Below are positions 1-64,000 of a DNA stretch of 64,000 bases, one piece after another. The stretch comes from a virus. The DNA is taken from the IMG/VR virus record IMGVR_UViG_3300020477_001932, positions 10,257 through 74,256 of that record. One strand, given 5' to 3'. The stretch's first letter is position 1; the number at the start of each line of letters is the position of its first letter. Position numbers and translations under genes: made by a program. The notes beneath the pieces were generated by a model. That model was not told the DNA's origin, did not search any database, and was given only the letters and a program-made list of their open reading frames with translations.

Positions 1-1
1 A

Positions 2-892
2 GAAGAAGATGGTGAAGGCGGAACAAAGAAAGCACCAGAAAACAAAACCAAACCTTCTAAAGCATCTGCAAAACAAGAAGCTAAGAAAGAAGATAAAGAA
101 GATGATGTAAAAGAAGAAGAGGAAGAAGCTGAAGAAGAAGAAGCTAAGAAAGAAGAAATCGAAGTTAATGTAGATGAAGATGTTGCTGCATTGATTAACG
201 GTGAAGAACTTTCTGAAGAATTTAAAACTAAAGCTGCTACAATCTTTGAAGCTGCTGTTAAATCTAAAATTGCAAAAATTCGCAAACAGATTAGAGAAGA
301 ATCTAAGAAAGAGCAAGACGAGCGTATTACATCTATGCAGGATGAAATGACTGAGAATATGGATAAATACCTCAACTATGCTGCTAAAGAGTGGATGGAA
401 GAAAACAAACTGGCAGTAGAACATGGTGTTCGTAACGAAGTTACAGATAGCCTTGTTGCTGGTTTGAAAAAACTATTGGAAGATCATTACATTGATGTTC
501 CAGAAGAAAAAGAAGATGTTTTTGAAAGTCTAGTAATTGAAAATAAAGAACTTGAAGAAAAACTAGACACACAAACCCAGAAGCACATGGATACCGTGAA
601 AGAATTAAATACATATAAGGCTGCTTCTATTTTCCAGACCGTTGCAGAAGGAATGGTCGATACTGATGTTGAAAAGTTTAAAGAATTGGTAGAGGACGTT
701 GATTACGACGCTGATGAACAATATGCAGAAAAATTGAATACTATCAAGAATAGCTATTTCAAATCAGATAAAAAAGATGAAGTTGTTGATAACAAGCAAA
801 CTGCTGGCACAAACAATCCAGTTGTAGATGGACAAGGTGATGGGCGTATGGATAGTGTATTAAAAGCAATTTCTAGTTTATCAAAAAAATAA
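2..892 (+). CDS. gp22: Prohead core scaffold protein gp22 (5' partial; frame open from window start)
   Basis: Acidic coiled-coil with LSEEFKTKAATIFEAAV and DKYLNYAAKEWMEENKLAVEHG motifs; directly upstream of the major capsid gene. Confidence 0.93.
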   Translation, partial: EEDGEGGTKKAPENKTKPSKASAKQEAKKEDKEDDVKEEEEEAEEEEAKKEEIEVNVDEDVAALINGEELSEEFKTKAATIFEAAVKSKIAKIRKQIREESKKEQDERITSMQDEMTENMDKYLNYAAKEWMEENKLAVEHGVRNEVTDSLVAGLKKLLEDHYIDVPEEKEDVFESLVIENKELEEKLDTQTQKHMDTVKELNTYKAASIFQTVAEGMVDTDVEKFKELVEDVDYDADEQYAEKLNTIKNSYFKSDKKDEVVDNKQTAGTNNPVVDGQGDGRMDSVLKAISSLSKK

Positions 893-948
893 TGGGATAA
901 GTGATTTAGACTTAAATTAATTAAACAAATTTTAAAGGAGTAACTAAT

Positions 949-2253
949 ATGTATATGGCAGAAGAACTTTCTGAGAAGTGGAAGCCCGTAATGGAGCATG
1001 AGGCACTTCCAGAAATAAAAGACTCTTATCGACGCGATGTTACATTGCGTTTGTTGGAAAATCAGGAGAAGTTTCTTAACGAAGCAGCTCCTACAAACTT
1101 CATGGGTGCTGCTGGTGCCGAAGGTGCTAACAAATCCGGTGGAATTGATATTTGGGATCCTATTTTGATGGGTCTAGTTCGACGCTCTATGCCTCAAATG
1201 ATCGCTTATGACATTTGTGGTGTTCAGCCTATGACTGGTCCTACGGGATTGATCTTTGCTATGAAAGCACGTTACACGAATCAAAGTGGTGGCGAAGCTT
1301 TCGGTGCAGCTGGAACCGGTGCAGACGAATCTCATACAGAGCATTCTGGTACTGGTACACATACAACAACGGATGATACCAACAATCCTTTCTCTGCTAA
1401 CGATACCTGGAAAACAGGCGGTGGTATGGCAACAGGTAATGCTGAAGCTCTCGGAGATGGTACTGGTCCTCATTTCGCAGAAATGGCTTTCACCATTGAG
1501 AAAACTTCCGTAACTGCAAAATCTCGAGCTCTGAAAGCTGAATACTCTACGGAGTTGGCTCAAGACTTGAAAGCAGTTCATGGTCTTGATGCTGAAACAG
1601 AATTGGCAAATATTTTGTCAACTGAAATTCTGCAAGAGATCAACCGTGAAGTTGTCCGCACAATTTATTATTGTGCAAAACCTGGTGCGCAGCGTGATAC
1701 AACAACAGCTGGTTCTTTTGATCTGGACACAGACTCTAACGGTCGTTGGTCAGTTGAGAAGTTCAAAGGTTTGATGTATCAAATCGAGCGTGATCGTAAC
1801 GAAATCGGACACGACACACGACGCGGCAAAGGTAACTTTATGATCTGTTCTGCTGACGTTGCATCCGCAATGGCTATGGCAGGTATGTTGGAAGCAGGTC
1901 ATGCACTTAACACAGACGATACAATGTCCACATTTGCTGGTACAATGAACGGAATGAAAGTTTACGTTGATCCTTACTACACATCTGATGTTGGTCAGTT
2001 CTACTTGGTTGGTTACAAAGGTGCATCTGCTTATGATGCAGGCCTTTTCTACTGTCCTTACGTTCCTCTACAAATGGTTCGTGCGATGGGTGAAAACACA
2101 TTCCAACCAAAAATCGGTTTCAAAACTCGTTACGGAATGGTGAAAAATCCTTTCGTAAACGGTGGTGGCGAAATTGATTTCACAACTGGTGGTACAACCG
2201 ATTTCGGTAAAAACCAATATTACAGAAAAGTTAGCATTGCCAACTTGATGTAA
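949..2253 (+). CDS. gp23: T4-like major capsid protein gp23
   Basis: GVQPMTGPTGLIFAM, KSRALKAEYSTELAQDLKAVHGLDAETEL, FYCPYVPLQ and FQPKIGFKTRYG motifs; probable maturation cleavage at FLNE/AAPTN; AAGGAG RBS. Confidence 0.99.
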   Translation: MYMAEELSEKWKPVMEHEALPEIKDSYRRDVTLRLLENQEKFLNEAAPTNFMGAAGAEGANKSGGIDIWDPILMGLVRRSMPQMIAYDICGVQPMTGPTGLIFAMKARYTNQSGGEAFGAAGTGADESHTEHSGTGTHTTTDDTNNPFSANDTWKTGGGMATGNAEALGDGTGPHFAEMAFTIEKTSVTAKSRALKAEYSTELAQDLKAVHGLDAETELANILSTEILQEINREVVRTIYYCAKPGAQRDTTTAGSFDLDTDSNGRWSVEKFKGLMYQIERDRNEIGHDTRRGKGNFMICSADVASAMAMAGMLEAGHALNTDDTMSTFAGTMNGMKVYVDPYYTSDVGQFYLVGYKGASAYDAGLFYCPYVPLQMVRAMGENTFQPKIGFKTRYGMVKNPFVNGGGEIDFTTGGTTDFGKNQYYRKVSIANLM

Positions 2254-2276
2254 TTTCAGTTTAGTTTTATTAAATC

Positions 2277-2310
2277 GGGTAGGGAACTTATGTTCCCTGC
2301 CCTTTTTTTT
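2277..2310 (+). terminator. Rho-independent terminator after gp23
   Basis: GGGTAGGGAAC-TTAT-GTTCCCTGCCC followed by T8. Confidence 0.92.
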
Positions 2311-2363
2311 GGCATGAAGAAAAAAGTCTTAAAATAGACGAGGATTCATTTTTTCTTAACTTT

Positions 2364-2396
2364 TTCCTTGCATTGGGCTTTTTTTTGTGTTATTGT
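2364..2396 (+). promoter_or_regulatory. Early-type sigma70-like promoter
   Basis: TTCC-TTGCAT, 17-bp spacer ending TGT, then TATTGT; same architecture as eight other sites in the window. Confidence 0.55.
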
Positions 2397-2420
2397 TTCT
2401 ATGTGGGTTGGGTCAAGTAT

Positions 2421-2428
2421 TATAAATA
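2421..2428 (+). promoter_or_regulatory. T4-type late promoter upstream of gp3
   Basis: Intergenic TATAAATA, the gp55 consensus. Confidence 0.75.
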
Positions 2429-2460
2429 TATATATTAACTAATTAATTAGAGTATATGAA

Positions 2461-2982
2461 ATGGCTTTAAAACCAAAAGAATTAAATCAATTAAATGTAG
2501 TATCTTTTCAAACGAACTTTACAAGGCTACCTAATGTAAACTTCTTTTGTCAAAGAGTTAATATACCAGCTATGACTCTTGGTGCGACTATTCAAACAAC
2601 ACCATTTTCAGATGTTAATTTTGCTGGTGATAAGCTTACATTTGAACAAATGACTATGAATTTTTATGTAAATGAAGATTTGTCCAATTATTTAGAAATA
2701 TATGATTGGCTTATTTCTTTGGGATTTCCAGATAATTATAAACAGTATAATCTAAAAGATAGCTCATTAAATTTTGCGGCGAATGAGACAACAACATCAG
2801 ATATGAATCTTATACTAGAAACCAATAAATCCAACCCCAATTATAGTGTAGTATTCAGAGAGGCTTTTCCTGTATCATTAGGGAGTATTGAGCTTGATAC
2901 TGCAGCCACAACATTAGAGCCGATTGTAGTTGATGCTACATTTGCTTATTCTGGCTCATTTTCTATCGACAAAATTATCTAA
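2461..2982 (+). CDS. gp3: Tail completion / tail tube terminator protein gp3-like
   Basis: PNVNFFCQRVNIP, GDKLTFE, VNEDLSNYLEIYDWL and AFPVSLG motifs; usual position between gp23 and uvsY. Confidence 0.85.
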   Translation: MALKPKELNQLNVVSFQTNFTRLPNVNFFCQRVNIPAMTLGATIQTTPFSDVNFAGDKLTFEQMTMNFYVNEDLSNYLEIYDWLISLGFPDNYKQYNLKDSSLNFAANETTTSDMNLILETNKSNPNYSVVFREAFPVSLGSIELDTAATTLEPIVVDATFAYSGSFSIDKII

Positions 2983-2986
2983 CTTG

Positions 2987-3019
2987 TTCCTTGTATTTCC
3001 AATATTATTTTGTTATACT
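2987..3019 (+). promoter_or_regulatory. Early promoter for uvsY-uvsW (probably leaderless)
   Basis: TTCC-TTGTAT-17bp(TGT)-TATACT; 7 nt separate the -10 box from the ATG; no SD. Confidence 0.75.
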
Positions 3020-3026
3020 TTAAAGT

Positions 3027-3464
3027 ATGAAAATTGAAGAACTAAAAGAAATGATTAACAAAGATGCAGCTTTCTTAAAAGAAGAAAGTCATATGGACAC
3101 CTCTTCGCTTTCTATACCAGAATTACACGCAAAGTATTTGTCTATAATATATGATGAAAAGCTTGCATTAGATTATTTTAAAGTAGAATATAAAGTTTTA
3201 AAACGTGATAAATGGATATATTATACTGGAAAAGCTGACCCTGATGTATATGAACAAAAACCTTTTAATTTAAATATATTAAAAGCAGATGTTGATAAGT
3301 TCCTTGATGCCGATACAGATTTAAATGCACTTCATTTAAAAGTTAGAGCTCAAGAAGAAAAACTTAATTTAATAACAGAGATAGTTAAAAGTATTGTGGG
3401 TCATTCTTTTAGTGTTGGTAATGCAATAAAATGGAAAAAATTTTTGAATGGTGAGCTTGGATGA
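3027..3464 (+). CDS. uvsY: Recombination mediator UvsY
   Basis: IPELHAKYL, KWIYYTGKADP and NAIKWKKF motifs; precedes uvsW. Confidence 0.9.
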   Translation: MKIEELKEMINKDAAFLKEESHMDTSSLSIPELHAKYLSIIYDEKLALDYFKVEYKVLKRDKWIYYTGKADPDVYEQKPFNLNILKADVDKFLDADTDLNALHLKVRAQEEKLNLITEIVKSIVGHSFSVGNAIKWKKFLNGELG

Positions 3465-4948
3465 TTGTGGTTGGAAAACTGAATGAAACTTTCTTACAAG
3501 TATCTTGTGAGAGACACGTTGCGTATGAATTGAATGAGTATTTTTCTTTTAAAGTACCAAACTTTCAATTTCATCCGAAGTTTAAAGCGAAACTATGGGA
3601 TGGTAAGATACGTTTGTTTAATATTCAAACTGGACAAATGTATCTTGGACTATACCCATACTTGAAGGAATGGGCAGATAAACATTCTTACAAATTACAA
3701 TCCGACATAGTAGAGGCCCGAAAGTTAAAGGGCATGGGTGTTACGGAGATAAAAGAGTTTTTTGATTCGTTAAAACTCCATTGTAAGAATGTTCCCATTA
3801 CTCCAAGAGATTATCAAGTTTCATCATTCATTCATTGTGTTAAACAAGAAAGAGCTTTGTTGTTGTCTCCTACTTCATCAGGAAAGAGTCTGGTTATATA
3901 TTCATTAATTAGATGGCATCAACGGTTCATTGAGAATGATAAGATATTAATATTAGTACCAACAACAAATCTTGTTAGACAGATGTATAATGATTTTGGT
4001 GATTATTCGTCAAAACTAAAAGATTGGAATGTTGAAGAACAATGCCACCAAATATATTCTGGTAAAGAAAAAGAAACAAACAAACAGATATATATAAGTA
4101 CATGGCAATCCCTATTCCGTTTGGGGACCCCATACTTCAAGAAATTTGGAATGGTTATAGGTGATGAAGCTCATTTATGTAATGCCCAAAGTCTCAAAGG
4201 TATTTTGGAAAAGATGGTAACGTGCAGATACCGATTTGGAACTACTGGAACAATTACTGATTCTAAGACTAATAAATTAGTATTAGAGGGATTGTTTGGA
4301 AAGACTTATCAAGCCATTACTTCAAAAGAATTGATGGATGATAAACATATATCTGATTTAAAGATTGAGTGTTTGGTTTTAGGATATACAGATAAAGAAA
4401 AACAGTTATTAAAGAAAGCAACATATCAAGAAGAAATAGATTTTATCGTTTCAAGTCCGAAAAGAAATGAATTTATATGTGAATTAGCATTGGCCAGAAA
4501 AGGTAACGTATTGGTCTTATTTAATTATGTAGAGAAGCATGGTAAAGTTTTAGAGAAAATATTGAAGTCTAAATTAAAGACAGACAGAAATATTTTCTTT
4601 ATAGCTGGTGAAACTTCAGTAGAGGATAGAGAATCTATTAGGCAAATCACGGAAGTTGAAAACTCTATTATTGTGGCATCATCAGGAGTATTGTCAACGG
4701 GTGTCAATATTAAAAATTTACAATCATTAATATTTGCTCATCCATATAAAGGTAAGATTAGAAATCTTCAATCCATAGGAAGGGTGTTACGATTAGATGA
4801 TAAAGAAAACAAGGCTATATTGTTTGATGTAGTTGATGATCTTAGTTGGAAGAAACACCAAAATTATGGGATTAAACATTGGAGTGAAAGAGTGAAAACT
4901 TATACTAATGAGAAGTTTGAATATAATATTAGAGAAATAACTTTATAA
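3461..4948 (+). CDS. uvsW: UvsW SF2 DNA helicase
   Basis: WDGKIRLF, PRDYQ, SPTSSGKS, DEAH, GTTGT and QSIGRVLR motifs. Confidence 0.96.
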   Translation: MIVVGKLNETFLQVSCERHVAYELNEYFSFKVPNFQFHPKFKAKLWDGKIRLFNIQTGQMYLGLYPYLKEWADKHSYKLQSDIVEARKLKGMGVTEIKEFFDSLKLHCKNVPITPRDYQVSSFIHCVKQERALLLSPTSSGKSLVIYSLIRWHQRFIENDKILILVPTTNLVRQMYNDFGDYSSKLKDWNVEEQCHQIYSGKEKETNKQIYISTWQSLFRLGTPYFKKFGMVIGDEAHLCNAQSLKGILEKMVTCRYRFGTTGTITDSKTNKLVLEGLFGKTYQAITSKELMDDKHISDLKIECLVLGYTDKEKQLLKKATYQEEIDFIVSSPKRNEFICELALARKGNVLVLFNYVEKHGKVLEKILKSKLKTDRNIFFIAGETSVEDRESIRQITEVENSIIVASSGVLSTGVNIKNLQSLIFAHPYKGKIRNLQSIGRVLRLDDKENKAILFDVVDDLSWKKHQNYGIKHWSERVKTYTNEKFEYNIREITL

Positions 4949-4959
4949 AGGAAAATAAA

Positions 4960-5121
4960 ATGGGTAAAACTTACAAGAAGATTGTGAGAAACAAATTTGA
5001 AAAGAAAAAATTTAATAACTTAAAGAAAAAACAATTAGAAGAGGAATATGAAGATGAGTACGAAGAAGATGAAGTCTTGTCGGAGGTGCAAGACCAAGAC
5101 GGAACACAAAAAGACCTCTGA
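4960..5121 (+). CDS. Small basic/acidic hypothetical protein (53 aa; not in ORF track)
   Basis: AAGGA RBS; translates to MGKTYKKIVRNKFEKKK...EEEYEDEYEEDE. Confidence 0.6.
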   Translation: MGKTYKKIVRNKFEKKKFNNLKKKQLEEEYEDEYEEDEVLSEVQDQDGTQKDL

Positions 5122-5251
5122 AGGATTTGCAGGTAAAATATATTATGAAGATTTTACTTGTAGTGTATGTGGTGCTATAAATTTATTTAAAAAACGAAAA
5201 TTACCAAAACATGAGACAATATATTATGTTAGTTCTAATTGTCCCTACTAA
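5048..5251 (+). CDS. Small zinc-ribbon protein
   Basis: CRRC...CSVCG; GAGGA RBS. Confidence 0.6.
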   Translation: MKMSTKKMKSCRRCKTKTEHKKTSEGFAGKIYYEDFTCSVCGAINLFKKRKLPKHETIYYVSSNCPY

Positions 5252-5263
5252 AAGGAATATAAA

Positions 5264-5689
5264 ATGAAAGTTAATATGATTAATAAAAGTGAAAATCCAT
5301 TACCAAAGTATGCAAAAGAAGGTGATGCTGGTATGGATATTTGTGCAGCTGAAGATGTTGCTATACCAGCATTTTGTTGGGAGGCAATTTTAACTGGAAT
5401 ATATATGCAACTTCCAGAAGGCTATGAATGTCAAATAAGATCAAGGTCTGGATTAGCTGCAAAACATGGTATTCAAGTTTTAAATAGTCCTGGCACTATT
5501 GATTCTGGTTATCGTGGTGAAGTTAAAGTTATATTAAAAAATAATGCATACGCACCTTATGATATTAAAAAAGGTGATAGAATTGCACAGATGGTTTTTG
5601 CACCTGTAACAACTGCATCTATTACAGAAGTTGCTGAACTTTCTGATTCAGAACGTGGTGAAGGTGGATTGGGGAGTACAGGAAAATGA
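5264..5689 (+). CDS. dut: dUTP diphosphatase (trimeric)
   Basis: AGMDI, RSRSGLA, PGTIDSGYRGE, GDRIAQ and RGEGGLGSTG motifs. Confidence 0.97.
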   Translation: MKVNMINKSENPLPKYAKEGDAGMDICAAEDVAIPAFCWEAILTGIYMQLPEGYECQIRSRSGLAAKHGIQVLNSPGTIDSGYRGEVKVILKNNAYAPYDIKKGDRIAQMVFAPVTTASITEVAELSDSERGEGGLGSTGK

Positions 5690-6210
5690 CTGATAAGAAA
5701 AAACATTATGTTGACAATGAGAAGTTTTTTACTGAAATGAAGAAATGGAAGCAAAGAGTACATGATGCTCGTGAGGTGGAAGATGATGATCCACCTACAA
5801 CTGAATATATGGGTGAGTGTTTTCTAAAGATTTGTGAACATCTAGCCATGCGTCCAAATTTTATTAATTACACATTCCGTGATGATTTGATTTCTGATGG
5901 AATCGAGAATTGTTTGCTTTATGCTCACAATTTCAATCCAGAAAAATCGAAGAATCCTTTTTCATATTTTACACAAATTATTCATCATGCTTACGTTAGG
6001 AGGATAGTAAAAGAAAGAAAATTAATGCACGTTAAATATCTGCTCGTTGAACGGGAAGGTATATTAGAAGAAATAAGTAAATCTGGTGAAAGCCATAAAA
6101 AAATGACTAAAGAATGGGTGGACTATTTAAGAACCCATGAAAAATATGCTGTAAATCCAACAAAGAAGAAAAAGAAGAAGAAGGCTGATTTAGAGTTGTA
6201 TTATAGATAA
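5686..6210 (+). CDS. gp55: Late-transcription sigma factor gp55
   Basis: HYVDNEKF, PNFINYTFRDDLISDGIENC and NPFSYFTQI motifs; C-terminal DLELYYR clamp-binding-like peptide. Confidence 0.95.
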   Translation: MTDKKKHYVDNEKFFTEMKKWKQRVHDAREVEDDDPPTTEYMGECFLKICEHLAMRPNFINYTFRDDLISDGIENCLLYAHNFNPEKSKNPFSYFTQIIHHAYVRRIVKERKLMHVKYLLVEREGILEEISKSGESHKKMTKEWVDYLRTHEKYAVNPTKKKKKKKADLELYYR

Positions 6211-6217
6211 AAAGTTT

Positions 6218-6250
6218 TTCCTTGTATTTTTAATTAATTTATAGTATAAT
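6218..6250 (+). promoter_or_regulatory. Early promoter upstream of the gp47/46 operon
   Basis: TTCC-TTGTAT-17bp-TATAAT. Confidence 0.75.
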
Positions 6251-6264
6251 TCTTGGAGTTATTA

Positions 6265-6501
6265 ATGGATTATCATGTTATGGCTAATGAAGAATGTCAA
6301 AGATGCAAACAATTTGAATTAGACCATAAATTTAAACATTGTTCTTTTACAGTAAGTCGTTTGGAAAATGGAAACGCATTACAAGAATTTGAATGTTCAA
6401 GATGTAAATTTAAATGGGAAAGGATATATGAAAGTAGCTCTAATTACAGATCAACATTTCGGGGGAAAACAGGACAGTCAGAACTTTTTAAATCACATTG
6501 A
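6265..6501 (+). CDS. Zinc-ribbon hypothetical protein overlapping gp47
   Basis: GGAG RBS; CQRC...CSRC. Confidence 0.55.
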   Translation: MDYHVMANEECQRCKQFELDHKFKHCSFTVSRLENGNALQEFECSRCKFKWERIYESSSNYRSTFRGKTGQSELFKSH

Positions 6502-7495
6502 GAGGTTTTACCGTGAACAATTTTTTCCATATTTGTCTGAAAATAACATTCATACTGTTATTGATCTTGGCGATACTTTTGATCGCAGAAAGTTTGTTAA
6601 TTTTAATACATTAGATAAAGTACGTCAATTTTATTTTGATGTATTCTACGAAAACGGTATTAAATTACATTCTATCGTAGGCAATCATTCTACTTATTAC
6701 AGAAATACAAATTCTGTTAATAGCTCTGAATTACTTTATGGTCATTATGATAATATTGAAGTCTATCCAGAAGTTGAAACGATATGCCTTGATGGAACAC
6801 TTATTGATTTAATACCTTGGATAAATTCAGAAAATTATGATAAGACAATGTATTTTATCAAAAATTCTAAATCACAAATTGCTCTTGGACATTTAGAAGT
6901 TGCTGGATTTGCCATGTATAAAGGATATAATGCAGAGGATGGTATTGCAAAAGATATATTTAAAGGATATGAGATAGTATGTTCTGGTCATTATCATCAT
7001 AAGTCAAGTAAAGATAACATTCATTATCTTGGAGCTCCATACGAAATTACATGGAATGATTATGATGATCCTAGAGGGTTTCATGTATTAGATACAGAAA
7101 TCAGAGAAATAGAGTTTATTCGTAATAAGTTTAGGTTGTTTGAAAAAATATATTATGATGATGAAAATACAGATTATGATACAATAGATACTGGTTATTA
7201 TAAGAATAAGATAGTTAAACTGATTGTAGAAAATAAGAATAACACAAATAATTATGAGAATTTTGTGGATAAGTTATATGAATCAGAATTAGCTGATTTA
7301 ACTATACTTGAAGATTTGTCAGAGTATAGTGCTAGATATAGTGAAGATGAAGATGATGATGTTGAAATAAGTAATACTTCAGATTTCTTAGATGAGTATG
7401 TTGATGGTATGTCTGAAAATAAGAGTGAAGAAAAGGTTAAAGTAAAAAAATTATTAAAAGTTATTTATGATGAAGCCCTTAACATGGATGAATAA
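6428..7495 (+). CDS. gp47: Recombination endonuclease gp47 (Mre11/SbcD-like)
   Basis: TDQHFG, DLGDTFDRR, GNH, GHLE and SGHYH metallophosphoesterase motifs; start moved to MKVALIT. Confidence 0.95.
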   Translation: MKVALITDQHFGGKQDSQNFLNHIERFYREQFFPYLSENNIHTVIDLGDTFDRRKFVNFNTLDKVRQFYFDVFYENGIKLHSIVGNHSTYYRNTNSVNSSELLYGHYDNIEVYPEVETICLDGTLIDLIPWINSENYDKTMYFIKNSKSQIALGHLEVAGFAMYKGYNAEDGIAKDIFKGYEIVCSGHYHHKSSKDNIHYLGAPYEITWNDYDDPRGFHVLDTEIREIEFIRNKFRLFEKIYYDDENTDYDTIDTGYYKNKIVKLIVENKNNTNNYENFVDKLYESELADLTILEDLSEYSARYSEDEDDDVEISNTSDFLDEYVDGMSENKSEEKVKVKKLLKVIYDEALNMDE

Positions 7496-9195
7496 TGATT
7501 GTATTAAAAACTGTTAGATGGAAGAATTTTCTATCGACTGGTAATCAATTTTTAGAGGTACAATTAGATAAAGAACCAATGACATTAATCGTTGGTAAAA
7601 ATGGTGCTGGTAAATCGACATTAATTGATGCCATCACCTTTTCTTTATTTGGAAAGCCTTTTAAAAGGATTAATAAAGGCCAGTTGATGAACTCTGTCAA
7701 TGAAAAAGATTTAGTTACAGAGATTGAGTTTAACATTGGTAAAAGTAAATGGAAAGTAAGGCGTGGTATTAAACCAGCTTTATTTGAAATCTACCACAAT
7801 GGTAAAATAATCAACCAAGATGCAAAGAGTACAGATTATCAGAAGTATCTTGAAGATAAAGTTTTAAAATTGAATTTTAAATCATTTACTCAAATTGTCG
7901 TATTGGGCTCAGCTTCATTTGTTCCCTTTATGCAGTTATCAGCAAATGATAGACGAATTATTATTGAGGATATTCTGGATATTGGTATATTCTCTGTTAT
8001 GAAGAATTTACTCAAAGATCGTTCAATGCTTCTCAAGGAAGAAATGAGTGAGATTGAATATGAGATTAAATTGCTTCAAGAGAAAATCAAGATACAAGAA
8101 AAACATTTAAAGGAATTGAAAGAAAAAACAGCTTCTAAACGAAAATCTGATTTAGAGAAAATAGAGGAGACGCAAGACGAAATTGCTAGACTTACAGAGG
8201 AGATAGAAGATCATCAAGATATGGTGGTATCCTTGATGAAGTCTATTGCAGATGAAAATACGACACATAAAAAGAATAGTGAGTTGGATAAGTATCGTTC
8301 ACAGATAAATAAGAATTTAAAGAAACTTAATAAGGATAAAAAGTTTTTTGCAGAAAAAGAAAATTGTCCTACTTGTGAACAAGATATTGATGAAGTATTT
8401 AAGAAAAGTAAGTTAAATTCTTTACAAGATGATATTGAAGAAATGGATGATGGTCTTGAAAAGATAGAAACTGAAATTCAGAAAGTTTTTGACCGTTTAG
8501 CTGAAATTAATTTAGTTAATAAAGATATACAAAAAGAAGAAAATGAGATTAGAACAAAGAATGGATATATTAAATCTCATAATAGCTTTATTAAGCATTT
8601 AAACGAAGAACTAACCAACATAGTAGAAGAAGCTGATGAGGGTAAGATAAAGATTTTAAATAGTGAATTAGAAGATCAAAAGAAGTCCAGAAGTGAATAT
8701 ACAGAGCAAAAGAGATATTATGATATTCTTGGTGCTATATTAAATGATAAAGGTATTAAGACAAGGATTATACGGAAGTATCTTCCTTTCATAAATAACC
8801 ATGTAAACAATTATCTTAAAGATATGGATTTCTTTGTTAATTTCCAGCTGGATGAGAATTTTCAAGAAACCATTAAGAGTAGGCATAGGGATGATTTCTC
8901 TTACTACTCATTTTCAGAAGGTGAAAAGAAAAGAATTGATATTGCATTATTGTTGACTTGGAGGCATATAGCTTCTATGCGTAATTCTGTTAATGTCAAT
9001 CTTTTGATATTGGATGAAGTATTTGATGCAAGTTTAGATCAGGCTGGTGTAGATGATTTGATGAAGTTGTTTAATATACTAAATAAGACGAACTTGTTTA
9101 TTATATCACATAAACTGGATATACTAGATGATAAGTTTCCAGCCAAGATAACAGTTGAGAAACTTAAAAACTTTACAACAATGGATTATAGATGA
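7495..9195 (+). CDS. gp46: Recombination ATPase gp46 (Rad50/SbcC-like)
   Basis: GKNGAGKS Walker A, CPTC zinc hook, FSEGEK signature, LILDEVFD Walker B. Confidence 0.96.
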   Translation: MIVLKTVRWKNFLSTGNQFLEVQLDKEPMTLIVGKNGAGKSTLIDAITFSLFGKPFKRINKGQLMNSVNEKDLVTEIEFNIGKSKWKVRRGIKPALFEIYHNGKIINQDAKSTDYQKYLEDKVLKLNFKSFTQIVVLGSASFVPFMQLSANDRRIIIEDILDIGIFSVMKNLLKDRSMLLKEEMSEIEYEIKLLQEKIKIQEKHLKELKEKTASKRKSDLEKIEETQDEIARLTEEIEDHQDMVVSLMKSIADENTTHKKNSELDKYRSQINKNLKKLNKDKKFFAEKENCPTCEQDIDEVFKKSKLNSLQDDIEEMDDGLEKIETEIQKVFDRLAEINLVNKDIQKEENEIRTKNGYIKSHNSFIKHLNEELTNIVEEADEGKIKILNSELEDQKKSRSEYTEQKRYYDILGAILNDKGIKTRIIRKYLPFINNHVNNYLKDMDFFVNFQLDENFQETIKSRHRDDFSYYSFSEGEKKRIDIALLLTWRHIASMRNSVNVNLLILDEVFDASLDQAGVDDLMKLFNILNKTNLFIISHKLDILDDKFPAKITVEKLKNFTTMDYR

Positions 9196-9374
9196 AATTT
9201 ATTGTGTTGATGTGGATTCTTTCATTTTCTGATTTATCTGGTGAAATTCGTGCTTATGAGGGTTCATTAGATGAATGTTTATTAACTTCAATGTTATTCA
9301 ACCAAAATCATAAAAATAAATATTCTGGTTGTTTTATAATATCTAAACAATACAGTTATGTACCAAGGGAGTAG
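9192..9374 (+). CDS. Small hypothetical protein, possibly exported
   Basis: Hydrophobic N-terminus; ATGA coupling to gp46. Confidence 0.5.
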   Translation: MKFIVLMWILSFSDLSGEIRAYEGSLDECLLTSMLFNQNHKNKYSGCFIISKQYSYVPRE

Positions 9375-9376
9375 AA

Positions 9377-9598
9377 ATGCCGTTATACAGTTATCGTTGC
9401 AACCAATGTGGTTTTGTTGATGAAGTATTTATTGATGTAAGTAAAAGAGATAAGAAGTGGCCGTGTGAGCAAGAAGGATGTACTGGTGTTATGATAAGAG
9501 AGTTGGATGCTCCATCATTCCAGTTAAAGGGTGATGGATGGTATAAAGACGGATATACTAAAAAACCAAAGAAAGAGGAAAAAAATGAAAATAGTTAA
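9377..9598 (+). CDS. FmdB-family zinc-ribbon protein
   Basis: MPLYSYRCNQCG...C..C...FQLKGDGWYKDGY. Confidence 0.85.
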   Translation: MPLYSYRCNQCGFVDEVFIDVSKRDKKWPCEQEGCTGVMIRELDAPSFQLKGDGWYKDGYTKKPKKEEKNENS

Positions 9599-9680
9599 AT
9601 GGGCATTAATATTAGGTGTAATAGGATTTGTGGGGTATTGGGCATTGAGAATATTAACAGCTATTGCGGTATTACATTAA
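9585..9680 (+). CDS. 31-aa single-TM membrane peptide (not in ORF track)
   Basis: GAGGA RBS; MKIVKWALILGVIGFVGYWALRILTAIAVLH; fills the gap exactly up to the next start. Confidence 0.55.
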   Translation: MKIVKWALILGVIGFVGYWALRILTAIAVLH

Positions 9681-10574
9681 ATGAAACTATTATTTCTATT
9701 TGCAAAGAGATTTATTGCTGGATATGACTTTGCATCTGCAATACCAGTTATCCAAAAACTTATGGATGATGGTTATAAAGTATCAGTTGATTATCTTGGT
9801 GAGTTGAGTGAGACCGAAGAAGATTGTGAAAGAGCTTACCAGCAATATTTAGAAATTGTAGATTACTATAAAAATAATAAAATTGATATATCCATTAAAC
9901 CATCACAATTAGGTTTAAAAATTAATAAAAATCTTTGTCAAAAGTTTATGGGTGGAATTGTTGGAAAGGCTTTTAGAAATGGTTTGACTATTCGTTTAGA
10001 TATGGAAGATGATTCTTTGATAGAAGATACGATAGACTTATGTTTAAGGTTGCATAAATTTTATCCGAATACTGGATGTGCGATACAAACTAATATGTAT
10101 CGAACTAAAGATGATCTAACCAAATTATTACAAAATAAAGTATCTATTAGATTAGTTAAAGGTGCATATAGAGGAAATAATAAAATAGCTTATCAGAATA
10201 AGAAACAGATTGAAAATTTGTTTTTGAAACAAAGCTTACAGATATTATCTGATCGTTGTCGTTCTTATTATCATTTAAAAGATAAAAGAACACCCATTCA
10301 TGCAATAGGTACACATGATAACAATATTATTAAACAGATTATTCATTATAGTAAAACGATTAATATTAAGAAAGAAGATTTTGATTTTGAATTTTTATAT
10401 GGAATTAGAAGGGACATTCAAACAGAGCTATTAGATTCAGGCTATAATGTTAGGCTTTATGTGCCATTCGGCCAACAATGGCTACCTTATACGCTTAGGC
10501 GGCTTAAGGAGTTTAAGAACTTAAAATTTGTATTTTTGAATATTTTTCGTGAATTTTTTTCCAAAAGACCTTGA
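9681..10574 (+). CDS. Monofunctional proline dehydrogenase (FAD, PRODH family)
   Basis: RFIAG, DYLGE, SIKPSQLG, RLDME, RLVKGAY, GTHD, LYGIR and YVPFG..W.PY..RRL.E motifs. Confidence 0.9.
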   Translation: MKLLFLFAKRFIAGYDFASAIPVIQKLMDDGYKVSVDYLGELSETEEDCERAYQQYLEIVDYYKNNKIDISIKPSQLGLKINKNLCQKFMGGIVGKAFRNGLTIRLDMEDDSLIEDTIDLCLRLHKFYPNTGCAIQTNMYRTKDDLTKLLQNKVSIRLVKGAYRGNNKIAYQNKKQIENLFLKQSLQILSDRCRSYYHLKDKRTPIHAIGTHDNNIIKQIIHYSKTINIKKEDFDFEFLYGIRRDIQTELLDSGYNVRLYVPFGQQWLPYTLRRLKEFKNLKFVFLNIFREFFSKRP

Positions 10575-10632
10575 CATTTGAATTTTAGATGTTATTTATA
10601 TAGTAACACTAACTTTTCAAAGGAGATTTAAA

Positions 10633-11049
10633 ATGACATTTTTAACAAAACGTAACAACCATGACTTGTTTCCAAGTTGGATGGATTTCGACCGATTCGA
10701 TAATTTTTTCAATTTAGACCCATGGACAGCTGGCTTAGAACATAGACCACAGAATAAGTATCGCTGGGATGAAACTGAAGATGCTTATATGATTGATATT
10801 GTTATGCCAGGTATGACAAAGAAAGATATTGACATTACATTTAAGAATGAAATGTTGTCTATTAAATGCACTAAAGAAGTATCGGAAAAAGACCAGAGAT
10901 TCTTGGGTGTAAAAACTGAACAATCTTTTAAGAATTTTCCAAGTACGATTGACTCCAATAATATTTCAGCAGAAATGGGTGATGGGGTCTTGACTATTAC
11001 ATTACCAAAGAGAGAGTCGGATAAACCGAAAACTATTGACATTAGATAG
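10633..11049 (+). CDS. Small heat-shock protein (Hsp20)
   Basis: MPGMTKKDIDI and ISAEMGDGVLTITLPK alpha-crystallin motifs. Confidence 0.92.
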   Translation: MTFLTKRNNHDLFPSWMDFDRFDNFFNLDPWTAGLEHRPQNKYRWDETEDAYMIDIVMPGMTKKDIDITFKNEMLSIKCTKEVSEKDQRFLGVKTEQSFKNFPSTIDSNNISAEMGDGVLTITLPKRESDKPKTIDIR

Positions 11050-11056
11050 TGAACAT

Positions 11057-11081
11057 GGGGAGCCAGTCTCCCCTTTTTTTT
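11057..11081 (+). terminator. Rho-independent terminator after hsp20
   Basis: GGGGAG-CCAGT-CTCCCC-T8. Confidence 0.85.
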
Positions 11082-11092
11082 ATGAGGAGATT

Positions 11093-11296
11093 ATGAGTAG
11101 TGAATTTGAAATAAGTGATGATGAATTAGAAGCCATTGATAGAACTGAATGGATTGAAAAAGTATATTATGAAGATGGAGTTAAGATAACTAGATATAAG
11201 CCTGTATGGTGGAAAGAAGGATTATCGAAAACTACATTAAGGGGAAAACCACGGAAACCAAGTTTTGGGCCGAGAACTCCGATTGAAAATTGGTAA
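11093..11296 (+). CDS. Hypothetical protein
   Basis: GAGGAG RBS before ATG at 11093. Confidence 0.6.
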   Translation: MSSEFEISDDELEAIDRTEWIEKVYYEDGVKITRYKPVWWKEGLSKTTLRGKPRKPSFGPRTPIENW

Positions 11297-11311
11297 TTGA
11301 GAGGATATATA

Positions 11312-12283
11312 ATGGATTTAACAATATGGGCTTTACTTGGTTTTTTGTTTGCGTGTTATGCGGTAACTGCTAATGATAGTATTCAAACACTAGGAACTTA
11401 TATCTCATCTAATAGAGATATTAAGTGGTATTACCAATTTACATTTATGGGTACTATCTTTGTTGGTACAATGTTATATGGATTTGGACAATATGATCCT
11501 GCCTTTGGTAGATTAGAAAAATTCCCCAATATAGATGTTCAATGGTATCATGCAGTAGCTCCATTAATCTTGATTGGACTAACAAGATTAAAAATTCCTG
11601 TTTCAACAACATTTTTAGTTTTATCAGTATTTGCTACATCCGTAGTAATGGAAAAAATGTTATTAAAAAGTTTTCTAGGGTATGCAGTATCTTTTGTATT
11701 CGCCTTTGTTTCATGGTATCTTATTAGTAGATATGTATTAAACGAAGGTGAAAAGGGTAAAGATGAACATAATAACTATTGGAGAGCATCCCAATGGATT
11801 ACTACTGGTTGGTTATGGTCAACATGGTTAAAACATGATATGGCAAATATCATGGTATTTCTTCCACGTTATCATCCAGCTGGAAATGGAACTTATGAAG
11901 CACTTGTATTGATTTCTATGTTAGCAGGTCTTGGATATATGTTTTATGAACGAGGAGGAAAAATCCAAGAAATTGTAATGTCAAAAACTAATACAAGATA
12001 TGTTCGTTCAGCAACATTGATTGATCTTGTATATTGTTTTGTTCTATATTTCTTTAAAGAATTAAATAATATTCCAATGAGTACAACATTTGTTTTTATG
12101 GGAATGTTAGCTGGTAGAGAATTGGGCATTTGGGTTTGGCTTGGATATGGAAATTTGACTTATGGTAAAGAACATAGAAAAGCAATATTTCCAATGTTAT
12201 ATACTGATTTTCTCCGACTAATGCTTGGACTGGCTGTTTCCGTATCACTTGCATATGGCGTTTTTTACTCTAACTCCTTGTAA
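11312..12283 (+). CDS. Polytopic membrane protein, PiT/PHO4 phosphate-sulfate permease-like
   Basis: Many TM helices; internally repeated motifs ANDSIQT/HDMAN and PVSTTF/PMSTTF resemble PiT GANDxAN and PxSTT signatures. Confidence 0.65.
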   Translation: MDLTIWALLGFLFACYAVTANDSIQTLGTYISSNRDIKWYYQFTFMGTIFVGTMLYGFGQYDPAFGRLEKFPNIDVQWYHAVAPLILIGLTRLKIPVSTTFLVLSVFATSVVMEKMLLKSFLGYAVSFVFAFVSWYLISRYVLNEGEKGKDEHNNYWRASQWITTGWLWSTWLKHDMANIMVFLPRYHPAGNGTYEALVLISMLAGLGYMFYERGGKIQEIVMSKTNTRYVRSATLIDLVYCFVLYFFKELNNIPMSTTFVFMGMLAGRELGIWVWLGYGNLTYGKEHRKAIFPMLYTDFLRLMLGLAVSVSLAYGVFYSNSL

Positions 12284-12372
12284 AATAGGGACTTATGAAT
12301 ATAATGTCTGTAAGTCCCCATTTCTAAAGGTCTCGGTCGTTTCTTTGTAAATCGTTTAAAAACAATAGTTTA
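12271..12372. repeat. Three degenerate 25-bp palindromic boxes upstream of an early promoter
   Basis: TAACTCCTTGTAAAATAGGGACTTA (12271), TAAGTCCCCATTTCTAAAGGTCTCG (12311), TAAATCGTTTAAAAACAATAGTTTA (12348); the same motif occurs at 55406-55502. Confidence 0.7.
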
Positions 12373-12384
12373 CAGATACACTTT

Positions 12385-12417
12385 TTCCTTGTAATAAAAC
12401 GCGCATTTTGCTATAAT
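12385..12417 (+). promoter_or_regulatory. Early promoter for the vWA gene
   Basis: TTCC-TTGTAA-17bp(TGC)-TATAAT. Confidence 0.85.
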
Positions 12418-12454
12418 AATAACAAAATTGAATAAAATAAGAGGCGAATATATT

Positions 12455-14725
12455 ATGGTAAAAATTGAAAGTAAAGAAAAACTAGCAAAACTACTTGCGA
12501 TGGAAGATATTGACATTCAGCATCGCAATGTAAGAACCGCTATGTTTGATGTTAAGAACCGCGTTTTAACTCTGCCTGTCTGGAAAGATATGCCAAATCA
12601 TTTATATGATTTATTAGTCGGCCATGAAGTTGGGCATGCTCTTTTCACTCCGAACAATGAAGAAAAGCTCACCAAGTTAATCAAGAAAACTTCTAAACAT
12701 TGTGTTAATGTTGTTGAGGACGCAAGAATAGAAGCTCTGATGAAACGAAAGTACCCCGGATTGAGAAAACAATTTTATAAGGGCTATAGTCATTTAGTTG
12801 AGCAAGACTTTTTCGGTCTTTCTAAAATGGATATTCGTCAAATTAATTTGTTGGATAAAATCAATCTTACTTTCAAAATTCCACAGACTGTAAACGGACT
12901 TATTGAGTTTAATGAGCAAGAGCAATCTTTTATTGATAGAATTGCAAAACTCAAAAAGTTTTCTGAATTGGAAAAGTTGTGCGTTGAGATTTGTAAATAT
13001 ATTAAAGAGAATCGCGAAGAAGATGAAAATCAAGATTCTATCTTTGATGAAGATTCACATACTTTTGTTACGGAAGAAAGTGAAGATTTGCAGGGCGAAC
13101 AAATGGAAAGTGAGCCTGAGTCTGGTGAAGATGATAAAGAAGCTGAATCCGAATCCGAGTCTGGTGAATCAGATGAGGAAGATGAAGGCGAAAAAGAAGC
13201 TTCGGATTCTAAAGAAGATGAAGGCGAAGATATGGATTCTAACGCAGAAAAGCACGCTGGTTCGCCTGATTATGATGAATCGGAGTCTGATGATGAAGAT
13301 TTGAAGTCCGAAACATATAAGAATTTTGAAGATAATATTAAGAAAGATTTAACAAGTTATAATCAGGATAATGTTTACGCAACAATTCCAGAGTCTATTT
13401 GTTATGATAATATCATTGACTATAAAGACGCTTGGAAGGCCTTTGATAATTATTATTCAGTAGAAGGCTGGAAAAACGCACTTGCGTCTGATGATTATAA
13501 TGTAAAGACGCGATATGATTGGTATTTTAACAATAACTTTGTTGTAAAAACAAAAGAGATTTTTGATAACGCAAAACAAACTCTTAATAAGATTAAAAAA
13601 GAGTCTGTTAAAAATGTTAATCATATGGCCATGGAGTTTGAGCGAAAGAAGTGTGCAGATATTTACAAACGCACTTTACTTACTAAAACTGGTGTTCTGG
13701 ACACTAACAAGTTATTTTCTGCAAAATATAATGATGATGTTTTCAGAAAAAATGTTAGAGTTCCAGAAGGCAAGAATCATGGTTTGGTTATGTTCATTGA
13801 CTGGTCTGGTTCTATGGCGCAAAACATGGATGGTTGTGTTAAGCAGTTAATTGAGCTGGTTCTTTTCTGTAAGAAAGTTAATATTCCGTTTGAAGTTTAT
13901 TCTTTTACGGATGTTATGACCGGCAAAGATAAGAAAAGAACATTCAACTATAAGCATGGTGATTTAATGGCTGATACTAAAGTAACTTTGAAAAATTATG
14001 TATCATCAAGAATGAAAGCGAAAGAGCTTCAAGACGCAATGTTAAACTTGGTAGTTATTTCAAACTCTATGCTTAGTGGTTATACTTCTTATCCGATTCC
14101 AGATGAGGACCGTCTTGGATATACTCCGTTGAACGGAGCAATCTTGGCTTCTGAGCATCTTATTAGAGATTTCAAAAAGTCTAATAATGTGGAAGAGGTA
14201 CACGCAGTTTGGATAACAGACGGTGAAGGCAATCAATCTTATAATCTATATAATGGTGAAACTGGTAACGGCCAGGGTGTTCATTATGAAAAAGGCTTGT
14301 TGTTACAAGATAAGAAATCTAAAAAGTCTTATAGAGTAACACGACGCAATTTGACTCCAGCATGTTTTCAAATTGTTAAAGAGCGTCTTGGTTGTAACAT
14401 TGTTGGATTTTATATAGAAGCTAATTTTGGTAAAAAGCATTTCATGCAAAATCATTTTTGGAAGTGTAGATTTGGAAACGGTCAAGTAGAATTTTCAGCG
14501 TGGTTTGCACAAGCTAAAAAAGATGGTTTCTTTGTAAGAACGGAAAATGGTTATGATGAATATTATGTTATCTCTAACGCACCACAAAATATTAAAACTA
14601 ATGAGATAACTGATAAAATGACAGCGCGTAAAATGGCGGTAGTTTTCGGCGCACAATCGACTAAATTTAAGAAAAGTCGCGTAATTTTATCGAAATTCAT
14701 TGATTTAATCACAAAAAAGTTCTAA
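12455..14725 (+). CDS. Metallopeptidase-like/vWA (MIDAS) protein, partner of the MoxR ATPase
   Basis: HEVGH motif, NVVEDARIE, acidic linker, DWSGSM MIDAS motif, TPLN, ITDGE. Confidence 0.88.
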   Translation: MVKIESKEKLAKLLAMEDIDIQHRNVRTAMFDVKNRVLTLPVWKDMPNHLYDLLVGHEVGHALFTPNNEEKLTKLIKKTSKHCVNVVEDARIEALMKRKYPGLRKQFYKGYSHLVEQDFFGLSKMDIRQINLLDKINLTFKIPQTVNGLIEFNEQEQSFIDRIAKLKKFSELEKLCVEICKYIKENREEDENQDSIFDEDSHTFVTEESEDLQGEQMESEPESGEDDKEAESESESGESDEEDEGEKEASDSKEDEGEDMDSNAEKHAGSPDYDESESDDEDLKSETYKNFEDNIKKDLTSYNQDNVYATIPESICYDNIIDYKDAWKAFDNYYSVEGWKNALASDDYNVKTRYDWYFNNNFVVKTKEIFDNAKQTLNKIKKESVKNVNHMAMEFERKKCADIYKRTLLTKTGVLDTNKLFSAKYNDDVFRKNVRVPEGKNHGLVMFIDWSGSMAQNMDGCVKQLIELVLFCKKVNIPFEVYSFTDVMTGKDKKRTFNYKHGDLMADTKVTLKNYVSSRMKAKELQDAMLNLVVISNSMLSGYTSYPIPDEDRLGYTPLNGAILASEHLIRDFKKSNNVEEVHAVWITDGEGNQSYNLYNGETGNGQGVHYEKGLLLQDKKSKKSYRVTRRNLTPACFQIVKERLGCNIVGFYIEANFGKKHFMQNHFWKCRFGNGQVEFSAWFAQAKKDGFFVRTENGYDEYYVISNAPQNIKTNEITDKMTARKMAVVFGAQSTKFKKSRVILSKFIDLITKKF

Positions 14726-14793
14726 AGCCTTTTAAAAACAAGGACTTGGAAGTGCATTTTTTCCTTGTATTACTTGTTGATATTTGGTATAAT
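14724..14793 (+). promoter_or_regulatory. Palindromic box plus early promoter for the MoxR ATPase gene
   Basis: AAAGCCTTTTAAAAACAAGGACTTG followed by TGCATTTT-TTCC-TTGTAT-17bp(TGG)-TATAAT. Confidence 0.8.
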
Positions 14794-14836
14794 TTACTTA
14801 ACAAATGAGAATTATATAAACTAGGAGCATTATATT

Positions 14837-16099
14837 ATGACAAACAATGAATTGAAAAACGTATTTTTGGAAAAGCTTGGTGAAAAATTTGGTAGTGATG
14901 TTTTTACTATCCAAGAAGCAAAAGACTTATTCGAGCAAGAGGGCCTCGGACAAGTTAAAAAATCTAAAGACGCATTTAGCGCTGGTTGGATTTATGTTCA
15001 TACGCATATACTTTGTAAGAATAAAACTACTGATGGCTCTCGGGGAAAATATTGTTTAAATACTTCCGTTGAAAACATTAAAAAAGAGACAAAGAAATCC
15101 ATTAAAAAGGACTTGGAAATTATCCAAGAGCCAGTTGTGTCTCCGGTTGTTGAAACTGAAAAAGTAGAAATGAAATCAGTCGAAGCAACGGTTATGAATC
15201 TTATTCCAAAAAAAGACCCTACTTATGTAACATTTGGTCATTTCAAAGATGTTAAATCTATCATTGAAAGTAAAATCTTTTATCCGATTTTCATTACTGG
15301 ATTGTCTGGAAATGGTAAAACTTCAATGGTTCGCGAAGTGTGTGCGAAATTGAAACGCGATATGGTTCGCGTGAATATCACCGTTGAAACGGATGAGGAC
15401 GATTTGCTTGGTGGCTTTCGTTTGGTAAATGGTGAAACGGTTTGGCAAGACGGACCGTTAATCGTTGCTATGAAAACTGGTGCTTTGGCATTGATTGATG
15501 AAATTGATTTGGCTTCTCATAAAATCATGTGTCTCCAGCCCATTTTGGAAGGGCAACCAATTTATCTTAAAAAGATAAACCAAGTTGTTTATCCAGCAGA
15601 AGGCTTTAACGTAGTTGCTACTGCAAACACCAAAGGCAAAGGTTCCGCTGATGGCCGTTTCATGGGGACTAACATTTTAAACGAGGCATTTCTTGATCGC
15701 TTTGCAGCGACTTTCTATCAAGAATATCCATCTACCAACGCAGAAGCGAAAATTCTTAAAAAGCAGTTTGCTTCTAAAGAAATGGTAGAGGACGATTTTG
15801 TTGATAAACTTGTTAAGTGGGCTGATGTTATTCGCAAGGCCTTCAAAGATGGTGCTGTTGATGAAATCGTTACAACGCGTCGTTTGATTGACATTGTTAA
15901 GACGTACTCTATCTTTAATAATAAGATGAAAGCAATTACAATGTGCTTGGAGCGTTTTGATGATGAAACGCGAGATTCTTTTGCGGATCTTTACACCAAA
16001 GTAGATGCTGGTGCTTCTTATGAAGAAATCGCTGGTGAAGCTGGTGTTCAGATTGAAGAAATGGAAGAAGAAAACAAAGATGATGGAGTACCTTTCTAA
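14837..16099 (+). CDS. MoxR/CobS-like AAA+ ATPase
   Basis: GLSGNGKT, TDEDDLLGG, LIDEID, ATANTKGKGS and NEAFLDRF motifs. Confidence 0.92.
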   Translation: MTNNELKNVFLEKLGEKFGSDVFTIQEAKDLFEQEGLGQVKKSKDAFSAGWIYVHTHILCKNKTTDGSRGKYCLNTSVENIKKETKKSIKKDLEIIQEPVVSPVVETEKVEMKSVEATVMNLIPKKDPTYVTFGHFKDVKSIIESKIFYPIFITGLSGNGKTSMVREVCAKLKRDMVRVNITVETDEDDLLGGFRLVNGETVWQDGPLIVAMKTGALALIDEIDLASHKIMCLQPILEGQPIYLKKINQVVYPAEGFNVVATANTKGKGSADGRFMGTNILNEAFLDRFAATFYQEYPSTNAEAKILKKQFASKEMVEDDFVDKLVKWADVIRKAFKDGAVDEIVTTRRLIDIVKTYSIFNNKMKAITMCLERFDDETRDSFADLYTKVDAGASYEEIAGEAGVQIEEMEEENKDDGVPF

Positions 16100-16485
16100 T
16101 GAGATTTATGATTTTCATTTTAATAATATTGTATCATGTTCCGTTATCTGCATTTGAAAAACAAGATTGTGATATTATGAGATATGAAAAAGATAATATT
16201 ACATTTGGTTTTAAAGCCGGTGGCCTCTTTTGGGGTATCGGTCCGGAAGTTACTTTCGGAAGTATCTCTGGTGTAGAATGGCGTGATAATCTGCAATATA
16301 TGGTTGCGGAGTATCAAGAATTATGTTCCAGATATAATACTGGCAGAGTTTCTAAAGTAGAATATGATAAAGAAATTCAAACGATAATTGAAAGAAGCCG
16401 GGATTATACTTTTAAAATAAATGAGTATTTTAGAAAAAAGAAAAATTTAATTTTTAATGAACTTGAAAGAGAGGTTTCAAAATGA
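16099..16485 (+). CDS. Exported hypothetical protein
   Basis: Signal-peptide-like N-terminus; coupled to neighbouring genes. Confidence 0.65.
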   Translation: MRFMIFILIILYHVPLSAFEKQDCDIMRYEKDNITFGFKAGGLFWGIGPEVTFGSISGVEWRDNLQYMVAEYQELCSRYNTGRVSKVEYDKEIQTIIERSRDYTFKINEYFRKKKNLIFNELEREVSK

Positions 16486-17108
16486 AAAACTATATTATGA
16501 TTTTCGCTACTATGTCGCTTTTAATGTTAAACGCTTGTACGGGTATGCAAAAAATTCCGGATCCTGCACCAAAAAAACTTTCAGATTATAAACCACCTGC
16601 ATGGGTATTGAAGGGGTCTGGAGCATATACTGATGCTCGTGGTAAAGCATTCTTTGGTGTCGGTTCTGCAACTGGAATCAAAAATTATTCACTACAAAGA
16701 ACGGTTGCAGATGATCGAGCTCGTAGTGATTTGGCAAAAGTGTTTGAGTTTTATATTGGTTCTTTAACAAAAGATTATCAAGCACATACTACTGTTGGAA
16801 ATTTCAAAGAATCAACGGAAGAGCAAAACGCTGAAGTTGCTATGAAAATTGTTGTATCACAGACTTTGCGTGGAGTTGCTATTGTTGACCATTTTGAAAT
16901 TCCAGAACGTCAGGAGTTTCTATCTTTAGCACGTTTGGATTATGATAAATTTGAGTCAAACATAGAAGCTAATGAAACATTCCAAGAATTGCCTGCAAAG
17001 GTCCGTGAAGAAATTAAAGATCGTGCAGAAAAATTGCATGAAGAATTGGAAGAAGCTTCACGGAAACTAGCAGAAGGTAATTGTTGGAGTGGTTCTACTG
17101 ATTGTTAA
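16482..17108 (+). CDS. LPP20-like lipoprotein
   Basis: Lipobox LNAC; PAWV, FFGVGSA and ADDRARSDLAK motifs. Confidence 0.75.
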   Translation: MKNYIMIFATMSLLMLNACTGMQKIPDPAPKKLSDYKPPAWVLKGSGAYTDARGKAFFGVGSATGIKNYSLQRTVADDRARSDLAKVFEFYIGSLTKDYQAHTTVGNFKESTEEQNAEVAMKIVVSQTLRGVAIVDHFEIPERQEFLSLARLDYDKFESNIEANETFQELPAKVREEIKDRAEKLHEELEEASRKLAEGNCWSGSTDC

Positions 17109-17128
17109 TTTTTATAGAGGAATTGATT

Positions 17129-18352
17129 ATGCGATATGTACTTACATTTATGATGTTGTTGGTTGTCTCATTTGTTGAAGCATCCCCCGCACCTGATTGG
17201 GTATTTGGAAAGGGCCACCCCTCTTATGACCCTAACCAATACCTGATGGGTGTTGGATATTCTAAAGAAAATACTGTTTCTGCAAGTGAATCAGCAAGAG
17301 CAGAATTGATTAAGAGTATTAGGGTGAAAGTCAATTCCACTCTTAAAGATTATAAGAGTAGCGAAAAATCATTTTCCGAAGCTTCCATTAGTTCGGAGAG
17401 TGATTTTCTCTTAGAGGGATCGCAAGTAAAAGATGGTTGGTATGATGAAGAAAAAGAGATTTTTTATTCTTTAGTAGTTATTAAGAGGCAATATGTATTA
17501 GATACTCTTTCTGATTTAATTCAAAATATTGTTTCAAAGAATAGTTTAACGCTTAGACAGGCTGATACATTCTATAATAATGGCGCTATATTAAAGGCCC
17601 TTGTTTACTATTATGATGGCTATGTTGAAAGCACTAAGCTTTTTCCTTACATACAGACCTATAAAAGTGTTATAATGGAACCTACAAATCAAGTTTTGGA
17701 AGAAAATTATAATCTTTTATTTAAAGAGAAAATTCAAAATATTGTAGAACATATTGATATTGAGAAAATAGATAGCTTTGTTAAAGATAATAATGTTTCT
17801 TTAAAAGTTAAAGTTGTCCATAAAGGAAGGGGAATAGACTTTCCAATTAAATTTTATAGTGTTTATAGGCATCATGTAGAAAGAGTTTTTTGTAAAAAAG
17901 AAGGTTGTGAAACTAAAGTTTTATTTACAAGTGTTCTAAATAAAGAAAATCGTATTTTTATAAAAGCAGTTCCAGACTTGAAAACATTTGAAAAACTCTT
18001 TACTTATAATTTAAGTGAAAGGCTTTTTAATCGTATTGGTTTACTGAATGTAGCTTTAAGAGATACATTACAAAATCAAAAAGATATAGCTGAAGAAAAA
18101 CATTATGCTTATATGAATAAAGAATTAGATAAAAAAATGAGTAGAGACCCTTTTGTTCCACTTGAACGAGAAGTCCAAAATATGAGAGCTAGACAGAGGG
18201 GACAAAATAACTATGGCCCGGATTGTGAAGTAGGTTGTTTTGCACCGCCTGTTAGAATATTTGGTGGCAGTAATAGTGGTAATATAAATTTTAATATCGG
18301 TTTTGGTAAAGGTAGAAATCGGGGTAATATTAATATCCATAAGGAGTGGTAA
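17129..18352 (+). CDS. Exported protein with N-terminal LPP20-like domain
   Basis: Signal peptide; PDWV...YLMGVG...ASESARAELIKSI. Confidence 0.7.
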   Translation: MRYVLTFMMLLVVSFVEASPAPDWVFGKGHPSYDPNQYLMGVGYSKENTVSASESARAELIKSIRVKVNSTLKDYKSSEKSFSEASISSESDFLLEGSQVKDGWYDEEKEIFYSLVVIKRQYVLDTLSDLIQNIVSKNSLTLRQADTFYNNGAILKALVYYYDGYVESTKLFPYIQTYKSVIMEPTNQVLEENYNLLFKEKIQNIVEHIDIEKIDSFVKDNNVSLKVKVVHKGRGIDFPIKFYSVYRHHVERVFCKKEGCETKVLFTSVLNKENRIFIKAVPDLKTFEKLFTYNLSERLFNRIGLLNVALRDTLQNQKDIAEEKHYAYMNKELDKKMSRDPFVPLEREVQNMRARQRGQNNYGPDCEVGCFAPPVRIFGGSNSGNINFNIGFGKGRNRGNINIHKEW

Positions 18353-18355
18353 ATT

Positions 18356-18916
18356 ATGCCAAGAGAAATGTTGAAGTTGAGAAAAGGTGATTCGGCCATT
18401 ATGATTAAAGCAGATGGTTCTATTCAAATGGCAGGGTTGAATGATAGACCTTTGATAGATGAAAAGGGTGCAATTTCACCTTGTATTTTGTTTGCAGCTG
18501 CATGGGCAAAAAAAGATCAGAAGCTTTTAATGGATTTAGTAGAAAATTTTAAGACTTGTGTTAAAGAAGGATATTTCGGTCCTGAAGCGCAAAGTGATTA
18601 TAAAGCAATGGAAGCAGCTGCAGCGTCAGCAACAACTACACAGGCTGCTTCTGGTACTGTAACAAAAGAAGCATGGAATAAACATAAAGCAGAAGAAGAA
18701 CGTCTTAAAGCACTTGCTGCACAAGGACAGGATCCCCAAGTAAAACGCCAGATGGATGCTCTTAAAGCTGGTGCAAGAAAAACTACAACAAAACCATTTG
18801 AAGGACATTTAATAAAAGATACAGCTTCTGGAGCTGTAACTGTAGGTACTGCAATTATTGAAGAACAACCTAAACCCTTAACAAGTGAAGAAGCTGTAAC
18901 AAGGAGAGATTCGTAA
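18356..18916 (+). CDS. Hypothetical protein (paralog of 28569..29366)
   Basis: AAGGAG RBS; shares the KL...DSA....ADGS motif with the ORF at 28569. Confidence 0.7.
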   Translation: MPREMLKLRKGDSAIMIKADGSIQMAGLNDRPLIDEKGAISPCILFAAAWAKKDQKLLMDLVENFKTCVKEGYFGPEAQSDYKAMEAAAASATTTQAASGTVTKEAWNKHKAEEERLKALAAQGQDPQVKRQMDALKAGARKTTTKPFEGHLIKDTASGAVTVGTAIIEEQPKPLTSEEAVTRRDS

Positions 18917-19587
18917 TGAAAATAAGTAAAAGTACAATGGATGTATTAAAAAATTATTCAGAGATTAATCAGTCTATTGTTATCAAAGAAGGTAATGAGA
19001 TTAAAACAATTTCTGCATTGAAAAACATTCTTTCCAGAGCAGTTGTGAAAGAGAATTTTCCAAAAGATTTTGCAATTTATGATCTTCCAACTTTCATCGG
19101 CTTTCATTCTACTATGTCGGAGCCGGACTTTGAGTTTGGTGATGATTCCATGACATTAAAAGATGTAAACGGTAAAGGCAAATACTTTTATGCAGAACCT
19201 TCATTAGTTGTTACTCCACCTGAAAAGGGTGTTACTATGCCTGATTCAGATATTCGATTTGAATTAAAAAATGATGTTCTTGAAGATATAATCAAGAAAG
19301 CAAATGTTCTTAAGCTTGCAGATATTGGATTAAAGAGTTGTCCTAAATCTCAAGGCCTTTATCTATATGCTACTAATAAAAGTAATGATACTTCAAATGA
19401 TTATTCTGTTAAAGTAGGTGATGGTGCTACGAAGAAATTTAACATTATTTTCAAGAAAGATAATTTAAAGATTATCCCAGGAGATTATGATGTTACTATT
19501 GCAAATGGTATTTCTCATTTTAAAAATAAAGAGCTTGATTTGGAATACTGGATTGCATTAGAAGCTAGTAGTGATTATGGAGAATAA
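18916..19587 (+). CDS. gp45: Sliding clamp gp45
   Basis: MKISKSTMDVLKNYSEINQSI, FAIYDL, NLKIIPGDYDV and YWIALE motifs. Confidence 0.95.
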   Translation: MKISKSTMDVLKNYSEINQSIVIKEGNEIKTISALKNILSRAVVKENFPKDFAIYDLPTFIGFHSTMSEPDFEFGDDSMTLKDVNGKGKYFYAEPSLVVTPPEKGVTMPDSDIRFELKNDVLEDIIKKANVLKLADIGLKSCPKSQGLYLYATNKSNDTSNDYSVKVGDGATKKFNIIFKKDNLKIIPGDYDVTIANGISHFKNKELDLEYWIALEASSDYGE

Positions 19588-19589
19588 GT

Positions 19590-20213
19590 ATGGCCTTTTA
19601 TATTTTTCCAAGAGCAATACCTCAAAAAGATTGTGATAAGTATCTGAAGTATTGTTTAAAAAATGTAAAATGGGAAGATGCTTCTACTATAGCAAAGGGT
19701 TATACGGATGTAACAAATAAGGAAATGACTGAAGAGGAGAGAGAAAAATCATCACATTTTGATTATAAAATGAGAAAAACTGATATTAGTTTTATAACTG
19801 ATAAAGATAATCTTATGAATGAATTAGTTTGGGGTTTTATCAGAGAAGCTAATAAACAATATTTTCATTATAATTTAGATTATTTTCAACCAGTTCAGTT
19901 TGCAAGATACCAAAATGGAGGCCATTATGACTGGCATCAAGACGCTAACGGTGATACTCAATTATCATCTGAATGTAGAAAACTATCTTTAACAATGTCA
20001 TTGACAGACCATACTACTTATGATGGAGGATATTTAGAATTTTATAATGGTAATAAACCATATGAACACGAAGAACATGATGTTGCAAAAGATGTAAAAG
20101 ATCAAGGTTCTGTTATTGTTTTTGATAGCAGAGATTGGCATAGAGTAACACCAGTAACGAAAGGAGTGAGATATTCGATAGTTTGTTGGACTGTTGGCCC
20201 ACACTTTATTTAA
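19590..20213 (+). CDS. 2OG-Fe(II) oxygenase
   Basis: YDWHQD (HxD), RKLS, YDGG.L and HRVTPVTKGVRYSIV motifs. Confidence 0.9.
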   Translation: MAFYIFPRAIPQKDCDKYLKYCLKNVKWEDASTIAKGYTDVTNKEMTEEEREKSSHFDYKMRKTDISFITDKDNLMNELVWGFIREANKQYFHYNLDYFQPVQFARYQNGGHYDWHQDANGDTQLSSECRKLSLTMSLTDHTTYDGGYLEFYNGNKPYEHEEHDVAKDVKDQGSVIVFDSRDWHRVTPVTKGVRYSIVCWTVGPHFI

Positions 20214-20234
20214 TTATTAAAAAGGAGATTTATT

Positions 20235-20360
20235 ATGCGTAAAACAGAAATTAAAGAAGTTGTATATCCTCTAACTGCTGAAGAATTTAAGCAGTCTGAA
20301 AAAATTACTTCTCAAGATGTTTTGGCTGTTATCAACGAAGCCGATATTGAAGTAGAGTAG
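20235..20360 (+). CDS. 41-aa acidic peptide (not in ORF track)
   Basis: Strong AAAGGAG RBS; MRKTEIKEVVYPLTAEEF...; followed directly by a terminator. Confidence 0.7.
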   Translation: MRKTEIKEVVYPLTAEEFKQSEKITSQDVLAVINEADIEVE

Positions 20361-20368
20361 TTTGCTCC

Positions 20369-20395
20369 GCCCCCTGTTTCGGCAGGGGGTTTTTT
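20369..20395 (+). terminator. Rho-independent terminator with UUCG tetraloop
   Basis: CCCCCTGT-TTCG-GCAGGGGG-T6. Confidence 0.88.
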
Positions 20396-20407
20396 ATAGA
20401 AAGGAAT

Positions 20408-21352
20408 GTGATGAAAGATAATATATTATGGGTAGAAAAGTATCGACCCGATATGATTGACGATTGTATTCTGCCTAAATCAACAAAAGATATTTTCCAG
20501 TCTATTGTTGATTCGGGGGAGTTGCCGAATCTCCTATTATTCGGCACATCGGGCGTCGGAAAGACTACGGTTGCAAAGGCGCTATGTAATCAACTAAAAT
20601 GTGATTGGTTGATGATAAATGGCAGCGATGAAGGGCGTATGATAGATACGCTGAGAACTACTATAAGTAGTTATGCCTCAACCGTGAGTCTTTCCGGCGG
20701 TAAGAAAGTTATTATAATAGATGAAGCAGACTATATGAACAAGGATTCTGTCCAACCAGCTATGCGTGGTTTGATAGAAGAATTTTCAAATAACTGTCGT
20801 TTTATATTTACTTGTAATTATAAAAATAGAATTATTCCAGCTTTACATTCACGGTGTTCTGTTGTAGATTTTAGAATACCAAAAGAAGAAAAACCAGAGT
20901 TAGCACAAAAGTTTTCAGCAGTAGCATTAAGCATATTAGATGGTGAAGAAATAAAATATAAACCAGATATTATTGCACAACTTGTCGTCAAGTTTTTTCC
21001 AGATTTTAGAAGGGTTTTGAATGAGCTCCAGAAGCATTCAATCGGTGGAAATATTGATGCGAGTGTTTTGACCTCATCATCCAATGAAACATTTGATGAG
21101 CTGATGAATTATTTGAAGCATAAAGATTTTACTAAGATGAGGAAATGGGTAGCAGAAAATATTGACAATGACCATGTGAGATTATACCGTCAAGTCTATG
21201 ACTCCCTGTTTACAAAATTAGAAAAAAGTACAATACCTGGGGCTGTACTAACGATAGCCGATTATTCGTATAAGTCAGCTTTTGTTGCAGACCAGGAAGT
21301 TAATATGGTTGCGTGTTTAACTGAATTAATGATGAATTGTGAGTTTGTGTGA
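20408..21352 (+). CDS. gp44: Clamp loader large subunit gp44
   Basis: LWVEKYRP, GVGKTT, INGSDE, IIDEAD, LHSRC and FPDFRR motifs. Confidence 0.97.
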   Translation: MMKDNILWVEKYRPDMIDDCILPKSTKDIFQSIVDSGELPNLLLFGTSGVGKTTVAKALCNQLKCDWLMINGSDEGRMIDTLRTTISSYASTVSLSGGKKVIIIDEADYMNKDSVQPAMRGLIEEFSNNCRFIFTCNYKNRIIPALHSRCSVVDFRIPKEEKPELAQKFSAVALSILDGEEIKYKPDIIAQLVVKFFPDFRRVLNELQKHSIGGNIDASVLTSSSNETFDELMNYLKHKDFTKMRKWVAENIDNDHVRLYRQVYDSLFTKLEKSTIPGAVLTIADYSYKSAFVADQEVNMVACLTELMMNCEFV

Positions 21353-21365
21353 ATAAGGAGAATGA

Positions 21366-23459
21366 ATGAATAAAAATATAAATTTAGAACAACTGATAGC
21401 CAAGGCCATTACTAATGGATTAGCAGAACTACCACTAGAGATACGCGACCGTATAACACCTGGATTTTTACATAATATGTATACTTGTCAAAATAAGGTT
21501 GATGTTTCATTTAAGGACATTGTAGCTACGCAAAATACAAATGGAAATAGCTCAGATACAAAGAAAGATACAAAGAAAGATACAAAGAAAAAGGAAAAAA
21601 AGGAAATCAGCGCAGCGCAAAGAAAAATTACCCAGGATGCTACAGCAAGAATAGCTAAAGAAAGAGCTAATTGTTCTAAATATTATGACCTGTTTTGGAA
21701 GAAGAAAAAAATAAAAAAATTATTTGTAAAAGATGATAGTAAGTTAAGAAAAAGTGAAGGATGGTCAAGTCTTTATGGAATTGATTTTAGGTATCAAAGA
21801 GAAACTGATTTTACTGATGAAGAACAAATGATGGCATCTAGTATTGTTGGTAGTATATTGACAGGGACATTAGCTCTGCCCGAATTAATAGTTCGTGAAT
21901 ATTCTAAGGAATGGGAAACGGTCGAAAAGGATGTTAAAGAAAATTTTAAATTATTGGATGGTGAAGTAATTGATGGCCAGTTTAAATATGCAAAAAGTAT
22001 TTTTGGGTTTTTGAAAGGTCTGGTTAGATTAGAAGATAATATAGGTAAAGAACATCATTATGGTGATGTAAAACATCCCATTGGTGGAATGAATATAGAT
22101 GAATTAGCTCAATATGATAAAGATAATGGAACAGCCTATGTAGACAAATTTTTAGATTATGAAGTTCAATTATCTGTTTATTATGGTATTACTGGTGATT
22201 ATGCAGCCTTGGTTTATTTAAGGACAAATACTAGTCGTATAATGAAGTGGTGGGATATACTTAAAGCACATAATCACTTTTTATGTGATTTAACAAAGAA
22301 CGAAGTTGTTTTTGATCCTAATGAGCTTTCTTCTGATATTACTGAAATGCAGATGCCATGTGATTTCCTTAATACTCTAACAAAGATAAATGTTACAGAA
22401 ACAGGTAAATTTTGTAAAAATTTTGAGTTAAGAATGTCTTATATTAGAATTTGGATAGTTTCTTTCTATATTCAATATCATTTGGATATGGGAACAAAAA
22501 TAGATTCTTTACCTAAATGGAGTGATAGTGATATTACAGATTGGTGGCAATCTTCTCCGATTCTACATGATGAAAATCTTGTAAATAATATTTATGACCA
22601 TGTAAAAACAGCCTTTAGTTATGTTTCACATATTTTACTAACCGCAGATGAAAAAGATGTGAAAATATTTAAAGGAGAAAAAAAACAGGGTTGGGTAATT
22701 TCTTTGATTATGTCAATTCAATTCTTTTTGCATAAGAATAAAGATACTGTTGGTAAACCAAACCTATGGGATGGTCAAGTTTTTTTGAAAAGCTGGCTTG
22801 ATAGTGTTGATAAATTAACAGTAAAAAAAGATTCCACCGGTGCTATGTTGCCGTTTTATTTTGAGCATGAAATAAAGGAATTTATTAAAACAAATGATTG
22901 GTCATTATCAGCTACCAAAAACGTAATATATGATAATCAATTTGTGGGAGCTTATTGGAAGAATGCTTTACAAGCACATTGTTCTGTATCACATACAAAA
23001 AAATCAGATGCTTTAGAAAAAGATACCGTAATAGGTATTCCTGGCCTTTATTGGCAGTTGAATCATTGTTTTATTAGACCAAATAAAGACTTTGATAAAG
23101 ATAAACACAATCCAAAGGATAAATATGCAGATTGGGGAGTTGTTGTATTAGATGAAGTAAGAACACCACCTTTGTCTCAAAGACAAATTATTTTTAAGTT
23201 GCAAAATGGGTATTGTCCTTTTTCTGGTAACCAAATTGATTTAGAACAATGTAATGCACATGATATACCATATAGTGAGGGTGGTTCTTATATGCACACT
23301 AACTGTTATGGTTGTCTTGGTATTTATAATACTAGTTCTAAGAAAACATTTCCAGTTTTGTTTGAAGAAATACATGGAGAAGCCGGTGTTACTTTAGAAG
23401 AATATCGCAGAAGAATAAAAGATGGTGAAATTGTTTGGGGCATAACAAAAAAAATATAA
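21366..23459 (+). CDS. Divergent DUF262 (ParB/Srx-like) plus C-terminal HNH-like protein, GmrSD/SspE-like architecture
   Basis: RYQRE...SIVGSILTG..LPELI...EVIDGQFK (cf. DGQQR), YLRTN (cf. FxRxN); C-terminal QNGYCPFSG...HDIPYSEGG...NC..C...N. Confidence 0.6.
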   Translation: MNKNINLEQLIAKAITNGLAELPLEIRDRITPGFLHNMYTCQNKVDVSFKDIVATQNTNGNSSDTKKDTKKDTKKKEKKEISAAQRKITQDATARIAKERANCSKYYDLFWKKKKIKKLFVKDDSKLRKSEGWSSLYGIDFRYQRETDFTDEEQMMASSIVGSILTGTLALPELIVREYSKEWETVEKDVKENFKLLDGEVIDGQFKYAKSIFGFLKGLVRLEDNIGKEHHYGDVKHPIGGMNIDELAQYDKDNGTAYVDKFLDYEVQLSVYYGITGDYAALVYLRTNTSRIMKWWDILKAHNHFLCDLTKNEVVFDPNELSSDITEMQMPCDFLNTLTKINVTETGKFCKNFELRMSYIRIWIVSFYIQYHLDMGTKIDSLPKWSDSDITDWWQSSPILHDENLVNNIYDHVKTAFSYVSHILLTADEKDVKIFKGEKKQGWVISLIMSIQFFLHKNKDTVGKPNLWDGQVFLKSWLDSVDKLTVKKDSTGAMLPFYFEHEIKEFIKTNDWSLSATKNVIYDNQFVGAYWKNALQAHCSVSHTKKSDALEKDTVIGIPGLYWQLNHCFIRPNKDFDKDKHNPKDKYADWGVVVLDEVRTPPLSQRQIIFKLQNGYCPFSGNQIDLEQCNAHDIPYSEGGSYMHTNCYGCLGIYNTSSKKTFPVLFEEIHGEAGVTLEEYRRRIKDGEIVWGITKKI
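21555..21590 (+). repeat. 12-bp tandem repeat x3 in frame (DTKK)3
   Basis: GATACAAAGAAA repeated three times. Confidence 0.9.
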
Positions 23460-23461
23460 TG

Positions 23462-23494
23462 TTCCTTGTATTATAAACTTTTTTATGGTACACT
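23462..23494 (+). promoter_or_regulatory. Early promoter for the 7-deazaguanine operon (leaderless)
   Basis: TTCC-TTGTAT-17bp(TGG)-TACACT; 6 nt separate the -10 box from the queE ATG. Confidence 0.78.
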
Positions 23495-23500
23495 TATAAT

Positions 23501-24430
23501 ATGAATAAATTAAGATACAGCGAAATGTTTTATTCCCTCCAAGGAGAAGGAAGGTACGTTGGTGTGCCTTCCGTTTTCCTTCGGCTGTTTGGATGTAATT
23601 TTGAATGTCGTGGCTTCGGTCAAGATAGAGATAAATCCAAATGGTTACCTGAAGATCAAATGCCTCATAATACAGATTATCCAGATGTAAAATCTATCGT
23701 AGATTTACCAGTTCCTCAACTTGGTTGTGATAGCTCTTTTTCTTGGGGAAAGAAATGGGGCCACCTAGCCAATTATGAGGATATTGATACTATCGTTAAA
23801 AAAATGAATGAGTTTACAAATTGGTATGGACAAAAAGAAAGGATGGAGGGGGACATATCAGCTGCACTTAAACAAGATGATGCTGTTCATTTAGTTATTA
23901 CTGGAGGAGAGCCGTTGTTAAAAGGATTTCAGTCAGGTGTATTTGAATTAATGACACATCCAGATTTATTAACACGTTATGTTACCATTGAGACAAATGG
24001 TACGCAAATATTTTCTCCATATGATTATTTTGCAGGTCATAATTATATGTTTCCAGATCATCATAGAAAGTTTGGTGTAAATAAAAATGCAGGTATAACA
24101 TGGTCTGTTTCACCAAAGCTTTCTAATAGTGGTGAAAGTTGGAGTGAAGCAATTAGACCAGAAGCACTTGCATCATATAATGCTTGGCCTTATTCTTATT
24201 TGTATCTCAAGTTTGTTATTAGGGATGAATATGATTTGGTAGAAGTAGAACAAGCTATTCGTGAATATGATAAAGCTGGTGTTAATATATGTGCAGTTTA
24301 TTTGATGCCTGAGGGTGCAGTAGATCATCAAATGGAAGAATTAAAAATAGCAAAGATTGCATTAAAACATGGATATAAGTATAGTCCTAGACTACATTTA
24401 AATCTTTTTGGAAATGAGTGGGGGACATAA
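23501..24430 (+). CDS. queE: 7-carboxy-7-deazaguanine synthase QueE (radical SAM)
   Basis: EMFYSLQGEG, FLRLFGCN, ITGGEPL, IETNGT, SVSPKL and SPRLH motifs. Confidence 0.9.
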   Translation: MNKLRYSEMFYSLQGEGRYVGVPSVFLRLFGCNFECRGFGQDRDKSKWLPEDQMPHNTDYPDVKSIVDLPVPQLGCDSSFSWGKKWGHLANYEDIDTIVKKMNEFTNWYGQKERMEGDISAALKQDDAVHLVITGGEPLLKGFQSGVFELMTHPDLLTRYVTIETNGTQIFSPYDYFAGHNYMFPDHHRKFGVNKNAGITWSVSPKLSNSGESWSEAIRPEALASYNAWPYSYLYLKFVIRDEYDLVEVEQAIREYDKAGVNICAVYLMPEGAVDHQMEELKIAKIALKHGYKYSPRLHLNLFGNEWGT

Positions 24431-24888
24431 TGTCACAAGCATTAAAGAAAGGCAGAAGTGGACAAAGAGGTATTAAGAATGCTGATAGAGTAAATGATAC
24501 TGAAATGTTTTGTTCTGAGTATAAAGATGAAAATGGAAAGCAGGTTCGTCTTGGAAAAATCAGGCTTGCACATGAAATCAATGATGGTTTAAAACATATT
24601 GCACATGATTTAAATACTACTAAAGCAGAACTAGTAAGAACATTATTTGTTGATTTTATACAGGATTATAAAGAAGCTAAAGCTACTGGTGCTATACAAA
24701 AGTTTACACCAGCACAAACTATTGAAAGATATTTAACCAGTAGATATGAGTTCTTCCAATTATTCAATGAACTTAAAAAACAAACAAAATATTTGGAGGA
24801 TTCTAAATCACCAGAAGTTAAAATTTTATCAAGACAAATTAGTATAATAGCAGAAATGTTAAACCTTACAAATAAGAATGTGATATGA
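24430..24888 (+). CDS. Ribbon-helix-helix-like protein
   Basis: IRLAHEINDGLKHIAHDLNTTKAELVRTLF matches the RHH strand-helix-helix pattern. Confidence 0.55.
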   Translation: MSQALKKGRSGQRGIKNADRVNDTEMFCSEYKDENGKQVRLGKIRLAHEINDGLKHIAHDLNTTKAELVRTLFVDFIQDYKEAKATGAIQKFTPAQTIERYLTSRYEFFQLFNELKKQTKYLEDSKSPEVKILSRQISIIAEMLNLTNKNVI

Positions 24889-25352
24889 ATAAATATAATT
24901 ATTATTATGACCAGTATTATAAAGATATAACAGAGATTGTTGAAAGACACGAAGCAACACCAAATTTGCACGTTGTCGGTGTTTATCGTGGTTCATTACC
25001 AATAGCTACTCATTTAAGCAATGCTCTTGAGTGTCCTATGAGTATTATTAAATTTCAGTCGCGAGACGGTTCTGATGATAAAGCAGAATGGATGTTAAAT
25101 TTAACAGATGATGAAAGCTTAAGGCCTGAAAAGTCTAAGCAGTTTTTTCCAACATTATTGGTTGTGGATGATGTTTATGATACTGGAAAAACTTTTAGGG
25201 CTATTAAAGAATTACCAGAGCTTAAACAAAATCCAGATTATCATTGTATTGCATTGTTTGGTAATGAAAATAATGATGGTGTAACTTATATCCATGAGCA
25301 ACTATATAGATGGATAGTGTATCCTTGGGAAAGAGTAGGAGGTGCTATGTGA
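24885..25352 (+). CDS. Type I phosphoribosyltransferase (Gpt/Hpt-like)
   Basis: VGVYRGSL loop, LLVVDDVYDTGKT PRPP-binding motif, WIVYPWE C-terminus. Confidence 0.88.
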   Translation: MNKYNYYYDQYYKDITEIVERHEATPNLHVVGVYRGSLPIATHLSNALECPMSIIKFQSRDGSDDKAEWMLNLTDDESLRPEKSKQFFPTLLVVDDVYDTGKTFRAIKELPELKQNPDYHCIALFGNENNDGVTYIHEQLYRWIVYPWERVGGAM

Positions 25353-25792
25353 AATATGAGAGTACGAAAACGTATGGTAATGATAGAGGTTTGAGTTGTT
25401 GTTTTCGTCAATGGAAAGCAACTAGTCATTGTAAATATTTACATGGTTATAGTTTAGGTTTTAGATTTACATTTGAAACAGATGAATTAGATGGTAGAAA
25501 TTGGGTTTATGATTTTGGTAATTGTAAATGGATTAAAGTGTTTCTTGAACAAACATTTGACCATAAGCTTTTAATAGATAAAAATGATCCTGATATAGAA
25601 CATATATATAAAATACATGATGAAAATATGGCACAAGTTCTTACAATGGATGGTGTTGGTTGTGAGAAGTTTGCTGAGTATGTTTATAATTATGTTTTAC
25701 GACAAGTTCAAGAAGAAACAGGAGGACGAGTTAATTTGAAAAGTGTTGAGTGTTTTGAACATGGTTCAAATAGTGCAATATATTATGGTTAG
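25349..25792 (+). CDS. queD: 6-carboxy-5,6,7,8-tetrahydropterin synthase QueD
   Basis: C..LHGY, VYDFG, FDHK, GCEKFAE and VECFEH.SNSA motifs; GTG start overlapping the PRTase stop. Confidence 0.88.
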   Translation: MKYESTKTYGNDRGLSCCFRQWKATSHCKYLHGYSLGFRFTFETDELDGRNWVYDFGNCKWIKVFLEQTFDHKLLIDKNDPDIEHIYKIHDENMAQVLTMDGVGCEKFAEYVYNYVLRQVQEETGGRVNLKSVECFEHGSNSAIYYG

Positions 25793-25809
25793 TGAGAGGA
25801 GCTTATATA

Positions 25810-26478
25810 ATGAAAATTTCAGAAAAGATAAAAAATGCATTAGACAAGGGTTACTTAGCTAATGATACAATATATGATGTTATTAATGATGAAGATAGAA
25901 TAGAGTTAATAGAAGAAGTTAAAGAGGCATTTCAAGGTGTATTGGATGCTTTAGTTATAGATACAAAGAATGACCACAATACACAAGAGACAGCAAAACG
26001 TGTAGCAAAAATGTTTGTCAATGAAATATTCCGTGGCAGATATTATCCCCCGCCTTGTGTTACTGCATTTCCAAATGCAAAGCAGTATGACCAGATTTAT
26101 ATGTCTGGCCCCATAACAATCAATTCAACGTGTGCGCACCATTTCCAAGCTATTGCTGGAAAAGCATATGTTGGAATCTTTCCGGGAAAGAAAGTTATTG
26201 GATTATCCAAGTTTAATCGTATGGTTGATTGGGTTGCATCCAGACCACAAATTCAAGAAGAAATGACAGAACAAATAGCAGATATGATACAAGAAGAAAC
26301 TGAAGCAAAGGGTGTAGCTGTTATTGTTAAAGCAGAACATTTTTGTATGACGGCAAGAGGTGTTAAAGAACATGAAAGTGATATGGTAACATCTGTTGTG
26401 CGTGGTATTTTTCGTGATGAACCAGCAACAAAAGCTGAGTTCTTTTCTTTGTTAAGTAATATGAAAGGGATGCAATAA
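25810..26478 (+). CDS. folE: GTP cyclohydrolase I
   Basis: ETAKRVAKM, STCAHH, IGLSKFNR, RPQIQE and HFCMTARGV motifs. Confidence 0.96.
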   Translation: MKISEKIKNALDKGYLANDTIYDVINDEDRIELIEEVKEAFQGVLDALVIDTKNDHNTQETAKRVAKMFVNEIFRGRYYPPPCVTAFPNAKQYDQIYMSGPITINSTCAHHFQAIAGKAYVGIFPGKKVIGLSKFNRMVDWVASRPQIQEEMTEQIADMIQEETEAKGVAVIVKAEHFCMTARGVKEHESDMVTSVVRGIFRDEPATKAEFFSLLSNMKGMQ

Positions 26479-27260
26479 TGGTAAACATGGTAACTAGTGG
26501 TAAACAAGAAGCTACTGGTAAATCTGTTTTATTATATTCTGGTGGCATGGATAGTTTGATGTTTGACTATTTAATGAAGCCTGATGTATTATTGTATATT
26601 CCGACTGGTAGTGAATACGAAATGATAGAAAGCAGTAAAATACGTTTACTTGGTAAATATGGTTATTTGGATGAAGATAAATTAGTTGTTTTACCTCGTG
26701 TTTTAAATTTAAGTAAGTTTGAACGTGATGATGCAATCGTTCCAAATCGTAACGCACATTTAATGTTGTTAGCTTCTATGTATGGTGAAGATTTGATTCT
26801 TGGAAGTGTTCAAGGTGATAGATCATTCGATAAGGATCCTATTTTTTATCAGAAAATGACAGACTTGTTAAATCATATGTGGAAAGAACAGCATTGGACT
26901 GAGGAACGTGTTTTTAAAGTTAGCTCTCCATATAAAGATAAAACAAAGACGGAGATTGTTAAAGAGTATCTGGAAAAGGGTGGTAGTGCAGACGCATTAC
27001 TACTTTCATGGAGTTGTTATGATCCACAATCAAGATATTTGTTAGACCCCGAAAGGGCTTGTGGATGGTGTAAACCATGTTTTCGTAAATGGATTTCACT
27101 TCATAATAACAATATAAGTATTCCAGAAGATTATTATGCAAACAATCCATGGGAAGCACCATGGCTTGAAAAGTTAATTCCTTCTGTACTTGAAAAGAAT
27201 TATCGAGGAAAAGAAGATTATGATTGGTGTGATGCCTTAACAAGTAAAGGAGTTTTATGA
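26478..27260 (+). CDS. queC: 7-cyano-7-deazaguanine synthase QueC-like
   Basis: SGGMDS PP-loop, PNRN, K.EIV, SWSCY and CGWCKPC Zn site. Confidence 0.85.
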   Translation: MVNMVTSGKQEATGKSVLLYSGGMDSLMFDYLMKPDVLLYIPTGSEYEMIESSKIRLLGKYGYLDEDKLVVLPRVLNLSKFERDDAIVPNRNAHLMLLASMYGEDLILGSVQGDRSFDKDPIFYQKMTDLLNHMWKEQHWTEERVFKVSSPYKDKTKTEIVKEYLEKGGSADALLLSWSCYDPQSRYLLDPERACGWCKPCFRKWISLHNNNISIPEDYYANNPWEAPWLEKLIPSVLEKNYRGKEDYDWCDALTSKGVL

Positions 27261-28507
27261 AAGACGCGATTTACATTCCAGCATATAGTGATGGTTTAAT
27301 GAATTTACTGGAAAAAGATGATGCTGATGCAAGTGAAAAATATCAGTCAAGTTTTGATAAAAAGAAATCATTAAGAATATATAAGAAAGATAGTGATTCG
27401 TATTTTAAGAATTTCTTTATGTTAATCTCAGCTGGTACACAACATAATAAAAAAGATTTTAGAAAAACTATTCAAGCAGAAGATGCAAAGATATTTGTTG
27501 ATAGTGGAGGATACCAGTTAGCACATTCCACAGTTAATCATAAAAAGTACACAGATGATATAGCTTTGAAATGGTCTGAAGAAAATGGTGATATATTTCC
27601 AATTTTAGATAGGCCAACATTTACGCTTGGAATGATGAGAGATGGAAAACCAGTATCGCCATATAAAGATTATCAAGAATGTTTGGATTTGTCAGTAAAT
27701 TCTGCAAAACATTATTCAGAAAATCGTACACGTTCAGATGCAAAAATCTTAAATGTTATACAGGGCCAAACGATACCACAAGTTAAGAAGTGGTATGATG
27801 AAATAAAGAAGTATGAGTTTGAGGGTTGGGCATATGGTGGTACAAGAGGCAATTTGGGTCGTATTGTTCCAGCAATATTGTTTTTAATTAATAACAAAGA
27901 ATTTGATAGACCTAAGTGTGATTTATTTCATATATTTGGTGTAACATCAAATGAAAGTATGATTTATTTTCAGTATCTTCAAATGTTACTAAATAAACAT
28001 AATATTGATATGCAGATAACATATGATTCAACATACTGGAATCGTACTGTTGTTTTTGGTGGTTACTTTACAGAGGCTAGATATATTACTGGAACTGGTA
28101 TGGCTTCTATGAATTGGCCTAATACAATTAGTTATGAAAATCTTTCAAAAGATTTTAAATTACCTTGTCATTGTCCTATATGTAAAGATTGCACAGATGT
28201 TTATTCTTTATTTAATCAATATAAGACAAATAAAGAGGGCAAAGAAGTGGTAGTTTTTAGAGATTTTAATATGACAATGGCATTTCATAATTTATATTTA
28301 CAGTTAGAATATCTTGAAAATATTACAAGAATTTTAAAATCAGGCATGAAAGAGATTTATTTAGAGTTTTTTCCAAAGAAAATTTATGATAATTTAATCT
28401 TTTTAGAAGGAGTTTTTAATAATATGTCAAAAGATTGGGAAGGAGAGCTAAATAAACGATTTCTAAAGGCTGAGGATCTTAATACATTAGAGGGTTTTTT
28501 TGGATGA
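27257..28507 (+). CDS. TGT-fold guanine transglycosylase, DpdA-like
   Basis: FVDSGGYQ, ILDRP, VIQG, GWAYGG, HIFGV and YDS motifs; CHCPIC...HN Zn site; located in the que operon. Confidence 0.82.
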   Translation: MKDAIYIPAYSDGLMNLLEKDDADASEKYQSSFDKKKSLRIYKKDSDSYFKNFFMLISAGTQHNKKDFRKTIQAEDAKIFVDSGGYQLAHSTVNHKKYTDDIALKWSEENGDIFPILDRPTFTLGMMRDGKPVSPYKDYQECLDLSVNSAKHYSENRTRSDAKILNVIQGQTIPQVKKWYDEIKKYEFEGWAYGGTRGNLGRIVPAILFLINNKEFDRPKCDLFHIFGVTSNESMIYFQYLQMLLNKHNIDMQITYDSTYWNRTVVFGGYFTEARYITGTGMASMNWPNTISYENLSKDFKLPCHCPICKDCTDVYSLFNQYKTNKEGKEVVVFRDFNMTMAFHNLYLQLEYLENITRILKSGMKEIYLEFFPKKIYDNLIFLEGVFNNMSKDWEGELNKRFLKAEDLNTLEGFFG

Positions 28508-28540
28508 TATGATTAATTTTTTTCGATACCTTGTGAGAGT

Positions 28541-28548
28541 TATAAATA
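28541..28548 (+). promoter_or_regulatory. Possible late promoter
   Basis: TATAAATA 20 nt upstream of ATG 28569. Confidence 0.5.
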
Positions 28549-28568
28549 ATTATGTAAAGGGGGTAACA

Positions 28569-29366
28569 ATGATGGAAGAAGAAAACAAACCAAAACGACC
28601 TAGTGATTGGGCTAAAGAAGAAAAGGCTAAACAACCAGAAAAAAAACCATTAGAAGAACAAAAGTTTGATAAAAATGGTAAGCTTTTTGTTAAACTTACT
28701 ATGGATGATAGTGCATTGGTAGTTCGTGCTGACGGTTCTGTTGAGTTAATTAGCCATGACTTAGAAAACTCAGATGATGGTTATGTTGGTGATGTTGAAG
28801 ATTTAAATAAAACTTTTTCTTTGGTGTTAGCATTAGCTTCTGCATTAGAGAATGAAGATTTGTATAATCGTATATTCCATAACCTTAATATGACATTGAT
28901 GAAAAAATGGGATAATATGCCTGATGATATTAAACAACAAATTGTAAAAAAGAGAAATAAAATTGATAACAGTCGAAATTCTCAAGAAGAGCTAGAAAAG
29001 AAGAAACGTGTTGAGGAATTTCGTAAACGAATGAACAAATATAAAGAAACTTTCTTAGATGATTTGGATGCAGAAAAAGAAAGACTGAAACAAGATATGC
29101 GTGATGAAGAAGATTTCCATAAACGGTATGGTAGAGATTTTGGTGCTGAACAAGAATATCCAGATCACTTAATGCCAGAAGATATTGATCCTTTTATGAA
29201 TGGCCCAGGTGGAGATATGGAATCCAGACCAAGAAAAAAGATAAAGAAAAAGAAAGTTTCTTTGGATAGTCTAAGAGGTGTTGATTGGGACCCATACCAT
29301 GAAACATTAAAAACTAAAAAGGGAAAATGGCGTTTAGATTATCCCCCTGATGATGAGGAGGAATAA
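28569..29366 (+). CDS. Hypothetical protein (paralog of 18356..18916)
   Basis: AAGGGGG RBS; KLTMDDSALVVRADGS motif; charged coiled-coil. Confidence 0.7.
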   Translation: MMEEENKPKRPSDWAKEEKAKQPEKKPLEEQKFDKNGKLFVKLTMDDSALVVRADGSVELISHDLENSDDGYVGDVEDLNKTFSLVLALASALENEDLYNRIFHNLNMTLMKKWDNMPDDIKQQIVKKRNKIDNSRNSQEELEKKKRVEEFRKRMNKYKETFLDDLDAEKERLKQDMRDEEDFHKRYGRDFGAEQEYPDHLMPEDIDPFMNGPGGDMESRPRKKIKKKKVSLDSLRGVDWDPYHETLKTKKGKWRLDYPPDDEEE

Positions 29367-29743
29367 TGAATCCGTTTGAGTATGCTAATGAGTTGATAAC
29401 AAAAGATAAGTATGATGAAGAAGTACCAGATAGAAAAGATTATAAACCATTTCTGATTAATCGTACTTTATCATATCATAATGATTTAATACATTATGTC
29501 AATTATTTGAATCAATATCCAGATGTAAATGATAAACTGCATTATGATTTTCTTAATTTGTCCATAGCAAAGAAAAAGAGACCTAAGAAATGGTGGGTCA
29601 AGGGCAAGAAGTATGAGAACATGGAAGTTATAAAAGAGTATTATAAGTACAGTACAGATAAGGCAATTACAGCCTTGTCAGTTTTATCTGATAAAGATAT
29701 TAAAAACATCAAAAATAAGCTCTTCAAGGGCGGAGGAAAGTAA
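29366..29743 (+). CDS. gp62: Clamp loader small subunit gp62
   Basis: Y.PFLINRTLSY, YDFL, IKEYYKYS..KA..AL and KGG motifs; upstream of regA. Confidence 0.9.
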   Translation: MNPFEYANELITKDKYDEEVPDRKDYKPFLINRTLSYHNDLIHYVNYLNQYPDVNDKLHYDFLNLSIAKKKRPKKWWVKGKKYENMEVIKEYYKYSTDKAITALSVLSDKDIKNIKNKLFKGGGK

Positions 29744-29746
29744 TAT

Positions 29747-29754
29747 TATAAATA
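29747..29754 (+). promoter_or_regulatory. Late promoter upstream of regA
   Basis: Intergenic TATAAATA. Confidence 0.65.
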
Positions 29755-29808
29755 CTTATATAATGTATTATATTCTATAAAAACAGTTGATTTGAAAGGA
29801 ACAGTACA

Positions 29809-30279
29809 ATGAATGATAATGTTAAGTGGTCAATCGAAGATATGATAGAAGTTCGATTGAAAGAAGATGATGATTTTCTAAAAGTCAAAGAAACACTCAC
29901 ACGAATTGGAATAGCCTCGCGCAGAGAAAAAAAGTTATTTCAATCTTGCCATATACTACACAAACAAGGTAAATATTATATTGTGCATTTTAAAGAGTTG
30001 TTTGCTCTTGATGGAAAGCCTACCAACATTTCTGAGAACGATATTGAACGTAGAAATACCGTTGTAAATCTTTTGAACGAATGGGACTTGGTTGAGATCG
30101 TTGTACCTGAAAAGGCTCAACCAACTACTTCTATTCGACAAATGAAAATTCTTCCTTTTAGTGAAAAGGGTGAATGGGATTTACAAGCTAAATATACTAT
30201 TGGTAATGTATCAATAAAAACAACTAAAGAACCTAAAGAAAAATCTTTTGAAATAAATGATGATGATTTTGCAATATGA
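29809..30279 (+). CDS. regA: Translational repressor RegA
   Basis: DDFLKVKETLTRIGIAS and QSCHILHKQGKYYIVHFKELF motifs. Confidence 0.97.
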   Translation: MNDNVKWSIEDMIEVRLKEDDDFLKVKETLTRIGIASRREKKLFQSCHILHKQGKYYIVHFKELFALDGKPTNISENDIERRNTVVNLLNEWDLVEIVVPEKAQPTTSIRQMKILPFSEKGEWDLQAKYTIGNVSIKTTKEPKEKSFEINDDDFAI

Positions 30280-30539
30280 AAATTCTTTTATTATGTAGTA
30301 TTATTATTATTACTAGTTGTACTACTGCTAGTGAATTGGCTTTAAATACAGCAGCTGGTGTATTAGGTAATATGATTGATAGAAGGGTTGAAGATAAACT
30401 TGGTAATGATGCTGGTTTATCTGATGAAAAACTTGATGGTAAGATAAGTAGAAAAAATGTTATTTTATGTAAACTAACTTTTATAGAAAATGAGGAGCGA
30501 TATTATGAATGTGAAGATCGTGAAGATGATAAGCGGTGA
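30276..30539 (+). CDS. Small lipoprotein
   Basis: Signal peptide with ITSC lipobox-like cysteine. Confidence 0.6.
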   Translation: MKILLLCSIIIITSCTTASELALNTAAGVLGNMIDRRVEDKLGNDAGLSDEKLDGKISRKNVILCKLTFIENEERYYECEDREDDKR

Positions 30540-30786
30540 AGAAATTATAGGTGAATGGGACGATAAAGCAGGTATAATAAAAAATCCTGTTGTAATGATT
30601 CCCGTGGATAAAAATAAAATAGCTTTCCAACCATGGCTTCCATATGCCGAAGATAAAGAATACAAATTAAAAGAAGCACAGATACACGTTGTAGCTAATC
30701 CTAGCTCTACGATTGTTAATGAATACAATCGTATGTTTGGCTCAGGTATAGTGGTTCCTACTGATGGTGGTGGGCTTATTGCTTAA
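30505..30786 (+). CDS. Conserved T4-like hypothetical protein preceding gp43
   Basis: VKIVKMISGEEIIG...PWLPY...YNRMFGSGIVVP. Confidence 0.75.
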   Translation: MNVKIVKMISGEEIIGEWDDKAGIIKNPVVMIPVDKNKIAFQPWLPYAEDKEYKLKEAQIHVVANPSSTIVNEYNRMFGSGIVVPTDGGGLIA

Positions 30787-30790
30787 GCTT

Positions 30791-30823
30791 TTCCTTACAT
30801 TACGAACCTTTTTTTGATATAAT
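30791..30823 (+). promoter_or_regulatory. Early promoter for DNA polymerase (very short or no leader)
   Basis: TTCC-TTACAT-17bp(TGA)-TATAAT; 9 nt separate the -10 box from the ATG; no SD. Confidence 0.75.
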
Positions 30824-30832
30824 ATATACACT

Positions 30833-33346
30833 ATGAAATTCTATACCTACGCAAGTCAAGTATTCAATAAAATCTATATTCGTGAAATAGATAATAAGGG
30901 TGAAGAATATTCTGAAACATTTGATTTCAAACCAACTCTTTATGTTCCAGCCCCAAAAGAAAAAGCAAATTTTAAAACATTAGATAATCGGCCTTTGGCT
31001 GATATAAAGTTTCCTTCAATAAAAGAGTGTAAAGATTTTATTGACCAATATTCAGGTGTTACCAATTATAAGATTTTTGGTAATACAAATTATGTATTTC
31101 AGTTTTTATCTGAGCAATACGCTGATGATGTTCAATGGGATAAATCCAAAATATTAATATATACTCTTGACATTGAGGTTGCTTCAGATGATGGCTTTCC
31201 AGATATTCGTTTGGCCAATGCACCAATAACAGCAATAACAGTTCATAACAGCATTAACGATACATATTATGTTTTTGGTACTGGTGATTATATACCAGAT
31301 AAAAATATTAAGTATTTTCGTTTAGATAATGAAGAAGAAATGATGCAAGTTTTCTTGGATTGGTGGAAAGATAATCCGCCTCATATCATTACTGGATGGA
31401 ATTGTAAATTCTTTGATATTCCATACATTGTCAATCGAATGAAATATCTTGATATTGAAGCCAAGTATCTTTCACCAATTAAAAGAGTAGTCGATAAGAA
31501 TGTAGTTATTGCAGGCCGTGATAATATGTATTATACGATTATCGGCATATCTACTCTGGATTATATTGATTTATATAAAAAATATACTTACAAGGCAAGA
31601 GAATCATATCGTCTGGATTATATAGGCCAAGTGGAGCTTGGCATGGGAAAAATTACAGATGATGAAATGCAAGGGTATGATTTATATAAAACAGATTATC
31701 AAAAGTTTATAGAATATAATATAAAAGACGTTGAGATTGTTAAAAAACTAGACGATAAGATGAAATTATTGGATTTGGTCATAACTATAGCCTATGAATC
31801 CAAGATTAATTTTGAAGATGTATTTTCACCAGTTAAGACCTGGGAAACTATTATTTACAATTTCTTGAGAAAACAAAATATAGCTGTTCCACAGGAACGG
31901 CATAAGGGAGAAACAAAAGGTGGCATTGAGGGTGGATATGTAAAAGAACCTCATGTTGGTTTACATAAATGGGTAGTATCATTTGACTTAAATTCTCTTT
32001 ATCCACATTTAATTCAGCAATACAATATCAGTCCAGAAATGATTTCAGATGATGAAGTTCTCAAGATAAAATATAAAGATGGAGTCAAAGGCTTACTGAA
32101 TAAGCAATTAGATACAAAATATTTAAAAGAACATCAAATGACGTTGACTCCAAATGGTCAACATTTCTCAACAAAACGTCAAGGATTTCTTCCAAAGTTA
32201 ATGAAATCTATGTATGATGAAAGAGTTATTTACAAAAAGAAAATGCTTGAAGAAGAGCAGAGATTGGAGGATGGAAATTATAAAAATAAAGAAGAAGTTG
32301 TAAATAATATAGCAAAATTTAATAATGTCCAGATGGCTAAAAAGATACTCTTAAATAGCGCCTATGGTGCATTGGCCAATCAGTATTTCTTGTATTATTC
32401 TCCTGAACAGGCAGAAGCCGTTACTATGTCTGGTCAGTTGTCGATTAGATGGATCGAAAAGTATATAAATAAATTCATCAACGATTTACTCAAAACAGGA
32501 GATAGAGATTATGTTATCGCATCGGATACAGATAGCATTTATATCACGTTTGATAAGTTGGTTAATGAAGTGTGGGGAGAGGGAGCTGAAACTGAGAAAG
32601 TTATCATGTTCTTGGATAAAATGTGCAAAGATAGGATTGAACCATATATTGATGAGTGTTATAAAGTTCTTCATTCGTATGTAAATTCATACGAGCAGAA
32701 GATGGTGATGAAAAGAGAGTCGATAGCTGACAAAGGTATCTGGACAGCTAAGAAACGATACATTTTAAATGTATATGATTCTGAGGGTGTAAGATACAAA
32801 GAACCTAAATTAAAGATAATGGGTATTGAGAGTGTCAGAAGTTCTACCCCTCAATGGTGTCGGGAGAACATACAATCGTTGATAAAGACAATTATCAATA
32901 CAGATGAGCAGACAGTAATAAAAACTATTGAAGATTATAGAGAAACTTTCAAGACTTTGAAGTTTAGTGATATTGCATTTCCAAGATCAGTCAAAGGCTT
33001 GAGTAAATATAAATCTTCAAAAGATATTTACATTAAAGCTACTCCAATTCATGTTCGGGGTACTTTATTGTATAACCATCATTTAAAGGAGAAAAACTTA
33101 GTAAAGAAATATCAATTAATCCGTGATGGAGAAAAGATTAAGTTTGCATATCTGAAAGAGCCAAACATACTCGGTGAGAATGTGATTGCTATTGCAACTG
33201 TCTTGCCGAGTGAGTTTGGTTTAGAGAAATATATAGATTATGACTTACAATTCGATAAATCGTTTCTGCAGCCAATTAAGAATATATTGGATGTTATTGG
33301 ATGGAAGTCAGAGAATATGAGTTCGTTAGAATCATTTTTTGGGTGA
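30833..33346 (+). CDS. gp43: Family B DNA polymerase gp43
   Basis: DIEV exonuclease motif, SFDLNSLYP, KILLNSAYG, SDTDS and KKRY motifs; C-terminal SLESFFG clamp-binding peptide. Confidence 0.98.
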   Translation: MKFYTYASQVFNKIYIREIDNKGEEYSETFDFKPTLYVPAPKEKANFKTLDNRPLADIKFPSIKECKDFIDQYSGVTNYKIFGNTNYVFQFLSEQYADDVQWDKSKILIYTLDIEVASDDGFPDIRLANAPITAITVHNSINDTYYVFGTGDYIPDKNIKYFRLDNEEEMMQVFLDWWKDNPPHIITGWNCKFFDIPYIVNRMKYLDIEAKYLSPIKRVVDKNVVIAGRDNMYYTIIGISTLDYIDLYKKYTYKARESYRLDYIGQVELGMGKITDDEMQGYDLYKTDYQKFIEYNIKDVEIVKKLDDKMKLLDLVITIAYESKINFEDVFSPVKTWETIIYNFLRKQNIAVPQERHKGETKGGIEGGYVKEPHVGLHKWVVSFDLNSLYPHLIQQYNISPEMISDDEVLKIKYKDGVKGLLNKQLDTKYLKEHQMTLTPNGQHFSTKRQGFLPKLMKSMYDERVIYKKKMLEEEQRLEDGNYKNKEEVVNNIAKFNNVQMAKKILLNSAYGALANQYFLYYSPEQAEAVTMSGQLSIRWIEKYINKFINDLLKTGDRDYVIASDTDSIYITFDKLVNEVWGEGAETEKVIMFLDKMCKDRIEPYIDECYKVLHSYVNSYEQKMVMKRESIADKGIWTAKKRYILNVYDSEGVRYKEPKLKIMGIESVRSSTPQWCRENIQSLIKTIINTDEQTVIKTIEDYRETFKTLKFSDIAFPRSVKGLSKYKSSKDIYIKATPIHVRGTLLYNHHLKEKNLVKKYQLIRDGEKIKFAYLKEPNILGENVIAIATVLPSEFGLEKYIDYDLQFDKSFLQPIKNILDVIGWKSENMSSLESFFG

Positions 33347-33350
33347 AGTT

Positions 33351-34541
33351 GTGAAGATTTATATAGAAGATGAGTTTATTAATCTTGTAAGAAAAGATAT
33401 AAATCCATTGTCTTTTAAAGATTTTGTTCAAACAAAACAAATAAGCAATTTGTGGGATAAATTAGAATTTGATGATATTAGGATAAAGTCTTTAAAAACA
33501 AAAGAAGAATTTTATAAATGGTGTTATGATTTCATTCATAATGACGAGCCACTTAAAGTATATTTTAGAAAAAGATTATCATATAATACACAATCAGTAC
33601 ATGAAGAAGTACCAATACAAAATATAAAAAATATAAAAGATTCTATAATACATATATCGAATAATTCTAGGTATATAAAAAATATAAATTTACCAAGTAT
33701 TTTAGATTGTAGAGCATTTGATGGTAAAAGTATAAAAAATATATATAAAGATGCACTTGAACTTGGTAAGATAGATAGATGTATAACAATGCCATCTGTT
33801 TTTAAAGATTCTTCTAATGGAAATTATGATACGTTTGTGGTTACAATGAAAACTATTTCTGGGCAAATGTCTATTTTTAGTCCAGTAATTTATAATATGT
33901 TATTAAATAAGGTAAATGGATATTTAGAAAAAAAAGATAAATGTAAAATACTTATTCCATCTGCTTCGTGGGGTAGTCCTATTATAGCTACTTTGAATGA
34001 AGAAAAATATTCAGATATTCATATAGTTGATGTTCAACAAGCAGTTTTAAATGTTTGTGAGGATATTTTTAATGATTATGTAGATAAGCCTTTTCGTAAG
34101 TTATCTGGCATTAAACCCCCATACAATTTAAAAACATTTTGTGTACCATCTGAAAATATGACTGAGGTTATTGATAATAATTATGATACAGTATTCTTTT
34201 GTCCGCCTTATTATGATTTAGAGCTTTATGGTGGTAGTGATTTACAATCAACTACTTTATATCAAACGTATGAAGAATGGTTAGATTTATATTGGAGAAA
34301 AACAGTTAATGAATGTTATAAAGTTTTAAATACTGGTGGAATGTTTTGTTTTGTGATGGGTAGGCTTTGTAGAGGATATGAAATGGGTAATGATATGAAA
34401 AAAATTGCAGAAGAAAAATTTAATTTAATTGATGAAATTAAAATATTGCCCCCTAATGAATCAACTAGGGATAGCAATAAAATTGAAAAGTATGAAATAT
34501 GTTACATTATGAAAAAGGAGATAGATTATGGCAGTAAATAA
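33351..34541 (+). CDS. Putative amino-type (N4C/N6A) DNA methyltransferase with divergent motifs
   Basis: ILIPSASWGS (SAM motif I-like) and FFCPPYYDLELY (motif IV-like); L..GG.FCF. Confidence 0.7.
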   Translation: MKIYIEDEFINLVRKDINPLSFKDFVQTKQISNLWDKLEFDDIRIKSLKTKEEFYKWCYDFIHNDEPLKVYFRKRLSYNTQSVHEEVPIQNIKNIKDSIIHISNNSRYIKNINLPSILDCRAFDGKSIKNIYKDALELGKIDRCITMPSVFKDSSNGNYDTFVVTMKTISGQMSIFSPVIYNMLLNKVNGYLEKKDKCKILIPSASWGSPIIATLNEEKYSDIHIVDVQQAVLNVCEDIFNDYVDKPFRKLSGIKPPYNLKTFCVPSENMTEVIDNNYDTVFFCPPYYDLELYGGSDLQSTTLYQTYEEWLDLYWRKTVNECYKVLNTGGMFCFVMGRLCRGYEMGNDMKKIAEEKFNLIDEIKILPPNESTRDSNKIEKYEICYIMKKEIDYGSK

Positions 34542-35559
34542 TTTGGTCAAACAATTAATAAAGGAGAGTTCAAATGATATGGCGTCGGTTGTATCCGCTG
34601 GGATTCTTGGTGATTGCTCTACTTTTGTGGATACTGGGTCTTATACGTTAAATGCTTTATTGAGTGGTTCTTTATATGGTGGTGTTCCATCAAATAAGAT
34701 TACTTGTTTAGCAGGACAAGAGGCTGTCGGTAAAACATTTTTTGCATTAAGCATAGCCAAGAATTTTTTAGATACTAATAAAGATGGTATTATATTATAT
34801 TTTGAAAGTGAAGGTGCATTGACAACGGAAATGATAACAGATAGAGGATTAGATCCTGATAGATTTATTGTATTTCCAGTTGCTACAGTAGAAGAATTTA
34901 GAACACAATGTCTCAAAGTTATAGAGGGAGTTCCAAAAGACCACAAAGTTATGATCTTTTTGGATTCTCTAGGAAATTTATCAACAAAGAAAGAAATGGA
35001 AGATTCTGCTAGTGGTTCTGATAAAAGAGATATGACTAGAGCTCCTGTTGTTAGGGGAACATTCAGAACATTAGCAATTAAATTAGCAAGTAAAAACATT
35101 CCACTTATTATCACAAATCATACTTACGATAAAGTCGGCAGTATGTTTCCATCAAAAGAGATTTCTGGTGGTGGTGGAATTAAGTATGCAGCTTCAGTAA
35201 TTGTTACTCTAGGAAAACGAAAAGTTAAAGAGGGTACTGAAGTGATGGGTAATATTATTAAGTGTAAGCTACATAAAGGTAGATTTACAAAAGAAGAATC
35301 AGTTGTTGAAACAATGCTTGACTACCAGACTGGCTTAGACAAATATTTTGGACTGGTTGAGATTGCAGAGAAATATGAAATTTTTAAAAAGGTTTCTACA
35401 AGATTTGAAATGCCAGACGGAACAAAAGTTTTTGAAAAGGCAATCGTCAATAATCCAGAAAAATACTTTACAGAGGATATAATGAAACAACTTGAAGAAG
35501 CTGTATTTCAAGAGTTTAATTATGGCTCCAAAAAGGGAGAACAGGATGAGGACGCATGA
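34528..35559 (+). CDS. uvsX: RecA-like recombinase UvsX
   Basis: DTGSYTLNALLSG, AGQEAVGKT, FESEGA, DSLGNL, DMTRA and GGGG..YAAS motifs. Confidence 0.96.
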   Translation: MAVNNLVKQLIKESSNDMASVVSAGILGDCSTFVDTGSYTLNALLSGSLYGGVPSNKITCLAGQEAVGKTFFALSIAKNFLDTNKDGIILYFESEGALTTEMITDRGLDPDRFIVFPVATVEEFRTQCLKVIEGVPKDHKVMIFLDSLGNLSTKKEMEDSASGSDKRDMTRAPVVRGTFRTLAIKLASKNIPLIITNHTYDKVGSMFPSKEISGGGGIKYAASVIVTLGKRKVKEGTEVMGNIIKCKLHKGRFTKEESVVETMLDYQTGLDKYFGLVEIAEKYEIFKKVSTRFEMPDGTKVFEKAIVNNPEKYFTEDIMKQLEEAVFQEFNYGSKKGEQDEDA

Positions 35560-35701
35560 TGTAGGTTTAAAAATATTATGGATGGTTGTTGGTATTATTA
35601 TAGTTGGAGGAATTTACTGCTTATCATATTATAACGTGGATGAAGCCGTGGTAAGTGAGTCGAAAACATTTATGGAATTTGTGAGAACTGTATTAAAATG
35701 A
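35546..35701 (+). CDS. Small single-TM protein
   Basis: ILWMVVGIIIVGGIYCL hydrophobic stretch; coupled on both sides. Confidence 0.55.
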   Translation: MRTHDVGLKILWMVVGIIIVGGIYCLSYYNVDEAVVSESKTFMEFVRTVLK

Positions 35702-36348
35702 TAACAATGAATAACGAAGAAACAGAAAGATTATTTAGAGCATATACATCTTATAGGGGAGTATATGCTCATTTTTTTGGTGAGTATGATTATTTTAAGT
35801 ATGGAGGTTCTGGGCCATGGAATAATCCAGATTCAATGGAAAAGTTTTTTAATAAAAATGAGTCTGGTAATTTTTCCATGCAAAGAACTATATTTAAAAA
35901 TATTGCAAACTCATTTGATAGTAAAAAAGACTTAGTATTCTTTTTTCTTTCACAATTTACTAATGAGTTGATTTATCCGACAGTATTTGATACAGATGTT
36001 TATGATGAATATAAAGCCAGGATGAATAACTTTGATTTCCATATACAACAAGATATGGAAGAAGTCAAAAAGTGTATGAAAGAATATAATATAAGCTTTG
36101 ATGAGATATTCATTACTAAAAGTATGAATCATCCATATATATTGAAGCTAAGTCTTTCAAAGAGAATATCATTAGAAACATTTGCAGTATTAGATATGAT
36201 ATTGAATTTTATTCCAGAGATAGATAAGTATTTAAAAGACCCTATCTGGAAAGATCATAAGAAGTTAGTTGTGAATTATAAGCCATTTTTAGAAGTAGAT
36301 ATAGAAAAGCAAAAGAAATTAATAATGGATGTACTTATGAAAGGATGA
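35698..36348 (+). CDS. gp59: Helicase loader gp59-like
   Basis: AHF..EYDYFKY, HPYILKL, ISLETF.VLD and YKPFL motifs. Confidence 0.8.
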   Translation: MITMNNEETERLFRAYTSYRGVYAHFFGEYDYFKYGGSGPWNNPDSMEKFFNKNESGNFSMQRTIFKNIANSFDSKKDLVFFFLSQFTNELIYPTVFDTDVYDEYKARMNNFDFHIQQDMEEVKKCMKEYNISFDEIFITKSMNHPYILKLSLSKRISLETFAVLDMILNFIPEIDKYLKDPIWKDHKKLVVNYKPFLEVDIEKQKKLIMDVLMKG

Positions 36349-36349
36349 T

Positions 36350-37771
36350 ATGCGAACTGAAACATTGATTTTAGAAAATCTTTTATATAATGACAATTAT
36401 TCAAGTATCGTTGGTATCTTCTTAAAACCAGAATATTTCAAAGAGAACGCTGAGAAGCAAATCTTTATAGAAATACAAAAACACATTTCGGAGTTTAATA
36501 AAGCTCCAACAAAAGAAGCACTATCAGTCAAACTGAATAACAGAGAAGATTTGAATGAAGCTGCATTTAATAAATGTAATGAAGTTCTTGAAACTCTAAA
36601 AGGTAAAACAGATGATGAAGAATGGTTGACAAAAGAAACAGAAAAGTGGGCAAAAGACCAAGCAGTATATAATGGTATCGTGCAAAGTATTTCTATCTTG
36701 GAAGGTAAAGATAAGAAAGCCTCCAAGGATGTCATTCCAGAAATTCTTACAGAAGCATTAGCCGTTTCATTAGATAAAAGTATCGGACATAATTATTTGG
36801 AAGATGGTGAAAATAGATGGGAATTTTATCATCAAAAAGAAACTAAAATTCCATTTAAAATGATTATGCTTGATAAAATTACTGGTGGTGGTATCTCGCC
36901 AAAAACTCTTACAGTCTTATTAGGTGGAACTGGTGTTGGTAAAACTCTAGTAAAAACTCATTTTGCATCACAATATTTAAGACAGGGAAAAAATGTTTTA
37001 TATATTACAATGGAAATGGCTGAAGAAAGAATAGCTGAAAGAGTTGATGCTAACTTAATGGATGTTGAGTTAAATGATTTACATAGAATGCCGAAAGATA
37101 TGTTTGAGAAAAATCTCAAAGAAATGAAAATCGGTAAGTTAGTTGTTAAAGAATATCCAACAGCTGGAGCCCATGTTGGTAATTTTCGTGCATTGATACG
37201 AGAATTGAAAATTAAAAAAGACTTCACACCAGATATTATCATTTTGGATTATTTAAATATTTGTGCATCTAGCAGAGTGAAGTGGGCTGCAAATATGAAT
37301 ACCTACATTTATATCAAATCTATTGCAGAGGAGGTTCGTGGTTTGGCAGTAGAATGTAATGTTCCAATTATTACAAGTTCACAATTAAATCGGGAAGGGT
37401 TTACAAGTTCGGATCCTGATTTATCTAATACGTCTGAAAGTTTTGGATTACCAGCAACAGCAGATTTAATGCTTGCAATTATAGCAAAAGATGATGGAGT
37501 TGGTACGAATAACCAGATTTTGTTTAAGCAGTTGAAGAATCGTTATAGTGATATTTCTTTGAATAGTAAATTCTTGGTTAATGTAGTTAAGAAGAAAATG
37601 ATGTTGGTGGATATAGAAGAAAATGACCAGCCTGCTCTAGCAAATGATGGTAGCAATAAATATTATGAAAAGAAGTCAGATGCAAATTCTAGTTCAAATC
37701 CATTGGCCAAAGAGTTCAAAATTAGACCAAAGTTGAGGACTGAAAAAGCCTATGATGATTGGAATATATAA
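36350..37771 (+). CDS. gp41: Replicative DnaB-like helicase gp41
   Basis: GGTGVGKT, ITMEMAEERI, KEYPTA, DYLNI, SESFGLPATAD and KQLKNRY motifs. Confidence 0.97.
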   Translation: MRTETLILENLLYNDNYSSIVGIFLKPEYFKENAEKQIFIEIQKHISEFNKAPTKEALSVKLNNREDLNEAAFNKCNEVLETLKGKTDDEEWLTKETEKWAKDQAVYNGIVQSISILEGKDKKASKDVIPEILTEALAVSLDKSIGHNYLEDGENRWEFYHQKETKIPFKMIMLDKITGGGISPKTLTVLLGGTGVGKTLVKTHFASQYLRQGKNVLYITMEMAEERIAERVDANLMDVELNDLHRMPKDMFEKNLKEMKIGKLVVKEYPTAGAHVGNFRALIRELKIKKDFTPDIIILDYLNICASSRVKWAANMNTYIYIKSIAEEVRGLAVECNVPIITSSQLNREGFTSSDPDLSNTSESFGLPATADLMLAIIAKDDGVGTNNQILFKQLKNRYSDISLNSKFLVNVVKKKMMLVDIEENDQPALANDGSNKYYEKKSDANSSSNPLAKEFKIRPKLRTEKAYDDWNI

Positions 37772-37774
37772 ATA
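37767..37774 (+). promoter_or_regulatory. Late promoter
   Basis: TATAAATA overlapping the gp41 stop, upstream of an AAGGAGG RBS. Confidence 0.7.
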
Positions 37775-37799
37775 ATAGTATAACTTAAAGGAGGCTATT

Positions 37800-38021
37800 A
37801 TGCAAGATTTAACTATTTCTGATGGCTGGTTTAATAAAAAAGAAGATGAAAAACCATTAATGAAGAAATTATGTGAACATCGAGCTGATACAACTACTTT
37901 GGATTATGATGTAGGTATAGAATATTGCAATTTTTGTGGTGCATTAGGCCACTATAACGTAGATATTGACAAGGTGGAGTGGAAATTGCCTGAGTTTTTA
38001 GTGAAGCAGAATTATAACTAG
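37800..38021 (+). CDS. Small Cys-containing hypothetical protein
   Basis: AAGGAGG RBS; CEH...CNFCG. Confidence 0.7.
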   Translation: MQDLTISDGWFNKKEDEKPLMKKLCEHRADTTTLDYDVGIEYCNFCGALGHYNVDIDKVEWKLPEFLVKQNYN

Positions 38022-38033
38022 GCTGAAAAGTAT

Positions 38034-38041
38034 TATAAATA
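38034..38041 (+). promoter_or_regulatory. Late promoter heading the internal-protein cluster
   Basis: Intergenic TATAAATA. Confidence 0.72.
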
Positions 38042-38051
38042 TAGAGTAAAT

Positions 38052-38237
38052 ATGAGTGATGATATTAAAAAAATGTTTTCCGATGCAGTAGAAAAAGCCG
38101 TAACGGAAAAAGAAGAAATTAGTGAAAATTCTATCTTACATAGAATTTTAGCTACTAATGTTGACCATTATAAGATATGTCCATTTCGGTCATTAAACGT
38201 GGATGATTGCCCACTATGTAAGATAAAAAACTTATGA
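38052..38237 (+). CDS. Small hypothetical protein
   Basis: H...CPF....CPLC possible Zn site. Confidence 0.6.
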   Translation: MSDDIKKMFSDAVEKAVTEKEEISENSILHRILATNVDHYKICPFRSLNVDDCPLCKIKNL

Positions 38238-39334
38238 AATCATTTAAGAATTTTTTAAAAGAAGCAGATACTTCTGGTGCATTTGAAATGGAGGCAGCTC
38301 TTGTTGCAGCTGCAAACAATGACAATAAAGCCAAGTTCAAAGACCCAACTGTTTCTGTTGCAAATGCTAAGAAAGTTTTAAAATCACAAAAGATAAAAGG
38401 AAAAGGAAAATTTCCTAGCAGTCGATATGAAGTAACAAAAGAATGGGCTTCCTATTTTGATGGTGGTAAAGTTCCAAGTGCTACTAAAACACCTAAGACT
38501 GATATTATAATTGGAAAAAATTATATTTCTTTAAAAACGGGTGATGCACAATTAATGAGTGGTCAACGGCCTGAAGCACAAGCAACTTTTTATGCAGCTA
38601 TGAAAAAAACTGATAATACGGCTTTGTTGAAAAAAGTAGAAAAACAATTAAAAGAATTAAAAACAGCTTTTCGTCTAACAAACAAAAAAGGAAAAGAAAT
38701 TCATGGTAACAAACGTGATTTGATAGGAACAGCAAAAGGACAAGTGTTAGAAGAAATAGATGTGTTTCATAGAAAATTTAAAAAAGATTTAAGAAAGGCA
38801 TTTGAATCAAATTCTAAATTTGCTCAAGAGTTTACTTTTGAAGCTATGACAGGAGCTCAAAAGTTTGGAAAGAATGAGGGGACTGCTACTTCTTTTCTTA
38901 TAACAAATAAAGAAGGAACAAAATCTGATTTTCATACTGTTATAAAATCATCTGATAAATATGTTAAGAAAATTGCAAGTCAAGTAAAGCCTGATGTTAG
39001 ATTTAAGTCAGGGTCTGTTAAAGGTTCTGCTGATAAAACAGGAAAGAAAATATATAATTTCTGGGCCACAGTTGGTTTGGGTGTTAAGATGGTTTTGGAT
39101 GAAGGTTTTGAACAGATTGAAAAAGAAATGCTAACAGAAGGAATACTTGATAAAGCTAGTGTGGTATGGGATAAGTTGAAAAGTAAAGTAACCAATTTAT
39201 TTGACAAATTTATTGATTGGATTATGGAAAATTTCCAAAAAGCAAAATCTTGGATTGGTGATAATTGGAAAAGATTGGTTGATTATATGGATTATGAACC
39301 CATGGTGTCATATACAAATAATATTAAGTGGTAG
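38234..39334 (+). CDS. Putative capsid-packaged PD-(D/E)XK-like nuclease
   Basis: N-terminal MKSFKNFLKE targeting-like peptide; E...PKTDII....ISLK core. Confidence 0.55.
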   Translation: MKSFKNFLKEADTSGAFEMEAALVAAANNDNKAKFKDPTVSVANAKKVLKSQKIKGKGKFPSSRYEVTKEWASYFDGGKVPSATKTPKTDIIIGKNYISLKTGDAQLMSGQRPEAQATFYAAMKKTDNTALLKKVEKQLKELKTAFRLTNKKGKEIHGNKRDLIGTAKGQVLEEIDVFHRKFKKDLRKAFESNSKFAQEFTFEAMTGAQKFGKNEGTATSFLITNKEGTKSDFHTVIKSSDKYVKKIASQVKPDVRFKSGSVKGSADKTGKKIYNFWATVGLGVKMVLDEGFEQIEKEMLTEGILDKASVVWDKLKSKVTNLFDKFIDWIMENFQKAKSWIGDNWKRLVDYMDYEPMVSYTNNIKW

Positions 39335-39337
39335 TTT

Positions 39338-40561
39338 ATGTTATCATTCAAAGAAGTATTAAATGAAGATAAAAATACGCACATGGAGCACCTTGAAGAT
39401 GAAATCATCAACAATGGTGTAAAAGGTGCGACAACAGTAATAAGGTTTTTAGATTCCTTGAAAGATATGTTATCTGGTGGAAAAAAGAAAACCAATATTA
39501 CTACGAAGTGGGATGGAGCTCCAGCAATTTTTGCTGGAATCAATCCAGAGAACGGAAAGTTTTTCGTCGCAATAAAAGCATTGTTTAATAAGTCCCCCAA
39601 AATAAATTATACGGTAGCTGACATTAAAGCTAATCATGGTTCAGGCGGGCCTTCAGATAAAATAAAACTTGCGTTGAAACATTTACCGGATCTCGGATTA
39701 GATGATGGAGTCTATCAAGGTGATATAATGTTTTCTAAAGGTGATTTGAAAAAACAAACAATAGATGGTGAGAGTTGTTTGACATTTACACCGAATACTA
39801 TCACCTATGCTGTTCCAGAAGATAGTGATTTGGCTTCTGATATGAGGAAGGCAAGTATTGGAGTGGTGTGGCACACAAAGTATTCAGGAAACAGTATTGC
39901 TGATTTGAAAGCATCTTATGGTGTTGATTCAAGTCAATTCAATAAAAGTAAAAAAGTTTGGTTTGATGATGCATATGTAGATACTGCAAATGCAGCTACG
40001 TTTTCTCCAAGTGAAATAAAAACACTTGAAGGCAAAATCAGACAGGTGGCTGGTGCAGCTTCCAAAGCAGGTAAATTTTTAAATCAACTTTCTAAAGATA
40101 AAACTAAGTGGGGATTAGCTCCACTTATGAAAATCTTTTTTAATTCAAAGATTCGTGAAGGAGATAAGATAGCAGACACAAAAAATCTTGTTAAAGAGTT
40201 TCAGCAATACTATGTCGCTCGAATGAAACAAGAGATCGACTCAAAGAAATCTGATAAAGGTAAACAGAAATATAAAGATATTCAAAAAGAATCAGAAAAG
40301 ACTTTAAAGAAATTCAAAGACGAATTATATTTTACAATGGCCACTTACTTGGGAATACTTGAAGCAAAAGAAATGGTCATTAGAAAACTGGAAACTATAA
40401 AAGGTATTGGTACGTTTTTAAAAACTAAAGATGGGTTTAAAGTAACAGCACCAGAAGGCTTTGTTGCTATTAATTCAAAAGGCGGTGCTGTTAAATTAGT
40501 TGATCGACTTACTTTTTCCCATGCTAATTTTACAATAGCTAAAGATTGGGTAAAGGGGTGA
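39338..40561 (+). CDS. Conserved marine T4-like protein (DUF6267-like) with ATP-dependent ligase motifs; putative internal protein
   Basis: MLSFKEVLNE N-terminus; TKWDGAP (I), YQGDIMF (III), EGFVAI (IV), VKLVDR (V). Confidence 0.7.
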   Translation: MLSFKEVLNEDKNTHMEHLEDEIINNGVKGATTVIRFLDSLKDMLSGGKKKTNITTKWDGAPAIFAGINPENGKFFVAIKALFNKSPKINYTVADIKANHGSGGPSDKIKLALKHLPDLGLDDGVYQGDIMFSKGDLKKQTIDGESCLTFTPNTITYAVPEDSDLASDMRKASIGVVWHTKYSGNSIADLKASYGVDSSQFNKSKKVWFDDAYVDTANAATFSPSEIKTLEGKIRQVAGAASKAGKFLNQLSKDKTKWGLAPLMKIFFNSKIREGDKIADTKNLVKEFQQYYVARMKQEIDSKKSDKGKQKYKDIQKESEKTLKKFKDELYFTMATYLGILEAKEMVIRKLETIKGIGTFLKTKDGFKVTAPEGFVAINSKGGAVKLVDRLTFSHANFTIAKDWVKG

Positions 40562-40565
40562 TACT

Positions 40566-40736
40566 ATGCTAGAAGATTTAAAAGAACTCAGAAGAATATT
40601 AGATAGATTTATAGCTAAGTATGAAAAAGAAGCTATATATTGTGTAGGGCAATTAGAAGTAGATAGAGAAGAAGAAAAAGAACCAGATAACAATTTAACA
40701 AAGGAAGGATTTTGGAGAGGGAATGACATCTATTAG
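40566..40736 (+). CDS. Small hypothetical protein (56 aa; not in ORF track)
   Basis: GGGGTG RBS; MLEDLKELRRILDRFIAKY... Confidence 0.55.
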   Translation: MLEDLKELRRILDRFIAKYEKEAIYCVGQLEVDREEEKEPDNNLTKEGFWRGNDIY

Positions 40737-40914
40737 ATCGAGGTATTGTGCAAAGTGTGATGCAGTATTGAAGTGGAATTGTAAGTGTCCAAATAACAGA
40801 GCCATGGCATGGCATAGAAAAAACGTATTTCATTCTGGTAAACGGTATAAGGGGAAAAAGGCTTGGAAAAAAGTTTATCCAGATGAAGTTGAATATAAAG
40901 GGGATTCAAAATGA
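40723..40914 (+). CDS. Small Cys-rich basic protein
   Basis: CAKC...CKC; GGAGAGG RBS. Confidence 0.55.
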   Translation: MTSIRSRYCAKCDAVLKWNCKCPNNRAMAWHRKNVFHSGKRYKGKKAWKKVYPDEVEYKGDSK

Positions 40915-41210
40915 AATCATTTAGAAAATTTGTTAAAGAGGGAACTAAGGAAGAATACAACAAACTTTTTGATGCAAAACTAAAAAAGTATGGTGTTGAT
41001 AGTCCTGAAGATTTGTCTGATGAAGAAAAGAAAAAGTTTTTTGATGAAATTGATAAAGAATGGAAGTCTGATAAAGAGGAAGTTAAAGAGTTTATTAAGA
41101 AAGATGGTGCAAGGCGTCGTGTTGCTGGTGGCGACGGTCGAAAGAGTAAAAAGTCTAAAGAAGAAGGTTGTGCTGACCATGAGGATGAGGAAGAAGAGGA
41201 AGAAGAATGA
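40911..41210 (+). CDS. Putative internal head protein
   Basis: MKSFRKFVKE N-terminal targeting-like peptide; highly charged. Confidence 0.65.
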   Translation: MKSFRKFVKEGTKEEYNKLFDAKLKKYGVDSPEDLSDEEKKKFFDEIDKEWKSDKEEVKEFIKKDGARRRVAGGDGRKSKKSKEEGCADHEDEEEEEEE

Positions 41211-41530
41211 AAGGCTTTGGAACATTCATAAAAGAAAATTGGAAAGATGAAGCTACTGAGTTAAAGCTATTCATTGATAATGATGCAAATCTTTATCGTC
41301 AAAGACTTGTTCCTATTGTCAAAAATATCCAGAAGAAAATGAAGTCTGGAAAGTATGACCATAAGAAAGCTCCTAAACTTTGGAAGTATCTTGTAGATGA
41401 TGGTGCAAAGAAATATGCTAAAGAATTTCCAGGTGTTAAGTTTGATAGGAAAGTTAAAGATCATGTTGCACAAGAATTTGCAGATGAATACAGAGTTGAA
41501 ATAGAAGCCCAAGGCGGAAAGATGTTCTAA
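41207..41530 (+). CDS. Putative internal head protein
   Basis: MKGFGTFIKE N-terminal targeting-like peptide. Confidence 0.65.
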   Translation: MKGFGTFIKENWKDEATELKLFIDNDANLYRQRLVPIVKNIQKKMKSGKYDHKKAPKLWKYLVDDGAKKYAKEFPGVKFDRKVKDHVAQEFADEYRVEIEAQGGKMF

Positions 41531-42117
41531 TGAAAAGTTATAGGAAATTCATAAACGAAGCAAAAGGTGATACAGCTGTTTTCTCTTTTGGTAGAATGAA
41601 TCCTCCTACCATTGGACACGGGAAACTTATCGCTAAAGTTATTTCAGTTGCAAAGAAAGAAAGAGCAACACCTATTATTTTTCCTTCAAAGACCGAAGAT
41701 AAAAAGAAAAATCCTTTGTCATTTAAAACAAAAGTGAAAGTAATGAAGGATGTTTTTGGTAATGTTATAAATACTGATACATCAATAAAGACACCCTTTG
41801 ACGTATTAGACAAGCTAAATAATGATAAGTATGAAAAAGTTGTTTTTGTAGTTGGCAGTGATCGGGTAAGCGAATTCAAACGAAATATGAGTAAATATGT
41901 TGATAGCGACCTTGATAATATAAAAGATTTTTCAGTTGTCTCAGCAGGAGATCGTGATCCAGACGCTGAGGGTGTTGCTGGTATGTCTGGTTCAAAAATG
42001 AGAGACTTTGTTATTAAAGATAAGTTTAGCAAGTTCAAGGAAGGGCTTATGACGAAGAATGCTAGACTTGCAAAAGCCGTTTTCAAAGAGATCGGCAAAA
42101 AATTAAAAATCAAATAG
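41530..42117 (+). CDS. Cytidylyltransferase-like (HxGH) nucleotidyltransferase; putative internal protein
   Basis: MKSYRKFINE; FGRMNPPTIGH.KL, NPL, VVGSDR, SAGDRDPD and MSGSKMR motifs. Confidence 0.85.
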   Translation: MKSYRKFINEAKGDTAVFSFGRMNPPTIGHGKLIAKVISVAKKERATPIIFPSKTEDKKKNPLSFKTKVKVMKDVFGNVINTDTSIKTPFDVLDKLNNDKYEKVVFVVGSDRVSEFKRNMSKYVDSDLDNIKDFSVVSAGDRDPDAEGVAGMSGSKMRDFVIKDKFSKFKEGLMTKNARLAKAVFKEIGKKLKIK

Positions 42118-42131
42118 GAGGAGAACCTATA

Positions 42132-42203
42132 ATGCATCCAAGATTTATGCAAGCTTTAATATTTTTGGCAGGTTGGGCAGTAGCAGGTTATTTGTATCAT
42201 TAA
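42132..42203 (+). CDS. 23-aa hydrophobic peptide
   Basis: AGGAGG RBS; MHPRFMQALIFLAGWAVAGYLYH. Confidence 0.4.
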   Translation: MHPRFMQALIFLAGWAVAGYLYH

Positions 42204-42229
42204 ATATTATTAGAAAGGAGTAAAATAGT

Positions 42230-42421
42230 ATGGAAACTATGATTTTAGCATGGGCACAGGGACAATCTTGGTTTGGTATTGCTTGCACAGTTATTGCAGT
42301 TGCAAACGCAGTTACTCTTACCTTAAAAGATGATTATGCAGAAAAATTGCCTGTTCTTGGAAAAATATGGCCGATTCTGAATTGGTTGTCTTTGAATGTT
42401 CATAATAATAAAAATGGTTAA
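42230..42421 (+). CDS. Small membrane protein (holin-like)
   Basis: AAAGGAG RBS; TM helix; ILNWLSLNV..NKN C-terminus. Confidence 0.55.
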   Translation: METMILAWAQGQSWFGIACTVIAVANAVTLTLKDDYAEKLPVLGKIWPILNWLSLNVHNNKNG

Positions 42422-42427
42422 TAATTG

Positions 42428-42460
42428 ATATATGGGGGAAGCTTCCCCCATATATTTTTT
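42428..42460 (+). terminator. Perfect 28-bp palindrome / terminator
   Basis: ATATATGGGGGAAG|CTTCCCCCATATAT followed by a T-run. Confidence 0.8.
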
Positions 42461-42479
42461 GATTTGAAAGGAAAAGAGT

Positions 42480-42779
42480 ATGCGTAAAGGAATAGTTGGT
42501 GGTTTACATAATGAAACTGGTTGTATTATGAGTGAAGGTAATACTTATAATTTTAATATTAAAATAGTTAATGGAACCGTAGCGAATGGTCAGCAAGTAG
42601 ATTTTGAGTTAAACCAATATGACGGCGTAGTTAAAGTGGATGGTCTTGGTGCAACAAAACCAACACCCGCACCTCAACCAAAACAAAAACCAAAACATAA
42701 ACAAAAAGAAAATACTGCAAGTAAGCTTGTGGATAATTTTGCAGTAGATAACAGAGAATTACTAACGGAGGATAAATAA
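42480..42779 (+). CDS. Hypothetical protein with degenerate cold-shock/OB-like N-terminus
   Basis: KGIV...G.I...G....F........GQQVDFEL pattern, lacking the aromatic RNP motifs. Confidence 0.5.
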   Translation: MRKGIVGGLHNETGCIMSEGNTYNFNIKIVNGTVANGQQVDFELNQYDGVVKVDGLGATKPTPAPQPKQKPKHKQKENTASKLVDNFAVDNRELLTEDK

Positions 42780-42780
42780 A

Positions 42781-42990
42781 ATGAGTACATGGGGATCAGA
42801 TGGTGCTGAAGGAAGTAAACCAAAAAATTTAACAGATGCAGAAAAAGCTAAGTGTACTGCTGATAAAACTGGCTGGACAGTTCCTGCTGGTGGTAATGAT
42901 AATCCAGCTGCAGATCGTGAAACATTGGTTGCTGTTAGAGGAATGAAAGAAGCACCAGCACCAGCTCCGGCTGAGGAAGAAGAAGAATAG
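42781..42990 (+). CDS. Small hypothetical protein, possibly virion-associated
   Basis: MSTWG...KPK...GW...ETLVA pattern recalled from T4-like late genes. Confidence 0.6.
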   Translation: MSTWGSDGAEGSKPKNLTDAEKAKCTADKTGWTVPAGGNDNPAADRETLVAVRGMKEAPAPAPAEEEEE

Positions 42991-42993
42991 GTA

Positions 42994-43452
42994 ATGATCC
43001 GTATTGCCTGTTTATTATTTTCATTATTTATTTTAACAGGGTTTTCTAAACCAAGAATTATAGACAACGGTGAATTTCAAGAACCTGCTATTGACAAATT
43101 AATACAATGGGTGCCAGAACAAATCCCACGCACCGTATCATTTTATTTTGATACTGATGGGGATGGTGTATCTGATATTATTATTGCATATTATCTTATA
43201 GAAGCTTATGCTTGTAGAGAATTATGTACGATTGAGTTAAGAGAATTTGAGGATCATTGGATTTTAGTATCTTCTATTGGTGAAAATCCATATGCATATT
43301 ATATTGTTAAGAAGTGGTCAATGTGGCGTGAGACAGAAAAAGAAGATTGGAAAAGTGTAAAAAAATCATCTGGATCGGTTTATAAGTATAAGGACCATGA
43401 TGAATGGTTTAATGATAAGTTTTTAAAATTATGGCCAGAAATGGCTCCATAA
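42994..43452 (+). CDS. Exported hypothetical protein
   Basis: Signal peptide; DTDGDGVSD Ca-binding-like loop. Confidence 0.65.
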   Translation: MIRIACLLFSLFILTGFSKPRIIDNGEFQEPAIDKLIQWVPEQIPRTVSFYFDTDGDGVSDIIIAYYLIEAYACRELCTIELREFEDHWILVSSIGENPYAYYIVKKWSMWRETEKEDWKSVKKSSGSVYKYKDHDEWFNDKFLKLWPEMAP

Positions 43453-43468
43453 AAAATGTAGAGGTTTT

Positions 43469-43834
43469 ATGCGATTTGATGTTTTGACGAATGGTAATTA
43501 TATGATGTATGCACTACTTCATTATGATAACCCACATTGTAAAGATATAAAAGAGTTCTTTGAGGATATTAAACGAATACATTATATTCGTAGATTGTTT
43601 AAAAGATACGAAACAGATGGTATTCTTAAAGACCGATTAATACTTAATCATCTAATTACATTCTATAATGTTTTTGAAGCTAAAGCAGCTTCAAGAATAC
43701 TATTCTTTAGAATAGAAGAAAAATATCATTCTGCGTTGAAAACTTTTTTAGTTTTTATTAACAAAGCGCCAGAAGAAAGAAATGATATATCATTAGATGA
43801 TGTTGTAATTAATGTTCTAAGGAATATAAAATAA
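43469..43834 (+). CDS. Conserved T4-like hypothetical protein
   Basis: YDNPHC..EF.EDIKR..YIRRL and RLILNHLI..YNVF motifs. Confidence 0.8.
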   Translation: MRFDVLTNGNYMMYALLHYDNPHCKDIKEFFEDIKRIHYIRRLFKRYETDGILKDRLILNHLITFYNVFEAKAASRILFFRIEEKYHSALKTFLVFINKAPEERNDISLDDVVINVLRNIK

Positions 43835-44137
43835 ATGTCAAGATTAGTAGATACCTATATAACATATCGAATTATTAAAACATTAGTAAAGCCATGGAAA
43901 CAACAAGAAGCCTATAAACTTGGTATTATTGATGCTAAAGGTAAGACTTTAAAAAAAGCTAAAGATTTAAAAACAGCTGACGAAAAAGAAGCTTATACTG
44001 TTTTGACTAGATTTATTTTCAATCTTAAACGTCTTTTGAATCAAGTGCCAGGTGGCAAAAGTAAGTTTGGGTCTTATGCAGCAGCAGCTGTTCTTTTACT
44101 AAAAGAGGAAGAAGAAAATGAACAAGAAACCATTTGA
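43835..44137 (+). CDS. Conserved T4-like hypothetical protein
   Basis: YRIIKTLVKPW...AYKLGIIDAKG and FNLKRLL motifs. Confidence 0.8.
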   Translation: MSRLVDTYITYRIIKTLVKPWKQQEAYKLGIIDAKGKTLKKAKDLKTADEKEAYTVLTRFIFNLKRLLNQVPGGKSKFGSYAAAAVLLLKEEEENEQETI

Positions 44138-44786
44138 AGAAGATGCTCCAACTAATGCAACCGGCCCAGCTGTAGTTGGTACTGGTGATGATAAGTCAAC
44201 TTGGAAAAAGAAGAAAAAGAAATCCAAGATTATTAAGCGTCTCAAAGGAACTTATGAAGTTGGTAGAAAACCAGATAAAGAATTAGTATTGAAAAAAGAA
44301 GATCGTGATTATCGTAAAGAATATGATAATTATCATGCAAAACCAGAGCAGCGTAAAAAGAACGCAGCTCGTTTGAGAGCGAGGAGGCTAATGGTGAAAA
44401 AAGGTAAAGTGAAAAAGAATGATAAAATGGATGTGCATCATAAAGACAACAATCCCTTGAATAATGACCCCAAAAATCTTTCAGTAACTACACAAAATTA
44501 TAATAGAAAAGAACCTCGATTGCGTGAAGAAGGTGAGATTGATATTACACCTGATTCTACGTTTGCGCAGATGCCAGTATTCAAAGTTGATTCAAGCGAT
44601 TTTGTAAGATGTCAAGATGTGAAAAAGAAACATGCTAGATGGAGTAAACATATTGATACAAATTCAGAATATGGTAAAAAGATTCATACATACGCACAAA
44701 AGAATCCTAAGAAATCTATTATAGTTCAAGATGATAAAACAGGCCACATGGTATATTTACGAAAATACTCACAAATGGAGAAATAA
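44118..44786 (+). CDS. Multi-module late protein with internal HNH endonuclease domain
   Basis: EDAPTNA N-terminal module; RDYRKEY...DVHHKDNNPLNN...NL....NR HNH; C-terminal FKV...ARW...IIVQD..TG.M.YLR module. Confidence 0.7.
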   Translation: MNKKPFEEDAPTNATGPAVVGTGDDKSTWKKKKKKSKIIKRLKGTYEVGRKPDKELVLKKEDRDYRKEYDNYHAKPEQRKKNAARLRARRLMVKKGKVKKNDKMDVHHKDNNPLNNDPKNLSVTTQNYNRKEPRLREEGEIDITPDSTFAQMPVFKVDSSDFVRCQDVKKKHARWSKHIDTNSEYGKKIHTYAQKNPKKSIIVQDDKTGHMVYLRKYSQMEK

Positions 44787-44788
44787 AA

Positions 44789-45001
44789 ATGATAAGTCTT
44801 ATTGGTAACGCATTAGGTCTTGGTTTAAAGATTATGGATAGGATTGAAAAAAATTCTGATAAACCAAGTTTTGAAGAATTTAAAGGAAGAAAAAAAGAAA
44901 TGGATAATTCATTAGCAGATGAAGATGTTAATGGTATTGATTCTATGTTTGAATATCTAGCAGAACGTGCGAGGGCTGGAAAAACAGGAAAAAAAGGTTA
45001 A
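44789..45001 (+). CDS. Small hypothetical protein
   Basis: GGAG RBS; amphipathic N-terminus. Confidence 0.6.
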   Translation: MISLIGNALGLGLKIMDRIEKNSDKPSFEEFKGRKKEMDNSLADEDVNGIDSMFEYLAERARAGKTGKKG

Positions 45002-45029
45002 TCAATAACACTTTTTAAGGAAAAAAGTA

Positions 45030-46631
45030 ATGTCAGAAAAAGAATACGTTGTTATTGTTAAAGAAGGGGAAGATTTAAATGCACTTGATGCTGAAATGGC
45101 AGCTAGTTCTGGAAGTGGTGTTATACCAGATCGTGCTGTAGTATGTGCTGATCCACAAACACATGATACACGAATGACACATTGGAATCTTACAGATGCA
45201 GAAGCAGAAACACTAAAAGGTGATGGTAGAGTTTTAGCTGTTGAAAGACCAACTAAAGACAGAACAGATATTGAAATTGCACCTGTTGCTAGACAACCTG
45301 AAACATTTACCAAAGGGAATAATCCTGCTGGTGGTGTTAATTGGGGATTGTCTCGTTGTAATTATAGCATTGATAATTTCGACGGTAACGATTCAATATT
45401 TGATAACTACAAATACGCTATGACAGGTAAAGATGTTGATGTTGTTATCATGGATAGTGGTATTGAACTTGACCATCCAGAGTTTAAAGACGCTGCAGGA
45501 AATAATCGAATACAAGCAATAGATTGGTATGCAGCTTCTAATGGTGCTATGACAGGTACTCAGGGTGCTGATTGGTACACCGATACTAATGGTCATGGTA
45601 CTTTTTGTGCAAGTATTTCTTGTGGTAAGAAATATGGTTGGGCAAAGGATGCTAACATATATTCTATTCCAATTTATAATAATGCAGCTGCTGTTTCAGC
45701 TGAAACTGCTATGGACTTGGTAAGACATTGGCATAATAATAAGGGTACGAATAAACCAACTATTGTTAATATGAGTTTTGCTTATCTTTATACAATGGAC
45801 AATGCTGGAACACAAAATGGTGATAATGGTCAATGTTGGGATACATTTACTGGTCAAATGGATATATGGACTTTTGGTGATCCGGGTTATACTAATGCAA
45901 ATGAAATAGAAGATAATGTTGATCTTAATTCTTTTACAAAACCAGCATCAAGAGTTGCATCTGTTGATGCGAAACTTGACCAAATGATTGCAGCTGGTAT
46001 TCATATTTCTATTGCAGCTAATAATAATTATGAAGTTCAATATGAATATGAAGATAGCGCAAATGACAACTATAATGATTTTATGGTTCGACCTACTTTT
46101 GCTGGTGGAGCTCCATTGTATTACCATCGCGGCTCTAGTCCAAGAGGTACTATGAAGGGTGGAGCAGAAATGGTTGTTGGTAATATTGGTGTCGATTATA
46201 CTAATAATAAAGAAAGATTAAGAGCATCATCTGCAAATGGAGAGGCAGTAGATATATTTGCACCTGGCACTCAAATTACTGCGGGAGTTTCTAATGTCAA
46301 TAGTGGATTTTATGCAGACACAGCACATCCGGATGATGGAAGTTGGAAAATCGGTAATAGTTCTGGTACAAGTTTTGCTTGCCCTCAAGTTGTTGGTGTT
46401 GGTGCATTATATTTGCAAAACGAGCCAAACCTTACGCCGGATGAGTTGAAAGCAAAAATGTTGCATGATTCAAAAAAAGGTGTATTGTATGATGATCTTA
46501 ATTGGGATCAAAAAGATTTGGGTAAGTATGCAGATCATGTTACTACAAACAAAGGCTTGATGGGAGGGCCTAACAAAGTTCTTTATAATAGATTTACTGG
46601 TGATGTTTTTGTAGGATACTACGAAGCTTAA
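45030..46631 (+). CDS. Subtilisin-like S8 serine protease with prodomain
   Basis: Catalytic triad VIMDSG / NGHGT / GTSFACP; VNMS and DIFAPG motifs. Confidence 0.92.
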   Translation: MSEKEYVVIVKEGEDLNALDAEMAASSGSGVIPDRAVVCADPQTHDTRMTHWNLTDAEAETLKGDGRVLAVERPTKDRTDIEIAPVARQPETFTKGNNPAGGVNWGLSRCNYSIDNFDGNDSIFDNYKYAMTGKDVDVVIMDSGIELDHPEFKDAAGNNRIQAIDWYAASNGAMTGTQGADWYTDTNGHGTFCASISCGKKYGWAKDANIYSIPIYNNAAAVSAETAMDLVRHWHNNKGTNKPTIVNMSFAYLYTMDNAGTQNGDNGQCWDTFTGQMDIWTFGDPGYTNANEIEDNVDLNSFTKPASRVASVDAKLDQMIAAGIHISIAANNNYEVQYEYEDSANDNYNDFMVRPTFAGGAPLYYHRGSSPRGTMKGGAEMVVGNIGVDYTNNKERLRASSANGEAVDIFAPGTQITAGVSNVNSGFYADTAHPDDGSWKIGNSSGTSFACPQVVGVGALYLQNEPNLTPDELKAKMLHDSKKGVLYDDLNWDQKDLGKYADHVTTNKGLMGGPNKVLYNRFTGDVFVGYYEA

Positions 46632-46649
46632 TAATAGAAAGGGATAAAA

Positions 46650-46871
46650 ATGAAAAACATAATGTTAGGATTTTGTTTAATTGTTTTAATTGGTTGTGGA
46701 GCGACTAGTAATGCTTATAAAAGACCCGATGTAAGAATAGTGGGGGAAGCTCAAATGAAGAAACTTGAGAATGGCAATTACGAAGTTACCCCACGCTGGA
46801 TCAAAGATCGCTTTGATGCAGAGAACTCAATGTTAAAGCAATTAGAGGACTGTCGAGAAGGTGGAAGATAA
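46650..46871 (+). CDS. Small lipoprotein (o-spanin-like)
   Basis: LIGC lipobox; short. Confidence 0.55.
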   Translation: MKNIMLGFCLIVLIGCGATSNAYKRPDVRIVGEAQMKKLENGNYEVTPRWIKDRFDAENSMLKQLEDCREGGR

Positions 46872-47226
46872 CGAGAAACAAAGCAGAGAATCACAGACAC
46901 AGATACTTGAACTCCAAAAAGACATTGAACATTTAAATTATATACTGAAAGAACTTGATAAAGATAAAGAGTTTTTAAAAGAACACTTTACTTTAAAAAA
47001 TTCTCAACGTCTTGAAGATATTGCTAAACTTCATTCTAGGCTGGATAAGCATATTCAGACTGAATTGGAATATCATCAAAGCGTGAGAGATAAAGCTACA
47101 GTCGAACACGCAGCTATTCATAAAAGAATAAATCAGGCTGAGCGTTGGATATGGATTTTCTTTGGAGGCTTTACGGTCGTCGGTGCTTTGCTAGGCAAAG
47201 CTTCATTCACTAGCATTTTTAATTAA
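46861..47226 (+). CDS. Coiled-coil protein with C-terminal TM helix
   Basis: RINQAERWIWIFFGG pattern recalled from T4-like membrane-anchored proteins. Confidence 0.65.
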   Translation: MEDNEKQSRESQTQILELQKDIEHLNYILKELDKDKEFLKEHFTLKNSQRLEDIAKLHSRLDKHIQTELEYHQSVRDKATVEHAAIHKRINQAERWIWIFFGGFTVVGALLGKASFTSIFN

Positions 47227-47230
47227 GTAT

Positions 47231-47263
47231 TTCCTTGTTTATTAATTTTTTATATGTTATTAT
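47231..47263 (+). promoter_or_regulatory. Early promoter (leaderless) for the dehydrogenase-primase-thyX-nrdJ operon
   Basis: TTCC-TTGTTT-17bp(TGT)-TATTAT; 6 nt separate the -10 box from the ATG. Confidence 0.65.
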
Positions 47264-47269
47264 TGTTGT

Positions 47270-48379
47270 ATGAAAAATGAAAACATACATATTGGAATAG
47301 TTGGAGCTGGAATCATTGGCTCCACAATATATCAACTTTTGGTTAGTTGTGGAAAGAAGTACCAAGTTTCCATAGCAGATCAAAAGGAAAATAATGATCT
47401 CCTCATCAATGATGATAACTATCATAGGTTGACAATCACAAAACCAACTTATGATGGTAAATCTACGCAGTTTACTCAATTCGTGCGTAGTAAAGATGTT
47501 ATCATTAATGCACTCCCCTATCATCAAAATATCAATTTATTTAAAGCCTGTTTTGAATTGGGCGTTCCATATTTCGATTTATCAGAAGATGATGGTTTGG
47601 ACAAATTCATAGAAAGTCTAAATATCTTTGACTTGTCTTTTACTATGCCTCATTGTGGACTTGCACCTGGTTTATCTACTGTAATAGCAAATGACTTATT
47701 ACGCATAACATCTAATCCGAAAAATGTTAAAATTCGTGTTGGTGCATTATCTCAAAATGCAGCTAATAAATTAAGATATTATACTTCTTGGAGTGGTGAG
47801 GGTTTAGTTAATGAGTATATTGGTGATTGTCAAGTAATGGAAGATGGTGAATATAAAACAGTACCAGCTCTATCTGGATATGAAAAGATTACTTTAGATG
47901 GTAGAGAGTATGAGTGTTTTAATACGTCTGGTGGTTTGGGTACTTATGCTAAATCTTTAGATGATACAAACAAGTCTAATAGAATGTATAAATCATTAAG
48001 TGTAGATTATAAAACCATAAGAAGAAATGGCCATCATAATTACGTTGATTTTCTGTTTAATGATTTGCAATTATCACAACAGGAGCTAACTAGTATATTC
48101 AGAAATATTCCACAAACAAGAAAAGATGTTGTTTTACTTTATGCTTCATGTAGTAGTCCTGGCCATGATGATGAGCATACATATTTTAATATATTCAGAC
48201 CAAGACAAATTAATGGTAGATGGTTGACAGCTATTCAATATACAACAGCTATTGGTTTGGTTGCTATGGTTGAATTATTTTTAGATGGAAAATTGGGAGA
48301 AACAGGTTATCGAAAGCAAGAAGAAGTTTTATTGAGTGATGTTTATTCTACAACATATGGGAGTTATTATAGAGATTAG
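47270..48379 (+). CDS. Saccharopine dehydrogenase-family oxidoreductase (lysine 6-dehydrogenase-like)
   Basis: GAGIIG Rossmann motif; INALPY, YFDLSED, CGLAPG, RVGAL, WS.EGLVNEY and FNTSGGLGT motifs. Confidence 0.87.
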   Translation: MKNENIHIGIVGAGIIGSTIYQLLVSCGKKYQVSIADQKENNDLLINDDNYHRLTITKPTYDGKSTQFTQFVRSKDVIINALPYHQNINLFKACFELGVPYFDLSEDDGLDKFIESLNIFDLSFTMPHCGLAPGLSTVIANDLLRITSNPKNVKIRVGALSQNAANKLRYYTSWSGEGLVNEYIGDCQVMEDGEYKTVPALSGYEKITLDGREYECFNTSGGLGTYAKSLDDTNKSNRMYKSLSVDYKTIRRNGHHNYVDFLFNDLQLSQQELTSIFRNIPQTRKDVVLLYASCSSPGHDDEHTYFNIFRPRQINGRWLTAIQYTTAIGLVAMVELFLDGKLGETGYRKQEEVLLSDVYSTTYGSYYRD

Positions 48380-48390
48380 GAGTAATTATT

Positions 48391-49392
48391 GTGATGTGTA
48401 CCTATATTGACATAAAATATATAAATCAGTGCTCTAGTTTACTAGAAAAGTTTAAACAGAAAACAAGTAATTTATGGAATTTTCGTTGTCCAATATGCGG
48501 AGATTCACAAAAGAATAAGAATAAGGCTAGAGGCTTTATTTACGAAAAACAGAATAAGTATTTTTATCGTTGTCATAATTGTGAGTTTGGAACAAGTTTT
48601 AGTAAATTCCTAGAGAAGATTAATCCGTCTTTGCATAGGGAATATATAACCGATCAATATAAGGAGAAACGCCTTGTTAAGCAAGATACTGATATTTCTA
48701 AGTTTGATTTTGTTCCAAAGTTTAATGATGTCCTTCAAGGATTACAATCCATCACTTCTTTGGCAAAAGATCACCCGGCGAGACAATACCTCGCGAAGAG
48801 ACTGATACCAGAGAAGTTCTTTAGTAAGTTTTATTTTTGCACAGAATTTAAGAAGTGGACAAATAAAGTAATACCAAATAAATTTCCAACCCCAATTACA
48901 GGAGATACACCTAGATTAATCATACCATTCTTTGATAGAAAGAATAATTTAATCGGTTTTCAAGGCAGGTCTTTTGATCCAAAAGACGCCTGTAAGTATA
49001 TAACAATTAAACTGGAAGGAGTTGATGATTTAATATATGGCCAAGAAAGAATCAACGAAAGGAAACAAAAATATTGTGTAGAAGGCCCATTTGATAGTTT
49101 GTTTCTTCCAAATTGTATGGCAATGGCTGGTGTTAAGTTTAATGTGTTTGATTTGGAAACTATCATAGTGCTGGACAATGAAAAGCGAAATAAAGAGATT
49201 GTTCATTCAATAGAGAAGTTTATTACTAATGGTTACAAAGTTTGTATATGGCCGGATGATATGGAAGGTAAAGATATTAATGAAATGATACTTAATGGAA
49301 TGACAAGTGAAGAAATTTTAGATATTATAGATAGTAATGTATATTCTGGTTTGCAAGCAAGCTTTGCACTTTCTCGGTGGAGAAAATGTTAG
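48391..49392 (+). CDS. gp61: DNA primase gp61
   Basis: FRCPICGDS...CHNC Zn finger; FQGR, EGPFDS, DNE and KDINEM motifs. Confidence 0.96.
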   Translation: MMCTYIDIKYINQCSSLLEKFKQKTSNLWNFRCPICGDSQKNKNKARGFIYEKQNKYFYRCHNCEFGTSFSKFLEKINPSLHREYITDQYKEKRLVKQDTDISKFDFVPKFNDVLQGLQSITSLAKDHPARQYLAKRLIPEKFFSKFYFCTEFKKWTNKVIPNKFPTPITGDTPRLIIPFFDRKNNLIGFQGRSFDPKDACKYITIKLEGVDDLIYGQERINERKQKYCVEGPFDSLFLPNCMAMAGVKFNVFDLETIIVLDNEKRNKEIVHSIEKFITNGYKVCIWPDDMEGKDINEMILNGMTSEEILDIIDSNVYSGLQASFALSRWRKC

Positions 49393-49401
49393 GAGGCTTA
49401 A

Positions 49402-49587
49402 ATGCTAAACAACACACCCGTAGAAGATTATATGGAAGTAAAATGTTATTTGGAAGCAATGATTGACCATTATAAACATACAAGCAGTCCAGTTTTAGCA
49501 GAAAGAAGAAAAACATATAAAGATATAAAGATAGCAATATTTGGTGAGGATATAGATGATGGAGATACAAGAAAGAAAAGTACATGA
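49402..49587 (+). CDS. Hypothetical protein
   Basis: AGGAGG RBS. Confidence 0.55.
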   Translation: MLNNTPVEDYMEVKCYLEAMIDHYKHTSSPVLAERRKTYKDIKIAIFGEDIDDGDTRKKST

Positions 49588-50410
49588 ACATGGTTTTGTT
49601 AGATTAGTTGACATTATGGGTAGCGACGGAGATATTGCTGATGCTGCTCGGGTGAGTTATGGGAAGGGTACCCGAGCGGTGTCAGACAATAGAAATCTCA
49701 TTCGTTATTTGGTGAGACATAAACATACTAGTCCACTTGAGATGGCCTCAGTAAAGTTTCATTTGAAACTTCCGATATTTGTTATGAGGCAACTAGTGAG
49801 ACACCGCACAGCAAAATTAAACGAATACTCTGGTAGATATTCAGTTATGTCAGATGATTGTTATATACCAGAACAAGAGTATATTCAGCCCCAATCTATG
49901 TCAAACAAACAAGGTAGGGATGGGATACTTTCTGATGGATGGAAAGGTAAATATAGAGATATTATTACAGCCATCCAAGTCAAAGCAGAAATTGCTTATA
50001 AATTATTATTAGCAAATGAATCAGTAGAACATGGTGGTTTGACAAGAGAATTGGCGAGGACAGTTTTACCAGTATCTAATTATACAGAGTGTTACTGGAA
50101 GATTGACTTACATAACTTTTTTCATTTTTGTAAGTTGAGAATGGATAGTCATGCACAACAAGAAATACAGGATTATGCGATACCAATGTTTGAAATGGTA
50201 AAACCACATTTTCCGATTGCAACAAAAGCTTTTGAAGATTATAGTTTAGGAAGTGTAACATTAAGTAGAATGGAAAGAGATATTTTACAACACACTTTAA
50301 AATGCCATCCAGATGCCAAAACATTTTTGTTGAATTTAAAAAATTCTCAAGATGTAGAATTTGGAATGGGTAAACGTGAATGGACAGAATTAGAGGAGAA
50401 ATTCAAGTAA
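49556..50410 (+). CDS. thyX: Flavin-dependent thymidylate synthase
   Basis: AARVSY, HTSPLE, RHRTAKLNEYSGRY, RELAR and HAQQEI motifs. Confidence 0.97.
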   Translation: MMEIQERKVHEHGFVRLVDIMGSDGDIADAARVSYGKGTRAVSDNRNLIRYLVRHKHTSPLEMASVKFHLKLPIFVMRQLVRHRTAKLNEYSGRYSVMSDDCYIPEQEYIQPQSMSNKQGRDGILSDGWKGKYRDIITAIQVKAEIAYKLLLANESVEHGGLTRELARTVLPVSNYTECYWKIDLHNFFHFCKLRMDSHAQQEIQDYAIPMFEMVKPHFPIATKAFEDYSLGSVTLSRMERDILQHTLKCHPDAKTFLLNLKNSQDVEFGMGKREWTELEEKFK

Positions 50411-50411
50411 T

Positions 50412-52343
50412 ATGGATATATACCAGCAGTTTATACACAAAAGTAGATACGCCCGATGGTTAGAGACAGAGAATAGACGAGAGACTTGGGAAGAAACAGT
50501 TAAGAGATATTTTGATTTTTTTGAAAAACATTTAAAAGGAAAGAAAGGAATAAAAGAACAAAGAAAAGAATTAGAACAAGCAGTATTGAATATGGAAATC
50601 ATGCCGTCAATGAGATCCTTAATGACGGCTGGTGAAGCATTAGAAAGAGATAACGTAGCTGGATATAATTGTGCTTATCTCGCAGTTAATAAAACAAGAG
50701 CATTTGATGAATGTTTATTTATTCTCATGTGTGGAACTGGTGTTGGATTTTCAGTAGAACGTAGAGAAGTTGAGAAATTACCTGAAGTCCCTGATGAATT
50801 ATTTGACACGGATACAACTATTGTTGTGGCTGACTCAAAAATTGGTTGGGCTAAGGCCTATAAAGAATTAATACAGATGTTATATGCTGGACAGATTGCA
50901 AAATGGGATATGTCAAAGGTTAGAGCTGCTGGAGAACGATTAAAAACATTTGGTGGGCGTTCGTCTGGTCAAGAACCATTAGATAATCTTTTTCGTTTTA
51001 CAGTAGAGATTTTCCAGAGTGCGAAGGGTAGAAAATTATCTTCTATTGAATGCCATGATATAATGTGTAAGATTGCAGAGATTGTTGTGGTTGGTGGTGT
51101 TCGTAGATCAGCGTTAATTTCTTTGTCTAATCTTACAGATGAAAGAATGAGAAATGCTAAGACAGGCCAATGGTGGTTGGATAATACTCAACGTGCATTG
51201 TCTAATAATTCTGTTTGTTATACAGAGAAACCAGATGTTAATATATTCTTAAAAGAGTGGATGGCACTTATACAATCGAAGTCTGGTGAACGTGGTATCT
51301 TTAATCGACAAGCTGCAAAAAAACAAGTAGAGAAACTCGGAGATCGTAGAGACGCAGACCATAACTTTGGAACGAATCCATGTAGTGAAATTATATTAAG
51401 AGATAAAGAATTTTGTAATTTAACAGAGGTTGTAGTTAGACCATCTGATTGTCCCAAAGATTTAAAAGAAAAAGTAAGACTTGCAACTATACTTGGAACA
51501 TGGCAAGCAACATTAACTAATTTTCGTTACTTGTCAAAAGAGTGGAAAACAAATTGTGATGAAGAAGCATTATTGGGTGTATCATTAACTGGTATTATGG
51601 ATAATGAATTTACTAGTGGCTCTTATGATAAGAAAAAAGAAGTGCAAGCAGTAGTAGATCAGTTACCAGCATTGCTAACAATGTTAAAAGAGATATGTGT
51701 TGATACAAATAAAAAAGTTGCTAAACAACTTGGTATTAAACCATCTGCAGCTATTACTTGTGTTAAGCCATCTGGTACAGTTTCACAATTAGTTGATGCA
51801 GCTTCTGGTATTCATGCAAGACATTCTAAATATTATGTTAGAACAGTAAGAGGAGATAAGAAAGACCCTCTTTGTCAATTTTTAGTAGAGAAAGGGATAC
51901 CCCATGAGTCTGATGTTACAAAACCAGAACATACATGGGTATTTTCTTTTCCGATTAAAACAGCAGATAGTGCAATATGTAGAAATGACAGGTCTGCTAT
52001 ACAACAATTAGAGTTCTGGAAATTATATCAAGAAAGCTGGTGTGAACATAAGCCCTCTGTAACAATAACTGTCAAGGAAGATGAGTGGATTGAAGTGGGC
52101 GCATGGGTATATAAACATTTTGATATGATTTCTGGAATTTCATTTTTACCTTATTCAGACCATTCTTATAAACAAGCACCTTATCAGGAATGTGATGAAG
52201 AAGAATATAATGCTATGGTAGCAAAGATGCCAACTGATATTGACTGGAATGAGTTGTCTAAGTATGAGGTAGAAGATAATACAAGAGGTTCACAAGAATA
52301 TGCCTGTACGGGTGATAAATGTGAGGTTGTTGATATTAAATAG
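50412..52343 (+). CDS. nrdJ: Class II (adenosylcobalamin-dependent) ribonucleotide reductase
   Basis: MPSMR, YNC, GTGVGFS, VVGGVRRSA, TNPCSE and TCVKPSGT motifs; C-terminal C....C; no beta subunit gene adjacent. Confidence 0.92.
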   Translation: MDIYQQFIHKSRYARWLETENRRETWEETVKRYFDFFEKHLKGKKGIKEQRKELEQAVLNMEIMPSMRSLMTAGEALERDNVAGYNCAYLAVNKTRAFDECLFILMCGTGVGFSVERREVEKLPEVPDELFDTDTTIVVADSKIGWAKAYKELIQMLYAGQIAKWDMSKVRAAGERLKTFGGRSSGQEPLDNLFRFTVEIFQSAKGRKLSSIECHDIMCKIAEIVVVGGVRRSALISLSNLTDERMRNAKTGQWWLDNTQRALSNNSVCYTEKPDVNIFLKEWMALIQSKSGERGIFNRQAAKKQVEKLGDRRDADHNFGTNPCSEIILRDKEFCNLTEVVVRPSDCPKDLKEKVRLATILGTWQATLTNFRYLSKEWKTNCDEEALLGVSLTGIMDNEFTSGSYDKKKEVQAVVDQLPALLTMLKEICVDTNKKVAKQLGIKPSAAITCVKPSGTVSQLVDAASGIHARHSKYYVRTVRGDKKDPLCQFLVEKGIPHESDVTKPEHTWVFSFPIKTADSAICRNDRSAIQQLEFWKLYQESWCEHKPSVTITVKEDEWIEVGAWVYKHFDMISGISFLPYSDHSYKQAPYQECDEEEYNAMVAKMPTDIDWNELSKYEVEDNTRGSQEYACTGDKCEVVDIK

Positions 52344-52351
52344 GAGTTAGT

Positions 52352-52546
52352 ATGGAAGAAGAATATGAAGATGAGATTGTAAAAAGATTTGGATGTGCTG
52401 AGTGTGGACATTCGTTTGCTATGGAATGTGAATCACCTGATATGATTCCAAGATTTTGTCCATTTTGTGCAGCCCCTGTATATAACAGGGATGTTGATGA
52501 AGATGATGAATATGATCTTGAAGATGATTTAGGCTTTCATTTATGA
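52352..52546 (+). CDS. Small zinc-ribbon protein
   Basis: CAECG...FCPFC with acidic tail; follows RNR. Confidence 0.7.
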   Translation: MEEEYEDEIVKRFGCAECGHSFAMECESPDMIPRFCPFCAAPVYNRDVDEDDEYDLEDDLGFHL

Positions 52547-53079
52547 CAAGCAAATCCAAAACAAAGGGTAAGAGTTGGGAACGTGATGTTTGCAACTTTC
52601 TGTCAGAGCTGTACCATGATTCATTCATAAGAGTACCTAATAGTGGAGCTTATGTTGGTGGAAAGAATGAATATAGAAAAGATACTCTTTCAGAAGAACA
52701 AATCAAGCTGGCAAGAGGCGACATAATACCGCCTACCAAATATCCATACTTTTTAGCAGAGTGTAAGAATTATGCAGACTTTCCATTTCACTTATTGTTA
52801 GCAAAAACCACAATAGCACAACTTGATAATTGGATAGAGCAAGTCGAGCATGATGTTACAAGTGATAATGATTTATGGTTATTGTTTATAAAGATAACAC
52901 GAAAGGGTACATATGTTTTATTTGATAGAAATTTATATGATCCATATGTTCATAGCAACATATCAGCAAATTTACCATATGGTGCGAAGTACAAAAATTA
53001 TTGGTTTACTGAAATGAACCATTTTTTCAATTTACACAAAGACAAACTTGAAATGAGATGGAGGAGTAAGGAAGGTTAA
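52543..53079 (+). CDS. PD-(D/E)XK nuclease, Holliday-junction-resolvase-like
   Basis: SKTKGKSWER, RVPNSGA, GDI and ECKN motifs. Confidence 0.8.
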   Translation: MTSKSKTKGKSWERDVCNFLSELYHDSFIRVPNSGAYVGGKNEYRKDTLSEEQIKLARGDIIPPTKYPYFLAECKNYADFPFHLLLAKTTIAQLDNWIEQVEHDVTSDNDLWLLFIKITRKGTYVLFDRNLYDPYVHSNISANLPYGAKYKNYWFTEMNHFFNLHKDKLEMRWRSKEG

Positions 53080-53105
53080 TTATTAATAACAATGAAAGGA
53101 GTATT

Positions 53106-54377
53106 ATGAAAAAGATTGTATTATTTTTATTAATGTTTATATTACCAACTGGTGTATTTGCAGAGGATAAAATCAAAATAGGTGTTTTACATTCACTATC
53201 TGGAACAATGGCTATTAGTGAAACATCATTGAAAGATGTTGCATTGATGGCAATAGAAGAAATCAATGAAAGTGGTGGATTACTTGGAAAACAATTAGAG
53301 CCAGTTGTAGTTGACCCTGCCTCAGATTGGCCGTTGTTTGCAGAGAAGGCAAGAGAGTTAATCCAGAAACATAAAGTTGCAGTAACATTTGGTTGTTGGA
53401 CTTCTGTTTCAAGAAAATCCGTTCTTCCAGTATTTGAAGAACACAATGGATTATTGTTCTATCCAGTACAATACGAAGGTGAGGAAAGTTCTTACAATGT
53501 ATTCTATACTGGTGCAGCTCCAAATCAACAAGCAATTCCTGCTGTTGAATATTTAATGAGTGAAGATGGTGGTGGTGCAAAACGATTTGTTTTGTTGGGT
53601 ACAGATTATGTATATCCAAGAACCACTAATAAAATACTCAATTACTTCTTAAGGTCAAAGGGTGTTAATGCAAAAGATGTTTTAGAAGTATATACACCGT
53701 TTGGTCATAGTGATTATCAAACTATTGTTGCAGAAATTAAAAAGTTTTCAGCTGGTAAACCAACAGCAGTTATCTCTACTATCAATGGTGATTCTAATGT
53801 TCCTTTCTATAAAGAGCTTGGAAATCAGGGTATCAAGGCCGAGGATATTCCAGTAGTTGCTTTTTCAGTTGGTGAAGAAGAATTGCGTGGTATGGACACT
53901 AAACCATTGGTAGGCCACTTAGCTGCATGGAATTATTTTATGTCAGTTAAGACACCTGAGAATAAAGCATTTATTAAGAAGTGGAATGCTTATGTTAAGA
54001 AACATAACTTGCCAGGTGGCTCTAAACGTGTTACTAATGATCCAATGGAAGCAACTTATATTGGAATCAAGATGTGGGCACAAGCAGTAAAACAAGCTGG
54101 TACTACTAACATTGATGCGGTACGACAAGCTATTGGTGGTCAGTCTGTTAAATCACCCTCTGGTTTTCAAATTATAATGGATGCAAAAAACCATCACTTA
54201 CATAAACCAGTAGTGATTGGTGAAATTCAATCTGATGGACAGTTTGAAGTTGTATGGCAAACAGCAGGTCCTATTAGAGCTCAAGCATGGAGTCCGTTTA
54301 TACCAGAAAGTTCAAAGAAGATTGCAGATTGGACTTATCCTTGGCTTTGTGGAAATTGCACGAAAGCGAAGGAGTAA
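53106..54377 (+). CDS. urtA: Urea ABC transporter periplasmic binding protein
   Basis: Signal peptide; GVLHSLSGTMAISE, DPASDWPLFAEKA, GCWTSVSRKSVLP, YPVQYEG, GAAPNQQ and TINGDSN motifs. Confidence 0.95.
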   Translation: MKKIVLFLLMFILPTGVFAEDKIKIGVLHSLSGTMAISETSLKDVALMAIEEINESGGLLGKQLEPVVVDPASDWPLFAEKARELIQKHKVAVTFGCWTSVSRKSVLPVFEEHNGLLFYPVQYEGEESSYNVFYTGAAPNQQAIPAVEYLMSEDGGGAKRFVLLGTDYVYPRTTNKILNYFLRSKGVNAKDVLEVYTPFGHSDYQTIVAEIKKFSAGKPTAVISTINGDSNVPFYKELGNQGIKAEDIPVVAFSVGEEELRGMDTKPLVGHLAAWNYFMSVKTPENKAFIKKWNAYVKKHNLPGGSKRVTNDPMEATYIGIKMWAQAVKQAGTTNIDAVRQAIGGQSVKSPSGFQIIMDAKNHHLHKPVVIGEIQSDGQFEVVWQTAGPIRAQAWSPFIPESSKKIADWTYPWLCGNCTKAKE

Positions 54378-54380
54378 AAT

Positions 54381-55418
54381 GTGGTAGAAAAAGATAAGAA
54401 AATTAACATAGCATTTAATGGTTTCGGTAGAATTGGTAGAAATTTAATACGCAAACTTATTAATAATACCAAGTATAATATTGTAGCTATTAATGCAAGA
54501 ACTACTGCTAGTGTTAGAGCTCATCTTTTTAAGTATGATTCTATTCATGGTCATTTTGATGGTACTATTGAAACTGAATTGGATAACCTGATTATTAATG
54601 GTAAAACAATTCCAAATTTTGATAGAAGTACACCAAAGAAATTACCATGGGAAGAATTAGAAGTTGATTATGTAATTGATTCAACTGGTAAGTTTACAGA
54701 TTATCATTCTTTGCATCAGCACATTGAAGCTGGTGCGAAGAATGTGATCGTAACATCACCAGCAAAAGATGTAGATGCAACATTAGTCTATGGTGTAAAT
54801 GAAACAGATTACAAACTCAAAGAAAATAATATTATTTCAGCTTCATCTTGTACTACTACTTGTTTAACACCCGTATTAAAAGTATTACAAAAACATTATG
54901 GTATAAAACAAGGTTATATTACAACTACTCATTCTTTTACAATGGGGCAAACATTATTAGATTCATCCCATCCTGATTTAAGAAGAGCCAGAGCTGCAAC
55001 TCTTTCTATGATTCCTACCACAACAGGAGCAGCTAAAAATGTTGGTGTTGTATTACCAGAATTGGAAGGAAAGCTGGATGGACAAGCAATAAGAGTTCCA
55101 GTTCCAGATGTTTCATTATTAGATATGTCAATAGAGCTTCAAGAAGATACAGATGTTGAAGAATTGCATGAAGTATTTGTTAAAGAAGGCAAAGGCAAAA
55201 TGAAGGGTATTGTTGATGTATCTTGTGAACCATTGGTTTCGGTAGATTATATTGGTAATGAGCATTCAGCAGTAATAGATTGTCTTTCAACCAATGTATT
55301 GAATAAACGATTTGTTAAGATACTAGCTTGGTATGATAACGAGCATGGTTATTGTTGTCGGGTACTGGATTTGCTCGATTATTTGACCAAAAAGAAAACT
55401 CCCTCTAAATCCTCATAA
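54381..55418 (+). CDS. gap: Type I glyceraldehyde-3-phosphate dehydrogenase with NADP-type signatures
   Basis: NGFGRIGR, YDSIHG, SCTT.CL, DLRRARAA, PTTTGAAK, RVP and WYDNE motifs. Confidence 0.92.
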   Translation: MVEKDKKINIAFNGFGRIGRNLIRKLINNTKYNIVAINARTTASVRAHLFKYDSIHGHFDGTIETELDNLIINGKTIPNFDRSTPKKLPWEELEVDYVIDSTGKFTDYHSLHQHIEAGAKNVIVTSPAKDVDATLVYGVNETDYKLKENNIISASSCTTTCLTPVLKVLQKHYGIKQGYITTTHSFTMGQTLLDSSHPDLRRARAATLSMIPTTTGAAKNVGVVLPELEGKLDGQAIRVPVPDVSLLDMSIELQEDTDVEELHEVFVKEGKGKMKGIVDVSCEPLVSVDYIGNEHSAVIDCLSTNVLNKRFVKILAWYDNEHGYCCRVLDLLDYLTKKKTPSKSS

Positions 55419-55502
55419 AATAAACACTTGTAAGTCATTGATTTTAAGGGATTTATTAGATTTAGAAAAAAAGTTTGTAAGTCCTTGTAAAATAAGGACT
55501 TA
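55406..55502. repeat. Three 25-bp palindromic boxes upstream of an early promoter
   Basis: TAAATCCTCATAAAATAAACACTTG (55406), TAAGTCATTGATTTTAAGGGATTTA (55431), TAAGTCCTTGTAAAATAAGGACTTA (55478). Confidence 0.78.
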
Positions 55503-55524
55503 CAGATGCACTTTTTTTTATTTT

Positions 55525-55557
55525 TTCCTTGTGTTATTATCTAAATATTGGTAAAAT
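55525..55557 (+). promoter_or_regulatory. Early promoter
   Basis: TTCC-TTGTGT-17bp(TGG)-TAAAAT; downstream GGAG-CATATATT-ATG leader like those at 12455 and 14837. Confidence 0.8.
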
Positions 55558-55588
55558 ATATGTACTAATGTGAATTGGAGCATATATT

Positions 55589-55744
55589 ATGAAAACAAAA
55601 GTTAAAGTATTTAGATGGAATGAAGTTAAAAATATTTCTGAAATAAAAACTTATTATTTTGACAATTCAAGAAAAGTTACTTGTGCTGATATTGAATTAA
55701 TGAGAATGCTAAAAGAAACCACTAAAAAGGAGCTAGTCAAATGA
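55589..55744 (+). CDS. Small early hypothetical protein (51 aa; not in ORF track)
   Basis: GGAG RBS; first ORF after the promoter; coupled to the next ORF. Confidence 0.6.
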   Translation: MKTKVKVFRWNEVKNISEIKTYYFDNSRKVTCADIELMRMLKETTKKELVK

Positions 55745-55995
55745 GTATTTGGGAAGATGAATGGGAAGATTATGAAATGGATAAAGCTGATTTTGAATGT
55801 TGGTTGGATTCTTTAGAAGGTGAAGGAACACCAGAAGAAAAATATAATCGTTATCAGAAAGAACAAGCAAGAAAATTTGAAACCGAAGATGAATATTATG
55901 ATCGTGTTTACGAAAACGAAATTATGAATCAGACCGAATATCCAGAGTGGATGGTGAAAGGTAAGAATTACATAATGACTGTTTCTAATAATTGA
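55741..55995 (+). CDS. Acidic early hypothetical protein
   Basis: AAGGAG RBS; very E/D-rich. Confidence 0.7.
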   Translation: MSIWEDEWEDYEMDKADFECWLDSLEGEGTPEEKYNRYQKEQARKFETEDEYYDRVYENEIMNQTEYPEWMVKGKNYIMTVSNN

Positions 55996-56002
55996 GGTTG
56001 AT

Positions 56003-56173
56003 ATGTATTATAAAAACACTTGGAAAAATAAAAAAAGAATATCTAAATGTAAAAAATGCTATAAAGATTTTGATACTTCAAACATAATGATTCCAAAAAC
56101 AAATTTTTGGTGTGATTCGTGCCATGAAGTATATTGGAAAAACATAACTAATATTATTAAAGCTGCAAGTTGA
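56003..56173 (+). CDS. Small Zn-finger-like protein (56 aa; not in ORF track)
   Basis: GAGG RBS; CKKC...CDSC. Confidence 0.55.
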   Translation: MYYKNTWKNKKRISKCKKCYKDFDTSNIMIPKTNFWCDSCHEVYWKNITNIIKAAS

Positions 56174-56182
56174 GGTGAAAGT

Positions 56183-56470
56183 ATGAATATGTGGGCAGTA
56201 TCAAAAAAATGGATTAAGATAGATTGGAAATATAACCGTTTCCGATTAATATGTGAAACACTAGGTTCATTAGCATTTATTTCGATTTACCTGTTAATGG
56301 CTTGGTATGGTGATGATGTTTGTATTACTACTATATTTTTAATTCAGTTAGTTGGTTCAACATTACATATTATTAATGCGTATTTGAGAGATAGTGTTAA
56401 TTTGATTTTGTTGAATAGTATTGTTATTGTGATTGCATTGTTTGGTTTGGCCAAAATACACTTAATGTAA
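56183..56470 (+). CDS. Small 3-TM membrane protein
   Basis: GAGGTG RBS; hydrophobic helices. Confidence 0.65.
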   Translation: MNMWAVSKKWIKIDWKYNRFRLICETLGSLAFISIYLLMAWYGDDVCITTIFLIQLVGSTLHIINAYLRDSVNLILLNSIVIVIALFGLAKIHLM

Positions 56471-56484
56471 GAAAGGACTATATT

Positions 56485-57357
56485 ATGGAAAAAGTATTGT
56501 ATGATATTATGAAGTGTGATGATGGTGTTACACGAGCAGTTCCAGTTGTCAATGGAATGCCTCAAGACCCATCTTATGTTTCAATCAACGATAAAAAGAA
56601 AGTAGAAAAAGAAGAAAAGAAAAAAGATAAAAAAGTTGTATCTATTCAAGAACGCATCCAAGAGCAAGTGTATGATTTTGTCGCTCATATAGAAGGCCTT
56701 GTGGATGATTTTATTATAAACGGATACAAACTTAACTATGATTTTTATTCTCAGCTCTTGAATAAGGGTTGTAAGAGTGTCCATGCCCGTAAACTAAGGG
56801 ATCATTACTTAGATGATTATAATGCGATGGTTGCATTATATAATGGTGAGGATGAATATCTCAATGAAGCATGGGGTCATTTGAAACCAACACAAATTGG
56901 TAAAATGACAGATTTCTATGGTGTTATTGTTGACGATTTAGAGCGTATTATTAAGAACGCAACAGCTCAACGAAAACCAAGAAAGAAAAAACCAGTCGCT
57001 GCAAGTAAACAAATTAAAAACTTGAAGTACCAGCAAGAGTTTCCAGACCTAAGACTTGTTAGTATCAATCCAGAAAAGATAATTGGTGCAAGTGAGTTAT
57101 GGGTCTATAATACAAAGTATAAAACTCTTGGTGTTTATTATGCTGAAAATAGTGTTAGAGGTCTTAGTGTAAAAGGTTGCACTATTCAACATTTTGACAA
57201 TGAAACATCTGCTCAAAAGACAGCTCGAAAACCAAAAGATGTGTTAAATAATTTGACTAAGCGTTCTTTGAAAAAGCAAATGAAAGAAATGAAAACCAAA
57301 GAACAAAGTTGTACGGGTCGGATTAATTCACAAACTATCTTATTAGGAGCGTTCTAA
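56485..57357 (+). CDS. Conserved T4-like hypothetical protein
   Basis: SINPEKIIGASELWVYNTK, GLSVKG, KTARKP and GRIN..TILL motifs. Confidence 0.8.
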   Translation: MEKVLYDIMKCDDGVTRAVPVVNGMPQDPSYVSINDKKKVEKEEKKKDKKVVSIQERIQEQVYDFVAHIEGLVDDFIINGYKLNYDFYSQLLNKGCKSVHARKLRDHYLDDYNAMVALYNGEDEYLNEAWGHLKPTQIGKMTDFYGVIVDDLERIIKNATAQRKPRKKKPVAASKQIKNLKYQQEFPDLRLVSINPEKIIGASELWVYNTKYKTLGVYYAENSVRGLSVKGCTIQHFDNETSAQKTARKPKDVLNNLTKRSLKKQMKEMKTKEQSCTGRINSQTILLGAF

Positions 57358-57569
57358 TGATTAAGAATCTTTTTATTATATTTCTGGTTTATCTCATAGC
57401 TTCGTTGATGATACATAAACCAGAAAATGTTGATCTTGTGATTAAAGATGCAGCTACCGCAAAAGAAATGGTAGTTGAAGGTGTCGATTATGTTCATAAG
57501 ACTTTTGATAAAGAATTTTCTGTTCATAGTGATGAAGAATATGAAGAAGAACATGGAGAAAAAAGATGA
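57357..57569 (+). CDS. Small membrane-anchored protein
   Basis: N-terminal TM helix. Confidence 0.55.
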   Translation: MIKNLFIIFLVYLIASLMIHKPENVDLVIKDAATAKEMVVEGVDYVHKTFDKEFSVHSDEEYEEEHGEKR

Positions 57570-58162
57570 GAATTTTATTTGTTATGTTAGCCGCTACTAT
57601 ATCGCTTTTCCTGAGCTCTAATGCTTTTGCGATTGAGTGTTCTTTGCCTCTTTGTTTGAAATTTAAACAACGCCAATCAGCGATGTTCCTTGAAATGGAT
57701 ATGTTTAAATATAAAATCAGAAAGGCATCATTTATAAGATCAAAACCATTTAAGAAAAGAACACCAAAACGAAAAGCTATTTTACTTTGGCCTTTGAAAC
57801 GTGGTAAGATTTCTTCTAAGTTTGGATATAGAAAAGATCCGTTTAGTGGTCATAGAAAACATCATAACGGTTTGGATTTAGCTGCACCAAAAGGCACACG
57901 AATTAGAGCAGCTGCATCTGGTGTAGTTATTAAAAGTGGATGGTATCGTAACGGTTGTGGCATTGGAGTTACGATAGATCATGGAGAGTTTAAAACGTAT
58001 TATTGTCATGCTTCAAAAGTATTTGTTCAGCCAGGTGATAAAATCAAACGTGGTCAATCAATCGGTCGTGTTGGAAGTACAGGTCATTCTACTGGCCCTC
58101 ATTTACATTTTGAAGTACATAAAGGTAATAAAGCTTATGATCCTTTAAAACTACTTGGATAA
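57566..58162 (+). CDS. M23-family peptidoglycan endopeptidase
   Basis: HNGLD, Y.H and GSTGHSTGPHLHFE motifs; signal peptide. Confidence 0.93.
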   Translation: MRILFVMLAATISLFLSSNAFAIECSLPLCLKFKQRQSAMFLEMDMFKYKIRKASFIRSKPFKKRTPKRKAILLWPLKRGKISSKFGYRKDPFSGHRKHHNGLDLAAPKGTRIRAAASGVVIKSGWYRNGCGIGVTIDHGEFKTYYCHASKVFVQPGDKIKRGQSIGRVGSTGHSTGPHLHFEVHKGNKAYDPLKLLG

Positions 58163-58636
58163 ATGAAAGAGAAATTCATAGAAGCACATCTAAAAGTTGC
58201 TAGAGAATATGGTAAACTTTCAACAGCAACGAGGTTACAAGTCGGATGTATTATTGTGAAAGATGATAGAATAATATCTATCGGTTACAATGGTATGCCT
58301 TCTGGTGGTTCTAATGTTTGTGAAGAAGATGGAAAATCAAAACCAGAGGTTCTTCATGCAGAAGCTAACGCAATAACTAAATTAGCAAAATCTACGGAGT
58401 CTGGTCAGGATTCATATATGTTTTGTACTTATGCTCCTTGTATTGATTGTGCAAAATTAATATTGCAATCTGGCATTAAAGAATTTCATTATGAAGAAAG
58501 TTATAAAAATGAAAATGGTATTGAAGTGTTAAAAAAATATTCTAATGTGGATATTTTTAAGCATGAACGTGAAGTGAGTTTTTTACAATATATTGAAGGA
58601 GAAGATTATGACGAAGAAGCGGGCTATCTTGGTTGA
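58163..58636 (+). CDS. dCMP deaminase
   Basis: GYNG, HAEANA and PCIDC motifs. Confidence 0.93.
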   Translation: MKEKFIEAHLKVAREYGKLSTATRLQVGCIIVKDDRIISIGYNGMPSGGSNVCEEDGKSKPEVLHAEANAITKLAKSTESGQDSYMFCTYAPCIDCAKLILQSGIKEFHYEESYKNENGIEVLKKYSNVDIFKHEREVSFLQYIEGEDYDEEAGYLG

Positions 58637-58874
58637 AGGGTTGAAAAAGAATGTAATCAAAGTTATATTCACAAAAGTAAATGGTGATGAAAGAGTCATG
58701 CGTTGTACTTTACATGATTCTATTTTACCAGAGCAAACTATTAGTGGCATCAAGAAAAAAGAAAATCTTGATGTTCTATCTGTTTGGGATTTGGATAACA
58801 ATGGTTGGAGGTCATTTCGTTTAGACTCTATTAAAGACTATCAAGTTGTTGAGGGTGTCGAGGAGCTGATATGA
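58608..58874 (+). CDS. Conserved T4-like SH3/WYL-like protein
   Basis: FTKVNGDERVMRCTL and VWDL...GWRSFR motifs. Confidence 0.8.
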   Translation: MTKKRAILVEGLKKNVIKVIFTKVNGDERVMRCTLHDSILPEQTISGIKKKENLDVLSVWDLDNNGWRSFRLDSIKDYQVVEGVEELI

Positions 58875-59728
58875 TATTATTAGATTTCTCAAATATAATA
58901 GTTGGTAGTATTATGGTAGCTCATAAGATACCAAACGAAGAAAGAACGTCAGAAGATTTCATCAGGCATTTGGTTTTAAATAGTGTTCGGAATTATAGAA
59001 CAAAGTATAAAGCCAAGTTTGGTGAAATTGTTGTTTGTACTGATAATATGTCAAGTTGGAGAAAAGACGAATATAAGTATTACAAGGCACATAGAAAAAT
59101 CAAGAGAGAAAAGCAAGACAAAGAAGGCATGGACTGGAGCGCATTATTCCAGACCATAAACAAAATTATATTGGAAATTGACGAATTTTTCCCGTATAAA
59201 GTTGTCTCGGTTCCACACGCTGAGGGTGATGATATTATTGCTGTTTTGGCTGCACTTGAGAGAGAAAAAAGTATCATTATTTCTAGCGATAAAGACTTTA
59301 CTCAGCTACAGAAATATAAGAGTATTAAGCAATACTCCCCTATCCAAAAAAAGATGTTGAGTGTTTCTGACCCTTATAAATACTTAAAAGAACATATAAT
59401 TCGTGGTGATAAGGGTGATGGAATACCCAATATATTATCAGCTGATGATTGTATTGTCGAAGGAGTGAGGCAAAAGCCTATATCCAAGAAAAAACTTGAA
59501 GTATGGATGAAGGCAAAGCCCGAAGATTTCTGTAAAAATGGCATGGCAGAAAAGTGGGAACGAAATCGAAAATTGATTGATTTTGATTGTATTCCAAGTG
59601 AGTTAGTCAAAGCTATTGTGAATGAATTTGATAAAGAAAAAGCTCCGAAACAAGATCAGTTATTGAATTATTTTATTAGTAAAAGATTGAAGTATTTAAT
59701 GGAACATATAGGAGATTTTACAATATGA
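58871..59728 (+). CDS. rnh: T4-type RNase H (5'-3' flap nuclease)
   Basis: ILLDF, WRK..Y..YK..R, EGDDII, SSDKDF.QL and GDKGDGIPNI motifs. Confidence 0.95.
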   Translation: MILLDFSNIIVGSIMVAHKIPNEERTSEDFIRHLVLNSVRNYRTKYKAKFGEIVVCTDNMSSWRKDEYKYYKAHRKIKREKQDKEGMDWSALFQTINKIILEIDEFFPYKVVSVPHAEGDDIIAVLAALEREKSIIISSDKDFTQLQKYKSIKQYSPIQKKMLSVSDPYKYLKEHIIRGDKGDGIPNILSADDCIVEGVRQKPISKKKLEVWMKAKPEDFCKNGMAEKWERNRKLIDFDCIPSELVKAIVNEFDKEKAPKQDQLLNYFISKRLKYLMEHIGDFTI

Positions 59729-60165
59729 CAGTTTATATTTCTGAGCTATTGAAAGGGATTGCAAAAGCTCGAACACGAAAAGAAAAGAAGGCTCTTTTAG
59801 AAAAATATAAAACAAATAATATTTTACGTTTTGTATTACAAGGAACATTTGATCCATCTATCGAATGGAATATTCCAAAAAAGATGCCTACTTATAAAAA
59901 AGATGATGCTCCAATCGGTTTGAGTGAAACATCATTGTTTACCGTTATGCCAAAGTGTTCAATATTTGTAAAAGATCACCCAAAGTCTAATGGTTTAAAA
60001 GAGAAACGAATTAAAGAACTATTGATTCAAATTTTAGAATCTATGCATCCTGACGAATCCTTAGTTTTTACACAAATGCTAAAGAAGAAACTCAAATGTA
60101 AAGGGCTAACTGAAAAATTAGTATTGGAAGTTTTCCCTGATCTTTATAGAAAGGTAGAAAAATGA
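59725..60165 (+). CDS. Conserved T4-like hypothetical protein
   Basis: FDPSI.W..P, IQILESMHPDE and GLT..LV..VFP motifs. Confidence 0.8.
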   Translation: MTVYISELLKGIAKARTRKEKKALLEKYKTNNILRFVLQGTFDPSIEWNIPKKMPTYKKDDAPIGLSETSLFTVMPKCSIFVKDHPKSNGLKEKRIKELLIQILESMHPDESLVFTQMLKKKLKCKGLTEKLVLEVFPDLYRKVEK

Positions 60166-60473
60166 GTTTAGTTAATATGGACACCGAAGTAGTTGTTCAA
60201 GTTAATAAAAGAAAGAAGATGGCTAGAAAGGCTTTAGTAGTGGAAGCCTTTAAACAAAGATATATTAGAGTTAATCTAGTAGATGAGGACGATCATGTAT
60301 TTGAATTAAAATGGAATGGTTTTATGTATGAGGGTAAATTTTTAGATATGCCTATGACTTGTCAATATAAAGTTGAGAAAGACTTTTCAGCAACTAAAAC
60401 AGCTCGTGGTTCAGGTCTAAAGCCAACAGTCGTAAGACGTAGTAGAAGTGGAAGGCCTGCAAGCATGACTTAG
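60162..60473 (+). CDS. Hypothetical protein
   Basis: Coupled ORF. Confidence 0.65.
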   Translation: MSLVNMDTEVVVQVNKRKKMARKALVVEAFKQRYIRVNLVDEDDHVFELKWNGFMYEGKFLDMPMTCQYKVEKDFSATKTARGSGLKPTVVRRSRSGRPASMT

Positions 60474-60484
60474 AAAGGTAAGCC

Positions 60485-60886
60485 ATGTATATCAGAAAAG
60501 ATAATATTATTCTTAAAACAATTAGAGAGAACAAAAAACATAAAAAAATATATATTCCGTCTAAACATGCTGTAACAAGATGGACTAATATTTTGAATGA
60601 AGAAATTTTTAATAATAAAATACATCCTTTTAAAGATATAGAAATACGAAGGAGGCATGGTTGTCATGCAGAACATATTGGTTGGGAGTCCGGCCCTTTT
60701 GTATATGGTGAACTATCAATGAACAACTGGTTCTGGAATAAATCAGAATTTATATATACTATTGCACATGAAATGATACACCAATGGCAATGGATGAATT
60801 TTCATAAAACAAATCATGGTAGAACATTTATGAAGTGGAAAGATAAATTAAGAAAGTTTGATATTCCTTTAGGAGTTGAAGTATAA
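60485..60886 (+). CDS. SprT-like zinc metalloprotease domain protein
   Basis: AHEMIHQWQ...HG..F..W motif. Confidence 0.8.
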   Translation: MYIRKDNIILKTIRENKKHKKIYIPSKHAVTRWTNILNEEIFNNKIHPFKDIEIRRRHGCHAEHIGWESGPFVYGELSMNNWFWNKSEFIYTIAHEMIHQWQWMNFHKTNHGRTFMKWKDKLRKFDIPLGVEV

Positions 60887-61152
60887 TGCCGTTATATAAT
60901 TTTGAGTGTGAAGCTTGTTCACACTATTACGAAGAATTTAGAACAATAGCGGAAATGGATATTCCATTAAAGGAGCCTTGTCCTAATTGTAAGGAGAAAG
61001 GTAAAATCATACGTTTAGTTGGTTCGCCTATATCCGTTGATTCACTTGCTTTAGAGTCAACAAATGGCAGACTAAAACCACCCCGAGAATTTACAGAGGT
61101 TATGACAAGGATAAAGAAGAATCATCCAGCATCTAACTTTGAGGTAAGGTAA
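60886..61152 (+). CDS. FmdB-family zinc-ribbon protein
   Basis: MPLYNFECEAC...PCPNC. Confidence 0.85.
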   Translation: MPLYNFECEACSHYYEEFRTIAEMDIPLKEPCPNCKEKGKIIRLVGSPISVDSLALESTNGRLKPPREFTEVMTRIKKNHPASNFEVR

Positions 61153-61154
61153 AG

Positions 61155-61490
61155 ATGAAAAAAATAATATTAATAGGCTTGTGTTTATTATTTCTTCTAG
61201 GTAATAAATCAACTACAGCCATACAACATGAGGCAACAAAGCCATTGTCTGATATTATGTTATATTGTAACACACTAGACTTTATCAGAAATATGGCAAA
61301 GAATGACTATATGTTGGGGTTAGCTGCAAGTGGTATCGTCAATGACGATAAACATAGAATGTTATTATCTATGGAATTACTGATGAATAGACATAATAAA
61401 CAATGGGCTGTAATTTTTAACTACAAGAAAGGTAATCTTTCTTGCATAATTGGAGGAAATCATATACGATTATTCAGCCCGAAAACTTAA
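61155..61490 (+). CDS. Exported hypothetical protein
   Basis: Signal-peptide-like N-terminus. Confidence 0.65.
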   Translation: MKKIILIGLCLLFLLGNKSTTAIQHEATKPLSDIMLYCNTLDFIRNMAKNDYMLGLAASGIVNDDKHRMLLSMELLMNRHNKQWAVIFNYKKGNLSCIIGGNHIRLFSPKT

Positions 61491-61527
61491 TAACTGGTAA
61501 AACATTGGAATAAATAGGGGGAGACAG

Positions 61528-62610
61528 ATGTTTACGTTTAAGAAGAATATAATATGTTATATTATATTAACTTTGTTTTTAGCAGTACCAAACGCATTTG
61601 CAAGTCATACTTACAAAACAAGTATTGTAGAAAAGATCATGCCAAGCGTTGTTGAAGTACATGCTGAAAAAGATATGAACAGCAACCAATTCAATCAACC
61701 AGATCAAAAAAGAAGGGGCGGATTTAAATTTAGACAAAAACCAAATGGTGATAGAGGCGATCGAAACAATGCACCAGATCATCTTGGTTCTGGTTTTGTT
61801 ATTAGTGAAGATGGTTTGGTTATAACTAATGCGCATGTAGTTAGTAATTGTTTCAAAGATTGTAAAAGAATAACAGTTGTGTTTTATAATGACGTATCTG
61901 AAGAAGCAACTTTAATTAACTATGATGAAGATTCAGATATAGCTTTATTGCAGATATTATCTAATAAAAAGTTTCCATATCTGAAATGGGGTAATAAACC
62001 AGAATTGGGTGAAGAAGTAATAGCTATTGGTTCACCAATGGGGCAATCATTTACGGTTACGTTTGGAAATGTATCTTCATTAAACAGATTTATTCCAACT
62101 ACTTTACCGTATGTTCCATTCATTCAAACGGATGCTAGTATAAATCCCGGCAACTCTGGTGGGCCATTATTAAATTCTCATGGTGATATAATTGGGATGA
62201 ATACATTAATGATTACAGGCTCACGACAAAGAGGTAGTGGTAGTGTAGGAATTGGATTTGCTATTGATGGTAGGTATGTTCAAAAGACAGTTGAACAACT
62301 TGCAGAACTTCCAAGAGGTTCTAAAATACAAAGACCATACTTGGGTATTATGTATCGCCCAACAAAAAAAGAAGATATGGAAGATTTTAAGTATGGTTAT
62401 GGTGCATATATAAAAGATGTAGTAAAAAATAGTCCAGCATTCGGTATCTTAAAAAAGGATGATATTATCTTGACAGTAGATGGTGAATGGGTTAAGTGGA
62501 GATTGATTGCAACAGTTGTCAAAATGAAAAAAGTTGGTGATGTTGTGAAATTAGAAATACTAAGGGATGGAATGAAAATCCCGATTGAAATAACTTTAGG
62601 AAAAAAATGA
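61528..62610 (+). CDS. HtrA/DegP-family serine protease with one PDZ domain
   Basis: GSGFVI, TNAHVV, DIALL, QTDASINPGNSGGPL and YLGI motifs. Confidence 0.95.
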   Translation: MFTFKKNIICYIILTLFLAVPNAFASHTYKTSIVEKIMPSVVEVHAEKDMNSNQFNQPDQKRRGGFKFRQKPNGDRGDRNNAPDHLGSGFVISEDGLVITNAHVVSNCFKDCKRITVVFYNDVSEEATLINYDEDSDIALLQILSNKKFPYLKWGNKPELGEEVIAIGSPMGQSFTVTFGNVSSLNRFIPTTLPYVPFIQTDASINPGNSGGPLLNSHGDIIGMNTLMITGSRQRGSGSVGIGFAIDGRYVQKTVEQLAELPRGSKIQRPYLGIMYRPTKKEDMEDFKYGYGAYIKDVVKNSPAFGILKKDDIILTVDGEWVKWRLIATVVKMKKVGDVVKLEILRDGMKIPIEITLGKK

Positions 62611-63305
62611 AGAAACAGAGATTCATACACTTGACAGATTGTGATGATGTTGAAATGGGAACCCGTGAAGTGATTGATGGCAAGCGAGTGTATGTAACTC
62701 CAAGAGGAAATGTATATCCTTCCATTACATCAATCTTAGCTTTACAACCAAAGCCAGGTCTGGATAAGTGGAAAGAAAAAGTTGGTCATGCTGAATCAGC
62801 TAAGATTATGAAAGAATCATCTGAACTTGGAACAAAAGTTCATAGTCTTTGTGAAAGTTATTTGTATAATGAAAAATTGAAGTGTGATGATATGGAAGCT
62901 ATTGATGTTTTCAATCGTTTGAGATTTGTACTTGGCAACATCAATAACATATATTGTTTGGAAGCACCGTTGCATAGTGATATATTAAGAGTGGCCGGAA
63001 CGGTAGATTGTATTGCCGAATATAATGGTGTGTTATCTGTTATTGATTTCAAAACATCAAGAAAGCCTAAAAAAGAGGAATGGATTGAAGATTATTTCAT
63101 TCAAGCATTTTTTTATTCTGCGGCATTTTTTGAAATGACAGGTGCAATACCAGAACAAATTGTGATACTGGTTGCAATTAGAAATGAATTTGATATTCAA
63201 GTATTTAAGAAACCATTGAAAGAAATGGATAAGTATATTGATAAACTATTAAAGATTATGAAACAATATCCATCAGTATTGCAACAATATATACGGGAGA
63301 AATAA
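62607..63305 (+). CDS. PD-(D/E)XK exonuclease (T4-like Cas4-related)
   Basis: YPSITSIL, GT.VH, AGTVDC, IDFKTS and Q...Y motifs. Confidence 0.88.
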   Translation: MKKQRFIHLTDCDDVEMGTREVIDGKRVYVTPRGNVYPSITSILALQPKPGLDKWKEKVGHAESAKIMKESSELGTKVHSLCESYLYNEKLKCDDMEAIDVFNRLRFVLGNINNIYCLEAPLHSDILRVAGTVDCIAEYNGVLSVIDFKTSRKPKKEEWIEDYFIQAFFYSAAFFEMTGAIPEQIVILVAIRNEFDIQVFKKPLKEMDKYIDKLLKIMKQYPSVLQQYIREK

Positions 63306-63306
63306 T

Positions 63307-63672
63307 ATGAGTGAAGATATAGATTTAGAAGAATATGACGAATTTGATTTTGGTTTCAGTACAGTTGATGAAGATGAAGTCAAAGAGTTTGAAACAAAAG
63401 TACAAGAGAAAGTAGCTGAGACAACTGGTAAAGTTTCAAATGATCTTGAAAATAAAATCAATCAATTATTAAAGGCTCGAGAAGGTGATACTTCAAGAGT
63501 TGAAGAACTAGAGAAAAAGAGAAAAGAAGATTTACTAAAACTTGAAAAGATTATTATGCCATTGCTTAAGAATTTACAAAAGAATCCAGATGATGTTTAT
63601 ATCAAATGGCCTAATAGAAAAGAAGTAATAGAAAAACAAATAAAAAAGATAGTAGCAATAACACGGAGTTAG
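63307..63672 (+). CDS. Conserved T4-like hypothetical protein
   Basis: FDFGFS.VD and PLLKNL.KNP...YI.WPNR motifs. Confidence 0.8.
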   Translation: MSEDIDLEEYDEFDFGFSTVDEDEVKEFETKVQEKVAETTGKVSNDLENKINQLLKAREGDTSRVEELEKKRKEDLLKLEKIIMPLLKNLQKNPDDVYIKWPNRKEVIEKQIKKIVAITRS

Positions 63673-63673
63673 T

Positions 63674-64000
63674 ATGGACTTTATAACCATTACACCTAAA
63701 GCAAGTCAACAAGTGAAGCATTTAATTAGCGAGTTGCCTAGTGATGTTGGTTTACGCTTAGCAGTAAAAGGTGGTGGATGTTCTGGACTTTCTTATGATT
63801 TACAGTTTACATCCGAAGAAGCTAAAGATACTGTTTTTGAACATGATGGTTTTAAAATATATATGGATGCAAAGAGTATGATATATTTAAAAGGCATGGC
63901 AGTAGATTTTGATGATAGCTTACAGGGCAAAGGTTTTATTTTTATTAATCCTAATGCTACAAATACTTGTGGTTGTGGAGAAAGCTTTTCAATGAGTTAG
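63674..64000 (+). CDS. iscA: A-type Fe-S cluster carrier (IscA/HesB)
   Basis: LRLAVKGGGCSG and NPNA..TCGCGESF motifs. Confidence 0.95.
   Translation: MDFITITPKASQQVKHLISELPSDVGLRLAVKGGGCSGLSYDLQFTSEEAKDTVFEHDGFKIYMDAKSMIYLKGMAVDFDDSLQGKGFIFINPNATNTCGCGESFSMS

Follow-up and report, generated by a model that had tools for sequence, protein, structure and literature searches.

A polymerase-type C-terminal tail on a DpdA-like guanine transglycosylase of an uncultured T4-like phage, a putative gp45 clamp-docking peptide

Why would a phage enzyme predicted to exchange bases in DNA end in the same type of peptide as the DNA polymerase of that phage? The question is raised by a 64,000-nucleotide stretch of DNA (here called the window; positions 10,257 to 74,256 of IMG/VR record IMGVR_UViG_3300020477_001932) from an uncultured, marine, T4-like phage. 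Modifying their DNA with 7-deazaguanine gives phages an important counter-defense against restriction enzymes and CRISPR. The base is put into DNA by DpdA enzymes (PMC6884629, PMC10516641), and these reports bear out the initial annotation of the locus, which had taken guanine exchange in DNA by phage DpdA as established. In the published view, base exchange is a free-standing, post-replicative reaction, which does not account for the spread of modification levels between DpdA subfamilies, from under 0.1% to 100% (PMC10516641). The 100% efficiency of DpdA3 is likewise left without an explanation (PMC6884629, PMC10516641, PMC10164549).

The DpdA-like enzyme and its gene cluster

The transglycosylase gene belongs to a cluster whose members were assigned as follows:

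23501–24430, plus strand: QueE-like radical-SAM enzyme (7-carboxy-7-deazaguanine synthase; NCBIfam QueE, 1e-11 to 1e-13, covering just the N-terminal part and falling below cutoffs)
24885–25352, plus strand: purine phosphoribosyltransferase-like protein inside the cluster (Pfam Pribosyltran, 3e-12; weak NCBIfam HGPRT/XPRT)
25310–25792, plus strand: QueD, PTPS family (Pfam PTPS, 5e-17)
25792–26478, plus strand: FolE, GTP cyclohydrolase I (Pfam GTP_cyclohydroI, 7.6e-52)
26478–27260, plus strand: QueC-like ATPase of the preQ0 synthase type (Pfam QueC, 3.7e-12; NCBIfam QueC and QatC below cutoffs)
27257–28507, plus strand: DpdA-like guanine transglycosylase of the TGT superfamily, 416 aa (Pfam TGT, AF2, Foldseek)

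Directly upstream of the DpdA-like gene come those for the QueE-like enzyme, QueD, FolE, and the QueC-like ATPase, a set that recurs in related loci; the QueE-like gene adjoining the cluster is also conserved in relatives. The TGT (beta/alpha)8-barrel fold of the DpdA-like protein is supported by three approaches. Pfam TGT matched at 30 bits (cutoff, 26.3), the single-chain AF2 model had a pLDDT of 90.7 and a pTM of 0.90 with a catalytic core spanning approximately residues 1 to 402, and the top 50 Foldseek matches to this model were all tRNA-guanine transglycosylases (E of ∼1e-9, TM of ∼0.5). The residues D82-S83-G84-G85 (DSGG) and D257-S258 were invariant across 33 sequences with identities down to 21%, and the Zn site C304/C306/C309/H344 (CxCxxC...H) was at least 90% conserved in the alignment of DpdA homologs. 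Their equivalence to TGT catalytic residues is motif based and was drawn without superposition. The fold, DSGG motif, catalytic Asp, Zn site, and phage-encoded FolE/QueD/QueE/QueC are all shared with phage DpdA1 to DpdA4 and bacterial DpdA, whereas the window enzyme is very divergent from the published DpdAs and bears a clamp-type tail that is not described there (PMC6884629, PMC10516641, PMC10164549).

Identity to any cultured-phage homolog was at most 25%, a PDB search with the DpdA profile returned 0 matches, and tblastn with the DpdAs of L044, L054, and P0230 found no close relatives in cultured phages; phiST and immuto were likewise unmatched in tblastn with DpdA queries. The DpdA3 of Campylobacter phage CP220 was undetected by the A1 profile, Pfam TGT, or hhalign (best candidate, 53542–54573; probability, 0.25%). 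In CP220, a T4-like phage with 100% dADG replacement, the polymerase ends in TLEEW, and under the pattern used no other open reading frame (ORF) of that genome carries the same tail. Because there is no close characterized relative, the DNA substrate and the inserted base were inferred from context, with the clamp-type tail as a further pointer to DNA: we infer that the ORF at 27257–28507 encodes a DpdA-kind enzyme, with preQ0 as the base expected from the gene set.

The same matches could be read as a tRNA-guanine transglycosylase of the queuosine or archaeosine type, acting on phage or host tRNA and carrying a tail unrelated to its substrate. Such enzymes give the best matches in Pfam, in NCBIfam, and by structure, and the PADLOC Dpd models of bacterial DpdA did not match the ORF. 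However, identity to tRNA TGTs is only 12 to 16%, and a PUA domain or other tRNA-binding extension is absent. The gene also sits in a replisome module, ends in a clamp-type tail, and has homologs adjoining clamp genes in many lineages. Moreover, modified DNA was present in every examined phage having both preQ0-pathway genes and a TGT homolog (PMC6884629, PMC10516641). A tRNA substrate is highly unlikely on this evidence.

A polymerase-type peptide at the C terminus

The initial annotation had singled out three C termini of a shared type, and the ORF translations confirmed all of them. The DpdA-like protein ends in ...AEDLNTLEGFFG, i.e., NTLEGFFG (last seven codons and stop, 28484–28507), PolB ends in ...NMSSLESFFG* (33323–33346; SSLESFFG, 33320–33343), and gp55 ends in ...KKADLELYYR*. 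The corresponding features are:

28463–28504, plus strand: variable polar linker (residues 403 to 408) followed by the putative docking peptide NTLEGFFG (residues 409 to 416, nucleotides 28481–28504), delimited by pLDDT, homolog alignment, and codon variation
30833–33346, plus strand: gp43-type family-B DNA polymerase (PolB), 837 aa (Pfam DNA_pol_B, 3.8e-30, and exonuclease domains), ∼50% identical to T4-like cyanophage gp43
5686–6210, plus strand: gp55 late sigma factor with the third clamp-type terminus of the window, ADLELYYR (phrog_234, 8.6e-54; loose-motif scan)

In the AF2 model, DpdA residues 408 to 416 have a pLDDT of <50 and come right after the confident TGT barrel. Docking of gp43, gp55, and gp33 on the T4 clamp through their C termini, on which the earlier reading was built, is backed by published work. 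T4 gp43 binds gp45 through 889-EKASLDFLFG-898 (PMC6212786), the gp43, gp55, and gp33 tails are interchangeable and carried on variable linkers (PMC6212786, PMC2988020), and the gp55 clamp epitope has been described on a flexible linker (PMC2988020). Like these T4/RB69 epitopes (PMC2988020, PMC6212786; PDB 1B8H and 1CZD), the DpdA tail is a terminal hydrophobic/acidic peptide on a divergent flexible linker; the T4 DNA ligase epitope is an internal LDFLF loop (PMC2988020, PMC6212786), and the T4 ligase peptide has a Kd of 10.7 µM. The DpdA tail matches the cognate polymerase tail in type (S-L-E-x-F-F-G in the window, S-L-D-F-L-F-G in T4), and the window clamp is a gp45 homolog. Since the PolB peptide SSLESFFG is the counterpart of the gp45-binding ASLDFLFG of T4 gp43, and the DpdA tail is of the same type, gp45 docking of DpdA is likely.

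The tail motif is rare and confined to C termini. The loose motif L[ED]x[FYW][FYW]x{0,2}$ recovered exactly gp55, DpdA, and PolB, or 3/95 window ORFs (0.04 expected), and [ST]L[ED]xFF occurred twice in the window proteome (0.06 expected), both times C-terminally. Among 1,066 ORFs, which included those of 57 related loci besides the window, the core motif was located at the extreme C terminus in 48/48 cases and never internally, with 0.03 found in shuffled proteins. The chance of the tail motif was estimated at about 2e-5 per protein.

Both the DpdA and PolB genes have T-rich 3′ ends that overlap the start of the next ORF. Their tails are encoded by unlike codons (gag/gaa, ggt/tca, and gga/ggg) and therefore do not represent a DNA repeat; a by-product of a DNA repeat or of a ribosome-binding site as the source of the shared tail was rejected by the codon analysis.

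Separately, the same tail was observed on a glycosyltransferase-like protein, a probable second DNA-modifying enzyme, in loci L044 to L046.

Tail conservation and co-variation among homologs

Conservation in homologs had been named in advance as a point on which the reading could fail, and it held in part. The window's clade carries the SL[ED]xFF(G) terminus, as do, after unrelated linkers, nearly all deep-branching DpdA relatives (31 to 38% identity), and in a phylogeny of the catalytic core alone the polymerase-type tail is ancestral. The linker varies in length and sequence across homologs while the tail is retained (alignment A1). Synonymous variation of the tail codons, together with unrelated downstream DNA, shows that the peptide itself is under selection. 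More broadly, an aromatic pair or an [LM]F terminus was found in 96/131 diverse DpdA representatives versus 214/1,980 background ORFs (odds ratio, 22.6). The motif is not universal, however. Several internal clades of the window's wider lineage carry other, hydrophobic tails (ANAFDV, QAPSVFDL, APSLF, GLGI, and STPAELSFK), and their polymerases still end in SLESFF; the tether is therefore dispensable, has been retargeted, or accepts peptides of widely differing sequence. A polymerase-like tail is also absent from the cultured distant homologs PA5oct gp168, Peetri_00102, and GR7B_00174, which served as a negative control and offer no cultured model (tails unrelated or basic; jumbo or large phages of about 200 to 290 kb), and from many jumbo-type DpdA proteins of ∼500 aa.

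Co-variation with the cognate gp43 tails, also put forward as a check, was found between lineages. Five tail flavors (SLExFF, xKFFxF, KKINxLFKF, KMDxLF, and FxxLFxF) switch in step in DpdA and PolB. A PolB ending in ..KFFSF(GK) is paired with a DpdA ending in ..FNKFFKF, KMDGLFW with KMDALFD (L174), and TFDSLFSFG with FNELFSFN (jumbo-type loci), and ..KKIN[NS]LFKF ends both proteins in L143. Several phage lineages contributed 85 unique DpdA-PolB pairs; the similarity score of their cognate tails was 17.07 versus 13.58 ± 0.45 for permuted pairs, and 0/2,000 permutations reached the cognate value. PolB was the unique best C-terminal match to DpdA within the locus in 46/85 loci (5.7 expected). These permutation statistics ignore shared ancestry, and the independent co-switches therefore number about five rather than 85. 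No co-variation was seen within the window's own lineage, because the PolB tail is invariant there; across all loci related to the window it is nearly so.

In principle, the resemblance could be functionless and result from chance, from DNA-level constraint where the start or ribosome-binding site of the downstream ORF overlaps, or from recombination of 3′ ends. The T-rich 3′ ends overlapping the next ORF start would fit such an origin, but chance is estimated to be too rare per protein, the two genes use different codons, which vary synonymously in homologs with unrelated downstream sequence, and the tail is kept at 32% identity and changes in step with that of PolB from one lineage to another. 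The codon, chance, and permutation analyses thus contradict a functionless tail, which we regard as extremely unlikely. The predicted clamp docking of the DpdA tail is, by contrast, strongly supported by these comparisons, in the absence of binding data.

Clamp genes and the proposed tether

The cognate clamp and clamp loader (gp45, gp44, and gp62) are all encoded by the same phage as the DpdA-like enzyme:

18916–19587, plus strand: gp45-type sliding clamp of 223 aa, on which the tail is proposed to dock (phrog_223, 8e-69)
20408–21352, plus strand: gp44-type clamp-loader large subunit (Pfam AAA, DNA_pol3_delta2, and Gp44_lid)
29366–29743, plus strand: gp62-type clamp-loader small subunit (phrog_225, 1.9e-30)

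The window gp45 aligns over its full length to T4 gp45 (1CZD; E of 5e-17) and also to RB69 gp45 (1B77/1B8H). The gp44 and gp62 genes flank the deazaguanine/DpdA cluster on either side. Of 110 unique loci in other lineages, 84 have a clamp gene of the gp45 family directly beside DpdA (median gap, 13 bp). This linkage bears on whether the peptide shared by DpdA and PolB might dock on a partner other than the clamp, e.g., a single-strand-binding protein, helicase loader, or helicase. No binding data exclude such a partner, and the tails of some DpdA clades are unlike that of the polymerase. Nevertheless, the PolB tail matches the gp45-binding epitope of T4 gp43 in both position and sequence, gp55, a known clamp client, follows the same pattern, and the clamp gene is the immediate neighbor of DpdA in the loci counted above. 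Docking on a different partner is therefore judged very unlikely.

We consider it likely that the locus encodes a DpdA-kind enzyme whose tail docks on gp45, with base exchange on freshly made phage duplex; the binding itself is inferred. NTLEGFFG would occupy a hydrophobic pocket of trimeric gp45, the same pocket as the PolB epitope, and clamps loaded by gp44/62 would carry the transglycosylase along phage DNA. DpdA might share a gp45 trimer with the polymerase or use clamps that remain once the fork has passed, and on the new duplex it would swap G for a 7-deazaguanine base. DNA modification is thus probably hooked to the replication machinery via the DpdA tail. Physical binding to gp45 is an inference, and so are the timing at the fork, processivity, a preference for phage DNA, the nature of the inserted base, and modification of virion DNA.

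The tail could instead bind the clamp for regulation, with DpdA competing with gp43, gp55, or gp33 and so setting the timing of replication or late transcription. It might also use clamps that are loaded at nicks long after replication, which is how T4 late transcription works. Several clients with interchangeable tails compete for gp45 (PMC2988020), deazaguanine insertion has been published as post-replicative (PMC10516641), and a related tail is present on the window gp55. Yet the clamp encircles the very DNA that is DpdA's substrate, which makes catalytic tethering the simpler explanation, and the tail also occurs on the probable DNA-modifying glycosyltransferase-like protein of L044 to L046. 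A purely regulatory role appears unlikely.

No paper was found that describes a clamp-type tail on DpdA or clamp tethering of these enzymes, in agreement with the initial annotation, which knew of no clamp tethering for DpdA. Catalytic tethering to gp45 would set DpdA, a DNA base-exchange (hypermodification) enzyme without binding data, apart from the known gp45 clients, namely, the polymerase, transcription factors, and ligase. Eukaryotes and archaea have PCNA-tethered DNA-modifying and base-excision enzymes, such as the PIP-box-bearing DNMT1 and UNG2. The proposed arrangement is similar in that a base-acting enzyme would be recruited to new duplex DNA via a short clamp-binding peptide (for the tool-belt concept, see PMC9690074); it differs in clamp family, in the enzymes, and in chemistry, which is modified-base transglycosylation rather than methylation or excision.

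If correct, clamp docking would provide local concentration, movement along DNA, and discrimination between phage and host DNA. It would also make base-exchange enzymes a new client class of the sliding-clamp tool-belt. That clamp tethering is general and ancient in the very large, almost entirely uncultured phage DpdA clade (1,453 representative clusters at E ≤ 1e-3), and may extend to neighboring hypermodifying enzymes of the glycosyltransferase-like kind, is a possibility that we advance only tentatively. In that event, the phage sliding clamp would be a tool-belt for co-replicative DNA hypermodification, which could explain how some phages replace all or nearly all guanines while DNA without the phage clamp stays untouched. 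The comparative signal for DpdA clamp docking is strong enough to warrant simple biochemical work.

The clamp is fast-evolving everywhere, and the 42-kb L008 fragment, for which a second, dedicated clamp paralog beside DpdA had been considered, carries a single clamp gene.

Clamp-type C termini and their gene neighborhood

The source record (74 kb, IMG/VR; 32.5% G+C) belongs to an uncultured T4-like phage whose nearest cultured relatives, judged by the polymerase, are T4-like cyanophages at ∼50% identity. The initial annotation reported similar terminal peptides on its DpdA-like transglycosylase, its polymerase, and gp55. The coordinates proved right and the tail sequences are as read from the ORFs, and the tail observation is confirmed. 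The relevant features of the window are as follows.

5686-6210: gp55 (phrog_234, 8.6e-54), ends ...KKADLELYYR
18916-19587: gp45-type clamp (phrog_223, 8e-69; full-length alignment to T4 gp45 1CZD, E 5e-17, and to RB69 gp45 1B77/1B8H)
20408-21352: gp44, clamp loader
21366-29366: whole 7-deazaguanine cluster, between gp44 and gp62
24885-25352: purine phosphoribosyltransferase-like gene (weak HGPRT/XPRT matches; conserved within the cluster)
27257-28507, + strand: DpdA-like protein, 416 aa (Pfam TGT above gathering score), ends ...AEDLNTLEGFFG
29366-29743: gp62, clamp loader
30833-33346: family-B polymerase (PolB, gp43), ends ...NMSSLESFFG

The pattern [ST]L[ED]xFF was seen twice, both times C-terminally, against 0.06 occurrences expected from the window composition (20,780 residues), and L[ED]x[FYW][FYW]x{0,2}$ picks exactly gp55, DpdA, and PolB among 95 window ORFs (0.04 expected). 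The window and 57 related loci together give 1066 ORFs (222,017 residues), those of the loci being called with a simple longest-ORF caller. In this set, the core motif occurs 48 times, always at the extreme C terminus and never internally, versus 0.03 occurrences in shuffled proteins. Its only carriers are PolB, DpdA, and a 290-aa protein encoded just upstream of DpdA in three loci (L044 to L046). The tail could instead reflect a DNA repeat, a ribosome-binding site, or a coupled start codon. These possibilities were ruled out because the codons differ between the DpdA and PolB tails of the window, vary synonymously among homologs (Ser TCA/TCT/TCG/AGT, Leu TTA/TTG/CTT, Glu GAA/GAG, Phe TTT/TTC), and precede DNA that is unrelated among those homologs, which points to constraint on the peptide.

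The gene order from gp45 is gp45, a 2OG-Fe(II) oxygenase, gp44, a 697-aa unknown, QueE-like, a 156-aa unknown, the phosphoribosyltransferase-like gene, QueD, FolE, QueC-like, and DpdA, followed by a 288-aa unknown, gp62, RegA, two small ORFs, gp43, a DNA-methyltransferase-like gene, UvsX, gp59, and gp41. DpdA thus lies between gp44 and gp62, and the whole deazaguanine cluster is inserted between these two clamp-loader genes. Relatives such as L044, L052, and L055 have gp44 and gp62 side by side, and L048 has a single small ORF between them. Among loci of the other lineages that span at least 15 kb, 57/60 carry a gp45-family clamp gene, and in 84/110 unique loci this gene directly adjoins DpdA (median gap, 13 bp), often with gp44 beside it. 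This linkage is evidence that does not rest on the tails, and it too implicates the gp45 clamp as the partner.

Several neighborhood features were recorded separately. The phosphoribosyltransferase-like product could, by inference only, salvage guanine released by base exchange toward GTP, the precursor of preQ0. The 288-aa protein (28500-29366), which has no family match, is encoded directly 3′ of DpdA in almost every close relative, always with an acidic, proline-containing end (..DYPPDDEEE, ..ADAPPDEEEE, ..LDQPPPEEN), and may be a DpdA partner. The 400-aa methyltransferase-like protein (33339-34541; weak Pfam N6_N4_Mtase, PADLOC MTase_II and mad2), encoded directly downstream of the polymerase gene and overlapping it, lacks a clamp-type tail. 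In L008, the clamp gene (5821-6489) lies two genes 3′ of DpdA, following the gene of a 447-aa QueC-related protein; it is the only clamp gene on the 42-kb fragment, and its product is only 51% identical to the window clamp, while PolB, UvsX, and RegA are 84 to 90% identical. In L052 (14291-18287), the polymerase occupies two ORFs (510 aa and 352 aa) ∼1.4 kb apart with an opposite-strand 333-aa ORF between them, which suggests an inserted mobile element.

Fold of DpdA and tail conservation among homologs

An AlphaFold2 model of DpdA, built on 33 homologs (mean pLDDT, 90.7; pTM, 0.90), is confident to about residue 402, and the last nine residues (408-416) have a pLDDT of <50. The top of the Foldseek list contained only tRNA-guanine transglycosylases (E ∼1e-9; 12 to 16% identity), and DSGG (D82), D257-S258, and the zinc site C304/C306/C309/H344 show little or no variation down to 21% identity. 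Sequence profiles matched neither solved structures nor bacterial Dpd-system models. Among cultured phages, the top relatives are hypothetical proteins, 25% identical, from jumbo Pseudomonas phages and from large (∼200 kb) Pseudomonas and Vibrio phages. The protein belongs to a divergent clade of the TGT superfamily; it is named DpdA-like because of its fold, catalytic motifs, and co-encoded preQ0 pathway, with the published subfamily left unassigned. CP220 DpdA3 was undetectable with the searches run, which gave no link from this clade to DpdA3, and phiST and immuto yielded no matches to the clade. Campylobacter phage CP220 (FN667788 100966-110185), whose DNA is 100% dADG, encodes QueC, a polymerase ending ..ETLEEW, a sliding clamp, and FolE within 9 kb.

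A homolog search recovered 120 proteins and 57 loci. The core ends at F402 in "RFL," and every homolog continues with a polar linker, variable in both length and sequence, before closing in a short hydrophobic/acidic segment; the gp55 clamp epitope is built in the same way, as described by Geiduschek and Kassavetis (PMC2988020). Tails of the polymerase type occur in the window clade (TLE[GS]FFG, ATLEGFF, ASLEGFFGG; weaker SSLAGF[IM], ADLLKFM) and in nearly all deep-branching relatives at 31 to 38% identity (SSLESFFGE, SLENFFGG.., QSLDSFF, ASLEEFF, QSLDEFF, VSLENLF, NSLEGFFG). When a maximum-likelihood tree is built from the core only (linker and tail removed; quick search only), lineages with this tail are paraphyletic at the base; on this tree the tail is therefore ancestral and has persisted over path lengths of >3 substitutions per site.

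The motif conservation on which the initial annotation had made its proposal depend thus holds for these groups and fails in several internal clades, where other tails have replaced it (ANAFDV/ANALDV, QAPSVFDL/QAPSLFNL, APSLM[EA]IG, A[PSTA]xLF, GLG[ILV], VL[EDA]GI, STPAELSFK). The polymerases of these clades still end in SLESFF, which is the strongest argument against the tail being required in all cases. QAPSVFDL, QAPSLFNL, QATALF, EAPSLF, and APSLMEIG recur in separate clades (P0022-P0053, L008, L023, L024, L040, P0116-P0120) whose polymerases keep SLESFF; such tails resemble bacterial beta-clamp motifs of the QxxLF type, and a switch to the host clamp is an untested idea. PA5oct gp168, Peetri_00102, GR7B_00174, and many ∼500-aa jumbo-type proteins, used as negative controls, have unrelated or basic tails, although the PA5oct polymerase carries a clamp-type tail (..HFDSLFGW). 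Unrelated tails on distant homologs, even beside a clamp-tailed polymerase, indicate an add-on module rather than a part of the fold.

Co-variation of DpdA and polymerase tails

In all of the 57 loci, the polymerase ends in a nearly constant (S/T)LE(S/D/I)FF(G), so the co-variation with the cognate gp43 tail that the initial annotation had proposed as a check could not be assessed within the window's lineage; between lineages, it was borne out. A DpdA profile search of 1.84 billion representative proteins gave 1453 hits at E ≤ 1e-3 (218 at E ≤ 1e-30). An aromatic pair or [LM]F falls within the last eight residues of 96/131 DpdAs (the full-length proteins among the best 150 of the 1453 hits) versus 214/1980 other ORFs of the same loci (odds ratio, 22.6). 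The DpdA tails sort into distinct flavors, or sequence types, and in 135 further loci gathered for two of them the cognate polymerase carries the matching flavor.

Matching terminal peptides of cognate PolB and DpdA proteins
Second lineage (general): PolB ..NKFFSFG(K), ..GKFFAF; DpdA ..FNKFFKF, ..FNQFFE
L086: PolB ESFFEF; DpdA ETFFDFN
L129: PolB NANKFFKF; DpdA NFNKFFKF
L143: PolB TKKINSLFKF; DpdA SKKINNLFKF
L174: PolB KMDGLFW; DpdA KMDALFD
Jumbo-type L191, L200, L209, L213, L215, L217: PolB TFD[SD]LF[ST]FG; DpdA FNELF[SE]F.., NNLFTFG

Over 85 unique DpdA-PolB pairs (ungapped BLOSUM62, last 10 residues), mean cognate similarity was 17.07, compared to 13.58 ± 0.45 with permuted polymerases (0/2000 permutations reached 17.07), and PolB was the single best C-terminal match to the DpdA tail within its locus in 46/85 loci (5.7 expected). 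Both figures ignore shared ancestry and are inflated by it; the more realistic figure is ∼5 independent joint switches, and it still agrees with clamp docking.

Proposed docking on gp45 and other candidate clients

The hydrophobic pocket of gp45 is bound by T4 gp43 889-EKASLDFLFG-898 and by an internal LDFLF of T4 ligase (Kd ∼10.7 μM), and the gp43, gp55, and gp33 tails are interchangeable (PMC6212786, PMC2988020). By homology to the T4 gp43 tail, SSLESFFG represents the clamp epitope of the polymerase; NTLEGFFG of DpdA should take the same gp45 site. We consider it probable, though biochemically untested, that the tail docks the enzyme on gp45; the support is purely comparative and comes from five independent kinds of evidence. 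Because the gp45 trimer offers three sites, DpdA could ride with the polymerase or use other clamps, either ones that remain on the lagging strand or ones loaded at nicks. There it would exchange G for a preQ0-type base in new duplex DNA, and tethering would raise its local concentration, allow scanning along DNA, and confine it to DNA bearing the phage clamp.

Deazaguanine insertion has been proposed to be post-replicative, and DpdA3 replaces all guanines, with no mechanism given (Hutinet et al. 2023, PMC10516641). The initial annotation was unaware of any description of clamp tethering for DpdA. In full-text literature searches, likewise, no paper connected DpdA or deazaguanine to a sliding clamp, to PCNA, or to a clamp-binding motif. 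Each component, the DpdA enzyme and the clamp-type tail, is of a known kind.

Comparable tails were observed on other proteins. The 290-aa protein encoded two genes upstream of DpdA (L044 7645-8517; L045; L046 7616-8485) ends in the polymerase-type ..AFSLDNFF. An Atlas lead (Atlas features and structure) likens it to GT-A family-2 glycosyltransferases; its gene follows a cytidylyltransferase-like gene, and the protein is a possible second case of a DNA-modifying enzyme tethered to the clamp. In the second lineage, a 230-aa ORF of L143 ends YEKINNFFKF, and 190- to 230-aa ORFs of L092, L103, L145, and L148 end (N/S)E(F/Y)YEF(V/I)(K/R)(G/S)Y, both resembling the DpdA and PolB tails; these unidentified proteins are, from their tails, candidate additional clamp clients.

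What the first reader, a model, noticed from the sequence alone, without database searches (positions are those of the whole stretch)
38034..42117. Late cluster of five proteins with capsid-targeting-like N-termini: candidate injected enzyme kit
Seen: after TATAAATA promoters, ORFs begin MKSFKNFLKE (38234), MLSFKEVLNE (39338), MKSFRKFVKE (40911), MKGFGTFIKE (41207) and MKSYRKFINE (41530), each with Glu at position 10. Established: T4 internal proteins carry a ~10-aa capsid-targeting sequence (MKTYQEFIAE type) removed by gp21 after Glu, and are injected with the DNA; IPI inhibits GmrSD. Inference: this phage packages a nuclease-like protein, a ligase-fold enzyme, an HxGH nucleotidyltransferase and two small proteins to act before phage gene expression, for example against host defences.
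Basis: partly seen in the sequence, partly recalled or inferred. Interest (0 to 1): 0.8.

Follow-up and report, generated by a model that had tools for sequence, protein, structure and literature searches.

The report
Head-loading tag on five phage enzymes
An uncultured marine T4-like phage puts the ten-residue tag that phage T4 uses to load proteins into its head onto five unrelated proteins, including a restriction-enzyme-like nuclease, an RNA-ligase-like enzyme and an NMNAT-like enzyme, so they are probably packed into the capsid and delivered into the next host with the DNA.

Summary
Five adjacent genes (38234-42117, + strand) start M[KL][SG][FY]xx[FV][ILV]xE. No other real gene in the 74-kb contig does (0.11 expected, P about 1e-7).

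The conserved positions 4, 7, 8 and 10 are the ones mapped as targeting and cleavage determinants of the T4 capsid targeting sequence (CTS). The leader ends like this phage's own predicted capsid-protein cut site (KFLNE|A; T4 has SFLTE|A). A gp21 protease homologue is on the contig.

Beyond residue 10 the five proteins are unrelated:
- p1 has an MspI/HinP1I-like nuclease fold.
- p2 (DUF6267) has an RNA-ligase-like fold with an invariant KWDG.
- p5 is an HxGH nucleotidyltransferase.
- p3 and p4 are small proteins of unknown function.

In 80 related viral loci the same leader heads 23 protein families. In cyanophage S-CREM2, four of the five annotated genes with the leader are published virion proteins.

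Packaging, cleavage and injection were not measured for this phage, and what the enzymes do in the host is unknown.

This scan has noted the same kind of locus before on other DNA (88 notes, at least 86 genomes). I found no paper in the held library that links the CTS to marine T4-like phages. Verdict: a real new member of the T4 internal-protein system.

The parts
1..892 (+). 3' part of the gp22-like scaffolding core gene (starts 145 nt before the window); the presumed docking partner of the leader
   Evidence: 345-aa acidic ORF between the gp21 and gp23 homologues. Its role is inferred from T4.
949..2253 (+). gp23 major capsid protein; predicted maturation site KFLNE|AAPT at residues 41-48 (nt 1069-1092)
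   Evidence: E = 1.3e-77 to T4 gp23. T4 is cut at SFLTE65|A66, shown by the 456-residue mature chains against the 521-residue precursor.
37767..37774 (+). TATAAATA late-promoter-like box, 33 nt before ORF 37800
37800..38021 (+). 73-aa Cys-rich ORF without leader, conserved in 23 related loci
38034..38041 (+). TATAAATA late-promoter-like box at the head of the cluster
38052..38237 (+). 61-aa Cys-containing ORF without leader, conserved in 22 loci; the variable cargo slot follows it
38234..39334 (+). p1, 366 aa: leader MKSFKNFLKE (nt 38234-38263), an MspI/HinP1I/HhaI-like PD-(D/E)XK nuclease fold and a C-terminal helical tail; mature pI 9.7
   Evidence: AF2 model pLDDT 79, residues 1-11 below 50. 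MspI Z 9.7, HinP1I Z 9.5, HhaI 6.5, next hit 4.2. Invariant E20, D90, S99, K101. 436 homologues, whose leaders nearly all end [LIV]xE just before the conserved domain.
39338..40561 (+). p2, 407 aa: leader MLSFKEVLNE plus DUF6267, an RNA-ligase-like covalent nucleotidyltransferase fold; mature pI 9.4
   Evidence: Pfam DUF6267 E = 2.7e-119, beginning at residue 13. Invariant H15, H18, E20, K57, D59, G60, Q127-G-D129, E373-G374, K386. AF2 pLDDT 83, residues 1-14 below 50. RNA ligases 5cot Z 8.6, 1xdn 8.0, Trl1 7.9, T4 Rnl2 7.7, T4 Rnl1 7.2.
40566..40736 (+). 56-aa ORF without leader, conserved in 18 loci
40723..40914 (+). 63-aa basic Cys-rich ORF without leader, conserved in 22 loci
40911..41210 (+). 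p3, 99 aa: leader MKSFRKFVKE plus a charged protein with a poly-Glu tail; mature pI 4.8
   Evidence: phrog_28651 E = 6e-8, function unknown. Family of 16 leader-bearing members in related loci. pI.
41207..41530 (+). p4, 107 aa: leader MKGFGTFIKE plus a basic protein of unknown function; mature pI 9.4
   Evidence: No Pfam, PHROG or NCBIfam hit. Atlas neighbours are viral hypotheticals only. Found in 16 related loci.
41530..42117 (+). p5, 195 aa: leader MKSYRKFINE plus an HxGH-type (TIGH) nucleotidyltransferase, NMNAT/PPAT-like; mature pI 9.8
   Evidence: Pfam CTP_transf_like 28.2 bits against a cut-off of 21. phrog_3041 cytidyltransferase E = 6e-53. Weak NadD-type NCBIfam hits. 119 of 120 near homologues carry the leader.
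42230..42421 (+). 63-aa hydrophobic ORF without leader, the last gene of the unit
42427..42456 (+). intrinsic terminator-like hairpin (13 pairs) followed by a T run; the likely end of the late transcription unit

Best explanation
The cluster is the internal-protein (head cargo) locus of a marine T4-like myovirus.

Proposed mechanism:
1. A late transcript runs from the TATAAATA boxes at 37767 and 38034 to the terminator at 42427-42456.
2. Five of its products carry a ten-residue N-terminal capsid targeting sequence, consensus M-[KLI]-[STN]-[FY]-[KR]-x-[FYL]-[LIM]-x-E.
3. Residues 4 and 7 dock the protein onto the scaffolding core (gp22, gp67, gp68) while the prohead assembles.
4. The gp21 prohead protease then cuts after Glu10. 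This is the same F-[LIV]-x-E|small site at which it is predicted to mature gp23.
5. The mature proteins, four of them basic, stay in the head with the DNA and leave with it at the next infection, so they can act before any phage gene is expressed.

The cargo is an MspI/HinP1I-like endonuclease-fold protein, an RNA-ligase-like nucleotidyltransferase (DUF6267), an NMNAT/PPAT-like HxGH nucleotidyltransferase and two small proteins.

Shown here: the motif, its exclusivity, its position-by-position match to the T4 CTS, the protease and the capsid-protein site, the folds, the spread of the leader over unrelated families, and virion detection of leader-bearing proteins in other phages. Inferred: docking, cleavage, retention and ejection in this phage, and every activity in the host.
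For: - The motif occurs only in these five genes of the contig (P about 1e-7).
- The T4 CTS is MKTYQEFIAE, cut once by gp21, and it suffices to package foreign proteins (PMC8442874). T4 mutagenesis places targeting at residues 4 and 7 and processing at 8 and 10 (PMC9026906). These are the most conserved leader positions here. Positions the regex did not constrain (2, 3, 5, 11) are also biased, towards K/L/I, S/T/N, K/R and A/G/D. Close relatives of p5 read MKTYRKFINE, 7 of 10 identical to T4.
- A gp21 homologue is present (E = 4.5e-22 to 5JBL; the GHP and SRG stretches are kept). The gp23 site KFLNE|A compares with T4 SFLTE65|A66.
- The leaders are disordered in the AF2 models, and Pfam DUF6267 starts at residue 13.
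- In the p1 family the leaders vary from 10 to about 35 residues, but nearly all end [LIV]xE just before the conserved domain.
- In 80 IMG/VR loci, 122 gene-strand ORFs start with the leader against about 10 on the other strand, and they fall into 23 unrelated families. The slot after the 61-aa ORF holds different cargo in different relatives, always with a leader.
- Published virion proteomes: in S-CREM2, four of the five annotated genes with the leader (SAM hydrolase gp6, gp13, kinase gp14, cytidylyltransferase gp154) were detected in virions, against 48 of the other 214 genes (Fisher P = 0.012). The S-SZBM1 cytidylyltransferase (MRFRQFIIE) and the S-CRM01 kinase (MISFDQFLSE) are also virion proteins. 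NMNAT-like proteins recur in cyanophage virion proteomes (PMC9602691).
- Four of the five mature proteins are basic, pI 9.4-9.8.
Against: - There are no proteomic, N-terminal or expression-timing data for this phage.
- The proteome papers themselves warn that abundant late proteins may co-purify with virions in CsCl gradients.
- The late-promoter call rests on an 8-mer that is not enriched genome-wide.
- Cyanophage DUF6267 orthologues lack the leader, so packaging is not needed for that enzyme's function.
- A co-packaged active endonuclease needs an explanation for not cutting the phage's own DNA. The 7-deazaguanine idea does not generalise.
- The fold matches are of middling strength (Z 8-10).
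Confidence: 0.75

Rival explanations
1. The proteins are packed and processed as proposed, but they work inside the head (DNA condensation, charge balance, packaging or ejection mechanics). They are not enzymes that act in the next host.
For: Four of the five mature proteins are basic, as the T4 internal proteins are described in PMC8442874. p3 and p4 have no recognisable catalytic fold. Nothing here shows activity in the host.
Against: Residues that look catalytic are invariant across 40-45% identical homologues: KWDG, EG and K386 in p2, E20/D90/K101 in p1, and TIGH in p5. Leader-bearing cargo elsewhere includes a SAM hydrolase and kinases, which make sense only in a cell.
Confidence: 0.12
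2. The leader is only a gp21-removable propeptide, or a late-stage regulatory tag, for enzymes that act in the producing cell late in infection. The proteins are not kept in the capsid or injected.
For: The cut-site part of the motif ([LIV]xE) is its most conserved feature. Virion detection in other phages could reflect co-purification (caveat in PMC10665884).
Against: T4 gp21 is active inside proheads, so a substrate must be in the core to be cut (PMC9026906). Positions 4 and 7, which govern targeting and not cleavage in T4, are just as conserved. Detection recurs in four independent proteome studies.
Confidence: 0.08
3. The shared N-terminus is not a peptide signal. It reflects a nucleotide-level element (a translation-initiation enhancer in AT-rich mRNA, or a recombination linker for gene shuffling) or recent duplication.
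For: The 30-nt leaders are 16-24 of 30 identical and AT-rich. As I recall it (Repoila et al. 1994, which I did not read here), the T-even CTS-coding stretches have also been proposed as recombination linkers.
Against: Ser3 uses TCA or AGT, and the pattern is kept at the amino-acid level in homologues only 40% identical and in distant phages such as Stenotrophomonas DLP6 (MMKFTQFLAE). None of the other roughly 97 genes has it although all are AT-rich. Leader length varies while the [LIV]xE end is kept. A linker role would add to the CTS role, not replace it.
Confidence: 0.04

Closest known systems
[quoted passage not shown]
   Same: A ten-residue N-terminal tag of the same pattern (T4 MKTYQEFIAE; here MKSYRKFINE and others), with hydrophobic or aromatic residues at 4 and 7, I/L/V at 8 and Glu at 10. 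A gp21-type protease and a gp22 scaffold are encoded in the same genome. Unrelated cargo shares only the tag. The locus is variable, the cargo is mostly basic, and the promoter context is late.
   Different: The mature parts show no similarity to IPI-III. Three of the cargo proteins are 20-44 kDa proteins with enzyme folds, whereas the T4 internal proteins are described as basic and non-enzymatic, and IPI* is a GmrSD inhibitor. The host phage belongs to a distant marine lineage near Kyanoviridae (about 42% identity to HTVC008M and cyanophage orthologues). Nothing has been shown experimentally.
T4 Alt, the packaged ADP-ribosyltransferase processed by gp21
   Same: An enzyme carried in the head, trimmed by gp21 and delivered with the DNA to act at once (PMC9026906).
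   Different: Alt has its own propeptides at both ends, not the ten-residue CTS. There is no sequence or fold relation to the proteins here.
Virion-associated 'cytidylyltransferase/NMNAT-like' proteins and kinases of T4-like cyanophages (S-CREM2, S-SZBM1, S-SCSM1, S-CBWM1, S-CRM01)
   Same: p5 belongs to the same protein family (phrog_3041/395). These proteins were found by mass spectrometry in purified virions, and the ones I checked start with the same leader.
   Different: Those papers report presence in virions but name no targeting signal or processing. Their cyanophage DUF6267 orthologues start directly at the domain (MAKNTHLEH...) and are not on the virion lists.
phiKZ/SPN3US inner-body and ejection proteins processed by the prohead protease
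   Same: Many head-internal proteins are cut after Glu by a gp21-related protease and ejected into the cell (PMC5694885 and PMC7411985, known to me only from their titles and abstracts). Three p1 homologues touch Pfam phiKZ_IP over 43 residues.
   Different: The Pfam match is short, borderline (27 bits) and absent in the window's own p1. As I recall it, the phiKZ cut motif is S/A/G-x-E and there is no ten-residue CTS. No inner body is implied here.

Membership tests
T4-type capsid targeting sequence / internal head proteins | About ten-residue N-terminal propeptide directly at the initiator Met | tested here: met
   All five start with the motif at residue 1 and have no alternative upstream start. 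The leaders are disordered and lie outside the conserved domains.
T4-type capsid targeting sequence / internal head proteins | Targeting determinants at residues 4 and 7, processing determinants at residues 8 and 10 (Glu) | tested here: met
   In the five proteins: F/Y at 4, F/V at 7, L/I/V at 8, E at 10. The T4 mapping is quoted from PMC9026906. The profile of 88 distinct leaders is.
T4-type capsid targeting sequence / internal head proteins | Cognate gp21-type prohead protease and scaffolding core in the same genome, with a matching cut site in the major capsid protein | tested here: met
   gp21 homologue E = 4.5e-22. gp22-, gp67- and gp68-like ORFs. gp23 KFLNE|A against T4 SFLTE65|A66. The cut site is predicted, not measured.
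T4-type capsid targeting sequence / internal head proteins | The same tag on otherwise unrelated proteins in a variable locus | tested here: met
   No similarity beyond residue 10. 23 cargo families in 80 loci. Cargo is swapped in the slot after the 61-aa ORF.
T4-type capsid targeting sequence / internal head proteins | Late expression | tested here: inconclusive
   TATAAATA at 37767 and 38034, placed like the boxes before the tail-tube gene and the gene after gp23. The 8-mer is not enriched overall. RNA-library contigs cover parts of the cluster but cannot show timing.
T4-type capsid targeting sequence / internal head proteins | Physical presence in virions and an N-terminus at residue 11 | not testable with these tools
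   Indirect only: leader-bearing proteins of S-CREM2, S-SZBM1 and S-CRM01 are on published virion lists. No peptide lists are held.
ATP-dependent RNA/DNA ligase (covalent nucleotidyltransferase) superfamily, for p2 | Motif I KxDG with the nucleotidylated lysine | tested here: met
   K57-W-D59-G60 is invariant in 32 sequences down to 42% identity.
ATP-dependent RNA/DNA ligase (covalent nucleotidyltransferase) superfamily, for p2 | Nucleotidyltransferase-domain fold, with motifs III, IV and V in order | tested here: inconclusive
   The top 11 VIA-align hits are RNA or DNA ligases (Z 8.6-6.6, 171-199 residues aligned), but Z near 8 is within the range the tool calls middling. Foldseek found nothing significant. 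Candidate motifs QGD (127-129), EG (373-374) and K386 are invariant, but I assigned them by eye.
MspI/HinP1I/HhaI-type PD-(D/E)XK restriction endonucleases, for p1 | Shared fold over most of the enzyme | tested here: met
   MspI Z 9.7 (196 of 262 residues), HinP1I Z 9.5 (197 of 247), HhaI 6.5, next unrelated hit 4.2. Foldseek probability 0.99 and 0.96.
MspI/HinP1I/HhaI-type PD-(D/E)XK restriction endonucleases, for p1 | Catalytic D...(D/E/Q/N)xK constellation | tested here: inconclusive
   Invariant D90, S99-x-K101 and E20 could form it, with Ser in the middle position.
HxGH nucleotidyltransferases (Pfam CTP_transf_like PF01467), for p5 | Pfam match above the gathering score, plus the (H/T)xGH motif | tested here: met
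   28.2 bits against a cut-off of 21, residues 20-125. TIGH lies in ...NPPTIGHGKL.... The subfamily (NMNAT, PPAT or other) is unresolved: NadD-type NCBIfam hits are far below their cut-offs.
phiKZ-like internal head proteins (Pfam PF12699), for p1 | Pfam match above the gathering score | tested here: not met
   The window's p1 has no hit. Three homologues match 43 residues at 27 bits or less.

The most novel reading that the evidence does not exclude
The tagged proteins form a ready-made nucleic-acid toolkit that is injected with the genome and works before any phage gene is expressed. The MspI-like endonuclease would attack host or competitor DNA. The RNA-ligase-like DUF6267 enzyme would reseal RNAs cut by host anticodon or other RNA nucleases; in relatives it sits with a leader-tagged P-loop (Pnk/zeta-like) kinase. 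The NMNAT/PPAT-like enzyme would resupply an adenylylated cofactor under NAD-depleting defence. The variable slot would then be an arms-race cassette, as IPI is against GmrSD in T4.
Probability: 0.25. Interest if true: 0.8.

Novelty: new member of a known kind. Interest (0 to 1): 0.6.

Why it matters
T4-like myoviruses of cyanobacteria, SAR11 and other marine bacteria are among the most abundant viruses in the sea. Their conserved 'cytidyltransferase' and T4-GC71/DUF6267 genes have had no explanation. Several virion proteomes have reported enzymes in the particle without saying how they get there. A simple N-terminal rule, the T4 CTS, would give:
- a mechanism for that loading;
- a sequence-only way to list the injected proteins of uncultured phages;
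- a short list of candidate pre-made counter-defence enzymes to test (nuclease, RNA-ligase-like, NMNAT-like, kinase, SAM hydrolase).

It would also show that the T4 head-loading signal has been kept between enterobacterial and marine T4-like phages.

Tried and rejected
- Self-protection by 7-deazaguanine DNA. I asked whether the phage's preQ0 island protects its DNA from the packaged MspI-like nuclease. QueC is present in this contig, but HTVC008M and Melnitz have p1 homologues (E = 1.8e-88 and 1.5e-56) and no QueC. The link is not general, so I dropped it as an explanation.
- phiKZ internal head protein membership for p1: only a 43-residue borderline match in three homologues.
- Sequence searches of p1, p2 and p5 against PDB chains gave nothing below E = 0.3. 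Foldseek on the p2 model gave no significant hit, so the ligase call rests on VIA-align and motifs.
- TATAAATA as a statistically enriched motif: it is not. Only its placement is informative.
- Peptide-level evidence for cleavage: the S-CREM2 supplement holds no peptide list. Dreher et al. 2011 (PMC4185292) is not held.
I used the search for related loci on IMG/VR instead.
- One distant DNA search failed because the query was one base over the limit, and I did not repeat it.
- Metatranscriptome contigs cover parts of p1/p2, p2, p4 and p5, some with no differences. DNA carry-over cannot be excluded and timing cannot be read.
- Protein Atlas for p4 returned only unnamed viral clusters.
p3, p4 and p5 were not folded.
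- Literature searches for CTS or internal proteins together with cyanophage returned only the Black review. 'DUF6267' returned nothing.

Full report
CONTEXT. The window is bases 10257-74256 of a single 74,256-bp viral contig. IMG/VR classes it as a provirus, with a CheckV completeness estimate of 41%. The contig carries T4-type genes almost all on one strand: portal, gp67- and gp68-like, gp21, gp22, gp23, gp41, gp43 and others. Its nearest cultured relatives at the locus studied are Pelagibacter phage HTVC008M, T4-like cyanophages, Methylophilales phage Melnitz and Stenotrophomonas phage DLP6. DUF6267 is only about 39-45% identical to theirs, so this is an uncultured lineage of marine T4-like myoviruses. 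Near-identical DNA occurs in marine metagenomes of several studies.

OBSERVATION. Five ORFs at 38234, 39338, 40911, 41207 and 41530 begin MKSFKNFLKE, MLSFKEVLNE, MKSFRKFVKE, MKGFGTFIKE and MKSYRKFINE. The starts are unambiguous: 1-10 codons without Met lie between the upstream stop and the ATG. A strict regex finds only these five among about 102 ORFs. A loose regex, anchored only at positions 4, 7, 8 and 10, finds these five plus two ORFs that are not genes. From the contig's amino-acid composition, 0.11 loose matches are expected (P(>=5) = 1.2e-7).

The five proteins share nothing significant beyond residue 10. Ser3 is TCA in three genes and AGT in one, so selection acts on the peptide. Two boxes (37767, 38034) precede the whole cluster, and a strong terminator-like hairpin follows it at 42427-42456. 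The 8-mer is not enriched overall, but half of the + strand copies sit in the 5% of non-coding DNA, including sites before the tail-tube gene and the gene after gp23.

IS IT A CAPSID TARGETING SEQUENCE? The T4 CTS is given as MKTYQEFIAE. It is cut once by the prohead protease and suffices to load foreign proteins (PMC8442874; PMC3012670). The review of Black's work reports that in IPIII targeting depends mainly on residues 4 and 7 and processing on residues 8 and 10. Asp10 blocks cleavage but not targeting (PMC9026906).

Those four positions are the conserved ones here. In 88 distinct leader-and-family combinations from related loci, positions not constrained by my regex are also biased: K/L/I at 2, S/T/N at 3, K/R at 5, A/G/D at 11. 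Close relatives of p5 read MKTYRKFINE, 7 of 10 identical to T4.

The contig encodes a gp21 homologue (E = 4.5e-22 to T4 gp21, 5JBL) that keeps the GHP and SRG stretches. From my own knowledge of T4, these hold the catalytic His and Ser. T4 gp23 is cut at SFLTE65|A66. I read this from the alignment numbering and from the 456-residue mature chains against the 521-residue precursor. This phage's gp23 has KFLNE45|A46 at the equivalent place. So the leaders end in the same F-[LIV]-x-E|small-residue site that the protease is predicted to use on its main substrate.

THE LEADER IS AN ADD-ON.
- Pfam DUF6267 starts at residue 13 of p2.
- Both AlphaFold models have pLDDT below 50 for residues 1-11 or 1-14, followed by confident domains.
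- Among 120 close relatives of p2 the leader is kept (M[LKQ]x[FY]xxx[LI]NE). In 119 of 120 relatives of p5 it is kept, while the linker after Glu10 varies from 7 to 17 residues.
- In the p1 family (436 homologues) the conserved domain starts at (A/G)DT(S/T)AA(F/Y)(E/D)ME. The preceding leaders vary from 10 to about 35 residues, yet nearly all end [LIV]xE immediately before it.
- Cyanophage DUF6267 orthologues (P-HM2, S-PM2, S-SZBM1, S-CRM01) start directly at the domain. HTVC008M (a shorter MYNDLLVE), Melnitz, C48C1 and DLP6 (MMKFTQFLAE) have a leader.

A VARIABLE CARGO LOCUS. I fetched 80 IMG/VR loci around DUF6267. On the gene strand 122 ORFs start with the leader, against about 10 on the opposite strand. 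After the leader is removed they fall into 23 unrelated families. Besides the five families of this window, these include:
- a P-loop kinase (AAA_33/zeta-toxin-like, 8 members);
- a RimK-type ATP-grasp enzyme;
- a DUF5824 protein;
- several orphans.

The gene order is conserved: gp41, 73-aa ORF, 61-aa ORF, cargo slot, DUF6267, two small ORFs, p3, p4, p5, small membrane ORF. The slot after the 61-aa ORF, however, holds different proteins in different relatives, each with a CTS-like start such as MKTFKNFVTLSE, MKPFRKFILSE or MKSFKTFLVE. Conserved tag with swappable cargo is what the review in PMC9026906 describes for T-even internal proteins.

EXTERNAL EXPERIMENTAL SUPPORT. For cyanophage S-CREM2, 52 proteins were published as detected in CsCl-purified virions (PMC10665884, Table 3). 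I fetched the whole genome and scanned it with the loose regex. Five annotated genes start with the motif. Four of them are on the virion list:
- SAM hydrolase gp6, MKDFDSFLEE;
- gp13, MKDLHSFLTE;
- kinase gp14, VKRFDAFLTE;
- cytidylyltransferase gp154, MKNFSSFLTE.

The fifth is a 55-residue protein. Four of five against 48 of the other 214 genes gives Fisher P = 0.012. Neighbouring genes that were not detected lack the motif.

The S-SZBM1 cytidylyltransferase, also detected in virions (PMC9146016), starts MRFRQFIIE. The adjacent leaderless DUF6267 is not on that list. S-CRM01 encodes a serine/threonine kinase (g130, starting MISFDQFLSE) in the homologous cluster, next to g131 (MNFSEFLE) and g129 (MKKLDQFLTE). 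PMC10665884 states that a putative protein kinase was detected in S-CRM01 virions, and I take g130 to be that kinase. NMNAT-like proteins are reported as recurrent in cyanophage virion proteomes (PMC9602691). None of these papers names a targeting signal, and they caution that abundant late proteins might co-purify.

WHAT THE CARGO IS.
- p1: the model (pLDDT 79) matches the monomeric restriction enzymes MspI (Z 9.7, 196 residues), HinP1I (Z 9.5) and HhaI (6.5), well above the next hit at 4.2. Invariant E20, D90 and S99-x-K101 are candidates for a PD-(D/E)XK-type site. Residues 304-355 form a helical tail.
- p2 (DUF6267): the model (pLDDT 83) is closest to RNA ligases: Naegleria nick-sealing ligase Z 8.6, REL1 8.0, Trl1 7.9, T4 Rnl2 7.7, T4 Rnl1 7.2, then DNA ligases. 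K57-W-D-G60, Q127-G-D129, E373-G374 and K386 are invariant, as is an N-terminal H15/H18/E20 cluster. The scores are middling and Foldseek alone found nothing. I file it as 'ligase-superfamily-like, subfamily unknown'.
- p5: passes Pfam CTP_transf_like and has TIGH. Its subfamily is unresolved. PHROG 455 shows that DUF6267 and this domain also occur fused.
- p3 (acidic, poly-Glu tail) and p4 (basic) have no known relatives with a function.
- The mature p1, p2, p4 and p5 are basic, pI 9.4-9.8.

MECHANISM, AND WHAT IS INFERRED. Shown: the tag, its specificity, its fit to the T4 determinants, the protease and the matching capsid site, the modular distribution, the folds, and virion detection of tagged proteins in other phages. 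Inferred: docking on the scaffold, cleavage after Glu10, retention and ejection in this phage (confidence about 0.75 for packaging plus processing, lower for ejection). All host-side functions are speculative.

An appealing reading is healing and sealing of RNA cut by host nucleases, as T4 Pnkp and Rnl1 do against PrrC (my own knowledge). It fits the ligase fold and the leader-tagged P-loop kinase in relatives, but no kinase lies in this window's cluster.

I tested one idea for how a packaged nuclease could spare the phage genome, namely 7-deazaguanine DNA. It does not generalise, because HTVC008M and Melnitz have p1 homologues but no QueC.

PRIOR KNOWLEDGE AND NOVELTY. The CTS system is textbook for T4, and the Black review already suggests that T4-like phages use CTSs to load varied proteins. 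In the held library no paper links a CTS to cyanophages or other marine T4-like phages, and none mentions DUF6267. Subscription journals are largely missing, so I cannot exclude an earlier description.

Within this scan the same kind of locus has been noted many times on other DNA (88 notes in at least 86 genomes). Those notes agree with my reading but are not independent evidence.

I class the finding as a new member of a known kind. It is a real feature, and it matters mainly because it explains virion-borne enzymes in abundant ocean phages and gives a sequence rule for finding injected proteins.

Noticed in passing
L068:558-1208 and seven other loci; HTVC008M gp129 at L001:6742-7404: A 217-230-aa P-loop kinase (Pfam AAA_33 / Zeta_toxin) carries the same leader in related loci. 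HTVC008M gp129 starts MIPFILKE followed by GGPGSGKT. With the RNA-ligase-like DUF6267 this would make a healing-and-sealing pair. No such kinase lies in this window's cluster.
   Followed up: partly
L069:4071-5492; L072:8392-9081: A RimK-type ATP-grasp enzyme (474 aa) and a DUF5824 protein also start with the CTS-like leader in related viral contigs.
   Followed up: partly
window 37800-38021, 38052-38237, 40566-40736, 40723-40914: Four small ORFs without leader are interleaved with the tagged genes and conserved in 18-23 related loci. Three of them are Cys-rich or Cys-containing (possible zinc ribbons). Their function is unknown.
   Followed up: partly
L011:4705-7314 (S-CREM2 gp12, minus strand): The virion-detected 'Cas9-like' 869-aa protein of S-CREM2 has RFASFMAE|A at residues 18-25 of the annotated product. 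This suggests either a mis-called start or a longer propeptide ending in the same cut site.
   Followed up: no
protein P0278 (85% identical to p5): One source names this close homologue as coming from a Nitrospinaceae MAG.
   Followed up: no
window 26703-27089 (G000:C1:36959-37345): A QueC-family match (40 bits, above the cut-off) confirms that at least this gene of the reported 7-deazaguanine island is present.
   Followed up: partly
window 39168-42243: Metatranscriptome-library contigs from several studies cover parts of p1/p2, p2, p4 and p5, some identical to the window. One contig bridges the p1-p2 junction (39236-39383). DNA carry-over cannot be excluded.
   Followed up: partly
window 42781-42990 and 43469-43834: Synteny with cyanophages continues downstream. 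The 69-aa ORF starts like the N-terminus of the cyanophage 'head protein' T4-GC537, and the 121-aa ORF starts like T4-GC198, judged by eye from the first residues. So the cargo cluster sits next to a head gene, as it does in S-PM2, P-HM2 and S-SZBM1.
   Followed up: no
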